A stretch of 64,000 nucleotides of DNA, from assembly GCA_964035575.1 (NCBI GenBank), contig OZ037835.1, forward strand, positions 310,001-374,000, written 5' to 3'. Below are positions 1 to 64,000 of the stretch, piece by piece. This stretch comes from Rhynchopus sp. YZ270_cl-10. Taxonomy: Eukaryota. Numbering within the stretch: the stretch's first letter is position 1; each line of letters starts with the position of its first letter. The notes beneath the pieces were generated by a model, which was given only the letters and a program-made list of their open reading frames with translations, made no database searches and had not been told where the DNA came from. The position numbers and the translations under genes are program-made.

Positions 1-1538
1 AGGGATCAAGAAAAACAAAGACGAAAGGGGGCTTGGGGGGAAGAGTTTAATCTTTGAACGCATCCCCACACTCAGTCACACGCAAGAGACAACAAACAGT
101 TTGGAAGTGGAATTCTTCTACTAAAAACGATCATCCAGAATGGCAGATGTGGTGAAACACCATAACTCCCACAACCCTTAGAAAGACACCCCGCAAGCCA
201 TGCATAGTGGGGCAAGACAAAGCAACCAAAAGAGGAAGAGGACAACTTGCAAGTGTGCAGAAGAGTGTTTGGAAGCTAAGGGTACAAAGGTGCTACACCC
301 ACGTAGGGGCGAACAACCTTCGTGACCACACGAGGTCTTTAAACAAGCTACAAGGGGTGAGAGGTCTTTTGTTTTGTTTTGCTTTGTATTTTTTTGCAAG
401 CTTCGTTGTATTAGTGTAGACACCCGAGGAGTGTGCCCCACTATGTTCTCCTTTTGAACTTGGCCACCATCCTTTCGTTGGCTTCACGTCAGTTTTGTAT
501 TTTCATGACTTTTCAGTTTCTCTATCCTCTGCGATATGACGCGCAAACACGCCATTTTCAATTTGATTCGCAGACCGATACTGACTCACGAAGTTGCTGT
601 GTCAAAAAGCACCTGCCTCTGACGAGGCGGGATACCACAGCGACAACGTCTATCACTCATGCGCCTATGAGTCGCTCAATGGCGTCATCGCTTTTATCAT
701 GACTACAGGGGTCCAACCCTGCACATTTCTCTCACAACACGAAAAGCTGAAAACACACAAATGAAAAGAGGAAAGATAATAGCATGTCTGGTGCTCCTGA
801 CTACCCTGGTATTGCGTACTTCTAGCGTACTTTGGTATTTTGGATTTCTGGGGTACCAATGACCTTTCTTTTGACGTGAACAGACAAACAATAACCCTTT
901 TTACCCCAAACCGCCCAGAAATGAATGTAAAATGTTAATGTACACACTCTGTTGATTCTAAAAACGGGGTGGGAAAAAAATCGCGAATATAAATTGATTG
1001 AACTAGAGAGAAAGGCGACCAAAAAGTCGCCAATTACAAGAAACCCCCCCAAAATCCGCCAATATTATTTGTATACAACAGACGCGTACGGTTGTAAGGA
1101 AATAATACAAACCGAAATGTTTGGTGTTCTTCGGTTCGAATGATTGGAATTGCGTGTGTAGTTCAGACATAAATACTGGCTCTTCTATCTTGTTCTTTTA
1201 CTCATTGTTTTCCTTTCATTGCCCTTTGCTTGTGCTCCCCGACTCCAATTCAATCAACACTCACAGAGGGGGGCCAAAAAGTTATTAGCGTTTTTCATTT
1301 TAAAAAAGGGGGATGGGTCCAATGAAAATCACTTAGCTCAAGAATGTAGGTTTTATTATTTTGGTCGCCAAGTTTCTTGTCCTACTGTATTCCGGCTTCA
1401 CCTGTGAAGCCGCCATGCCTCCTCGACCAAATGGGCGGCGATATTCGAAGGCCCACCTCAGTGAGTTGCGCAGCTGAGTGAAGCAGCTGTCACAGCGGAG
1501 CTGCTCTACGTTCCTTGCCTAGCTTCTCCTGTCCTTCT

Positions 1539-2492
1539 TTACGAAACACTGCAGCGATGCGCGTCTGCTTTCGTCTTGTCTCTGCAACGTGTCGGAGGTG
1601 CGTCAACCACATACTTCTTCAGCGTGCATTCACGTACTCGACTGGACACAGCACTGCTGCAGCCGGCAAGGTGGATGCTCCTCAACGAAGTGCATTTGTA
1701 AGCAGGAAGCACATCAAGGTGCGTAACTCTGCTGAGTGGTGACAGGTCGAGTTCTGTGAGGCTGCTGCAGTGGGAAAGAAAGCTTGTGCCAATTCGAGTA
1801 ACATTGCTGAGTGGCGATAAGCCTACTGCTGTGAGGCTGCTGCAGTTGTAAAGAAACCAGCCATTAATTTGTGTAACTTTGCGAAGTAGTGAAAAGTCTA
1901 CTGAAGTGAGGCTGCTGCAGTTGTGAAGAAAGCTGATACAAATGTGAGTAACATTGCTGACTGGTGATAAGTCCAGTTCTGTGAGGGTGCTGCAGTCAGC
2001 AAGAAAGTGGGTACCCACCCGCATGAGACGTGTCAACCCAGACAAGTCGACGCTTGTTAACGTTGTGCACCCGTGAAGAAAATGATCACCAATTTCCGTC
2101 ACACAAGACACAGCACTCAGATCAAGTGCTGTTAACGATGTGCGCGCCAGGAACCTATTCGGAATGACAGTCGCAACCTCCGCCTGCAGAAGCAAACACG
2201 CAACCTCAGCATCCTCCACAGTCACCAGCCGCTCTGCTGTGATGTCCTCACCCAACGCATGAAGTGCTGCTCTGGCCACGAACTTCTTACTTTTCGTCAG
2301 GATGATTGTGTCTCCAGCACTCAGCTGCGTGATGTCGTCTCCTTCGTCCTTCCCTCCGAAGCCCATGTGGAAGCTGTCCTCAGCCAACCCCACTGCAGAC
2401 GCCACCTTCTGCCGCATCGTCTCCGTTGTGTCATCCACACCCACCTCGATCACATGCGAGTTGTCTGCACAGTCCTTGATAACTACTTCCAT
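1539..2492 (-). CDS. Ubiquitin-like domain + BspA-type LRR protein with C-terminal CaaX (317 aa)
   Basis: N-terminal ubiquitin-fold pattern (MEVVIK...IEVGVDDTTETMRQKV...FGGK...DTIILT), 6 x 25-aa repeats LTxxDLSPLxxVTxIxxxFLxxCSS plus cap, ends ...RCSVS*. Three close paralogs in the window. Confidence 0.85.
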   Translation of the reverse strand: MEVVIKDCADNSHVIEVGVDDTTETMRQKVASAVGLAEDSFHMGFGGKDEGDDITQLSAGDTIILTKSKKFVARAALHALGEDITAERLVTVEDAEVACLLLQAEVATVIPNRFLARTSLTALDLSAVSCVTEIGDHFLHGCTTLTSVDLSGLTRLMRVGTHFLADCSTLTELDLSPVSNVTHICISFLHNCSSLTSVDFSLLRKVTQINGWFLYNCSSLTAVGLSPLSNVTRIGTSFLSHCSSLTELDLSPLSRVTHLDVLPAYKCTSLRSIHLAGCSSAVSSRVRECTLKKYVVDAPPTRCRDKTKADAHRCSVS

Positions 2493-2955
2493 TTTGTCTT
2501 CTATTATTTGTGTTGCTCTGTTGTGTGGTCGGGTTGTGGGAGTTGGGGCTGTGGTGGGTGAACATGGTCAAAGAAAAACAACAACGGGGCTTTTGTTTTG
2601 TGCATTCTTTTTTTTTTAGGCTTTTTGTTACCTTGCTGTTTACAAAGCACCATGATTTCCTTTGCATTCGCACACAAAGCTCTGCACATTTCTCTCCCAT
2701 GCACCACATTTTAGAAATGGGTCGATGCCACGTGAATATTTGTGAACAGCATTTAGAAGTGAAAACAGAAACAAAAAAATCATATATTTGGTGCTCCTGA
2801 CGACCCCGTACCGTGGCCAGATTATCTTTTATGATTACATGCAAGACTGTAAGGAAATTGAACACCGTACCCCTATTCCCGTCCTCTTCCACTTTTCGGG
2901 TTGGAGTAGGGCCACATTTCACCGACAGGTAGAGGTGTGTGCGTTTCGCCACAAC

Positions 2956-4324
2956 TGGGGTGGCCCGGGGGCACGGCGCTTAGTTTTTACAAAAAAAATT
3001 TAAAAAAATCACAAAAATCAAAAAAAAAATCACAAAAAATCACAAATTATCACAAAAAATCACAAACAACTACTACAAAGTCACGGTACATTTGGTCGAC
3101 TTCCTGCAATCTGAACAGGGTGGAGATCAATAATCACCACACACTCAGAAGCGAGTAAAGAGGCAGCAAAAAGCGTAGCCGGCCTCAGACAGTTGTTTAT
3201 CTTGGCGATTGCCAAGGCACGGGAGCTGGCGGAGGCTCCCCAAGCACGAGGGCTACCGACTCCAACGGAGGAGGTAGAGGTGGTGTGCGCCGACACTGAC
3301 GCGACCCCCGTTACCGAAGCGACTCCGGAAACCGACGCGCCCCGACTGCAATTTGTTACATTGCGCTGTCTACAGCACATAGCCGCCACCCACCTGCACA
3401 CGCTTGTGTTCATTGGAAGGGTCGAGCCGCCTCTCAAGGCGCGTAAGACCAAGCCGCCGCCGCGCAACATCGGATTGGCCGCCCACATGACGCTGTCATC
3501 GCAAATGATGGCATGTTCCTTCTCCAATGGATTTATTGGGTGTATGTTATACTGGGACAATGTGGTCAGATCGTCTTCAGACCTGGAAAAGTGCACGACA
3601 TATAAAAGCTTCCGACTGCGGCGGGCGGCCCATTTTCACCCTTTTCTTGTTCCTCATCCTCTCTATGTTTTCACTTGCCCCTGATGCTGACAAAAATCAC
3701 GGATTTGTCCATTTCGGCGTATTGACCCCACCACACAACTGTACTGTACTGTATTCCCAATCCCCTGTGTATACTGCGGAAATTGACCAAAAACGAGAAC
3801 TTGTCCATTTCGGAAAATTGACCCCACCACTGGCCGGACGGATTCCGGAAATGCAAATGCAAGTGACTTTTCGGCGTGACTGTGTATACTCTATGTACTG
3901 TGCACTACCACAGCACAGGACCTCATAAGCTCTCAGTAAGCTCTCACAGACTCTCACAGGTTCTCGCAGCCTGTTACGTGTCTCACGGAGACGATCATAG
4001 ATCACCCAACAAAAAATCACAAAAACCAAAAAAAAAAATCACAAAAAATCACAAACAATCACAAAAAATCACAAAACCCAAAAAAAAAATCACAAATAAT
4101 CACAAAAAATCACAAACAATCACAAAAAATCACAAAAAATCACAAAAACCAAAAAAAAAAATCACAAATAATCACAAACAATCACAAAAAATCACAAAAA
4201 CCAAAAAAAAAATCACAAATAATCACAAAAAATCACAAGATTCTTTTTCATAATGTTGTGACTTTTTGTGATTTTTTCCGAAAAAACACAACGCGCCACT
4301 TCCCTGCGCGCCCGGGCCACCCCA
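2956..4324. mobile_element. Non-autonomous TIR element, TG...CA ends, 5-bp TSD
   Basis: TGGGGTGGCCCGGG at 2956 and its reverse complement ending 4324; ACAAC on both sides (2951-2955, 4325-4329). A paralogous flank near 34780-34900 lacks this element. No recognisable transposase. Confidence 0.7.
4011..4240 (+). repeat. A-rich degenerate AAAAATCAC-type tandem repeat (shorter copy at ~3001-3065)
   Basis: Directly visible; subterminal in the 2956-4324 element. Confidence 0.85.
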
Positions 4325-4895
4325 ACAACCTCTCTCCTTTGTCTTTATTGTTTAAATTTTTATACCATATTTTGGGGTTTTTGTTCGCGTAGCGTCCCTC
4401 GGGGTCCTTAGGGTCCTGGAGGATGCGTCCAATGAAAATCACGTCAGTAGAAAAGTTCGAGAATGTAGGTTTTATTATTTTTGTATACAAACATACGAAG
4501 CGGTACGCGTACGGTTTGTAAGGAAATAATACAAACCGAAATGATTGGGCTCTTTCGGATTGAATGATTTGAATAATGTGTGTGTGTGTGTTCGGAAATA
4601 TATACTGTCTCTTTTCTAGCTTGTTTACTGGGGGGGGCCGAATATAAGAAAGGGTATCTTATAATATGCGTAAGAATTAAGCGAAAATGAAGGTTTTAAA
4701 AAATTTAATTTAATTTTTTTAATTTAAGAAAGGGTATCTTAAATTCAACTTTATTCAACTTAAACTACAAAACATAACCGAATCCCCGTGTTTCTACCAG
4801 TTTAAACGCCGGCATTTGCATTTCCGGAATCCGCCCGGCCAGTGGTGGGGTCAATTTGCAGAAATGGACAAGTTCTCGTTTTTGGTCAATTTCCG

Positions 4896-5550
4896 CAGTA
4901 TACACAGTATACACAGTATACACAGTATACACAGTATACACAGTATACACAGTATACACAGTATACACAGTATACACAGTATACACAGTATACACAGTAT
5001 ACACAGTATACACAGTATACACAGTATACACAGTATACACAGTATACACAGTATACACAGTATACACAGTATACACAGTATACACAGTATACACAGTATA
5101 CACAGTATACACAGTATACACAGTATACACAGTATACACAGTATACACAGTATACACAGTATACACAGTATACACAGTATACACAGTATACACAGTATAC
5201 ACAGTATACACAGTATACACAGTATACACAGTATACACAGTATACACAGTATACACAGTATACACAGTATACACAGTATACACAGTATACACAGTATACA
5301 CAGTATACACAGTATACACAGTATACACAGTATACACAGTATACACAGTATACACAGTATACACAGTATACACAGTATACACAGTATACACAGTATACAC
5401 AGTATACACAGTATACACAGTATACACAGTATACACAGTATACACAGTATACACAGTATACACAGTATACACAGTATACACAGTATACACAGTATACACA
5501 GTATACACAGTATACACAGTATACACAGTATACACAGTATACACAGTATA
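4896..5550 (+). repeat. Perfect 9-bp tandem satellite (CAGTATACA)n, about 72-73 copies
   Basis: 655 bp of uninterrupted repeat, directly visible. Confidence 0.98.
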
Positions 5551-6872
5551 GTACTATACACAGGGGATTGGGAGTACAGTACAGGAATACTACCTCGTTG
5601 CAAACCCAAAAAAAAATCGCAAAATCTTCACATAAATTCACAAAAGTTCACAAAAATTCACAACACCTGCACGAAACCTTCACAAACATTCACATAAATT
5701 CACAAAAAACCACACACCCGTGTATCACGTGTCTTTTCACCTCGTTGCTTTATAATTTGTGGTGGGGTTTTTGGCCGGGAAATATGCATCGTCCAAAAAA
5801 CGCCGGCATTTGCATTTTTGGAATCCGTCCGTCCAGTAGTGGGGTCACTTTGCCAAAATGGACAAGTTCTTGGTACATACGTAGATACTTACACCGAGTG
5901 ACTTCACCATCGTGTTGTCACTCAGCAAGCCAACATGGGAAAAGTGCGATGATGGGTCGGGGGTGGAAGCTTAACAAGGTAATGGGTCTTGTGAGAGTGG
6001 AGGGTGACGGTATTTGCTTGTTTCATGGTATGGTGATACACAGTGATTACAGCTGCATTTGCAACATGTAATAGAAAGTGAATGTGCTCGTCGCTTGCAC
6101 CGAAGCCTCCTTAAAAAAAAGGAGGCAATACACAGAAGTATCAATGGGAATATATCATCATCAAATAGCCAGCAACACAGCGCCGCAGGCGCACGGTACG
6201 CTACTTTTTTAGTTGTAGAGGGCAGCTGATGATGGTGCAGATGTTCTGCATCGTCACTCAGTCCCCTTGTTTCGCTTTTTGGGGTATAAGCGAACGATGA
6301 TGCAGGTACTCTTTCCCTTTGCCGAAAACCTGCAGAAATAAGTAAGCATGCTGTCTCTGCAGAAAGACGAGATATGCCCTCCGAGACGAACAATTATTAT
6401 TATTTTTTTTTTTATAGATTTCCAAAAATCTGTTCGCACGCATGACACTAAACAATAATTTTAATTGTGCTACCCTAAGAAAATAAGCTTTGGGCGCATG
6501 TGAGTTGCCCTTGGGACGCCCTAATATGTACAGAGTCTTTAGATAAAGCTCAAAGTTTAATATAAGATACCCCTATCTTATATCACACATTCTCCGAAAT
6601 TGCGTATCATTTTTCAGATTTTTCACTCACTCGACCCAGATGCATATTTTTTATCGTCCGACCCCGGAATTGAACGTTTCGAAACCGCGCTTTCAAAAGA
6701 AATAAAAATCTCAAAAAAATAAAAAAAATCTTTTTTCTGAAATCATCACAGTTTTTACCACCCACTCTCAGCAACAGGTGAGAAAAGGACAGATGCATAA
6801 TTCTGTCTGAAAATACGCAGAATGGTGTTTCCGGACTCCAAACTTTTCAAAGAAAAAAAATCGAGCATTTTA

Positions 6873-7832
6873 GGGGTGGCATCAAAACAAAAAACGCGGA
6901 CAATGTCCGCGTTTTTGGGGAATTTCAGACCCCCCCCTCCCCCCCCCAAAACGCGGACATTTTTTGTTTTTTTTCCCCCTATTTTTTGCTGGTTTTTGGG
7001 TGACGGGGTGCAAATTCGTGACCCAAAACACAGTTTTTTGGCATTTCCGGAATCCGTCCAGAAAGTGGTGGGGTCAATCTCGAAAATTGGACAATTTTTT
7101 GACCACTTAAATTTTTGAAAATATGAGCCCGGTCACTAATACGTGGGGCCCATTTTCGGCCAAAAAATGCTGCTGAAAAAAAATTTCAGGTGAAAATTTT
7201 TCAGCCCCAAAACATGCCGCGATTGGCATTTCCGGGATCTGTCCGCGCTGTGGTGGGGTCAATTTGCCGAAATGGCCAAGTTCTTGGTTTTGGTCAAAAT
7301 GAGTGTAAGGTAAAGGGGCCAAGGTAAATCCCACAACCCAGATTTTCTCTCTCTGATGCTGAAACCATGAAAATGTGCAAAAACACCGGCATTTGCATTT
7401 CCGGAATCCGTCCGTTCTGTGGTGGGGTCAATTTGCCAAAATGGACAAGTTCTTGATTTTGGTCAAAACCCGTCAGTGTAAGGTAAAGGGGTCCAAGTGT
7501 TTGCCTGTAGAAGCACATGGTAGCAGAGGTTTAAGGGCCCCCCATTCGTGTACATTTTGCAAAAAAACGCGGGCATCTTGTATTTTTTATTTTGCCCGAA
7601 AACACCGGCATTTGCATTTCCTGAATCCGCCGGTTCTGTGGTGGGGTCAATTTGCCGAAATGGACGAGTTTTTATAAATTTTGGACAAAATCGTGTACAA
7701 CCCCAGTGAAGAAAAAAATTTTCGAGGAAAAAAAAACCCCAAAATGTCCGCGTTTTCTGGAATTTCAGACCCCCCCCCCTCCCCCCCCAAAAACGCGGAC
7801 ATTGTCCGCGTTTTTTGTTTTGATGCCACCCC
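6873..7832. mobile_element. Nested MITE, 48-bp perfect TIR, TTA TSD (PIF/Harbinger-like signature)
   Basis: GGGGTGGCATCAAAACAAAAAACGCGGACAATGTCCGCGTTTTTGGGG at 6873 and reverse complement ending 7832; TTA at 6870-6872 and 7833-7835. Confidence 0.85.
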
Positions 7833-9621
7833 TTAGTCAAAAAACTATTAAATTAGATTGGCTGGGATATATAAAAGTTAAATATAAGATACCCCTTTCT
7901 TATATTAGAGGTAAAAAGAAATGAAAAACGCCATTTTCCAACCCTTTCTTATATTCGACCCCTTTCTTGTATTCGACCCCTTTCTTATATTCGGCCCCCC
8001 CCAGTAATGTTCATTGTTTTCCTTTCATTGCCCTTTGCTTGTGCTCCCCGACTCCAATTCAATCAATACTCACAGAGGGGGGCCAAAAATACAATTAGCG
8101 TTTCTCGTTTTTCAAAAAAAAAAAAGAAAAAGAAAGAAAGTAAGAAAGTAAGCACGCAGATGCGTCCCTCTGTTTGTTACTGGTTATGCATGTTGGGCCT
8201 AGCGCTCGTCGCATGTCATGCTTATATGTATGCGTCATAGTACCCTTGGGCCGGTTTTACGCACAGTACCGTCGAGGGACGTACTGTTGGCAACTAACCT
8301 ACACACCTTTGTTTTTACTGTTTAGGATACGACTTGCATACAGCATACAAGCGCAGCATTTGGGCTCATACGTGTGGTGCTTCGCCCTCACTCTTTGTCA
8401 TCCGACTCAGCAGCCTTGGCGCGGGTTGTTTGACTCAGCAGACTTGGCGCGGGTTGTTTCACGAATTATGAGGAGAAAGCTACAGTTGTATTGAATTGAA
8501 TTGGAGAAGGGGATGCATCCAATGAAAATCACGTCAGTAGAAAAGTTCGAGAATGTAGGTTTTATTATTTTTGTACACAACACACGAAGCGGTACGCGCA
8601 CGGTTGTTAGGGGATGCGTCCAATGAAAATCACGTCGTTTAGAAGAGCTCAAGAATGTAGGTTTTATTATTTTTTTGAAAAAAATTGATTGTTTCCAGCA
8701 CACGCGGTGCCAGTGTGTGATGGTTTATGATTATTGCCTGAAGTACAGAAAATGGGACGGAGCACAAAAGGGTAAAATGAAAAACATATCGGGTGGGGTC
8801 TCTGATCTAATCTGTGCGGTATATATTTCCCCTAACACTCCATGTTTGGCCAGGGCCTCTCCAGCGCGTCAGTTGCAAAATTTTATTTTTCCTTCCTTCA
8901 AAACTACACACACAACGCTTTTTTGGTTTTTGGGAGACACACAAGGTGCCAGGTTCTATGATATGCACGGAACCACCCTGCACCTGTTTGTCATGTTGTT
9001 TCCCGTGCAATACATGGAGAAACATTTCGCACTCGAAACAAGGGAGGGAAAGCTTTTTGATAAAAATTAGCGAAATACAAAAACCAGCGCGTGTGGAAGA
9101 AAAAAGGAGAGGAAAATATTTTTTCTGATTCAAAGTGGTGTTTACGTTTTGGGTACGGGGCGGAGAATAAAATCTGTTCGATAAAGTAAACGCGAGCTTA
9201 TTGTTTTATCTTGTTCAAAAAAAATGGGGGAGATATGTATTGAAAATTTGGAACGCTTCCTCACCCAGATCACACAGATTAGACGTAAATAAAATAGTGA
9301 CAGAGACCATCACGAAGCTCGCAAGGGAACAGAAAGGTACAGAACGTGCCTCTGCTTGCACACATCTACAAATTTTTGTTTGATGATACACTACTCTACT
9401 CACTAGACAGCAGCCACGGTTTTTCTTCACAGGATCCTTAGAGAGCAAAGGGTATGGGTGCGCTTTGCAGGTAGGAAGTGGACGAATCCTATTATCTATT
9501 TTATTCTGTTTGGGGTGCACATCTCAAAAAGGAAATAAACAAAAAATCCTTGAGAGACTCGTTTCTCTTTGCTTGTTGCTTACAGACTATAAACGTGGAG
9601 GGGGCAATAAAGGTTTTGCGT

Positions 9622-9830
9622 TCTCTTCCATCTCCAGACTCACCGACGTCACAGAATGGGACAAGCCCAGAACCGTATCCCCCGCTGTCAGCCACGAGAT
9701 CTTGAAGGAGAATGGGTGGGTGAGGCCGCTGCCGTCGAGATGGGCGACAGCCTGGTCAGATGCCTCCTCGACCAAATGGGCGGCGATATTCGAAGGCACA
9801 CCTGAGCGAGTTGCGCAGCTGAGTGAAGCA
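9622..9830 (+). mobile_element. Possible retroelement RNase H fragment (DIRS/TATE-like); shorter copy at ~1417-1485
   Basis: Translates ...WATAWSDASSTKWAAIFEG..., resembling the xDASxxGWGA start of tyrosine-recombinase retrotransposon RNase H. Lies just downstream of two UBL-LRR paralogs. Confidence 0.4.
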
Positions 9831-11583
9831 AGCTGTCACAGCGGAGCTGCTCTACGTTCCTTGCCTAGCTTCTCATGTCGCTCTTTACGAAACACTGCAG
9901 CAAGGCAAGGATGCTTTCGTCTTGTCTCTGCCACGTGTCGGAGGTGCGTCAACCACATACTCCTTCAGCTTGGCTTCACGTACTCGACTGGACACAGCAC
10001 TGCTGCAGCCGGCAAGGTGGATGTTCCTCAACCAAGTGTCGTGGTAGTTCGTACGTATCTCACCCATGTGCGTAACATTGCGGAGTGGCGACAGGTCTAG
10101 TCCTGTGAGGTTGCTGCAGTTGTCGAGAAAGCTTGTACCAATGTTTGTAACATTGCTGAGTGGTGATAAGTCCACTGTTGTGAGGCTTCTGCAGAATGCA
10201 AGAAACTCGTGATCAATTTGTGTAACATTGCGAAGTGGTGATAAGTCTACCGCTGTGAGGCTGATGCAGTAGTAAAGAAAGCCGGTACCCACCCGCGTGA
10301 GACTGGTCAACCCAGAAAGGTCGAGGCTCGTCAACGATGTGCACCCGTAAAGGAAAGTGTCACCAACTTCGGTCACACATGACACAGCACTCAGATCAAG
10401 TGTTGTCATCGATTGACGCGCCAAGAATCCTCCCGGAATGACAGTCGCAACCTCCGCCTGCAGAAGCAAACACGCAACCTCAGCATCCTCCACCTCCTCC
10501 AGCCGCTCCGCTGTGATGTCCGTCTCAGTGTCTCGACTGGACACAGCACTGCTGCAGCCGGCAAGGTGGATGCTCCTCAACGAAGTGTCGTGGTTACTCA
10601 CAGATATAGATTGTAGCTCACCCATGTGCGTAACATTGCGAAGTGGCGACAGGTCGAGTTCTGTGAGGCTGGTGCAGTGTGCAAGAAAGCTTGTACCAAT
10701 GTGTGTAACATTGAGAAGTGGAGATAAGTCCACTTCTGTGAGGCTGGTGCAGTCGGAAAGAAAGCTCGTACTGATGTGTGTAACATTGCGAAGTGGTGAT
10801 AAGTCCACTTCTGTGAGGCTGGTGCAGTTGGCAAGAAAGCAGTCATCAATGTGTGTAACATTGCGGAGTGGAGATAAGTCTACTGCTGCGAGGCTGGTGC
10901 AGTTGTAAAGAAAGCATGCACCAAGCCCAGTAACATTGCTGAGTGGTGATAAATCCACTACTTGGAGGCTGCTGCAGTGGGCAAGAAAATTGTAATAAAT
11001 GTGAGTAACATTGCGAAGTGGAGATAAGTCTAGTTCTGTGAGGCTCCTGCAGTGGGAAAGAAAGTCGGTACCCATGTGCGTAACATTGCGAAGTGGTGAT
11101 AAGTCTACTGCTGTGAGGCCGCTGCAGCCGTAAAGAAAGCGTGTATTAATATGCGTAACATTGCTGAGAGGTGATAAGTCTAGTTCTGTGAGGCTTCTGC
11201 AGCTGGCAAGAAACCAGTCATCAATGTGTGTAACATTGCTGAGTGGTGATAAGTCCACTGCTGTGAGGCTGATGCAGCGGCTAAGAAAGTGGGTACCCAC
11301 CCGCGTGAGACGTGTCAACCCAGACAGGTCGAGGCTTGTTAACGTTGTGCACCCGTAAAGGAAACTGACAGAAATTTCCGTCACACACGACACAGCACTC
11401 AGATCAAGTCTCGTTAACGATGAACGCGCCAAGAATCCTTTCGGAATAACAGTCGCAACCTCCGCCTGCAGAAGCAAACACGCCACCTCAGCATCCTCCA
11501 CAGTCTCCAGCCGCTCTGCTGTGATGTCCTCACCCAACGCATGAAGTGCTGCTCTGGCCGCGAACTTCTTAGTTTTCGTCAGG

Positions 11584-13929
11584 TGGGGGCCCGTTTTCGA
11601 TGCATGCACCCCTATCCGAGATAGGTGATACAATACATCGTGGAGATGATGTTACATAAGTCCATCACCGCCCCTGCTGTGCCCATCCTTCTGCTTCGTC
11701 TGCTTCTTCCTGAAGAAGCCTCCCAGCGTCGTCTGTCGCCCCCTTCGAGGTGTCGTGGTGGCGGCGGCAGCAGTGATCCAGCGTACTCTTCTCTTGCACA
11801 CAGTTCCCGCACCTCGAGAGTCTATGCTTAGTGCACGCTTCGTGTCGGATCGGTAACCCGTCGTCGTTGGAGTGGTGCGCAAAGCAGCAATGCATCAGGT
11901 CTGCCTGGGCGTTCTTCGAGCAGGCATCACACTTCGTCTTCCGGTGCAGCACACATATCGCAAACTGGAAGATCGGAACCGCTCCTTCAGGTGCCTTCAC
12001 GGGTGCGTCCCCTGGACGCACGTGCTCATGGTGCCGGTAGCGAGCATGCGCAGATGTCTCCTGTTCAGCCCGCTGGATGAATGGTAGTGCCCTCCTGCCC
12101 CTAACTTCTGTGGAGGGGTACGCCGTCTCAGCAGAATACTCCCCCATCCATGTACCTCTCGCTCTATCGCCACCACGGAGCTCCACCTCAGACATGCCTT
12201 CGGAGCTGCGTTGCAGCCGGTACGCCACACCAGCATCGTATAGCGCACGCAATGCCTTCAACGTTTCTTCTCCGCCGGCAAAGATAGGACGGCGGTCGAT
12301 GCCTGTGATGGCGTTCGCCCCAAACGAAGCGAGAACATGCGTTATCTTCACCTTCCCCGGATGGAGAGAGCTCTCCGAAAAGGTTCTGAGTGAAGCCAAC
12401 ATATGCCCAAAGGTGGTCGTCTTCGCCATTTCTCTGTGGGCCAGCGCTACTGGCACCACGTCGTCATCATTGTCGTCTTCCCCACTCCCGTCGTCTTCCT
12501 CCCCATTGTTGTCTTCTTCCCCAGTCCCATCCCTCGGCTGCTTCAGCTTCGGCGCTATTCTGCCGGTCTTGTCCCCAGGTCGGATGTCCATCCCTGTGGC
12601 AACCTCGAAGTCGATGAGCAGCTCCATGTGGGAGACTTCACGTCCAGCTTCGTCGCTCCATTGTAAACCACCCAGCCAGGAGGCAAACGCCAGCAGCAGC
12701 GCACGTCCATACGGCCACCTCCTTTTCAGGGGGGTGTAGTCCACCAAACTGTTCGCGTGTTGCGTCGTCGTGCCCAACTCCGGCGCCCACGTCCACGGGT
12801 ATCGGTCTTCTTGCAGTCGCGGGTTCGCCGCTTCCGGTCTGCTCCACTTGGAGCGTGCGATGAGGATGCGCACCATCATCTTCTGCAGGTCTGCAACACG
12901 GGCGCATTCCAAAGGTGTGTCCGGTGTGCACATGCCGCAGATAGCGAGACAGTTTGGCCAGGTCGTTCTGTCAATGTCCAACAGCAAGGGGTACTCCGCA
13001 CGAATGCTACTCCATGCTTCACATTCCCACCACAAGTGTTTGTGATTTTCGTCCACCCCCGCTTCGCAGTGCACGCAGATGGCCGAGTCCCGTATGCGCG
13101 CTCTCGCAAGTCGCACCCCCGTTATCGCACCGTCAGCTACAATGTGTCGCAGCGTCCCCGCCTCGTAATCCGTCAAAGTTTTGCTTCGGGTGAGAGCAAG
13201 GGTTTTCTCCTTATCCACCCCCGCTTCAATACCCTTCAGGTTAGCTCTGCCTTTGCCATTGACCTTCGCAGTCGTCTTCGTACGGGAGAGTCGAATGAAG
13301 AACATCCGTTCTCGCACAACGTGGCCCAGTCTACCCAAGCTTACCGTCTTCACATCAACGATGCTCCCATCGTGCGTTTTCACTTTTGTCGTGTCTATCC
13401 ATGACCACGCAAGGCGGCTGAGGGCTCGCGCAATCAACCCGATGGGTCCTCCAGTCTTCGCCTGCTTCGCTTTCGCACGTGACCTGCACTTTTCGACCAG
13501 CAAACAGATCTCATCCGATTTGCGTATCATCGCCGCCCACGTCATGATCCTTCTGTAGTCGAATGCCACCGAGGGGTCGAGCAGATGGCCTTTCTCGAAG
13601 ACATTCAGCATGACCGGTACGCTTCTTCGGTTCATCTTGTTCACGCCGTGGACCCCTTTCTCCACTGCAGTTGCAAGACTGTTCACGTATTTCCCAGGTG
13701 GGTCCTGCACCGTGATACCGTACACAGATTTCGACATCACTGCAGCCTGCATGATGCCTGCTTTCTCACCTTGAGTCAGCGGGAGGCATCCCACCTTACC
13801 TGCTAGCGGTCCGCATGCGTCGATGGTGTCTTCCAGCTTCGTCGGGAGCGTGGGCGTCCCAGCCTGTCGGGCCTGCACCGTCGCCCCCAGGCACTCCGAC
13901 TTCTCGACGCGAGTAAGATCCGCGCCGTT
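11584..13929 (-). mobile_element. 5'-truncated non-LTR (LINE-type) retrotransposon with 18-bp TSD
   Basis: TTCTTAGTTTTCGTCAGG duplicated at 11566-11583 and 13930-13947; the corresponding site is single-copy in paralogs. Encodes late-RT and CCHC motifs. Confidence 0.9.
11665..13929 (-). CDS. C-terminal part of a non-LTR retrotransposon ORF (late RT/thumb, zf-RVT-like CCHC, Cys/His-rich tail); lacks the RT catalytic core
   Basis: Frame open from the insertion boundary (NGADLTRVEKSECLGATV, like the LINE V...YLG motif), KSVYG, CVHCEAGVDENHKHLWWECEAW, and two Cx2Hx4Cx2C...HCCxxHH motifs. Confidence 0.75.
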   Translation of the reverse strand, partial: NGADLTRVEKSECLGATVQARQAGTPTLPTKLEDTIDACGPLAGKVGCLPLTQGEKAGIMQAAVMSKSVYGITVQDPPGKYVNSLATAVEKGVHGVNKMNRRSVPVMLNVFEKGHLLDPSVAFDYRRIMTWAAMIRKSDEICLLVEKCRSRAKAKQAKTGGPIGLIARALSRLAWSWIDTTKVKTHDGSIVDVKTVSLGRLGHVVRERMFFIRLSRTKTTAKVNGKGRANLKGIEAGVDKEKTLALTRSKTLTDYEAGTLRHIVADGAITGVRLARARIRDSAICVHCEAGVDENHKHLWWECEAWSSIRAEYPLLLDIDRTTWPNCLAICGMCTPDTPLECARVADLQKMMVRILIARSKWSRPEAANPRLQEDRYPWTWAPELGTTTQHANSLVDYTPLKRRWPYGRALLLAFASWLGGLQWSDEAGREVSHMELLIDFEVATGMDIRPGDKTGRIAPKLKQPRDGTGEEDNNGEEDDGSGEDDNDDDVVPVALAHREMAKTTTFGHMLASLRTFSESSLHPGKVKITHVLASFGANAITGIDRRPIFAGGEETLKALRALYDAGVAYRLQRSSEGMSEVELRGGDRARGTWMGEYSAETAYPSTEVRGRRALPFIQRAEQETSAHARYRHHEHVRPGDAPVKAPEGAVPIFQFAICVLHRKTKCDACSKNAQADLMHCCFAHHSNDDGLPIRHEACTKHRLSRCGNCVQEKSTLDHCCRRHHDTSKGATDDAGRLLQEEADEAEGWAQQGR

Positions 13930-14972
13930 TTCTTAGTTTTCGTCAGGATGATTGTGTCTCCAGCACTCAGCTGCGTGATGTCGTCTCCTTCGTCCTCCCT
14001 CCGAAGCCCATGTGGAAGCTGTCCTCAGCCAACCCCACTGCAGACGCCACCTTCTGCCGCATCGTCTCCGTTGTGTCATCCACACCCACCTCGATCACAT
14101 GCGAGTTGTCTGCACAGTCCTTGATAACTACTTCCATTTTGTCTTCTATTATTTGTGTTGCTCTGTTGTGTGGTGGGGTTGTGGGAGTTGGGGATGTGGT
14201 GGGTGAACATGGTCAAAGAAAAACAACAACAGGGCTTTTGTTTTGGGCATTTTTATTTTTTTATGCTTTATTGTTACCTTGTTGTTTACAAAGCACCATG
14301 ATTTCCTTTGCATTCGCACACAAAGCTCTGCACATTTCTCTCCCATGCACCACATTTTAGAAATGGGTCAATGCCACGTTGCAGTCACTCAGATCCTATC
14401 CCTGTTGAAAACCACATTGTTATGTTCTTCCTTTTTGCTCCCAACACTTTTTATTCATTTGCTTTTTTGTTGTTTGGCAGACATGCCCAAAGCAGCACGG
14501 AACCACCTGTGTGCTGACCCTTTTTCACCCGCAAAACCCGCCAGAAAATCGTGTTGGGGTGGTTTTGGACACTTCTCTGCACTGTTGCGACCTGAAAGCG
14601 GAAAAACGTTCTTGGGGGTTTGCCATCGACTCAAATGCTAATATACCAAACCCCACTCCCTTTGGAAGATTCTACAAAAGTGTTGGAGCATTTTATAAAA
14701 TAAATACTCGACATTTGCCGCACTCCACCCCACGCCTCTCTACCCCATCACACGAGTACTGGAGAAAGACGAGCTGTGCAGTATCTTGACCGAACGCACG
14801 TGCACTCCGAGATCGTTTTACACGGTGTTTGGTTCGCTGGTATGGCACAGTTACACAACGAGAAAGCATCTCTTGTTTTCTGAGTGCCTCACTGACTCTC
14901 ATTCATACACTGACAAGCAGCCGTCACAGCGGAGCTGCTCTACGTTCCTTGCCCAGCTTCTCCTGTCGCTCT

Positions 14973-16351
14973 TTACGAAACACTGCAGCAATGCACAGCT
15001 TCTTTCGTCTTGCCTCTGCCACGTGTCGGAGGTGCGTCAACCACATACTTCTTCAGCTCGCCTTCACGTACTCGACTGGACACAGCACTGCTGCAGCCAG
15101 CAAGGTGTATGTTCCTCAACGAAGTGTAACCTTCCGCAGGAAGCTCACCAAAGTGCGTTATTCTGCTGAGTGGTGATAGGTCGAGTTCTGTGAGGCTGCT
15201 GCAGAATGCAAGAAACCGGTCATCAATATGAGTAACATTGCTGAGTGGTGATAAGTCTGCTGTGGTGAGGCTCGTGCAGCCGGCAAGAAAGCGGTGATTA
15301 ATGTGAGTAGCATTGCGAAATGGTGATAAGTCTATTACTGTGAGGCTGCTGCAGTTGAAAAGAAATCTGGTACCAATGTGAGTAACATTGCTGAGTGGTG
15401 ATAAGTCCACTACTTTGAGGCTGATGCAGCCGGCAAGAAAGCTTGTATTAATGTGAGTAACATTGCGAAATGGTGATAAGTCTAGTTCTGTGAGGCTGCT
15501 GCAGTGGGCAAGAAAGCTTGTACCAATTTGAGAAACATTGCGAAGTGGTGATAACCCTGCTGTTGTGAGCCTGGTGCAGTCGGCAAGAAACCGGTGACTA
15601 ATGTGAGTAACATTGCTGAGTGGTGATAAGTCCACTGCTGTGAGGCTGCTGCAGCCGGCAAGAAAGCTTGTATTAATGTGAGTAACATTGCGAAATGGAG
15701 ATAAGTCTAGTTCTGTGAGGCTGCTGCAGTTGGAGAGAAAGCTTAGAGCCATGTGTCCACTGCTGTGAGGCTCATGCAGTTGTGAAGAAAGCTTCCATCA
15801 ATGTGAGTAACATTGCTGAGTGGTGATAAGCCCACTGCTGTGAGGCTGACGCAGTTGTATAGAAAGTGGGTACCAATCCGCGTGAGACGTGTCAACCCAG
15901 ACAAGTCGACGCTCGTCAACGTTGCGCAATTCTGAAGAAACTGATCACCAACCTCCATCACACAGGACACAGCACTCAGATCAAGTCTCGTTAACGACGT
16001 GTGTGCCAAGAATCCTTTCGGAATGACAGTCGCAACCTCCGCCTGCAGAAGCAAACACGCCACCTCAGGATCCTCCACAGTCGCCAGCCTCTCCGCTGTG
16101 ATGTCCTCACCCAACGCATGAAGTGCTGCTCTGGCCACGAACTTCTTACTTTTCGTCAGGATGATTGTGTCTCCAGCACTCAGCTGCGTGATGTCGTCTC
16201 CTTCGTCCTTCCCTCCGAAGCCCATGTGGAAACTGTCCTCAGCCAACCCCACTGCAGACGCCACCTTCTGCCGCATCGTCTCCGTTGTGTCATCCACACC
16301 CACCTCGATCACATGCGAGTTGTCTGCACAGTCCTTGATAACTACTTCCAT
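14973..16351 (-). pseudogene. UBL-LRR-CaaX gene with frameshift in the fourth LRR
   Basis: ORFs 15743-16351 and 14973-15752 are the two halves; near 15745-15755 the LSPLSNVTHIGT-coding part is replaced by about 10 unrelated bases. About 12 LRRs, ends CCSVS*. Confidence 0.8.
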
Positions 16352-17060
16352 TTTGTCTTCTATTCTTTGTGTTGCTCTGTTGTGTGGTGGGGTTGTGGGA
16401 GTTGGGGCTGTGGTGGGTGAACATGGTCAAAGAAAAACAACACCTCACCAAAGCCGCTTCCTTTGTAGGTAGCCGTGCACATTGAGGAGCACTCATGCGC
16501 ACGTTTTGCGGGGAAAACATGTCGTTGCGCACTCACTGAGGACTGTTGGTGACATGGCTTGACACGTCCAGCTTGTCCAAGTCTTTGAAAAGTGACTTCG
16601 ATAACGTGTCTACCTTTTACCTGGCGGAATCAGGTCAGAAGTTGTGAAATGGGAAAATGGGGAGAAGGTCTGCATGTTATGACAAAGAAAGTAAATTATC
16701 AGGTGCAACAACAACAACGATGTGCAATAATGAATAAGTGGCATATACCTAAACACAGTTGTGATCTCACAAACCACCCATAACTGCTTTCAGCTCACAT
16801 ACAATACTTAGCGCAGGAAGGGGTTGGCTGAGACAGCAGCGCACCCTGAGTACAGCCTGCTTCACAAAAAGAGGAGAGAAAAAAGGGTTGTTCAGAAGAC
16901 CAACCCTTACGGAAAACCTGACATAGGAAAGACCTGGAGGTGTAAAACCCGCCACGTCAGTCGCAACAGGGTTGACAGTCAACACATGTACATCTGCATC
17001 GCACAAACTCGCGCTTCGTGTCAAGAATAAAGTAACAGATTATTATAAAGCCAACGAACC

Positions 17061-17231
17061 TCAGTACATACACACAGTGCAAGGAGCATAAGCCTGCTCC
17101 TTCACATGCCCCACAAGCTTTTCATATTGCTGCCGTTGCTCTGCACCTATGCTGTCAAGTACGAAAGCAGCCTGGCCAAACTCCTGTGCGATGATGTGTG
17201 CAAAACCCTCGTTCCACAGTGCTGTGCTAAG
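17061..17231 (-). pseudogene. Duplicated 3' end of the cyclase-like receptor gene at 26931-29525
   Basis: Near-identical to 26931-27114 (ALWNExFAHIIAQEFGQAAFVLDS...VCMY*); no 5' part. Confidence 0.85.
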
Positions 17232-17849
17232 ACTGGTGGTACACAAAGGTCTGTCTTATTGTGGAGAAAGAGAAGAAGTGGGAATAAAAATCAGGTGAAA
17301 ATAATGGCACAGATAAGTAAACAGCAGGTGTTGGAAAACAGAAGCGCCTGCAAAGGGAAACGAACATCCTCGAAAGCTGCGTGGAAAAGAAAACAACAGA
17401 AAAGTTTGCAAGATGAACCGAAGCCTCTCGTGCTTAGTCACCAAGAAACCAAAATGCTCGAGAGACTCGTTGCTCTTTGCTTGTTGTTCGGCTGAAAACG
17501 GGGAGAGGAAAAATTGAGGTTGCTTGTTGTTCGCTTCCACCTTTTTTTATGTTGTTTTCTCTCGACTTGATAACGGTAAATACGCAGATTTACGGTTTGA
17601 ATGTGTTTTTCCTGAAGTACAGAAAATGTTGTGGAGCACAAAGGGGAAAGAGAGGGGGAAAACAAGTGGGGAAGTGGATACGCAGAACGCGCAACTTTTC
17701 ACGAGGGTCTCGAGCATTTTGTCAAATACTACGTGTTTACTATAAACCAAAACCAAAAATCAAAACCATTCGAGAAAAATCCGCATATTTGAACAAAGAA
17801 TTTGAATAAAACAGAGGCAGAACCATCCGTGACAGGATGAGCGCACCCC

Positions 17850-18125
17850 TCATGCCTTGGCGGTCACAGAGGAGACGACCTTCATATCGGAGTTGAAGGT
17901 GATGGTCTGGATGAGGTTGATGGAGAACGCTGGAGTCTCGACCAGGTGTCCTGCGTCTGACAGAGATGTAGTAAAAGGGGAGGTAAGAAACAAAATCGGG
18001 ATGGGTATTGTTAAGGTGAGTGAAACTGAAAAGTTGCTCACACTGGTGTAATGGAGAGAGGAGGGTGTGCGTCGTGCAGTTAGAAGTTGGCGGTCACTGC
18101 GTGCGTCTCCGTGTCTTGCGGGGAT
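17850..18125 (-). pseudogene. Possible orphan gene fragment with a canonical GT-AG intron (17957-18041)
   Basis: Minus strand CCAGT|GTGAGC...pyrimidine tract...CTGTCAG|ACGCAGG; spliced frame reads LHQYAGHLVETPAFSINLIQTITFNSDMKVVSSVTAKA*. No start found. Confidence 0.3.
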
Positions 18126-18424
18126 TCCTCAGGTGTTAAACACAAATGTTAATGTACACACTCTGTTGATTCTAAAAACGGGGGAGGGGAAAATCGCGAA
18201 TAGAAAAATGGGGGAGATCCATATCCGTAGATATTGAAAAGTTAAAATTATTACGCGTCCACTCGACGTTTGGGTAAAGAAAACTAGAGATGAAAAAGGG
18301 TTTTGGGGGGAAGAGTTTAATTCTTGAACACATCCCCACACTCAGTCACACAGGTTTTTGTTGAGACAAAAAGGCGTCGGTTCTGTGGAATCACTGAACC
18401 AGTGTTGCACACGAGGCAGTGTCA

Positions 18425-21400
18425 TCACCATTCGTCACTCTGACTGCATTCGTCGGCCTCCTTGACAGCACAAAGAATCCGTCTCGCAAGTTCAGGTTCC
18501 ACAGCATCAGCATTGCGACAGCCTAATGCACGAGGAACTGTTGGAGGGACACCGATCACTCTTTTCAGCCGCAACCCATCAACCGTCCCGTCTTCCCCAG
18601 TGCAGATGCTCCACACACGCACAGTGATGTCCCCGCAAGCACAGATCACTTCGCATCCATCAGGGCTCACAGCAAGACTGCGCAATTCACAATGTGCCCT
18701 GATGACTGCCACCTTCTCACCAGTGGTCATGCTCCACACACTCACGCCATCTGCATTCGACACCACGTGAGCTCCATCAGGTGTCAGTGCCACTTCGAAC
18801 ACGGACTCATCATGCTCCAAGGTGAAGACCTCCTTCCCGCTGGCAACATCCCACACACGCACAGTCCTGTCAGAAGAGCATGAAACAAGACGAGACCCAT
18901 CGCGACTCACATCCACGCAGTAGACATCGTCAGTATGTCCCTCGAACACCATCGTCTCTTCTCCAGTATGAAGTGTCCACATGTGCACGGAGACGTCAGA
19001 ATAGTAAGAAACCACACGCACTCCATCAGGAGCCACTACCACTCCTCTGGGACTGCGAGTGGTTTCCGCAAATTCTGACACCTTCTTCCCAGTCGGCATG
19101 CTCCACACATACGTACAGTAAGTGTCTTCATCCTCAGCAGACTGTGAGCAGGTCACCACGTGAGATGCATCGGGAGACACTGCAAAGCAGAGCAGTGGTC
19201 CACACTGTTTCAAGAACACCGCAAACTCACTAGAATCTGTGCACAAAGGCCGCACTTTCCCCGTCGCAACGTCCCACACACACGCTCTCCTTTCGCCAGC
19301 GTCGTCGCAAGAGCAATCAACGACATGAGAGCCATCTGGGTACACAGCAGCAGCATCGCCATATTTATGTATCCCTGCTTCAACTACCTGTGTCTGCCTG
19401 CCGGTGGATGCGTTCCAGATGGAGCTCCTCTTGCCACCGTACGAAATGATAGATCCATCAGGGGCCACTGCCACAGTCTTGCCTGAGAGTCCTTCGAAAC
19501 CTGGTGTCTCCTTCCCGGTCGTGATGTTCCACACTCGAACAGTGCCGTCGTAGCGGGCGCATGAAACCACGCGGCATCCATCTGGTGTTACTGCCACTGC
19601 CGCTACAAACGAAGTATGTCCTTGCAACACCGTCACCTCCTTCCCAGTAGAAATGCTCCAAACGTGCACATTGCCGCTCTGGGAGCCAGCAACCACGTGA
19701 CATCCATCGGGAGTGACTGCCACTGATCTCAACTCAGCGCCAGCGTGGAACACCATCACCTCTGCCCCAGTCGAGAGGTTCCAAAGATGTGCACCATCAG
19801 AGCATGTAACAACGTGGCATCCATCGGGGGTGACTGCCAGCTGATGCGAAAACTCCACACAGCAAGGCCACTGCATCTCCTGCTTCCCCGTCACCAGATC
19901 CCATACGCACAGCACCTCCTCAGAGCATGTCACTATTTGACTTCCATCCTTCGTAATAACCATGCTGCGAATGCCAGGCCACTTTATTGCCAGCACTTCC
20001 ATCCCCGTCGAGAGATCCCACACACGGATGCCGTCTTCATCAGAAGTTGAAACAACTTTAGAACTGTCGGGAGTGACTGCCATTTCGTTCACCTCAGCTT
20101 CGTGGCCTTCCAAGACGAACACTGCCTCCCCAGTGTGCATATCCCACACACGCACAGCTTTGTCAGCAGAGCACGAAACTACGCGGATTCCGTCAGGTGT
20201 TACTGCTACTCTAGAGATTTGCCCCACGTTGCCTTTCCAGACCATCACTTCTTCCCCAGAAGACATACTCCACACATGTACTCTGCCGTCGTGGCCTGCT
20301 GTTAGCATTTGACTGCCATCAGGTGTCACTACCACATCATTGGCACCATGCTCCAGGACAGGAAGTGGTGTGCCAAGGGAGCAGTCAGGCAGCATCGTGC
20401 CACCCATGTCGCAGGTGTGGAACTCAGTGTGCTCCAGCCAGCAGTTCGAGAAGGAAGCGCCCGTCAGCGCCGTCTCCACAAACAGAGACCCACGCAGGTC
20501 GCAGTTAGACACACGGATCCCGCTCAGGTCCTCCCCACTCACAGGGATGCGTGCACGTGCCAGCAGTGCTGCTGCATTCGACCCTGCCGTCACAGCAGCC
20601 TCGCCACCATCACCTGCACTGCCGCGTGTCGCCTTCACAGCCGCAAGCAGCTCTGTGCAGGCACGTTCGTACAGCACACTGTCTCCACACACCAGTGCCG
20701 CAAAGAACCCAAGCACACGCTGCGAGTCCTTGCTGAAGCTCCGCTGCACCAGCGTCCCCAGTGTCCCTGCTGGATCACGTGCAAGCCGCCGTGCTGCAAG
20801 GTGCTCCCCAAGCGACTTGTGCCGGAACGTGAACGCACTCCGCTCCTCCCCAAAGTCCTCAATCCGGAACGGCAGGCAGCGGAAGCACGCATCCCGCACA
20901 GCCTCACACACACCGTGCTGCGAATCAAGAATCTGCGACGCCACACCCACAGTCCCCTGCCACTCGTTTGTCTCCAGCATCCTGCATGCAACAAGCTCCC
21001 CTGCACGCACCACATCGTCCAAAGACACATCCGAAACAGCAACAGCAACTCCACCAGACGCCATCTCCTTCTTCGTCCACGTCTCCAGGTAGGCCTCGTA
21101 GATCACCTCCTCAGAAGCCTTCCCGCTGCACTGTGCGTGGCACGCCATGTGCAGCACAAAAGGGTTCCGCAACTGCACAAGTCCCTCAACATCCTCCTCA
21201 CGCACGAAGACTGTGCGCTCTCCATCCTTCTTCTTCTCCTTCTCCTCTTTGTGTTCCTTCTCCTTCTCCCAGGCTGTGTTTGCACGCTCGATGTACGTTC
21301 TCGCATCCACCTCTGTGAACGGCTGCATGTACACAGCACGCACACCAGCACCACACACACCAGACGGAGACGTGTCCACACCCTTCAGATACTCACCACG

Positions 21401-30164: not shown

Positions 30165-31331
30165 TTACATGCACACACATTCGCAACCGACCGTTTTCAC
30201 ATCTCGGCTACGCAATGCATGTTTTGACACAACTCTGCTCGATCCGGTGGCATTGACGTTGCTAGCTGGTATCGTGCATCCTTCCAGGAAGCCGATGCCT
30301 ATGTGATGCACACTCGTCCACCCAGACATGTCAAGTGTCGTCAATGAGTGGCAGTTGTGGAGAAAGAAGTACTCAATGCTCGCCACATTGTTCCACCCAG
30401 ATACGTTAAGTGCTGTCAACGAGGTGCAGTTGGAGAGGAAAGAGGAGCCGATGTACGTAACATTGTTCCACCCAGACAAATCTAGGGTTCGTAGCGCCCT
30501 GCAGTCGGCGAGAAAGGAGGGGTTCAGGCGTCGCACAGTGTTCCACCCAGACAAATCAAGTGTAGTTAACCCGCTGCAGTCGGAGAGGAAGCCGTTATCA
30601 ATTTGCATCACATTGTTCCACCCAGTCAAGTCAACAGTCTGCAATGACCTGCAGTGGGAGAGGAACCTCTGTGCAATTTGCGTCACATTGCCCCATCCGG
30701 TGAAGTCGACTGTCCGCAACGACCTGCAGTGGTACAGGAAGAAGTTTCCAATGTGAGTCACATTGTTCCACCCAGATATGTTAAGTGTCGTCATCGCAGT
30801 GCAGTGGGAAAGAAAGGAGCCTCCAATGTGCGTCACATTGCTCCACCCGGATAAATCAACAGTGTGCAGTGAGGTGCAGCTTAGCAGGAAGTCGTCACCT
30901 ACATGAGTAACAACTGACACATTGCTGAAATCAACTTCTGCTAAAAAAGTGCTCACCCACCTGTCCCCTTCCAAGAATTTATCGGGAATCTCAGTAACAA
31001 CTTCTGCCTGCAGAAACAAATGAACCAGCTTGGGATCTGTCAGACCTTCGAACCTCTCTCTTGTCAGCCTTGTCTCACCCAAGTCACGAAGAGCTGCAAT
31101 GGCGTCGTCCTTCTGCGACTTCGTCTTCTTCGTCAGCACAACTGTGTCCCCAGCACTCAGCTGCGTGATGTGGTCTTCGGCCATCACCTTCCCTCCGAAG
31201 CTCATGTCAAAGCCGTCTTCGCGCAACTCTGCTGCAGACGCCACCTTCCGCCGTATGTCCGCAGTTGTATCATCCACACCCACATCGACTGTGTACTTCT
31301 CTCCGTCAAAGCTCTCCGCACATATTTCCAT
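30165..31331 (-). CDS. Divergent UBL + BspA-type LRR protein with CaaX (388 aa)
   Basis: Start set at MEICAESFDG by alignment to paralogs; FGGK and ITQLSAGDT conserved; 9 x 25-aa LxTxDLSGWNNVTxIxxxFLxxC; ends GCECVCM*. Confidence 0.85.
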   Translation of the reverse strand: MEICAESFDGEKYTVDVGVDDTTADIRRKVASAAELREDGFDMSFGGKVMAEDHITQLSAGDTVVLTKKTKSQKDDAIAALRDLGETRLTRERFEGLTDPKLVHLFLQAEVVTEIPDKFLEGDRWVSTFLAEVDFSNVSVVTHVGDDFLLSCTSLHTVDLSGWSNVTHIGGSFLSHCTAMTTLNISGWNNVTHIGNFFLYHCRSLRTVDFTGWGNVTQIAQRFLSHCRSLQTVDLTGWNNVMQIDNGFLSDCSGLTTLDLSGWNTVRRLNPSFLADCRALRTLDLSGWNNVTYIGSSFLSNCTSLTALNVSGWNNVASIEYFFLHNCHSLTTLDMSGWTSVHHIGIGFLEGCTIPASNVNATGSSRVVSKHALRSRDVKTVGCECVCM

Positions 31332-31931
31332 GGTTTTGTGTCTCTCTGTTTTGTGGCATTTTTGTTGGATGGGACAAGAACAAACACGGGCACGTTGATC
31401 GGGCATAATGCTCCACGACCCACTCAGTATGAATGCGTCCTCCCTTCGCGCTTTACTATGCACAAAAAGGTGTTATGCTGTATTGTACTGTGGGAGGCAA
31501 GGCTGCGGCTGGCTAACCACTGACAGCACACTTCCCCGCAGAGTGTGGCAAGAATGTGAACGCAAAAACTGTGCATACTTTTTTGCTTTTAAAAAAATCG
31601 AGCTAAGATGGAAATCTTAACGTACACCACTCGGAGTTCTAAAATGGGGGAGGGGAGGGGAGGGAGGGAAAACTGCATTATAAACGACCCTATTTACCCT
31701 GAAGTACAGAAATCAGGTAGTTAAAAGGGGAGAAAAACTACGGGGTGTCAATAGCTATCATTCACCTCACACAAGGAAAAACGGGAAACAAAACAAAGAG
31801 AGAGTTTGTTAGTTGTACCCTGCCAATGGGTAGCGCACCAATGTTTTGGTTGTTTTGTACTTTTTTATTGGGACTCGTCCACAAGATCTGTAGGACTTTC
31901 TCTATCGAAAACCTGAAATCCCCCATTTTGT

Positions 31932-34286
31932 TCACGCCCCCTTTCCATGGAGAAGCTTGCGTTCGTAAGAAAACGAGGCTGCCACGGGTAAACAGTCAGA
32001 CTCAACCATTTCACGTAGGTGTTTTATGACCGCAGCACGCTCTGGGGTCAGCGTGAGCGCAGACACCCTGGCGACAACGTCGCGAGCCTCTTTGACACGC
32101 ACTGCCTTGATGTCCGCACAGAGCTGGATCATCAGCATCGCGACCTTGTCCACCCCGTTGTCCGCCATCTGGTACAGCCACTCCTGGTCCTCATTCATCT
32201 CCTTCGCACCCTCGAAGATGAAGATCACGTCTGGATGCTTCGCGTTGTCGAACTTCACAACGTCGCACACCTCCCACATGTGTGTTATCTCTGTTTGGTC
32301 GCGGATTTTTTTGGTAAAGAGAAGAGGCTTCCGGTGATATGCCCCTAGGGAGGCGAGGAAGAAGGACTGTGCTCGTGTCTCGGTTAGTGTTGCGACAGTG
32401 CGAATGGTGTTGCCGCCGGCACTGCCGGTCATCCCGGGGCCCATGACACAGCCGATGGCAAGCGCGCCAGGGAGAGGGAAGGAGAGGAGGCGTTCGACTG
32501 TCTGCGTGACATTTGTCAGGTTCGCAAAGTTCTCGCGGCCCCAGATGACCGAGAAGCAGTCGCTGCTGATCTGGTCGAGCGTGCCCTTGCAGGATGAAGC
32601 ACTTTCAGAGATGGCCTCAAGCACTATGCAGTGCGCAGCGTGCAGGCGGTCCACGTCTTTATGCTCCATGGGGTAGGCTACTTTGATGGACATCACGGTA
32701 AGGTGCTTCTTGTAGTCAAATGTACGTGACACGGAGTTCAACGCACGCGCCTGTGCCTGCTGTGCAGGCGAGTACACGACGCTACCCCCACGTGTACCAG
32801 TACCGCCACGACTATCGGTCCTTTGTGTGTGTGTGGCGAACGACATAGTCGTCTTATCACTCCCTGCAGAGGAGTCGTCCTGCACAAAGAGCGCCTGCGG
32901 CATGTACGATTTGATCACTTTCATCTGTTTGAGCAACGTGATGAAGGTCAACTGTAAGGTGCGGATTTCTGTCCAGCCAGACATCTCCACGGAATCTTCA
33001 CTCATACGGAACTCAGACAGCAGCTCCAACTCTGCGGCAAGACGGTGAAGGGGCGCAATAAAAAAGTACACCACCACCGCACTTAAAAACGCCTTCACAA
33101 TCAATACCGAGATGTACATCAGCAGCAGCCCCACCTTCGTTTTGTTGATTTCTTCAAGAAACACCGACTCCGGGAGCAGAATGACGACACACCACTTCAA
33201 GTTATTCCTTTCTATTGCACTGATTGATATAAAGTGTTTGTCCCCTGAGACGACCAATGTGTCCGACACACCGCTCATATAGTCCCAAGCACCTACACGC
33301 GACACAACGTAGTCGTGCGATGTCTTTATGTAATCCACTACGCTTTCATTAACAGGAACAAACTGTATGGTTCCCTTGCATGCCACCCCACCAAGCATGG
33401 GGGACGTCTCGAGAGCCGACATCCTGCAGTACAGAAGTGGGGTGTTGTCAGCTGTTCCGATCACCGCCTGCACACCACCTTGCCGCGCAACGTCCTTCAC
33501 ATCGACAACAAACGCCTTATACCCTACAGGCAGCTGCACATTCCTCAACAACTCCCCAGCGAACCCCAGCGCCATATCAATCGTTGTCACCCCCATCAAA
33601 CCACTTCGCGTATATGACACTGTCGACTCCGACAACATTGTGACCGGCGTCTGAGAACCCATCGTGTAAATGGACGTCCACGCTTTGTCATATGGAACGG
33701 AAACATTACACACAGTATACCACTCCTGTTCCGAGCTATTATAGTCTCCCTCCACGTAAAGCAGACGTGGTGTACCCGGCAGGCCTTCGTGCGGTAGTGG
33801 CAGAGTAGTGTTGAAGTCGTACAGTTGTACTTTGCCTGAAGCAGAGGTGTTGCTCGACCAAAACCCCTTATGTACACCAACCGAGTCTGTGTAGACACCA
33901 TGCAGGTGTCCAAGCTTAGTGGTCATGGAGACCGTGGTAATGGATTTTTTATATGCATCTAATTGCGTTTTAAAAACCTGCATGAAATAAGGGACGTCGT
34001 GTTCAGAGAAAAGGTCTGTAGAGAAGATGCGTGCATTGGCGAGGGTGACGGTTTCGGCTACGTCAAGGTGGTGTGTCAGAGCGGTTTTGATGTGCGATCG
34101 GATTTCTGTCATTAGCTTGTCGGATAAATCGTTGACAGCGTCCGTTGCGGAGTCGGAAGAGACCTTCCAAGTGATGATGCCTGATGAATACATACACACC
34201 ATCAAAACGGAGAGCACAAAACGAAGCGAGAAAAGTGTTCGTACAACCACACCACGTTCGTCTGCGAGGATCTCAACATCTTCCAT
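31932..34286 (-). CDS. Receptor-type cyclase-like protein with strongly degenerate cyclase domain (784 aa)
   Basis: TM, dCache-like segment (EQEWYT...AWTSIY...GVTTIDMAL), TM, HAMP (IAPLHRLA...TEIRTLQ), KSYMPQAL, GTLDQISSDCF, EWLYQ. Confidence 0.75.
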   Translation of the reverse strand: MEDVEILADERGVVVRTLFSLRFVLSVLMVCMYSSGIITWKVSSDSATDAVNDLSDKLMTEIRSHIKTALTHHLDVAETVTLANARIFSTDLFSEHDVPYFMQVFKTQLDAYKKSITTVSMTTKLGHLHGVYTDSVGVHKGFWSSNTSASGKVQLYDFNTTLPLPHEGLPGTPRLLYVEGDYNSSEQEWYTVCNVSVPYDKAWTSIYTMGSQTPVTMLSESTVSYTRSGLMGVTTIDMALGFAGELLRNVQLPVGYKAFVVDVKDVARQGGVQAVIGTADNTPLLYCRMSALETSPMLGGVACKGTIQFVPVNESVVDYIKTSHDYVVSRVGAWDYMSGVSDTLVVSGDKHFISISAIERNNLKWCVVILLPESVFLEEINKTKVGLLLMYISVLIVKAFLSAVVVYFFIAPLHRLAAELELLSEFRMSEDSVEMSGWTEIRTLQLTFITLLKQMKVIKSYMPQALFVQDDSSAGSDKTTMSFATHTQRTDSRGGTGTRGGSVVYSPAQQAQARALNSVSRTFDYKKHLTVMSIKVAYPMEHKDVDRLHAAHCIVLEAISESASSCKGTLDQISSDCFSVIWGRENFANLTNVTQTVERLLSFPLPGALAIGCVMGPGMTGSAGGNTIRTVATLTETRAQSFFLASLGAYHRKPLLFTKKIRDQTEITHMWEVCDVVKFDNAKHPDVIFIFEGAKEMNEDQEWLYQMADNGVDKVAMLMIQLCADIKAVRVKEARDVVARVSALTLTPERAAVIKHLREMVESDCLPVAASFSYERKLLHGKGA

Positions 34287-36021
34287 TACGGTGTGGGTTG
34301 GCAGTGCGTGTGGATCTTATCTTCCGAGTATGGGGGGAAAAAAAGTGAAGTTATTGAGTGCAGGCACCTCTGATTGACTGTACGATGCCAGCCCCGGATG
34401 AAGGTGATCTACAGTCAATAACAGAAGGTGTAAAAAGAATAAATAAAAATAATAGTTTGGGTGGAAAAAAGTGGAGGGGGGGAAAAAACGAAAAATTGGT
34501 CGGTTCTGTCTGTATAGCTTTGGAAAGATTGGGTGGGGTTGTGTGGGCGGAAGAGGACGTAGTGAAGTAAAATAAAACATCGCACTTCGGTTCCTTTTTT
34601 TGTTTTGAAAACTTTCAGAGTGTTTTCCAGGATCTGACATTTTTTTTATGATTTTCAAATTTTTCGGTTTCATTTTGTTATATGATTACATGCAATGCTA
34701 AAAGGAAATTGAACACCGTGCCCCTACTCCCTTCCTTTTCCATTTTTCTAATCCGGGGCGGGTTGGAGTAGAGCCACATTTCACCGACAGGTCGAGGTGT
34801 GTGCGTTTCACCACCCCAGCAATTGTGCTCTCTGTTCCTCTCCTGTTACCTACCAGCGTGGTTATCATGCAGGCAGGTTTCACCACAAGCTCTCTTTACT
34901 TTTGTTTATTGCTTTATTGTTTGTGGGGGTGGGGGAAAAACATAAAAAGGAAAAGTAGGAATGTGGTTTAAATTTTTCTCGACTTGATAACGGTACACAT
35001 ACAGATTTACGATTTCAATGAGAAAAAGGGTGTCAATGCTCATGGCAATTTTATTTTTCTTTCCTTCAAAACTACACACACAACGCTTTTAGTTCACACA
35101 AGGTGCCAGGTTCTATGATATGCACGGAACCACCCTGCACCTGTTTGTCATATTGTTTCCCGTGCAATACATGGAGAAACGTTTCGCACTCGAAACTAGG
35201 GCAGGGACGCCAGTATAAACTCATCAGTGTTCTTGTAACAGGACAGAAAAACAGTGCAAGCAGACACGAAAAACATCCGAGCATAAATACAACCGTAATG
35301 CATGAGACCACAGAGCTCTACTGGAGAGACAAGCCCAACTGGCGCACATCTCTTATCACCCGGGATCAACAAGATCTCTACGCAAGCAGAACCAACGCAT
35401 GCGAGAAGCCACAAGAACTCTAACCCTGGAGTCACCCGGATCATCAAGAACTCTGCTCAAGCAGGGTTACCCAGTATTGGCTCATCCATATTCATGTAAC
35501 AGAGCAAGCTGATCAAGCAGGTTAGCCAATGAGGCACTATTTTTAGAAGAAGAAAGCAGGGAGCGGAGGGAGGGAAAGCTTTTTGATAAAAATTAGCGAA
35601 ATACAAAAACCAGCGCGTGTGGAAGAAAAAAGGAGAGGAAACTATTTTTTCTGATTCAAAGTGGTGTTTACGTTTTGGGTACGGGGCGGAGAATAAAATC
35701 TGTTCGATAAAAGAAACGCGAGCTTATTGTTTTATCTTGTTCAAAAAATGGAGCTTCCTGTGTGTAAAACCTCTCTGAGACGCCTCTAGGTATCAGAAAA
35801 GGCCCCAAAGCCACATACTTTCACCCCAGAACCTACTCTCAGGCGGTTTCGGGGTGTTCAGAAGGACTTGGTGGAACTTAGAACCATTGGGGTCAAAACA
35901 GAGCGAGGGTACTTTTGGTGGTGTGGGTCCCACGCCCTTTACAAGATTGCATTGGGCAGAGATTGAAACATGCAAACGTTTTTTATACCACCTCCAACGC
36001 AGCTAACACACAGCTGGGAGG

Positions 36022-37569
36022 TCAAAATCGCGAGGCACGAGAGTTTGCTGCCTCAAGCTCCAAGTACAATACATCAATAAGCACCTGTGCAGCTTCATCG
36101 TCTGCGACGCGCACTCCCGCACCTGCTCTGACCAACATCTTCACAATATCACGTGCTCCTGAAGTGCAAGCAACGTGCAGAGGCGAACGTCCGTCGTTGT
36201 TCTGTGTGTTCACGTCTGCACCTGCATCAACCAACACCTGCACCACGTCTGTATGCTTCTTAAACGCCGCTAAGTGCAACGCAGTGTGGTTGGACGCAGC
36301 TGCTATTGCTATTGATAGGTAATTCACATCCACCTCTGGCAGGCCCACAAGATAGCGAACAATGTCGGTGTGTCCCTGCCACGCCGCAAGCATAAGACAC
36401 GTGCATCCTTGGTTGTCTGTGGCACGCACTCCCGCACCTGCTCTGACCAACATCTTCACAATGTCAAGTTCCCCTGATTTACAAGAAACGTGCAGAGGCG
36501 ACCTTCCCTCGTTGTTCTGTGTGTCCACGTCTGCACCTGCATCAATCAGCACCTGCACAACTTCTGTGCGCTTCATATCCACCGCTTCCTGCAATGCAGT
36601 GTCATGGTAATCATTTCGGCGATTCACATCCACCTCAGGCAAGCACAAAAGATAGCGCACAATCTCAGTGCGTCCTTTATACGCCGCATGCGCAAGACAG
36701 GCGGATCCTCTGGAGTCTGTGACACACACTCCCGCACCTGCTCTGACCAACACCTTCACAACATCGAGCACTCCAGTGATGCAAGCCCACTGCAGAGGCG
36801 AACGATCCTCGAAGTTCATTGCTTCAATGTCTGCACCTGCATCAATCAGCACCTGCACCACGTCTGTGTGCTCCGAAGCAGAGTGCAACGCAGTGAAGCT
36901 TTCATCGTCTCTGTGATTCACTTCCACCTGGAACAAACCCACAAGATAGCGAACAGTCTCGGTGTGTCCAGTATACGTTGCACTGCTAAGACAGGTCTCT
37001 CCGCCGTCATCGGTGTCACGCACTCCCGCACCTGCTTCAACCAACATCTTCACAACGTCAAGTGCTCCAGCACCGCAAGCATAGTGCAGAGGAGGGGCTC
37101 GGCCCGTCGCCTTTGTATGTAAGTCTGACCCTGCATCAATCAAGACACGACACACTGCAGGGTCTGACCACATGGCCGGACAGTCATCCTCCTCACCTGC
37201 GCTGTGTTGGGACTCGTGCCGGACAAACGCCACGTTCTTGCAGACTGACTTCCAATGCTGCAAGAGGACCTGCGTGCACGCAACGTGGTCTGCGTGGACA
37301 CACTCACTCAGCAGACTCCCAAAGTCCATCTGCGTTGTCTCAACATACGGAAGAAGCAGTGTGAGGCATTCATCGTGGTTCCCTCTGCATGCCTCGTGCG
37401 CAGCATCGAAGGCCGCTTTTGTTCTGTCTGGGTTGAACTTCTCAAGGAACGCCCGCACGGCAGTCGTGTCGCCGTTCCTGGCAGCCTCCACGAAGGCCTC
37501 GTCTGCAGAAAGCTGTCTTCTCTTTCGTGGGTTCTCGTCCTGTGTGCTGTCTGCGTGTCGCTTTGGCAT
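36022..37569 (-). CDS. Ankyrin repeat protein, array copy 1 (515 aa)
   Basis: Multiple ankyrin repeats (SPLHxAC...DIVKMLVRAGA); N-terminal KR-x10-RKRR. Confidence 0.9.
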   Translation of the reverse strand: MPKRHADSTQDENPRKRRQLSADEAFVEAARNGDTTAVRAFLEKFNPDRTKAAFDAAHEACRGNHDECLTLLLPYVETTQMDFGSLLSECVHADHVACTQVLLQHWKSVCKNVAFVRHESQHSAGEEDDCPAMWSDPAVCRVLIDAGSDLHTKATGRAPPLHYACGAGALDVVKMLVEAGAGVRDTDDGGETCLSSATYTGHTETVRYLVGLFQVEVNHRDDESFTALHSASEHTDVVQVLIDAGADIEAMNFEDRSPLQWACITGVLDVVKVLVRAGAGVCVTDSRGSACLAHAAYKGRTEIVRYLLCLPEVDVNRRNDYHDTALQEAVDMKRTEVVQVLIDAGADVDTQNNEGRSPLHVSCKSGELDIVKMLVRAGAGVRATDNQGCTCLMLAAWQGHTDIVRYLVGLPEVDVNYLSIAIAAASNHTALHLAAFKKHTDVVQVLVDAGADVNTQNNDGRSPLHVACTSGARDIVKMLVRAGAGVRVADDEAAQVLIDVLYLELEAANSRASRF

Positions 37570-38130
37570 CGTGTGTTTGTGTTGTGTATTGTTGCTGTTA
37601 TTTGTGTTGTGCTTTCATCTTACAAAGGATTCTTCTTCATCTGGACGACGTGCTTTAGTTCACTACGTTTGTACGCCATTTACCGTAAAGAAGGTGCCAC
37701 CAAGCAGAGGGCATCACTGTAGGAAAGACACGCTGAGGCGGTCTTCACTGCAGCATGTGAAGTTGTGTATCAGATGCGATCAACAAAACAGTAAACTACA
37801 CATAAAGACACAAGGCGTGGGTTAGCCCTAATACAGCTTCCTTCGCACTCCCCACCCCCTCCCTGAAGCCCTTTCCTTTCCCCTCTCCCAAAACCCTATT
37901 TGTAGAATACGGTAAGGGACGCTGTACGATGTAACCCCTTCCACGGGTGTTTTTGTCATTGCGTTCTGCGTTTACGTATTTCAGCACATTGCTTCAAGAA
38001 GCCGTCCGTTGATGTGGTCTTCGTCCTGTCGTCACCCACAACCTCTGCACAAAACTATTCTCTCGTCCTGTGCCACCTTGCAACTGAAACACCCCACCAC
38101 CTCCAACGCAGCTAACACACAGCTGGGAGG

Positions 38131-39672
38131 TCACATTCGCGAGGCACGAGAGTTTGCTGCCTCAAGCTCCAAGTACAATACATCAATCAGCATCTGTGCA
38201 GCTTTATCATCTGCAACACGTACTCCCGCACCTGCTCTGACCAACATCTTCACAATGTCAAGTGCTCCTTTTTCTAAAGCAGTGTGAAGAGGCGAACGTC
38301 CCAGGTTGTTCTGTGTGTCGATGTCTGCACCTGCATCAATCAGCACCTGCACTACGTCTGTCCGCTTATAAAACGCTGCTAAGTGCAACGCAGTGTGGTT
38401 GGAAGCAGCTGCTTCTGATTGGTAATTCAGTTCCACCCCTCGCAGGCCCACAAGATAGCGAACAATGTCGGTGTGTCCCTGCCACGTCGCAAGCATAAGA
38501 CATGTGTACCCATCATTGTCTGTGGCACGCACTCCCGCACCTGCTTCAACCAACATCTTCACAATGTCAAGCGCTCCTGAAGTACAAGCAGAGTGCAGAG
38601 ACGAACGTCTCTCGTTGTTCTGTGTGTCCACGTCTGCACCTGCATCAATCAGCACCTGCACAATGTCTGTTTCCTTCATAAACACCGCTTCCTGCAATGC
38701 AGTTTTGTTGTCATCATTTAGGCGATTCACATCCACCTCTGGCAAGCACAGAAGATAGCGCACAGTCTCGGTGTGTCCAAAATAAGCCGCATGCGCAAGA
38801 CAGGCGGATCCTGCCACGTCTGTGACACACACTCCCGCACCTGCTCTGACCAACACCTTCACAACATCGAGCACTCCAGTGATGCAAGCCCACTGCAGAG
38901 GCGAACGATCCTCGAAGTTCATTGCTTCAATGTCTGCACCTGCATCAATCAGCACCTGCACCACGTCTGTGTGCTCCGAAGCAGAGTGCAACGCAGTGAA
39001 GCTTTCATCGTTGCTGTGATTCACTTCCACCTGGAACAAACCCACAAGATAGCGCACAGTCTCGGTGTGTCCATTATACGCCGCACGGTCGAGACAGGTC
39101 TCTCCGCCTTCCTCTGTGGCACGCACTCCTGCACCTGCTTCAACCAACATCTTTACAACGTCAAGTGCTCCTGCACCGCAAGCATAGTGCAGAGGCGAAC
39201 TTCCGTACTGCGCCTTTGTATTTACGTCTGCCCCTGCATCAATCAAGACGCGACACACTGCAGGGTCTGACCACATGGCCGGACAGTCATCCTCCTCACC
39301 TGCGCTGTGTTGGGACTCGTGCCGGACAAACGCCACGTTCTTGCAGACTGACTTCCAATGCTGCAAGAGGACCTGCGTGCACGCAACGTGGTCTGCGTGG
39401 ACACACTCACTCAGCAGACTCCCAAAGTCCATCTGCGTTGTCTCAACATACGGAAGAAGCAGTGTGAGGCATTCATCGTGGTTCCCTCTGCATGCCTCGT
39501 GCGCAGCATCGAAGGCCGCTTTTGTTCTGTCTGGGTTGAACTTCTCAAGGAACGCCCGCACGGCAGTCGTTTCGCCGTTCCTGGCAGCCTCCACGAAGAC
39601 CTCGTCTGCAGAAAGCTGTCTTCTCTTTCGTGGGTTGTCGTCCTGCGTGCTGTCTGCGTGTCGCTTCGGCAT
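38131..39672 (-). CDS. Ankyrin repeat protein, array copy 2 (513 aa)
   Basis: Paralog of copy 1; start set at the shared MPKRH. Confidence 0.9.
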   Translation of the reverse strand: MPKRHADSTQDDNPRKRRQLSADEVFVEAARNGETTAVRAFLEKFNPDRTKAAFDAAHEACRGNHDECLTLLLPYVETTQMDFGSLLSECVHADHVACTQVLLQHWKSVCKNVAFVRHESQHSAGEEDDCPAMWSDPAVCRVLIDAGADVNTKAQYGSSPLHYACGAGALDVVKMLVEAGAGVRATEEGGETCLDRAAYNGHTETVRYLVGLFQVEVNHSNDESFTALHSASEHTDVVQVLIDAGADIEAMNFEDRSPLQWACITGVLDVVKVLVRAGAGVCVTDVAGSACLAHAAYFGHTETVRYLLCLPEVDVNRLNDDNKTALQEAVFMKETDIVQVLIDAGADVDTQNNERRSSLHSACTSGALDIVKMLVEAGAGVRATDNDGYTCLMLATWQGHTDIVRYLVGLRGVELNYQSEAAASNHTALHLAAFYKRTDVVQVLIDAGADIDTQNNLGRSPLHTALEKGALDIVKMLVRAGAGVRVADDKAAQMLIDVLYLELEAANSRASRM

Positions 39673-39806
39673 TGTGTGTTTGTGTTGTGTATTGTTGCTG
39701 TCATTTGTGTTGTATTCATTTAGTGCATGGAAGGCTTCTTTGAAGCAATGTGCAGAACACATTGACAAAAACGTACACATTGAGGGTTAGATTGCGGTAT
39801 TCCTTA

Positions 39807-39906
39807 CCGTATTCGTCAAAATTATAGACCGTACTAATGTTCGACCTTTTCAGGAATTATCTGGAAGTTCGACCTTTAATATGGTCGATGATTTGTACGT
39901 ATACGG
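39807..39906. mobile_element. 100-bp MITE, TA TSD, CCGTA... imperfect 24-bp TIR
   Basis: TA-CCGTATTCGTCAAAATTATAGACC...GGTCGATGATTTGTACGTATACGG-TA; second copy at 46171-46270. Confidence 0.65.
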
Positions 39907-40284
39907 TAAACAGGGTTTTGGGTCTACTGGGTCAGAGGGGGAAAGGAAAGGGCTTCAGGGAGGGGGTGGGGAGTGCGAAGGAAGCTGTATAAGGGCTAAC
40001 CCACGCCTTGTGTCTTTATTTGTAGTTTACTGTTTTGTTGATCGCATCTGATACACAACCCCATGGTCCTTTGAAATGCTCTAAATACAGAGCAAAGAAT
40101 GTATGAACTCTAAGAGTGGCTAGGGCACTGCTTCTTTACGATAAATGGCGTACAAACATAGTGAACTAAAGCACGTCGCCCAGATGAAGAAGAATCCTTT
40201 GTAAGATGAAAGCCTCTCGTCCTGTGCCACCTTGCAACTGAAACACCCCACCACCTCCAACGCAGCTAACACACAGCTGGGAGG

Positions 40285-41832
40285 TCACATTCGCGAGGCA
40301 CGAGATTTTTCGGCTTCAAGCTCCAAGTACAATACATCAATGAGCACCTGTGCAGCTTCATAGTCTCCGACACGTACTCCCGCACCTGCTCTGACCAACA
40401 TCTTCACAATGTCACGTGCTCCTTTTTTGCAAGCATAGTGCAGAGGCGAATGTCTCAGGTTGTTCTGTGTGTCGATGTCTGCACCTGCATCAATCAGCAC
40501 CTGCACCACATCTGTGCGCTTATTACGCGCTGCTAAGTGCAATGCAGTGTTACTGGAAGCAGCTGCTCCTGATTGGTGATTCAGTTCCACCTCTGGCACA
40601 CCCACAAGATAGCGAACAATGTCGGTGTGTCCATGCCACGCCGCAAGCATAAGACATGTGTACCCATCATTGTCTGCGACACTCACTCCCGCACCAGCTC
40701 TGACCAACATCTTCACAATGTCAAGTTCTCCTGATTTACAAGCAACGTAAAGAGGCGAATGTCCCTCGTTGTTCTGTGTGTTCACGTCTGCACCTGCATC
40801 AATCAGCAAGTGCACAATGTCTGTGCGGTTCATAAACACCGCATGCTGCAATGCAGTTTTGTTGTCATCATTCCGGAGATTCACATCCACCTCTGGCAAG
40901 CACAGAAGATAGCGCACAATATCGGTGCAACCATTAGCTGACGCTTGCGCAAGACAGGCACATCCTCTGGAGTCTGTGACAGACACTCCCGCACCTGCCT
41001 TGACCAACACCTTCACAACTTCGAGCGCTCCGTCAGTCATGCAAGCCCACTGCAGAGGCGAAGATACGTCGTTGTTCTGTGTGTCGATGTCTGCACCTGC
41101 ATCAATCAGCACCTGCACCACGTCTGTGTGCTCCATAGCAGAGTACAACACAGTGTAGCCATCATCGTCTCTGTGATTCACTTCCACCTGGAACAAGCCC
41201 ACAAGATAGCGAACAGTTTCGGTGTGTCCATTACGTGCCGCACTGCTAAGACAGGTCTCTCCGTCGTTGTCTGTGGCACGCACTCCCGCACCTGCTTCAA
41301 CCAACATCTTCACAACGTCAAGTGCTCCTGCACCGCAAGCATAGTGCAGTAGTGAAGTTCCGTACTCGTCTTTTGTATGTAAGTCTGACCCTGCATCAAT
41401 CAAGAAACGACACACTGCAGGGTCTGACCACATGGCCGGACAGTCACCCACTGACTGACCTGCGCTGTGTTTGGACTCGTGCCGGACAAACGCCACGTTG
41501 TTGCAGACGGATTTCCAATGCTGCAAGAGGACCTCCGTGCACGCAACGTGGTCTGCGTGGACACACTCACTCAGCAGACTCCCAATGTCCATCTGCGTTG
41601 TCTCAACATACGGAAGAAGCAGTGTGAGGCATTCATCGTGGTTCCCTCTGCATGCCTCGTGCGCAGCATCGAAGGCCACTTTCTTTCTGTCTGGGTTGAA
41701 CTTCTCAAGGAACGCCCGCACGGCAGTCGTGTCGCCGTTCCTGGCAGCCTCCACGAAGACCTCGTCTGCAGAAAGCTGTCTTCTCTTTCGTGGGTTCTCG
41801 TCCTGCGTGCTGTCTGCGTGTCGCTTCGGCAT
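40285..41832 (-). CDS. Ankyrin repeat protein, array copy 3 (515 aa)
   Basis: Paralog; start at MPKRH. Confidence 0.9.
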   Translation of the reverse strand: MPKRHADSTQDENPRKRRQLSADEVFVEAARNGDTTAVRAFLEKFNPDRKKVAFDAAHEACRGNHDECLTLLLPYVETTQMDIGSLLSECVHADHVACTEVLLQHWKSVCNNVAFVRHESKHSAGQSVGDCPAMWSDPAVCRFLIDAGSDLHTKDEYGTSLLHYACGAGALDVVKMLVEAGAGVRATDNDGETCLSSAARNGHTETVRYLVGLFQVEVNHRDDDGYTVLYSAMEHTDVVQVLIDAGADIDTQNNDVSSPLQWACMTDGALEVVKVLVKAGAGVSVTDSRGCACLAQASANGCTDIVRYLLCLPEVDVNLRNDDNKTALQHAVFMNRTDIVHLLIDAGADVNTQNNEGHSPLYVACKSGELDIVKMLVRAGAGVSVADNDGYTCLMLAAWHGHTDIVRYLVGVPEVELNHQSGAAASSNTALHLAARNKRTDVVQVLIDAGADIDTQNNLRHSPLHYACKKGARDIVKMLVRAGAGVRVGDYEAAQVLIDVLYLELEAEKSRASRM

Positions 41833-42393
41833 TGTGTGTTTGTGTTGTGTATTGTTGCTGTCATTTGTGTTGGAATAGTTTTGTGCAGAGGTTGTGGGTG
41901 ACGAGACGACGAAGACCACATCAACGGACGGCTTCTTGAAGCAATGTGCTGAAACACGTAAACGCAGAACGCAATGACAAAAACACCCGTGGAAGGGGTT
42001 ACATCGTACAGCGTCCCTTACCGTATTCTACAATTAGGGTTTTGGGAGAGGGGAAAGGAAAGGGCTTCAGGGAGGGGGTGGGGAGTGCGAAGGAAGCTGT
42101 ATAAGGACTAACCCACGCCTTGTGTCTTTATTTGTCGTTTACTGTTTTGTTGATCGCATCTGATACACAACTTCACATGCTGCAGTGAAGACCGCCTCAG
42201 CGTGTCTTTCCTACAGTAATGCCCTATGCTTGGTGGCACCTTCTTTATGGTAAATGGCGTACAAACGTAGTGAACTAAAGCACGTCGTCCAGATGAAGAA
42301 GAATCCTTTGTAAGATGAAAGCCTCTCGTCCTGTGCCTCCTTGCAACTGAAACACCCCACCACCTCCAACGCAGCTAACACACAGCTGGGAGG

Positions 42394-43933
42394 TCAAAAT
42401 CGCGAGGCACGAAATTTTTCGGCTTCAAGCTCCAAATGCAATACATCAATCAGCACCTGTGCAGCTTCATAGTCTCCGACACGCACTCCCGCACCTGCTC
42501 TGACCAACATCTTCACAATGTCACGTGCTCCTTTTTTGCAAGCATAGTGCAGAGGCGAATGTCTCAGGTTGTTCTGTGTGTCGATGTCTGCACCTGCATC
42601 AATCAGCACCTGCACCACATCTGTGCGCTTATTACGCGCCGCTAAGTGCAATGCAGTGTTACTGGAAGCAGCTGCTCGTGATTGGTGATTCAGTTCCACC
42701 TCTGGCACACCCACAAGATAGCGAACAATGTCGGTGTGTCCATGCCACGCCGCAAGCATAAGACACGTGCATCCTTGGTTGTCTGTGGCACGCACTCCCG
42801 CACCTGCTTCAACCAACATCTTCACAATGTCAAGTTCTCCTGATTTACAAGCAACGTGCAGAGGCGACCTTCCCTCGTTGTTCTGTGTGTCCACGTCTGC
42901 ACCTGCATCAATCAGCAGCTGCACAACTTCTGTGCGCTTCATAAACACCGCTTCCTGCAATGCAGTGTCGTGGTCGTCAGCATTCCGGCGATTCACATCC
43001 ACCTCTGGCAAGCACAAAAGATAGCGCACAATCTCAGTGTGTCCTCTATACGCCGCATGCGCAAGACAGGCGCATCCTGCCACGTCTGTGACACACACTC
43101 CCGCACCTGCTCTGACCAACACCTTCACAACATCGAGCACTCCAATGATGCAAGCCCACTGCAGAGGCGAACGATCCTCGAAGTTCATTGCTTCAATGTC
43201 TGCACCTGCATCAATCAGCACCTGCACCACGTCTGTGTCCTTCACCGCACAGTGCAACGCAGTGTGGCCTTCATCGTCTCCGTACTTCCACCTGGAACAA
43301 ACCCACAAGATAGCGAACAGTCTCGGTGTGTCCATTATACGCTGCACGGCCAAGGCAGGTATCTCCGTCGTCCTCTGTGTCACGGACTCCCACACCTGCT
43401 TCAACCAACATCTTCACAGCGTCAAGTTCTCCTGAAGCGCAAGCATAGTGCAGAGGTGAAGTTCCGCCCCTGGCCTTTGTTTGTAAGTCTGACCCTGCAT
43501 CAATCAAGACGCGACACACTGCAGGGTCTGACCACATGGCCGGAGAGTCATCCTCGTCACCTGCGCTGTGTTGGGACTCGAAGGGGACAAACGCCACGTT
43601 GTTGCAGACGGATTTCCAATGCTGCAAGAGGACCTCCGTGCACGCAACGTGGTCTGCGTGGACACACTCACTCAGCAGACTCCCAATGTCCATCTGCGTT
43701 GTCTCAACATACGGAAGAAGCAGTGTGAGGCATTCATCGTGGTTCCCTCTGCATGCCTCGTGCGCAGCATCGAAGGCCACTTTCTTTCTGTCTGGGTTGA
43801 ACTTCTCAAGGAACGCCCGCACGGCAGTCGTTTCGCCGTTCCTGGCAGCCTCCACGAAGACCTCGTCTGCAGAAAGCTGTCTTCTCTTTCGTGGGTTCTC
43901 GTCCTGTGTGCTGTCTGCGTGTCGCTTTGGCAT
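42394..43933 (-). pseudogene. Ankyrin repeat protein, array copy 4, frameshifted
   Basis: Net 5-bp loss near 43282 (TCATCGTCTC-CGT-ACTTCC versus TCATCGTCTC-TGTGATTC-ACTTCC in copy 1) splits it into two ORFs. Confidence 0.85.
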
Positions 43934-44494
43934 TGTGTGTTTGTGTTGTGTATTGTTGCTGTCATTTGTGTTCGAATAGTTTTGTGCAGAGGTTGTAGGT
44001 GACGACAGGACGAAGACCACATCAACGTACGGCTTCTTGAAGCAATGCGCTGAAACACGTAAACGCAGAACGCAATGACAAAAACACCCGTGGAAGGGGT
44101 TACATCGTACAGCGTCCCTTACCGTATTCTACAATTAGGGCTTTGGGAGAGGGGAAAGGAAAGGGCTTCAGGGAGGGCGTGGGGAGTGCGAAGGAAGCTG
44201 TATAAGGACTAACCCACGCCTTGTGTCTTTATTTGTCGTTTACTGTTTTGTTGATCGCATCTGATACACAACTTCACATGCTGCAGTGAAGACCGCCTCA
44301 GCGTGTCTTTCCTACAGTGATGCCCTCTGCTTGGTGGCACCTTCTTTACGGTAAATGGCGTACAAACGTAGTGAACTAAAGCACGTCGCCCAGATGAAGA
44401 AGAATCCATTGTGAGATGAAAGCCTCTCGTCCTGTGCCACCTTGCAACTGAAACACCCCACCACCTCCAACGCAGCTAACACACAGCTGGGAGG

Positions 44495-46036
44495 TCACAT
44501 TCGCGAGGCACGAGATTTTTCGGCTTCAAGCTCCAAGTGCAATACATCAATCAGCACCTGTGCAGCTTCATAGTCTCCGACACGCACTCCCGCACCTGCT
44601 CTGACCAACATCTTCACAATGTCACGTGCTCCTTTTTTGCAAGCATAGTGCAGAGGCGAATGTCCCAGGTTGTTCTGTGTGTCGATGTCTGCACCTGCAT
44701 CAATCAGCACCTGCACCACATCTGTGCGCTTATTACGCGCCGCTAAGTGCAATGCAGTGTTACTGGAAGCAGCTGCTCCTGATTGGTGATTCAGTTCCAC
44801 CTCTGGCACACCCACAAGATAGCGAACAATGTCGGTGTGTCCATGCCACGCCGCAAGCATAAGACATGTGTACCCATCATTGTCTGCGACACTCACTCCC
44901 GCACCAGCTCTGACCAACATCTTCACAATGTCAAGTTCTCCTGATTTACAAGCAACGTAAAGAGGCGAATGTCCCTCGTTGTTCTGTGTGTTCACGTCTG
45001 CACCTGCATCAATCAGCAAGTGCACAATGTCTGTGCGGTTCATATCCACCGCACGCTGCAATGCAGTTTTGTTGTCATCATTCCGGAGATTCACATCCAC
45101 CTCTGGCAAGCACAGAAGATAGCGCACAATATCGGTGCAACCATTAGCTGACGCTTGCGCAAGACAGGCACATCCTCTGGAGTCTGTGACACACACTCCC
45201 GCACCTGCTCTGACCAACACCTTCACAACGTCGAGCACTCCAGTGATGCAAGCCCACTGCAGAGGCGAACGATCCTCGAAGTTCATTGCTTCAATGTCTG
45301 CACCTGCATCAATCAACACCTGCACCACGTCTGTGTGCTCCGAAGCAGAGTGCAACGCAGTGAAGCTTTCATCGTTGCTGTGATTCACTTCCACCTGGAA
45401 CAAACCCACAAGATAGCGAACAGTCTCGGTGTGTCCATTATACGCCGCACTGTCGAGACAGATCTCTCCGCCTTCCTCTGTGGCACGCACTCCTGCACCT
45501 GCTTCAACCAACATCTTTACAACGTCAAGTTCTCCTGCACCGCAAGCATAGTGCAGAGGCGAAGTTCCGTACTGCGCCTTTGTATTTACGTCTGCCCCTG
45601 CATCAATCAAGACGCGACACACTGCAGGGTCTGACCACATGGCCGGAGAGTCATCCTCGTCACCTGCGCTGTGTTGGGACCCGAAGGGGACAAACGCCAC
45701 GTTGTTGCAGACGGATTTCCAATGCTGCAAGAGGACCTCCGTGCACGCAACGTGGTCTGCGTGGACACACTCACTCAGCAGACTCCCAAAGTCCATCTGC
45801 GTTGTCTCAACATACGGAAGAAGCAGTGTGAGGCATTCATCGTGGTTCCCTCTGCATGCCTCGTGCGCAGCATCGAAGGCCACTTTCTTTCTGTCTGGGT
45901 TGAACTTCTCAAGGAACGCCCGCACGGCAGTCGTGTCGCCGTTCCTGGCAGCCTCCACGAAGACCTCGTCTGCAGAAAGCTGTCTTCTCTTTCGTGGGTT
46001 CTCGTCCTGTGTGCTGTCTGCGTGTCGCTTCGGCAT
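44495..46036 (-). CDS. Ankyrin repeat protein, array copy 5 (513 aa)
   Basis: Paralog; start at MPKRH. Confidence 0.9.
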   Translation of the reverse strand: MPKRHADSTQDENPRKRRQLSADEVFVEAARNGDTTAVRAFLEKFNPDRKKVAFDAAHEACRGNHDECLTLLLPYVETTQMDFGSLLSECVHADHVACTEVLLQHWKSVCNNVAFVPFGSQHSAGDEDDSPAMWSDPAVCRVLIDAGADVNTKAQYGTSPLHYACGAGELDVVKMLVEAGAGVRATEEGGEICLDSAAYNGHTETVRYLVGLFQVEVNHSNDESFTALHSASEHTDVVQVLIDAGADIEAMNFEDRSPLQWACITGVLDVVKVLVRAGAGVCVTDSRGCACLAQASANGCTDIVRYLLCLPEVDVNLRNDDNKTALQRAVDMNRTDIVHLLIDAGADVNTQNNEGHSPLYVACKSGELDIVKMLVRAGAGVSVADNDGYTCLMLAAWHGHTDIVRYLVGVPEVELNHQSGAAASSNTALHLAARNKRTDVVQVLIDAGADIDTQNNLGHSPLHYACKKGARDIVKMLVRAGAGVRVGDYEAAQVLIDVLHLELEAEKSRASRM

Positions 46037-46170
46037 TGTGTGTTTGTGTTGTGTATTGTTGCTGTCATTTGTGTTGTATTCATTTAGTGCATGGACGGCT
46101 TCTTTGAAGCAATGTGCAGAACACATTGACAAAATCGTACACATTGAGGGTTAGATTGCGGTATTCTTTA

Positions 46171-46270
46171 CCGTATTCGTCAAAATTATAGACCGTACTA
46201 ATGTTCGACCTTTTCAGGAATTATCTGGAAGTTCGACCTTTAATATGGTCGATGATTTGTACGTATACGG
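46171..46270. mobile_element. 100-bp MITE, copy of 39807-39906
   Basis: Same sequence and same spacer context, so duplicated with the array unit. Confidence 0.65.
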
Positions 46271-46617
46271 TAAACAGGGTTTTGGGTCTACTGGGTCAGA
46301 GGGGAAAGGAAAGGGCTTCAGGGAGGGGGTGGGGAGTGCGAAGGAAGCTGAAAAAGGGCTAACCCACGCCTTGTGTCTCTATGTGTAGTTTACTGATTTG
46401 TTGATCGCATCTGATACACAACCCCATAGTCCTTTGAAATGCTACGAGTGGCCAGGCGCACTGCTTCTTTACGATAAATGGCGTACAAACATAGTGAACT
46501 AAAGCACGTCGCCCAGATGAAGAAGAATCCTTTGTAAGATGAAAGCCTCTCGTCCTGTGCCTCCTTGCAACTGAAACACCCCACCACCTCCAACGCAGCT
46601 AACACACAGCTGGGAGG

Positions 46618-48165
46618 TCACATTCGCGAGGCACGAGAGTTTGCTGCCTCAAGCTCCAAGTGCAATACATCAATCAGCACCTGTGCAGCTTCATAGTCTC
46701 CGACACGCACTCCCGCACCTGCTCTGACCAACATCTTCACAATGTCACGTGCTCCTTTTTTGCAAGCATAGTGCAGAGGCGAATGTCCCAGGTTGTTCTG
46801 TGTGTCGATGTCTGCACCTGCATCAATCAGCACCTGCACCACATCTGTGCGCTTATTACGCGCCGCTAAGTGCAATGCAGTGTTACTGGAAGCAGCTGCT
46901 CCTGATTGGTGATTCAGTTCCACCTCTGGCACACCCACAAGATAGCGAACAATGTCGGTGTGTCCATGCCACGCCGCAAGCATAAGACATGTGTACCCAT
47001 CATTGTCTGCGACACTCACTCCCGCACCAGCTCTGACCAACATCTTCACAATGTCAAGTTCTCCTGATTTACAAGCAACGTACAGAGGCGAATGTCCCTC
47101 GTTGTTCTGTGTGTTCACCTCTGCACCTGCATCAATCAGCAGCTGCACAATGTCTGTTTCCTTCATAAACACCGCATGCTGCAATGCAGTTTTGTTGTCA
47201 TCATTCCGGAGATTCACATCCACCTCTGGCAAGCACAAAAGATAGCGCACAATATCGGTGTGTCCATAAGCTGCCGCATGCGCAAGACAGGCGAATCCTC
47301 TGGAGTCTGTGACAGACACTCCCGCACCTGCCTTGACCAACACCTTCACAACTTCGAGCGCTCCGTCAGTCATGCAAGCCCACTGCAGAGGCGAAGATAC
47401 GTCGTTGTTCTGTGTGTCGATGTCTGCACCTGCATCAATCAGCACCTGCACCACGTCTGTGTGCTCCACAGCAAAGTACAACACAGTGTGTCCATCATCG
47501 TTTGTGTGATTCACTTCCACCTGGAACAAACCCACAAGATAGCGAACAGTCTCGGTGTGTCCATTACATGCCGCACGGATAAGGCAGGTGCCTCCGTCGT
47601 CATCTGTGGCACGCATTCCCGCACCTGCTTCAACCAACATCTTCACCACGTCAAGTGCTCCTGCACCGCAAGCATAGTGCAGTGGTGAAGTTCCGTACTC
47701 GTTTTTTGTATGTAAGTCTGACCCTGCATCAATCAAGACACGACACACTGCAGGGTCTGACCACATGGCCGGACAGTCACCCACTGACTGACCTGCGCTG
47801 TGTTTAGGCTCGAACGGGACAAACGCCACGTTGTTGCAGACGGATTTCCAATGCTGCAAGAGGACCTCCGTGCACGCAACGTGGTCTGCGTGGACACACT
47901 CACTCAGCAGCATCCCAATGCCCATCTGCGTTGTCTCAACATACGGAAGAAGCAGTGTGAGGCATTCATCGTGGTTCCCTCTGCATGCCTCGTGCGCAGC
48001 ATCGAAGGCCGCTTTTGTTCTGTCTGGATTGAACTTCTCAAGGAACGCCCGCACGGCAGTCGTGTCGCCGTTCCTGGCAGCCTTCACGAAGACCTCGTCT
48101 GCAGAAAGCTGTCTTCTCTTTCGTGGCTTCTTGTCCTGTGTGCTGTCTGCGTGTCGCTTCGGCAT
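46618..48165 (-). CDS. Ankyrin repeat protein, array copy 6 (515 aa)
   Basis: Paralog; start at MPKRH. Confidence 0.9.
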   Translation of the reverse strand: MPKRHADSTQDKKPRKRRQLSADEVFVKAARNGDTTAVRAFLEKFNPDRTKAAFDAAHEACRGNHDECLTLLLPYVETTQMGIGMLLSECVHADHVACTEVLLQHWKSVCNNVAFVPFEPKHSAGQSVGDCPAMWSDPAVCRVLIDAGSDLHTKNEYGTSPLHYACGAGALDVVKMLVEAGAGMRATDDDGGTCLIRAACNGHTETVRYLVGLFQVEVNHTNDDGHTVLYFAVEHTDVVQVLIDAGADIDTQNNDVSSPLQWACMTDGALEVVKVLVKAGAGVSVTDSRGFACLAHAAAYGHTDIVRYLLCLPEVDVNLRNDDNKTALQHAVFMKETDIVQLLIDAGAEVNTQNNEGHSPLYVACKSGELDIVKMLVRAGAGVSVADNDGYTCLMLAAWHGHTDIVRYLVGVPEVELNHQSGAAASSNTALHLAARNKRTDVVQVLIDAGADIDTQNNLGHSPLHYACKKGARDIVKMLVRAGAGVRVGDYEAAQVLIDVLHLELEAANSRASRM

Positions 48166-49298
48166 TGTGTGTTTGTGTTGTGTATTGTTGCTGTCATTTG
48201 TGTTGGAATAGTTTTATGCAGAGGGTTGCGACGAGAGAACGAAGAACACACATGCAACACACCCTGTGAAGGAACAGCATGGGACACTTTGCTTTGCAGG
48301 CGATTCCTGCAGGATGCAGAGTAATAGCGATGGGCTGTTGATACGGTATTCAGTGGAAGGCTTCTTTGCACGAAGGAATGTGCAGAACGCAATGACAAAC
48401 GTACACGTGGAAGGGTTGCTGCATGCTATAACACTTTTTGTAGAAATGCTCGAAGACGAACGCTGACACCTCTTTCACGACTGTACCGCAAGAAAGGCGC
48501 TGTGGCATTTACAGTGCCGAAGAGTGACACGCCACGAAGAAGAATAGTAGAACGGACGTCTTGTTACAAAATGTATGGTGAAGCCGCAAGAATTTCTCAC
48601 ATGCTGAATCCCCACAATGCTGAAGGAGTCCGACACACGCTTCGCTCAAAAAAAAATTGACCTAAAAGGGGGGTTTTCCACCAGTTACCCCTCTCACCCG
48701 AAGTATCCATGTATATTCTTTTGTGTGCAGGCTGGGTGTCGTTGGCGGTGGTAGCGTTTACCCACGCGCCATAGATCTTCATACATCAGAACACCTCAGA
48801 AATGCTTCTGACGTAGGATGACGACGTGACGACGCACTCTGCACATGGAGGAGGGAGTTAGTAGAGCGCACTGTACGATACGTGCATGCGTGGCGGTTCC
48901 CTTTCCCCTTACACGCCTCCGGTACACTTCTCCATTGCAGTGTGGGCCGATGCGTCCTGGGTATCGAAGCTGCAGAACTCCAATTCAGGCGTCAAAAAGG
49001 CACGGACTGTGGTGCCCGACACACCTCAGGTGTGATGTTTGTATTGAAGCGCACAGCAGAGAAGGGCTTGGCGGCATTGGTAAACAGTCATACAATGCTG
49101 CATGGAAATGGCATGTGAAGAACTTTCGCGAGATTTTTTTTTCGCAGTCTTCGCATTTCTTTGCATTCTGGAAAATGCGAAGATAATGCAAAAGAGCGTT
49201 TTCCCAGCAATTTTTGAAGATCAAAAAATATAAATTTTTGTGCACACTGTAATGTGGGCTGCGCTAACAGGTTTTCCAGGAAGGAACCATTTATTTTC

Positions 49299-49472
49299 TT
49301 TCCTTACTTCAAAAACTCTCTCTTTTTTAAGTTCTAATTATTTGGTTTTGGTTGAGACACATCTATGGTGTCGGTTCTGTGGAATCACTGAACCACCCAT
49401 ATCCTGTATCACATCGTTGATTATTCTTTCCCTGCGTTGACTGCAGGAAAGTTCGCGAGCTATCGCGACCAG
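49299..49472. repeat. Block A dispersed repeat copy
   Basis: Near-identical to 51185-51363 and 29734-29901. Confidence 0.85.
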
Positions 49473-49559
49473 CATCCCCACGAAGAAAAAGCAAACATGA
49501 GAATAACATCTGCATAGGTAGCACATCCGAGGTTGCGTGTCTGCACACTACCAACAACA

Positions 49560-50245
49560 GCCTCTCGCAGTCGACCCGAGTCGCACTGCTCCCGATGGAA
49601 CATTAATATGAAACATAACACACGAGTTAAAAGAGACACGCAGGGGTTACATAGGTAAAAATTGGATGATAAGGTGAGTCAACCCGAGCCACACTGCTCC
49701 CGCTACACCTTTATTAGTGAAAAAACAGACCCATGCGACAAGGAGAAGAAAAACAGAAGAATTGCTTGACATACAGCTAGAGTATGCCACCACAGGTTGC
49801 CTGTCAGGACCGACCTGCAAAATTTCGCACAACCTAAGTGACATAACACATGAGTGCATAAAAACAGGAAAAGGATACACAACTAAAAACATGGCGATAA
49901 GACGCAAAACCATGCGCATGGTCCAAACAAAGATTGCGTGTCGGCTGCGTCCGCACACTATCAACGATTCTCTCGCAGTCGACCCGAGTCGCCCTGCTCC
50001 CGATGACACATTGGTTACATACCACACAAATTAAAAGAAATCACAGGGGTTACATAGGTAAAAGATAAGATGATAAAATGCGTCGACCCGAGCCACATTG
50101 CTCCCGTTGCAGCTTTTTTAGTGAGAAAATAAACCCATGCAACAAAGAGAATACGAAAAACAGAAAAATGCTTGACATACAGCTAAAGTATGCCACCCTA
50201 GGTTGCTTGTCAGATAGTAAATCCTAACCTGCTAATTCCCACAAC
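49560..50245 (+). repeat. Degenerate direct duplication with GTCGACCCGAGTCGC motifs
   Basis: ~49560-49835 resembles ~49970-50245; motif recurs near 50447 and 50745. Confidence 0.65.
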
Positions 50246-51028
50246 CTATTGTAGTCGTACCCGTGACGCACTACACCCCCTTTGGCTTTTAAGGAGGCAG
50301 GTACACATCGGCGAGAATGGAGTGTAAAGCCCGAAGCCCACTGCCATTATCCTCTCGCGTAGTCGAACCCCAGTCTCACTACTACCGATGAGGCACATCA
50401 AGAGTTGCGTGTCGGATCGCTCCTGCACACTGCCCAACTCCCGTAGTCGACCCGAGTCGCACTACTACCACGATGTGACTTCACACACACACAAGCTGAC
50501 TAATTGCATTTTTGACCCCACTCTGTGAGTCTTGCTTGAATTGGAAAAAATGAGGGGAAACAAAGAAAAACGTACCGTACACTCTCTGTTGAATCTAAAA
50601 CAGGGGAGGGTAAAGAAAGCGCGAAAGGTAAATTGGGGAAGAGGTTGAAAAGTTGGAACGCTTCCTCGCCCCAGATCACACAATGAACATTGAACACAAC
50701 AAAAAATGACAGTACTCGTTTCCGAGCACACACACTATTACAGTCACTCGACCCGAAAGAGCCCAATCTTTGGTTTGTATATACCCGTACCACCGTACCC
50801 GTACCGCTTCGTATGTTTGTACCCTCCAGAGCAAAGAATGCAACAAGAAAAACAAAAATATGCACATACATCGGCGAGAATGGAGTGTCAAGCACGAGGC
50901 TCACTGCCATCATGACCTCGCGTAGTCGAACCAGTCGCACTACTACCACGATGTGACTTCACACACAACAAAACGAAAACGCTATTTGAACAAGAAAAAC
51001 AACAAGCTTCAAGGGTGGGATGGTGGGA

Positions 51029-51363
51029 TTTTTTAAAAAAGATGAAAAGCAGAGAGTTAAAAAAGGAGAAAGAACAGCAAAAAACGTTGTGTGAAAAAGT
51101 TTTTTCTGTCAAGTGTTTTTGTGCGTTAGCGGAGAAGAAAACAGTTTTCGATAAAAGGCTCCTGCGTCGGTTTTCTCTTTCACATTTTCTTTCCTTACTT
51201 CAAAAACTCTCTCTTTTTTAAGTTCTAATTATTTGGTTTTGGTTGAGACACATCTATGGTGTCGGTTCTGTGGAATCACTGAACCACCCATATCCTGTAT
51301 CACATCGTTGATTATTCTTTCCCTGCGTTGACTGCAGGAAAGTTCGCGAGCTATCGCGACCAG
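51029..51363. repeat. Block B followed by block A (order reversed relative to 29734-30055)
   Basis: Direct sequence comparison within the window. Confidence 0.8.
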
Positions 51364-51729
51364 GACACCCAAAAAATCCCCCCCCTCCCCCTTTTTTATC
51401 AATGCTGCGTCCCCGATCTGCCACCGCGAACCTAGTCCCCACAAGGTGCGGCTCCACATGTCGTCGACGGGTGAGGGCACTCAACCGCCAGGCTATCACC
51501 TGTTTTCCACACGGTGGGGCGAACACATTTTCCCCCCCCGCTGTCACGCCTCCGCCGTGCGTTGTCGTGAAGAAATCGACAAGCAGTATGTCCGCCACAG
51601 CCGTCGCCAGCAAACGCAGCATCCAGCGGATCGGAAAACAGGTGGTGCACACGTCAGCACCACCAAGAAAAAACGAGAGATCACCGATCGTCGCGAGAGG
51701 GTCTAACACCGCCATCGCTCCACCCTAGT

Positions 51730-53830
51730 CACTCGCATCTGACCTGCCTCCCCGGTGGATCCTACGGGGTGCGCAGGTCACCACTGCATGTCGATATGCC
51801 TGGAGAGACGAGAGAAGAAGAGGGAAAACCAGCCACCCATCACAGCTGTCACCGTTGTCCACGCACCCACAGGGAAGCCACGTCCCCCAAAGGCATCCAC
51901 GTAAGGTGCTGTGCTGCACCCATACTGCAGAACAAACAGATAGATCTGCCCGTTCCCAAACAGACGGAAGTTCGTCTCCCCCACAAGCGAGTCTGAGAAG
52001 AGACGAGGTGTGGTTGCACTTGGTGATGCTTCGTCGTACAGCACCTCATCGGTGCTCGCATCACACAACAAGCCCACCGGATGCAACCTAGATGAAGGGC
52101 TGCCGACATGTCAACGCGGGGTTGGCGGCAAGTTTGCAAGACTCACGCAGGGTCGAGACCCACTGTGCTCTCCGAGAGGTTGCACACCGTCAAACACTCC
52201 CAACAGTGGCCGGCAGAAGCCTTGTCGTTCCGGCACACCATATTCGCCGCTTCCAGGACCCCGAGGAAAAACGCACGCTTGTCCCTAACCTCGCGCAAGG
52301 TAGCCCCATCTATGGCAACGTTGTTGTAGATGCTAAGCGGCACTCATGTGGATAGTCTTATCAGCGACCACTTCACTCACTGTTATGTGCCAGTTCACAA
52401 TGTTCAACACACTAACCGAGACCCTTCTCTTAGAGAGTGACGTGAACCATCTGCTTCTTCACCGCACCTGCACCCAGCCCAGCATGCCTGACGTCGTCGT
52501 CCTCTCTGTCCATGATCAACGACTGCGGCATCTGACTCTTGTACATCTGCAGGTTCGACAGAAACAGCATCAACGCTTGGTTCGTTGTCTGCAGCACATA
52601 CACAACCGACTTCGTTTCGGGATAGTATCAATACGCAAACACAGCTGCCTCCGCTGTCAGCAGCGCCGTCTGCTCAAACGGATTTGTGATCAGACCGTTG
52701 AAGACCAAGAAGATGACAACAGACGTCATTACCATCGCAACCATTATGACGTTGCGTTCGCCCTGTGCTTCACTTCTTTCTTTGTGTTAGCGCTTCCTGC
52801 GCGACAAAGTTCCGTTTAGCTGCTGCGTTATTCTTGTCCCGATGATGTCCTGACGTGGGATCATTGCTGCCACCGGCCACGACACTCCTGTACGCAAGTT
52901 TCCACGTGTCACTTGCCCGTTCAAGTTCAGGCTCTGTGTCTCCATGTAAACGCACCCTTGAGTACACTTCACGCACAAGCCTCTTCACTGTGTGCAGTGC
53001 ACGGATCTCCTTGTCGGTGAGCTGAAAGTGCATCAATACGTCTTCGGAAGTGCTGCCCAACACGAATAGGTTCTGCGTGGTTCTGGCGTCACTACTCGAT
53101 CTAACAAACCGCCCTACACTGTGCTGTGTGCAGTTCAGGTACACACGGCAGTAGCTCTTTCCAGCGCTCTTCAGAGACAGCAGTCAGAGTGGTCCAAGAG
53201 TTGATAGGAAGACCACCTTCGATGGCCTTCGTCCTAAGATCCCATGGTGCAACTGCCCGTTCGCAAACAGTCGCACGTTCGCGTCACCAGGTCACCTACA
53301 GGTGTGTCCGAGAGGAGGCGGGGTTGTTGGGGCACCGGGAGACGTTTCATCGTACACAACCGACGGCTTTGTACGCGTTGAAGGAAAAGTAGCCACAGCA
53401 GCCGTGTGGTGTGCACAATACACTCGAGCCTTCCGGAGAGGTGTGCACGTCCTGGTACACACGCATCGAGTTCGTGTCCTGCGACATCGACGTAGTGTGG
53501 CGCTTCAGAGACTCCGTGTTCTTCGTGAAGTTTCTGTACAGGTGTGTCGTACTCACCAAGCTCCAGCACATCTTTGCCCACTAGTGCGTCGTGTCGCAAG
53601 CACCGTCACGAATCTCCACGTTCCCCCCGTGCGACCCAGTGTCCTGTGCCTTCCCACCCTCGGCAGTGATGTCTGTCAGCATCAGGTGGTCCTGGTGAGA
53701 GAAGTACTCCTTCTGGTCAAACTCACCTATGATCTTCTATTGCGCATCCCATCCACCCCTGCTTGTCATGTACTCGTCGACGGCCTACACGAGCGCAGAT
53801 GGTGACGTGATGGTGGTGTACAGACTGTGC
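51730..53830 (-). pseudogene. Decayed receptor-type cyclase-like gene (boundaries approximate)
   Basis: Broken minus-strand frames give SWPVAAMIPRQDII, a TM NVIMVAMVMTSVVIFLVFNGLITNPF, NLQMYKSQMPQSLI and GLLCDASTDEVLYD, in the same order as matching motifs in 26931-29525; many stops and frameshifts. Confidence 0.7.
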
Positions 53831-54988
53831 ATGTTCGTGTAATCCATGGTGAAGCCCTTCCCTTGATGCTGGGTCCAGAAGCACCTGAACCTGGAAACCA
53901 AAGATGGTCACCAAAGTCATGTTCACAAGGCTTTTGCTGTTTTGTGCCTGTATTTTGGCGCAAGTGCAGAAGAAACAAAGCCACTTAGCGATATATGTGC
54001 TGAAATGGTACCCATGCAAGCTCCGCATTCCCAAAGAGGCACTCATCAGTGTTGATACCCCATGAAACAGAGAAAACGGGACTGACACTTTCGACGGCAT
54101 CCACTGCACATGGTTTGCAACGCCTAGTTTTCTATGTGGCCGCCAAACGTAACAACACACGATCAACCAAGTTCTGTTCGTAATGGTAGAGCCTTACCGC
54201 CACCCCGTCGTAGCGTGCGGCATCATCAGACATGTAACGGAGATTCATAAAGAAGCCGCGGGCTGAGCATCTGGAATGGATAGACTCGTTGAAAGCTAGC
54301 GCATTCGTCCGTCAGGGCCTGTGTCACAGGCAAGAAAACCGTACCACGAATCTGACCACCCAGCTCCACAGTGTTCTTCCCCAGATATGCATGCGTCACG
54401 TCGATTACGCACCTCCCGCTCTCCACGCCTTGTCCTGACCAGGGCAATCCATTTTAAAATCCATTTTTAAAAAAGATGAAAAGCAGAGAGTTAAAAAAGG
54501 AGAAAGAACAGCAAAAAACGTTGTGTGAAAAAGTTTTTTCTGTCAAGTGTTTTTGTGCGTTAACGGAGAAGAAAACAGTTTTCGATAAAAGACTCCTGCG
54601 TCGGTTTTCTCTTTCACAAAAAAAAAAAAAACAACACTTTTTTGATGTAAGATGAGTGGTGATGTCGCAACTCAGCAAAGCTGTGGAAACAGCCATGATA
54701 ACGACACAGTTTCCCCCCTAACACGCAGTGTATTACTCGCCCACTGCAGACGCAGCTGCCGCTACGCGACAGGAATAGTTTTTGGCCCACTTTTAGGGCT
54801 CAGGACCAGACATCGGACCCTGTGACAGTCTACAAGAAAAGTTGATATAGGTGCACCTTTTGGTACATTCCATACACATTGCTGTACCGGGGACCCCCAA
54901 CCACGCTGTCCAACATCCATTTTGTGAAAAAAATAAAATACTTGAAAACTTGAAAAGATGAATGAATGCTCACGTCACACCCCTGCCC

Positions 54989-56051
54989 TAAGGGTCCCCC
55001 TTGTCTTTTAACATGTCTTTTAAAAGACGTCTTTTATGTCTTTTATCGTCTTTTAAAATTCCACTTTTTCGCTTAAAAGACATAAAAGACACATAAAAGA
55101 CATACAGCGTTTGTAAACCCGGGATTTTCACCTTTTTGGGTGGTTTTTTGGCTCCATACCTGGCTATGTGGGCTGGGAAAAGCGATTCTGGGGTGTGGTC
55201 ACACAGAAGGTCGTTTTTGGGTCGTTTGTGAGCAAAAACGGCCAACGAAACCTATGAACAGTGTTGCGTTTTGTCACCACACACGTGTTTTATCTAGCTT
55301 ACCATGCGTTCAGATCGGTTCGGTTCGTTGAGTTCCGTTCGTTTGTGTTAACTCCACGAGGCAGAGAGTTTTAGGATTCGCAAAACTAAATTGCTTCCGC
55401 TATCGTCCCCTCACCCCTTCGCCCATACATGGTTCACCAAAAATCGACTTACGCAAAGGCACCAAATGTCAGATTTTTTCGGCGTTGGAAAGATTGGGCC
55501 AAAAATCGAGGTGTTTAGAATTCAACTAAATTCCTATTTTCGTATAGCGATTTTTGGTGTAAAATGCCTTAGAAACGTGCGTTTCTTAAGGGTTCTATGG
55601 GAAAACCGGCGTTATTCACCAGAAACCACGAGTTTCAACCCAAACCCCGGTAAGAAGTGTCTCGAAGTGACACTTCTTACCGTGGTTCAAGACAGAAACA
55701 GCAAGCAGTACCTGGGAAATGACACAGTGGTGTTGGCGACGACGTACGCGTTCGAGTCAGATATGAACGAGAAAGCCTGCGCTTCAGGCTCACATCCTGG
55801 TGTTCTAACAGGGTAACAGACAGACCTGCTGGCAAAGCCAGAGACGGCCGTTACGAGCTGTTCAAGGAGGAGGCCCACGAAGGCGTTCTTGCTGAGTTGG
55901 GTCACTTCCTCACGGACGAGGGGGTATGCAGCAGCCGTGTAATTCAGGCCAACAGCAAGGCACAGCCGGAAGTGTACTGCATGTCTTTTAACATGTCTTT
56001 TATGTCTTTTATGTCTTTTATTATTTCAAAAGCTGAAAAGGGGGACCCTTA
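54989..56051. mobile_element. Non-autonomous hAT-like element, 8-bp TSD
   Basis: TAAGGGTCCCCCTT ... AAGGGGGACCCTTA; CCCTGCCC at 54981-54988 and 56052-56059; subterminal (AT)GTCTTTTA repeats at both ends. Confidence 0.8.
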
Positions 56052-56123
56052 CCCTGCCCCCTCCCCCCTTCCCCCCTTCCCCATCCCTTCCTATATAAGC
56101 CTCTTCTCGGAACGCCACTCCCC

Positions 56124-58031
56124 TCAGTCTTCATGGTTAAGGCATATCACCACGACACCGACGTTGTCCTTTGTTCCTTCAACCACAGCTTCATTGATGA
56201 GCTGTGCAGCAGTGATGCGTCTAGTCTGTGCGGATGACGAGATACGCACTGGTGAGAGAATGCCGGAATAGGACGACGATGTGAGCGACATCACAGACTC
56301 CGCAGTGCTGCCAAGGATGCTGCTTGTAATGGACGCCTGCCGCCTATCGGACACATCCGCAGAATCCACACCAAAATCCCTCGGGAGGACCAGCTTCGCC
56401 ACATCTGCGTCGCACATGACATCCCACACCCCGTCTGTCGCAAGCACCACACTGTCATCATCGGGTTCTAGCACATGAGTGGTGATGTCAGGTACGTGCA
56501 GCACAGGGCATCCTATCAGACCCAAATTTCGTGTCACCCGGCACCGTCCGCCAACACGGAGCACCCCAGACACTTCGTACACTTCACCGCCGCTTTCGAT
56601 AATGCTGTCGCGCTCCTGCATGCTTTCTACATGGTGGTGTACGGTGATGCGCCGGGCACGTCCGTCCTTCTTGACGATGATGGCGTGGCTGTCCCCTAGG
56701 TTAGCCACAGTGAGCACCTGCCCTGTGATGACCACTGCAGTCAAGGTGCTTCCAGACTGCGAACAGGTTGTTTCATAGTCCGTCTCGAGCTTCTGCTGCA
56801 TGTCTGTGACGGCGTGTCTGAGTGCCTGCACCATGTCGAGGTGCACTGCCTTTTTCGCTAAAATCGCGGGGAAGTTGTCGCGCACTGAAGACGCCGTGTC
56901 GCTCCCACCGTGCCCATCACAAACACATGCAAAGTAGTGCGTCACAGAGCTTCCCATCCCATAGTAGGGTAGTAGGTTCGGCACCACAGCCACACGGTCC
57001 TCGTTGCCAGGCTTCCCTGCTGCTGCGCTGTCCATCGTAAAGTGTCTGAGGTGGCGTCCACGGTCGTTCTCTAAGGCACTGTGGATCTCTCCCTTAAGTG
57101 GATTCAAAATGTCCAGCAACGTTTCTTCAGTAACGAAGTCGCTCTTCACCTCAGCGAGGACCGGGTTCAGCGCCACAGGATGCGTCATGATTTTGAACAA
57201 CAACAAAAACTTTTCCTCAGATATCGACGGCACATTCATGTACAACACCGACGGCAGGAACGTATGCAGTGCGTAGCCCAATAGCCGCGGCTGCAGCTCT
57301 GATATGTGAAACGAGTTTTTGAATTTTTGCTTAACAAGCCCAGAGACCTCCGACTGCGTCTGCGATTGCAGGGACCGCACCGACTTGCTACTAAAGTCAC
57401 GCGACAGCGTCTGTTTCGTAGACGAAACAGACGGCAGCAAACCACTTGAAGGGTTTGTCTGCATTGTGTGCACAGAACTCATTGTACGGTGTTTCCTTAA
57501 CGTATGCGAACGTGGCATCTGCACAGACTTCCTCCTCTGTTCGTCGTACGAGGGGACGCGGGTCATGGACTTTTTTGTGTTGCTATTGTTGCTGTCCTCC
57601 ATTCCAAGCAGGACCATCGCGTTCAGATCGCTGTCGTCCTGCAAAGGACGGTGCAGACCTCGCCTCCAAGAGTCACCCGAAGACTCCATCAGGGACACTG
57701 AGAGACTCACCTTCTCAGAGGGCTGTAGCAGTGATTCCATGCTCCGCACAGATGATTGGTACGCAAACGCGGCAGTGCTGCTCTGACCGTCAAACCCTGC
57801 ATCCTCCTCCTCCAGAGGCGTGACATAAGACTGCTGTGACCCGCACAACACATGTGTACTGTGCATTGAGTCCTCCGGTCCAGCGCCTTGGAAGAACATT
57901 GAAGTGAGTACATCTTCAGGAGGTGAAGGTGGTATCAGCGGAGGTGCAGTAGCTGCGACCTCGGTAAGGGATCTCCCAGGTCTGCTTGTATGGGATCGGC
58001 GACGGGGTGGTGGTGTCGGAGCGAACGACAT
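56124..58031 (-). CDS. PP2C/PPM family protein phosphatase with long Ser-rich N-terminal extension (635 aa)
   Basis: NEDR, VCDGHGG, SGSTL, VANLGDS, LATDGVWD, GTKDNV; start set at first ATG (MSFAP). Confidence 0.9.
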   Translation of the reverse strand: MSFAPTPPPRRRSHTSRPGRSLTEVAATAPPLIPPSPPEDVLTSMFFQGAGPEDSMHSTHVLCGSQQSYVTPLEEEDAGFDGQSSTAAFAYQSSVRSMESLLQPSEKVSLSVSLMESSGDSWRRGLHRPLQDDSDLNAMVLLGMEDSNNSNTKKSMTRVPSYDEQRRKSVQMPRSHTLRKHRTMSSVHTMQTNPSSGLLPSVSSTKQTLSRDFSSKSVRSLQSQTQSEVSGLVKQKFKNSFHISELQPRLLGYALHTFLPSVLYMNVPSISEEKFLLLFKIMTHPVALNPVLAEVKSDFVTEETLLDILNPLKGEIHSALENDRGRHLRHFTMDSAAAGKPGNEDRVAVVPNLLPYYGMGSSVTHYFACVCDGHGGSDTASSVRDNFPAILAKKAVHLDMVQALRHAVTDMQQKLETDYETTCSQSGSTLTAVVITGQVLTVANLGDSHAIIVKKDGRARRITVHHHVESMQERDSIIESGGEVYEVSGVLRVGGRCRVTRNLGLIGCPVLHVPDITTHVLEPDDDSVVLATDGVWDVMCDADVAKLVLPRDFGVDSADVSDRRQASITSSILGSTAESVMSLTSSSYSGILSPVRISSSAQTRRITAAQLINEAVVEGTKDNVGVVVICLNHED

Positions 58032-58411
58032 ATGGCAACACAAGGGGGTATTTAAAAAAAACACACACACAGACACGATTTTTCCGTAGCAAGAAAAGAA
58101 TGATGAAAAATACTACCAATCCTACTGTCTCTTCTACGTTGGTGGCTCACTCTCTATGAACAGTGCGGCTACACAGCTGTTCTGCACAAGACAAGAGTCC
58201 GGACCACACTCCCGTCTGCACAGCAACGGCGACGTGGTGCCTTCACTTTGCGTACAGCTATCGTTATAAAACACACCGTTTTTGTGACACACAATTAATC
58301 AATTTGCGTCTTTTTGTTGATATACAGCAGAAGCCCTATACTAAGAGAAGGTGGCAATACGTATCACCATCAGGATGGTGACGGGGGGGGTGGGTGGGAG
58401 TGTTAACGATA

Positions 58412-58413
<2 letters not shown>

Positions 58414-58447
<34 letters not shown>
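58414..58447 (+). repeat. (GT)n microsatellite
   Basis: Directly visible. Confidence 0.9.
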
Positions 58448-58454
<7 letters not shown>

Positions 58455-59598
58455 GTGTGTGGTTGCAAAAAGAAAATTCTGAAATGTTATATTTTAAAGT
58501 AGAGTTGAAACATACAAAAGCCCTCTCGTGAACAGTGTACCTTTGGTACAAATGACCAGGCTGTGGACACCCCAACCATGCAATCCATTTCGTGGTTTAC
58601 ATCTGATATTTTAAAGCTTCGTTTGTTTTAGTTGTAACTTTGTTCACGCACACTGTCGCCTAGTTCCCCGGCGATTCGTACGTGAACTATTGTAGTCGGG
58701 TAGAACATTGAGCTACTAGGGGTGGGGGTGCGGTAACAAAGATGGGGAAAAAGGGAGGACGCAAAAGGACAAGGAAACCTTTTTTTCTGTGGGGTAGAGA
58801 AAAAAAATGTCGAAAAAAACATCGTATTTTGTTTCGTTAGTACACACCGTCAACGCACGGAAAACCCCTCACACCCCCCCGGGTGTCACCCCCCCCTCCC
58901 AACTTCGCTTTTTTTGATAACAGATCGTAACACTGTGGTGGGGGAAAACTGTGTCTGTGTGGCGGGGAGTCTCGTGGGCTGCGATGCCGCCTGCCGTGAC
59001 TTCTTCGCTCACCCCCCACAGTGTCCCTTTAGCCTAGACCAAGGGGACAGAGAGGGGGAGGCGGGTTAGGGAGCTGAGCGAAAAGTCCGATTTAAAGGGT
59101 CCGCAGCACACACAAAACGCACACCCTTGAGGCAAAAGTTCAACACTAATAAAACCCCCTTTTTTTTTGGGCCATATTCCCCCGGAAATACTGATGATAT
59201 TATTGAAAACACCGAACACAAAAAAAAAATCTGGAAAAACCACCCCGCCGCACCTGGAAATACCCCTAAAATGAAACACCCCTCTGATCTTCACACGACG
59301 GCTGAAGTAAATGACTTTGACTTTGTGGCTACATCTGTCGTTTCACAGTTTGGCTGCACCACACACAATCACCCCTATCCTCTCCCCCCTGTACCCATAT
59401 TTCGCATTGTGCATTTAAACCTACTGATGCCATGAAAGGCCCTGAAAAGAGGTGTCTTTATCGACGTTATTTCACCTTGTTTTGAACCCAGTAGCTCCGT
59501 CACGTCATATCCACAAAGGGCCATCGTGTATGGATTTACTCACCACCTTTTTTAATGCATTTCCTTAGTTGAAACACACAGCTTCTCCAAAAAAAAAA

Positions 59599-60336
59599 TC
59601 AGTTAAGACGCTTCTTCCTGCGGCGCTTCTTTACCTGCTGCTCTCCGTCTGGTGTGCCGATGAGGGATGCGATGTGCTGGCACACTTCACCACGCGCATC
59701 TTCCGTCAGAGGGACCCCCGCTGTCTCTTTGCTGTACCCTTCTAGGACTGTTGAGGCAAGGTCAGCGACGTCGTCGGGTGAGGAGAGATGTGCCTTTTCG
59801 AGCTGGCGGAGGGTGTGGAACACGACGTAGCCTACAGGGTTGGGGAGGCCCGAGAGGAAGGTGGCTGTGTGTGCGTGGAGGCACTTCACGCGGGCAGGGT
59901 TGGCGGTCCCCGCGTTGCCGTACTTCCTGGTACCGTCCTTCTGAGGTGTGGCGTGCAGGGCAACGAAACGCCGTGCTGTCTCCTCCGGGAGCAGGTCTGT
60001 AGTCACGTATGATTCGTACCGTGCGTGCGAGGTGTGCAAATCGGCAAGAGCAGATGGTGTTTCGTCCACCCACGCCTGCAGGCGGTTAATCAGCCCCAAG
60101 CGTTCGAGAGATGCTATCGCGCGGTTGTAGTTGTCGCAGACGAGCCACAGACACGTTGCCCCCACAAAGCTTCCAGCGACGGCCCCCTTTGCGCCCTCGA
60201 CCCCCTGGACGGTCGGGTGTGCGTCCGTGCTGGATGTGCTGCACGCGGAAACCTCCTTGCGTTCCTTCGTCTTGTCATCTTCCTCACGCTTGCGTTTGAG
60301 GGTCAGGTCCTTCACTTCAGGGTCGGGGGTGCTCAT
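59599..60336 (-). CDS. DUF501-like protein (245 aa) with basic NLS-like ends
   Basis: LWLVC...IASLERLG...H..Y...RVKCLHAHTA...NPVG matches the recalled DUF501 pattern; KRKR and KKRRRKKR. Confidence 0.6.
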   Translation of the reverse strand: MSTPDPEVKDLTLKRKREEDDKTKERKEVSACSTSSTDAHPTVQGVEGAKGAVAGSFVGATCLWLVCDNYNRAIASLERLGLINRLQAWVDETPSALADLHTSHARYESYVTTDLLPEETARRFVALHATPQKDGTRKYGNAGTANPARVKCLHAHTATFLSGLPNPVGYVVFHTLRQLEKAHLSSPDDVADLASTVLEGYSKETAGVPLTEDARGEVCQHIASLIGTPDGEQQVKKRRRKKRLN

Positions 60337-61174
60337 GGTGATGGATAGGTTTGTGTGTCTGAAAGGTGTGTTTGATAATTAATAGGGGTAATTATTGTGA
60401 GAATATGTCCCCCCATAGGAGGTGTGTGTGGTGAAGGGTTCATTAGGGGTTTCTTTGATAAAATAGAAGTTAAATTCTAGAACTTCAGGCATCACTGTGG
60501 TACCAAAAAACGCTGGGGAAAAGAAAGGAACTATAGTATAGGGTTGATGTAGCTGCGGTCGCGCTCTCGGGTGCAACTGCGGCCTCTGATTCTCGGCTAA
60601 CACTGCCCTAGTGATGAGACTGCAGAGAACCGATCTACGTATCGCTTGCGCTGGCGGCAGCGTCTGTAGGAAAGGCGGTGGGGACGTACGTTGTGTTCAA
60701 ATGCAGGAATAAGGCAAGTCTTCTTGGGGTGCTGCCGGCAGGGCAAACGCTTGGCTTTGCGGCGGCGGTGTTGGCGGACAGCGATGTGGACAATACACTA
60801 AACGATGGGGAAGAAGGTGCCTCGTCGGGGGGTATTACAGAGTGATGGGGTTGAAGGGAAAAAGGGGAAAGGTTGGCCCCTAGCTCCGTCCGTAAAATAG
60901 TGGGGTCACAACACGCTTGTTCCTCGCACACCCTAAAAGTTCAACCTCTTCTTTGTAGCACACGTGGTCTGCCCTACTGCCTCTTCTGCACCGTAGCTGA
61001 GTGCCACGGTGACAGCTTGCACCCACCTTCGCAAGGTCCCTTTTTCTACTAACGTAAAAAAGCGTAAAAATATAACAAAACCACAACACACCACACTGAA
61101 TAAACATCAGAGCACGTACCTGCAGATCCACAGTTGTTTCACTATGGTGTACACAACCTGAGGTTAAACACATA

Positions 61175-61882
61175 CCTACTCCCCCCCGTGCATAAGTCCG
61201 ACCCCCATGACCCGTGCATAAGTCCGATGACCCGTGTATAAGTCCGGGCAGATTTGGGCTCAGGATCGGACTTATGCACAGGCCGACTTATACACCGGTT
61301 TTGTGTACTGGTGGTGGGGAGAATTTTTTTTGGCGCGTTTTCCCGCTCGCGAAGCGAGCGGGGGAAAAATATTGGGTGTTTTTCCGCGAGTGAAGTGAGC
61401 GCAATTTATTTTTATTGGCAGTGTATTCACCAGGGATCATCTTCGCGCTTCTCATGTCAAAACATCATCCTCGCAATTCTCAAAGATGTGAACCTGTTAC
61501 TGCAAAATTGTGGAAAACTTTGCACCCCAAACAGTCTCAGCAGCCAAAAAAGGTGCCCCTTGTTGCTGGGAGTTGATTCTCATGTTTGATACCTGCACAG
61601 CAGGCATTCTTCTGAGTCCAACGCTGGTTGGCTTGTCTGCGGCGTTGTACCGAAGGTGCACGAAGAGGGTAAATTTTGCGGTGTCACATTCCCTCATGTG
61701 TGGGTCACTCACACTGAGGTCATGTGACACTGCATGGGTCTAGGTACCTGGGTGCACAAAACCGAACGGTGTATAAGTCTGATACCCGTGCATAAGTCCG
61801 AAACCCCGTGTATAAGTCCGGAGGCCCTCAGCCCCCCCAAAAATCGGACTTATACGCAGACTTATGCACGGGGGAGGGTAGG
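61175..61882. mobile_element. MITE with about 24-bp TIR, TA flanks and subterminal CCCGTG(C/T)ATAAGTCCG repeats
   Basis: TA-CCTACTCCCCCCCGTGCATAAGTC ... GACTTATGCACGGGGGAGGGTAGG-TA. Confidence 0.75.
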
Positions 61883-62217
61883 TAACACAAGAATTCTACT
61901 ACGGCAAAAAGATGAAAACTGAACTGAACTGAACTGAACAAAACTACAACGCACCACACTAGTACACAAGAGCACGTACCTGCTGATCCACAGTTGGAAC
62001 ACATACAGTGTACGCAACAAGGCAACACAACGCTCCCATGCGGTCAAACGACAACACAGGAAAGGTGATACCAGTGTCTGCTGCTCTGTCCACACATGAG
62101 TGGTCTCAGAGTCATCGCTTTCTGCTTCGCTGTTGCAAACGTCAGTGCTTGCGGGAGGAGTGACCTGTGAGGATGCGCGTCGTGCAGCTTCGAGGTCGCA
62201 GTGCGCAGCTGGCGGCG

Positions 62218-62770
62218 TCACTGTGCGTGTCTAATTCGCTTGCGGGATTCCTCTGGTGCTTCGTCTCTGCTGCGTTTCGGACGTGCTTCAACTTCTAAAT
62301 GACCCAGTTTGTTCCTGACTGTGCTCGACACAACATCGCTGCAGCCGGTGAGGTAGATACTCTCCAACGAAGTGCATTGATGAAGAAGAAAGCGACTTTC
62401 AATGTGTGTGACACTGCTCAGTGGTGCAAAGTCCAGTACACACAAAGAACTGCATCCATTAAGGAAGAAGCCCTCAATGTGTGTGACACTGCTTAGTGGT
62501 GTCAAGTCCAGTTCACACAAAGAACTGCATCCATGAAGGAAGCTGTGTCCAATTTGAAGGAAGTACTGACTAACGTATGTGACACTGCTCAGTCCTGCTA
62601 AGTCGAGTTCACACAACGAACTGCATCCAGAAAGGAAGAAGGCCTTAACACGCGTGACACCGCTCAGTGGTGTCAAGTTCAGTGTACACAAAGCACTGCA
62701 TCCACGAAGGAAGTTGTACGACATGTGTGTGACACTGCTCAGTCCTGCTAAGTCCAGTTTACATAAAGCA
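62218..62770 (-). pseudogene. 5'-truncated BspA-type LRR gene related to the UBL-LRR family, ending in a bipartite NLS-like tail
   Basis: LCELDLTPLSSVTHIEGFFLNGCSS repeats, cap SLESIYLTGCSDVVSS, tail KRSRDEAPEESRKRIR; LRR homology stops near 62770 and one repeat is partly deleted. Confidence 0.7.
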
Positions 62771-63604
62771 TATTAAACTTGAAAAACGTGATCCACCCCC
62801 ACAAAAAGAAAAACCAGCAAAAGGGAAGGATGGCACCACGGTGTGCCAGAGAGTGGCTTGATCCCATTTGCTGACTTATACCCAACAAAGAAGCGACACC
62901 TAAGTGAACAGGGGCCGTATACCACCGCTGGTGGCCTAGGTTAGTATATAAGCCAGTTCAAGGTCCGCACTCTGGCAGCGTCAAAAGAAATAAACAACAA
63001 TAAAACCACCAGTCATTCCAATGGGAGGAACGAATGACTGGCATCTCCTAATTCTCTAAACTGCGGTGAGTGGAACACCCAACTGATGCAAACCACTGCC
63101 GCAGGTTAGCACCTACAAAAAGCAAAGAAAAGCAAAGAAAAGAAAAGCAAAAGCTGTGCATGGTCGTAAAGTAGGTGCAGGGTCGCTTAAATCCCTGAGG
63201 GCACAGAAAGCCCAGCATACACCTCCTCCAGTTGCTTTGGACCCTCCAGTATCATGTGCCCGGGTTTGCAAAAGTGCAATGCAACCATCCCACGCGTGGC
63301 CTTCGTTCACTCAAAAAAAGAGATTATATCCGGGGACGCCAGGTTTTATAGTCCCTGTTGTACACCACACTGTTTTGTTCTTCCTTTTTCCTTTCAACCT
63401 TTTTTATTCATTTGCTTTTTTGTTGTTTGGGGGACACGCCACACGTGTCGGTTCTGTGGAAAAACAAGACACGGAACCACCTGTGCGCTGCCCCTTTTCA
63501 GGTCTATCCATGAAAACAGTATCACAAGTGATACCGGGAGTCACACAGGATTTTTATTTATTAATTTTTGAAGAAAAGTACCTTAAAAAGACTCAATGTG
63601 TACG

Positions 63605-63930
63605 CTCATGCCAAGGAAAAACCAAGCCAAGGTTGGTCTGCATCACCCATCAAGAGGGTTCCGCAAGCACAGAATATGTTAAAGTAATACAGGGGGGTTA
63701 GGGAGAAAATAGGTGAAAAAAGAAAAACCAGTATGAGGGGAAAACGAAAAGGCATAAAAAGACTCACAATGTACACTCATGCCAAGGAAAAACCAAACCA
63801 AGGTTGGTCTGCATCGCCCATCAAGAGGGTTCCGCAAGCGTACCATACCCTGTGCTCATGCCAAGGAAAAACCAAACCAAGGTTGGTCTGCATCGCCCAT
63901 CAAGAGGGTTCCGCAAGCACAGAATATGCG
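63605..63930 (+). repeat. Three copies of a ~65-bp unit CTCATGCCAAGGAAAAACCAA...GGGTTCCGCAAGC
   Basis: Copies start near 63605, 63775 and 63855. Confidence 0.85.
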
Positions 63931-64000
63931 AGAGCAAAAAGAGGGGGAGAAAATATGTATGTGGGAGAAACGTGGGGGGGGAAGGGGAGAGAGAAAAAAT

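Follow-up and report, generated by a model that had tools for sequence, protein, structure and literature searches.

The locus considered here raises the question of what a toxin-type ADP-ribosyltransferase (ART) is doing ahead of a NACHT switch in a single-celled eukaryote. By the window we mean the whole 64,000-nucleotide stretch of Rhynchopus sp. YZ270_cl-10 DNA that was analysed. On its minus strand, which encodes every part of the protein described below, a single uninterrupted frame runs from ATG to stop (18425-23641) and encodes 1738 amino acids. ORF translation and Pfam divide the product into a myristoylation motif, ankyrin repeats, an ART, a NACHT module, pentapeptide repeats and 14 WD40 blades, so that the order is effector, then NACHT, then repeat sensor. 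The ORF is called intronless because the frame is open and because the copies described below align with it over 95-100% of residues 180-1000. Its GC3 of 0.63 falls inside the range of the neighbouring ORFs (0.54-0.67) and the gene therefore looks native to its contig. It is present as a single copy within the 64-kb window, the long ORFs of which lie mostly on one strand in an intron-free layout. In short, the product is an NLR-like protein of the NACHT type with an R-S-ExE ART in the effector position and a WD40 top face that varies among copies. Arguing from analogy with known systems, we consider it probable (roughly 0.6) that this is one receptor of a non-self or defence repertoire, in which binding of a foreign molecule by the sensor would turn on ADP-ribosylation.

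The protein begins with MGSGAS (23624-23641). MG-x-x-x-S is the consensus for N-myristoylation and this modification is predicted. As the initial annotation had proposed, the N-terminal motif appears to be a real feature: MG[SC][GA][ATV]S is present in the first 200 residues of 58 of the 61 close copies, at the called start in 36, and an MG-x-x-x-S start is also found in several distant relatives. Residues 13-78 (23408-23605) form the ankyrin region (Pfam Ank_2, E 1.8e-8), which is 95% identical among copies; the ankyrin repeats that had been reported are indeed present, only they number about two. A Thr/Asp-rich low-complexity linker follows (residues ~101-190; 23072-23341), with a pairwise difference of 15% among copies. 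The N-terminus contains no hydrophobic signal or membrane segment, the best 19-residue hydropathy being 1.27 over the first 40 windows of that length.

Several results converge on the identity of the ART domain. Pfam, applied to slices of the protein, scores ART (PF01129) at 29.1 bits, with a cut-off of 22.3. A model of residues 190-555, based on a 58-row alignment, has a pLDDT of 92.3. Structure comparison with VIA aligns it to HopU1 (Z 15.0, rmsd 3.7, 207 residues aligned) and to rat ART2.2 (Z 14.8, rmsd 3.2, 194 aligned), and further matches include a Tre1-type toxin (Z 14.1), XopAI (13.9), ExoS (13.0) and Vis (12.4). Each of the first 18 VIA rows is an R-S-E ART or a protein containing such a domain. 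Foldseek gave 118 matches to the model at E<=1e-3, and the best 35 of these 118 are all ART-fold toxins, effectors or ecto-enzymes. No useful match among PDB sequences came from searching with the ART slice as a single sequence. The family profile matches ART2.2 with E 1.4e-10, and its FRG, FTSTS and ExE align with the corresponding motifs of that enzyme. The structural matches span model residues ~4-310, which places the domain at about residues 193-500 (22142-23065), and Foldseek agrees. The region therefore folds as an ART in the model, as had been anticipated. The extent given initially (~22220-22655) proves too narrow, because the N-terminal helices also align to HopU1 and ART2.2, while the domain and its motifs are real. 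Within this domain are VFRG (22456-22445, with R398 at 22450-22448), FTSTT (22387-22373, containing S421-T-T) and SEDELL (22264-22247, containing E461-D-E463); together with MGSGAS and the two Walker motifs, these occur in the one ORF at the places first assigned to them. The model also contains a beta-hairpin insertion at residues ~275-310.

The R-S-E clade is defined by an Arg on strand 1, a Ser on strand 2 and a Glu on strand 5 (PMC7955679). R398, S421 and E463 fit this definition and are aligned with ART2.2. By the features tested, in sequence and in model, the protein is an ADP-ribosyltransferase of the R-S-E clade (ARTC). The effector appears to be intact, with R, S and ExE in place, and NAD+-dependent transfer to arginine is predicted. 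The earlier description of the domain as cholera-toxin-like is sound for the clade and inexact for the fold, which is nearest to the HopU1/ART2.2/ExoS/C3/VIP2 branch, with pertussis toxin reaching only Z 3.1. Comparison with known R-S-E mono-ARTs (HopU1, rat ART2.2, Tre1-type, ExoS, Vis, C3 and VIP2) reveals a shared fold (Z 11-15) and aligned R / S-x-[ST] / ExE motifs, but identity is only 12-21% and the ART considered here is neither secreted nor GPI-anchored, being fused ahead of a NACHT switch. Vertebrate ecto-ARTs (ART1-5), likewise, are secreted or GPI-anchored single-domain proteins with a signal peptide, whereas this is an internal domain without one, and the protein is therefore not a vertebrate ecto-ART. 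In the Atlas, the clusters that most resemble this ART consist of eukaryotic ARTs that stand alone.

A conserved helix (residues 513-537; 22031-22105), present in both structure models, links the ART to the NACHT module (20762-21841). The latter comprises an NBD, a helical domain, a winged helix (FRHKSLGE) and a sensor-1 TVR, recognised from motifs, model, profile and Foldseek. A prediction of an ART-NACHT complex, run without alignments, scored 0.01. The Pfam NACHT score of the window protein, 15.6 bits, is below the cut-off of 26.7, so that the NACHT/nSTAND1 signal is weak; one relative, P0105, scores 26.9, just above it. The family profile matches NLRP3 with E 3e-9, aligning Walker A, Walker B, sensor-1 and winged helix, and the listed Foldseek matches to a model of residues 510-1100 (pLDDT 88.3) are NACHT modules of animal NLRs (NLRC4, E 5e-12; NOD2, 3e-10; NLRP3, 3e-9), which upholds the initial NACHT call. 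Walker A (GEGGSGKT, residues 608-615; 21820-21797) conforms to GxxxxGK[ST], and all 61 close copies keep it. The NACHT signature for Walker B is D[GAS]hDE, according to the available part of the bacterial NACHT (bNACHT) preprint (10.1101/2022.07.19.500537). The DSLDE of VLVLDSLDE (21529-21503) fits this signature, which is present in 61 of 61 close copies and in 51 of the 65 more diverse representatives introduced below. By these features the protein is a NACHT STAND protein, for which ligand-induced nucleotide exchange and oligomerisation are predicted. The family profile also matches the solved 1523-residue "AAA family ATPase" 9n00 (E 3e-10), presumably an Avs protein. The NACHT-pentapeptide part leads in the Atlas to cyanobacterial NACHT-pentapeptide clusters at 0.83-0.86, which serve as leads only.

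The winged helix is followed by a further helical domain (residues 961-1035; 20537-20761), seen in the secondary structure of the model, and by pentapeptide repeats (residues 1036-1095; 20357-20536), which exceed the Pfam cut-off on slices (PF00805, 26.4 bits, cut-off 20.2) and appear as repeated short strands in the model. The WD40 region (18572-20356) matches with E 3e-56 and contains 14 counted blade turns, likely forming two 7-bladed propellers. The pentapeptide and WD40 assignments made at the outset are thus both confirmed.

A search with residues 180-1000 recovered 72 proteins, of which 61, including the query itself, are 73-100% identical and the others extend down to 35%. Near-identical copies are missing from the protein set searched, because it had been clustered at 90% identity. 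Fifty-seven of the 61 are longer than 1600 residues, and every one keeps R, S, ExE and both Walker motifs. When [EQ]xE is allowed, the triad is present in 71 of all 72 matches; P0064 has no ExE. Grouped by contig record of equal size, 27 matches fall at 1539504, 7 at 1020051 and 6 at 798917, with one other match on a record equal in size to that of the window; the equal sizes suggest that copies are clustered on single contigs. Truncated pieces were found on contigs of those sizes, a picture of expansion with debris. In sequencing run X1, 7236 short contigs map to the 5.7-kb stretch of this gene at a likeness of at least 85%, as expected for a many-copy gene. Run X7, which we guess to be RNA, gave coverage of a simple repeat only.

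To what extent do these copies differ, and where? Sixty of them were compared (P0001-P0061 minus P0049, a tandem fusion). Mean pairwise identity is 0.97 for the ART and 0.94-0.95 for the NTPase/NACHT, with 0.74 and 0.66 for the two halves of the WD40 region. Within the blades, with positions counted from the blade turn, entropy has its maxima at -8, -6 and +10 (3.17, 2.85 and 2.85 bits over 11 blades) and is 0.25-0.56 bits at the bottom turns. With all 14 blades included, pairwise differences reach 0.79 at R1-2/R1 (-8/-6), 0.65 at D-1 and 0.54 at D+1, the last two flanking the conserved Asp of each blade. Elsewhere they amount to 0.09-0.12 for the bottom turns, 0.18 for core strands, 0.15-0.20 for two disordered linkers, which serve as the near-neutral yardstick, and 0.035 for the ART. 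A top-face site contains 8-12 residue types on average and as many as 17, and 38-47% of the differences there require two or more base changes, versus 7-16% elsewhere. None of 100,000 random draws of offsets reached the observed mean. Copies that are 99% identical in the ART have just 14-33% of their R1/R1-2 residues in common, and the identity of the median copy (n=59) to the window protein is 0.98 for the ART and 0.85 for the blade framework but 0.25 at the -8/-6 sites. In these calculations 42-58 of the 60 rows passed the homology filter for each blade, and the positive selection suggested by them is read from amino acids. The clustering at 90% identity inflates the overall divergence of the WD40 region but not the contrast within blades. 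DGR-like adenine mutagenesis was considered as a source of the variation and rejected, since codons and residues of all types are involved at the top face.

This pattern has a precedent. In the excerpts available of Paoletti et al. (2007; PMC1805685), codons 7, 9, 25 and 27 of the HET-E repeat are under positive selection, paired around conserved positions 8 and 26 at the top of the propeller, and the abstract of Wu et al. (2012; PMC3419727) names R1-2, R1 and D-1 as hotspots for binding at the WD40 top face. The offsets -8, -6 and +10 have the spacing of HET-E codons 7, 9 and 25 as given in those excerpts, and by a mapping of our own they appear to match R1-2, R1 and D-1. At the amino-acid level, then, four variable top-face positions per WD40 blade are present.

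The family extends well beyond these copies. An HMMER search with residues 181-550 against 1.84 billion representatives gave 163 matches. Among the best 150 of the 163, an ART is followed by an NTPase in 65 (50%-identity clusters, scored with our own profiles), with a median gap of 72 residues (60-194). R, S and [EQ]xE are kept in 58 of the 65, and 8 of the 65 have QxE. Two of the seven without a full triad in the alignment are fragments that start past the catalytic core, and P0078 and P0079 are clearly eroded. The combination of winged helix, pentapeptide repeats and WD40 is also present in 28 of the 65; in some relatives the sensor is exchanged for BspA-LRR, LRR or TPR ends (22 and 9 relatives scanned). 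Seventeen of 30 relatives looked up bear names and 16 of these are euglenozoan. Thirteen of the 17 are diplonemid: Lacrimia (5), Namystynia (3), Diplonema papillatum, D. ambulator, Flectonema, Artemidia and "Hpha", which we read as Hemistasia. The others are Euglena gracilis, Pigoraptor chileana, and Papus and Apiculatamorpha, which we take to be prokinetoplastids. Fifteen of the 17 names are those of transcript assemblies, indicating that relatives of the gene are transcribed. In a quick tree of 65 rows, from which six short or partial representatives were left out and to which six family rows were added, the window protein falls in a clade (SH-aLRT 98) in which every named member is a diplonemid. 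Together with the layout of the long ORFs noted above, this placement makes a diplonemid origin of the window likely. The Pigoraptor row groups with a Lacrimia sequence, and the Pigoraptor clone had the kinetoplastid Parabodo caudatus as its food in culture, according to an extract of PMC7147346. The record may therefore come from prey, and extending the range of the family to filastereans from this record alone was rejected. A GTDB scan with the single protein, a search that detects close relatives only, gave 51 pattern matches, none of which was confirmed. PADLOC, which has no model for either domain, gave no match for the ART or NACHT slices.

How might such a protein work? If HET-E, Apaf-1, NLRC4 and the bacterial NACHT/Avs proteins are taken as guides, a myristoylated N-terminus would keep it at the inner face of the membrane, with the NACHT in a closed, ADP-bound resting state. 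A ligand at the WD40 top face would elicit exchange of ADP for ATP and oligomerisation, and the ART, fixed ~70 residues from the NTPase, would then be released or clustered. It would transfer the ADP-ribose of NAD+ onto arginines of a conserved host target, and the affected cell would arrest growth or die. The copies would differ in the ligand to which they respond and would share a single output; the near constancy of the ART fits a single fixed substrate. We infer myristoylation, oligomerisation and enzyme activity, and equally the nature of the output, be it death of the cell, an attack directed at the invader or a signal that does not kill. In favour of a repertoire are the large number of copies, the preservation of catalytic and Walker residues, and the constant effector and switch set against a variable sensor face. 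With somewhat less assurance, at a little under even odds, we suggest that euglenozoans possess their own class of NLR with a cytosolic arginine ADP-ribosyltransferase as executioner, and that this lineage maintains a diversifying repertoire of at least 60 such receptors, each of them matched to its own viral, bacterial or other non-self protein.

The most serious alternative, to which we give perhaps one chance in five or six, is that the copies are non-lethal signalling receptors for prey, mates, kin or nutrients, in which reversible ADP-ribosylation of arginine serves as an ordinary signal and not as defence. Some ART-NACHT relatives start with an RCC1, ANF-receptor or phosphatase-like domain and PDZ is also seen; those with an N-terminal ANF-receptor or RCC1 domain could be ordinary signalling proteins and count against the defence repertoire. 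Receptor-like genes with weak HAMP/PDC matches adjoin the locus (26931-29525 and 31932-34286), and diversifying selection also results from kin recognition, as for HET-E in the excerpts of PMC1805685. Nevertheless, near-saturated variation of a binding face in copies that are 97% identical elsewhere, accompanied by many truncated copies, looks more like an arms race, and, as far as the available part of 10.1101/2022.07.19.500537 reports, those NACHT proteins with an enzymatic N-terminus that have been tested act in biological conflict.

It is less probable, at about one in nine, that, after sensing, the substrate of the ART is the foreign protein bound by the sensor, or that its main activity is hydrolysis of NAD+, rather than modification of one host target. 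Sensor and enzyme do share one chain, which would suit such a mechanism. Rat ART2.2, which has NAD hydrolase activity, shows in the profile alignment the QxE that is also present in the eight representatives noted above. Other STAND effectors (TIR, Sir2 and TeTIR) consume NAD+, by the available portions of 10.64898/2026.09.21.753143 and 10.1101/2022.07.19.500537. Against this, changes in the sensor are not accompanied by changes in the ART, and the ExE present in all 61 close copies is the motif of arginine transferases such as ART1 and ART5 (PMC7955679). In transferases, ExE is associated with arginine specificity.

Could the pattern be non-adaptive, the product of recent tandem amplification in which ART and NACHT are alike through youth or gene conversion while the WD40 region drifts? 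The copies are clustered and share 88-96% identity across residues 180-1000, and other tandem arrays are present in the window. Yet variation is restricted to four sites in each blade, all on the same face, where it is 3-5 times that of the disordered linkers, with adjacent turns at 9-12%, and the triad is kept even in relatives of 20-50% identity; we regard this explanation as quite improbable. That the protein is an exported weapon, introduced as a toxin into the cells of prey or a host and directed to its target by the WD40 face, would suit the bacterial effectors and toxins that are the nearest folds, but it is very improbable, given the signal-less N-terminus, a myristoylation motif and intact NACHT switch that point to a cytosolic regulated protein, and the eukaryotic nature of the nearest ART look-alike clusters.

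Among known systems, the NWD/HNWD proteins of Podospora anserina (HET-D, HET-E, HET-R and NWD2) resemble a receptor of this kind, sharing an N-terminal effector, NACHT, WD40 and a gene family; in HET-E the same four top-face positions of each blade vary, by the excerpts of PMC1805685. The differences are several. An R-S-E ART occupies the place of a HET domain or amyloid motif, and HET was absent from Pfam slices of the window protein at E<=10. A myristoylation motif, ankyrin and pentapeptide parts are added, the host is unicellular, and there are at least 61 copies as opposed to 10 genes. Internal blade identity is 0.35 (8 scored blades of P0001) and 0.64 in P0068/P0069, in comparison with a criterion of 85% (PMC4986451). 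Blades so little alike indicate that concerted evolution of the HET-E type is absent, and, lacking both a HET domain and internal repeat conservation, the protein is not a member of the HNWD family. The bNACHT/Avs anti-phage receptors share the tripartite plan, an enzymatic effector and the D[GAS]hDE Walker B, and pentapeptide sensors are listed among them too, yet ART is not among the effectors named in the available part of that preprint (10.1101/2022.07.19.500537). Plant TNLs and the TeTIR-NACHT-WD40 proteins (TEP1/NWD) place an NAD+-using enzyme directly before the NACHT and use a WD40 sensor, as described in the accessible text of 10.64898/2026.09.21.753143; there the enzyme is a NADase of TIR fold, whereas here it is a transferase of ART fold.

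The initial annotation knew of no characterised eukaryotic protein with this full architecture, and literature searches found no paper on an ART-NACHT protein, although an earlier computational mention may exist. Searches by terms did not find the combination in the portions available of the TeTIR preprint, the bNACHT preprint and a polymorphic toxin paper, or in two fungal NLR surveys, an ART-like family paper and the D. papillatum genome paper. An ART effector was likewise not found in a 2026 STAND survey (text and seven supplements). What is notable, as read from sequence, is an NLR/STAND with an ART effector, a large repertoire and HET-E-like variation of the sensor in a unicellular eukaryote. 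For bacteria, large NACHT repertoires have been linked to multicellular life in the part of the bNACHT preprint available (10.1101/2022.07.19.500537). The known NAD+-using effectors of NLRs are TIR-like or sirtuin NADases; if the defence reading is true, an ART would add a new effector chemistry, and a cytosolic R-S-E ART would gain a physiological role in eukaryotes. It would imply innate immunity in the style of plants and fungi in a single-celled organism, with a toxin-type enzyme turned inward, and would open a direct route to studying the recognition of viruses, endosymbionts or kin by free-living protists. Diplonema papillatum is transformable, and because it encodes a relative of the same plan (KAJ9461234.1, annotated merely as a WD-repeat protein) the idea is testable there.

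Contigs from two sequencing runs, X1 and X2, were placed on the window, and in both runs the joints between them jump forward or back by 80-485 bases between positions 18600 and 20200, the region of the ART-NACHT gene that encodes its WD40 repeats. These joints may reflect either a shuffling of blades between copies or the placement of short contigs on blades that resemble one another. Among the relatives of the encoded protein, P0049, P0062 and P0064 are rearranged, and each derives from a 185426-nt contig. The winged helix-pentapeptide-WD40 block is present three times in P0049. In P0064 the frame runs from the WD40 repeats of one copy into the next copy, and ExE is missing from the ART domain of the latter. 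Either genuine tandem fusion or misassembly could account for the rearrangements in the three proteins.

Two other relatives, P0068 and P0069 (46% identity), have WD40 blades with an internal likeness of 0.64, which is nearer to the pattern of the fungal receptor HET-E. In P0078 and P0079 the protein is full-length and the ART active site is eroded. Both have long branches in a quick tree, where they fall within the clade of the window protein, and they are possibly sensor-only or decoy members.

Dispersed copies of a ubiquitin-like plus BspA-type LRR gene lie on both sides of the ART-NACHT gene, all on the minus strand (1539-2492, 9885-11583, 14973-16351, 24197-25537, 30165-31406 and 62218-62724), and some are split or truncated. 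In 22 LRR units the frame is fixed and variation is highest around the FL motif (2.0-2.9 bits). These genes possibly constitute a second variable sensor family. A tandem array of six ankyrin-repeat genes occupies 36022-48165 (minus strand). Five are intact, with pairwise pN/pS values of 0.61-0.95, high for conserved genes, and the sixth (42394-43933) is split.

A 695-aa ORF at 11665-13752 (minus strand) yielded no Pfam match; on visual inspection, its CxxC...H..WxC motif looks like the C-terminal region of a protein from a non-LTR retroelement. The long 9-bp tandem repeat at about 4890-5550, which translates as (IHS)n on the plus strand, is probably not a gene. The ORFs at 26931-29525 and 31932-34286 (minus strand) both resemble membrane receptors and give weak matches to HAMP/PDC, and their C-terminal part appears by eye similar to a degenerate nucleotide cyclase.
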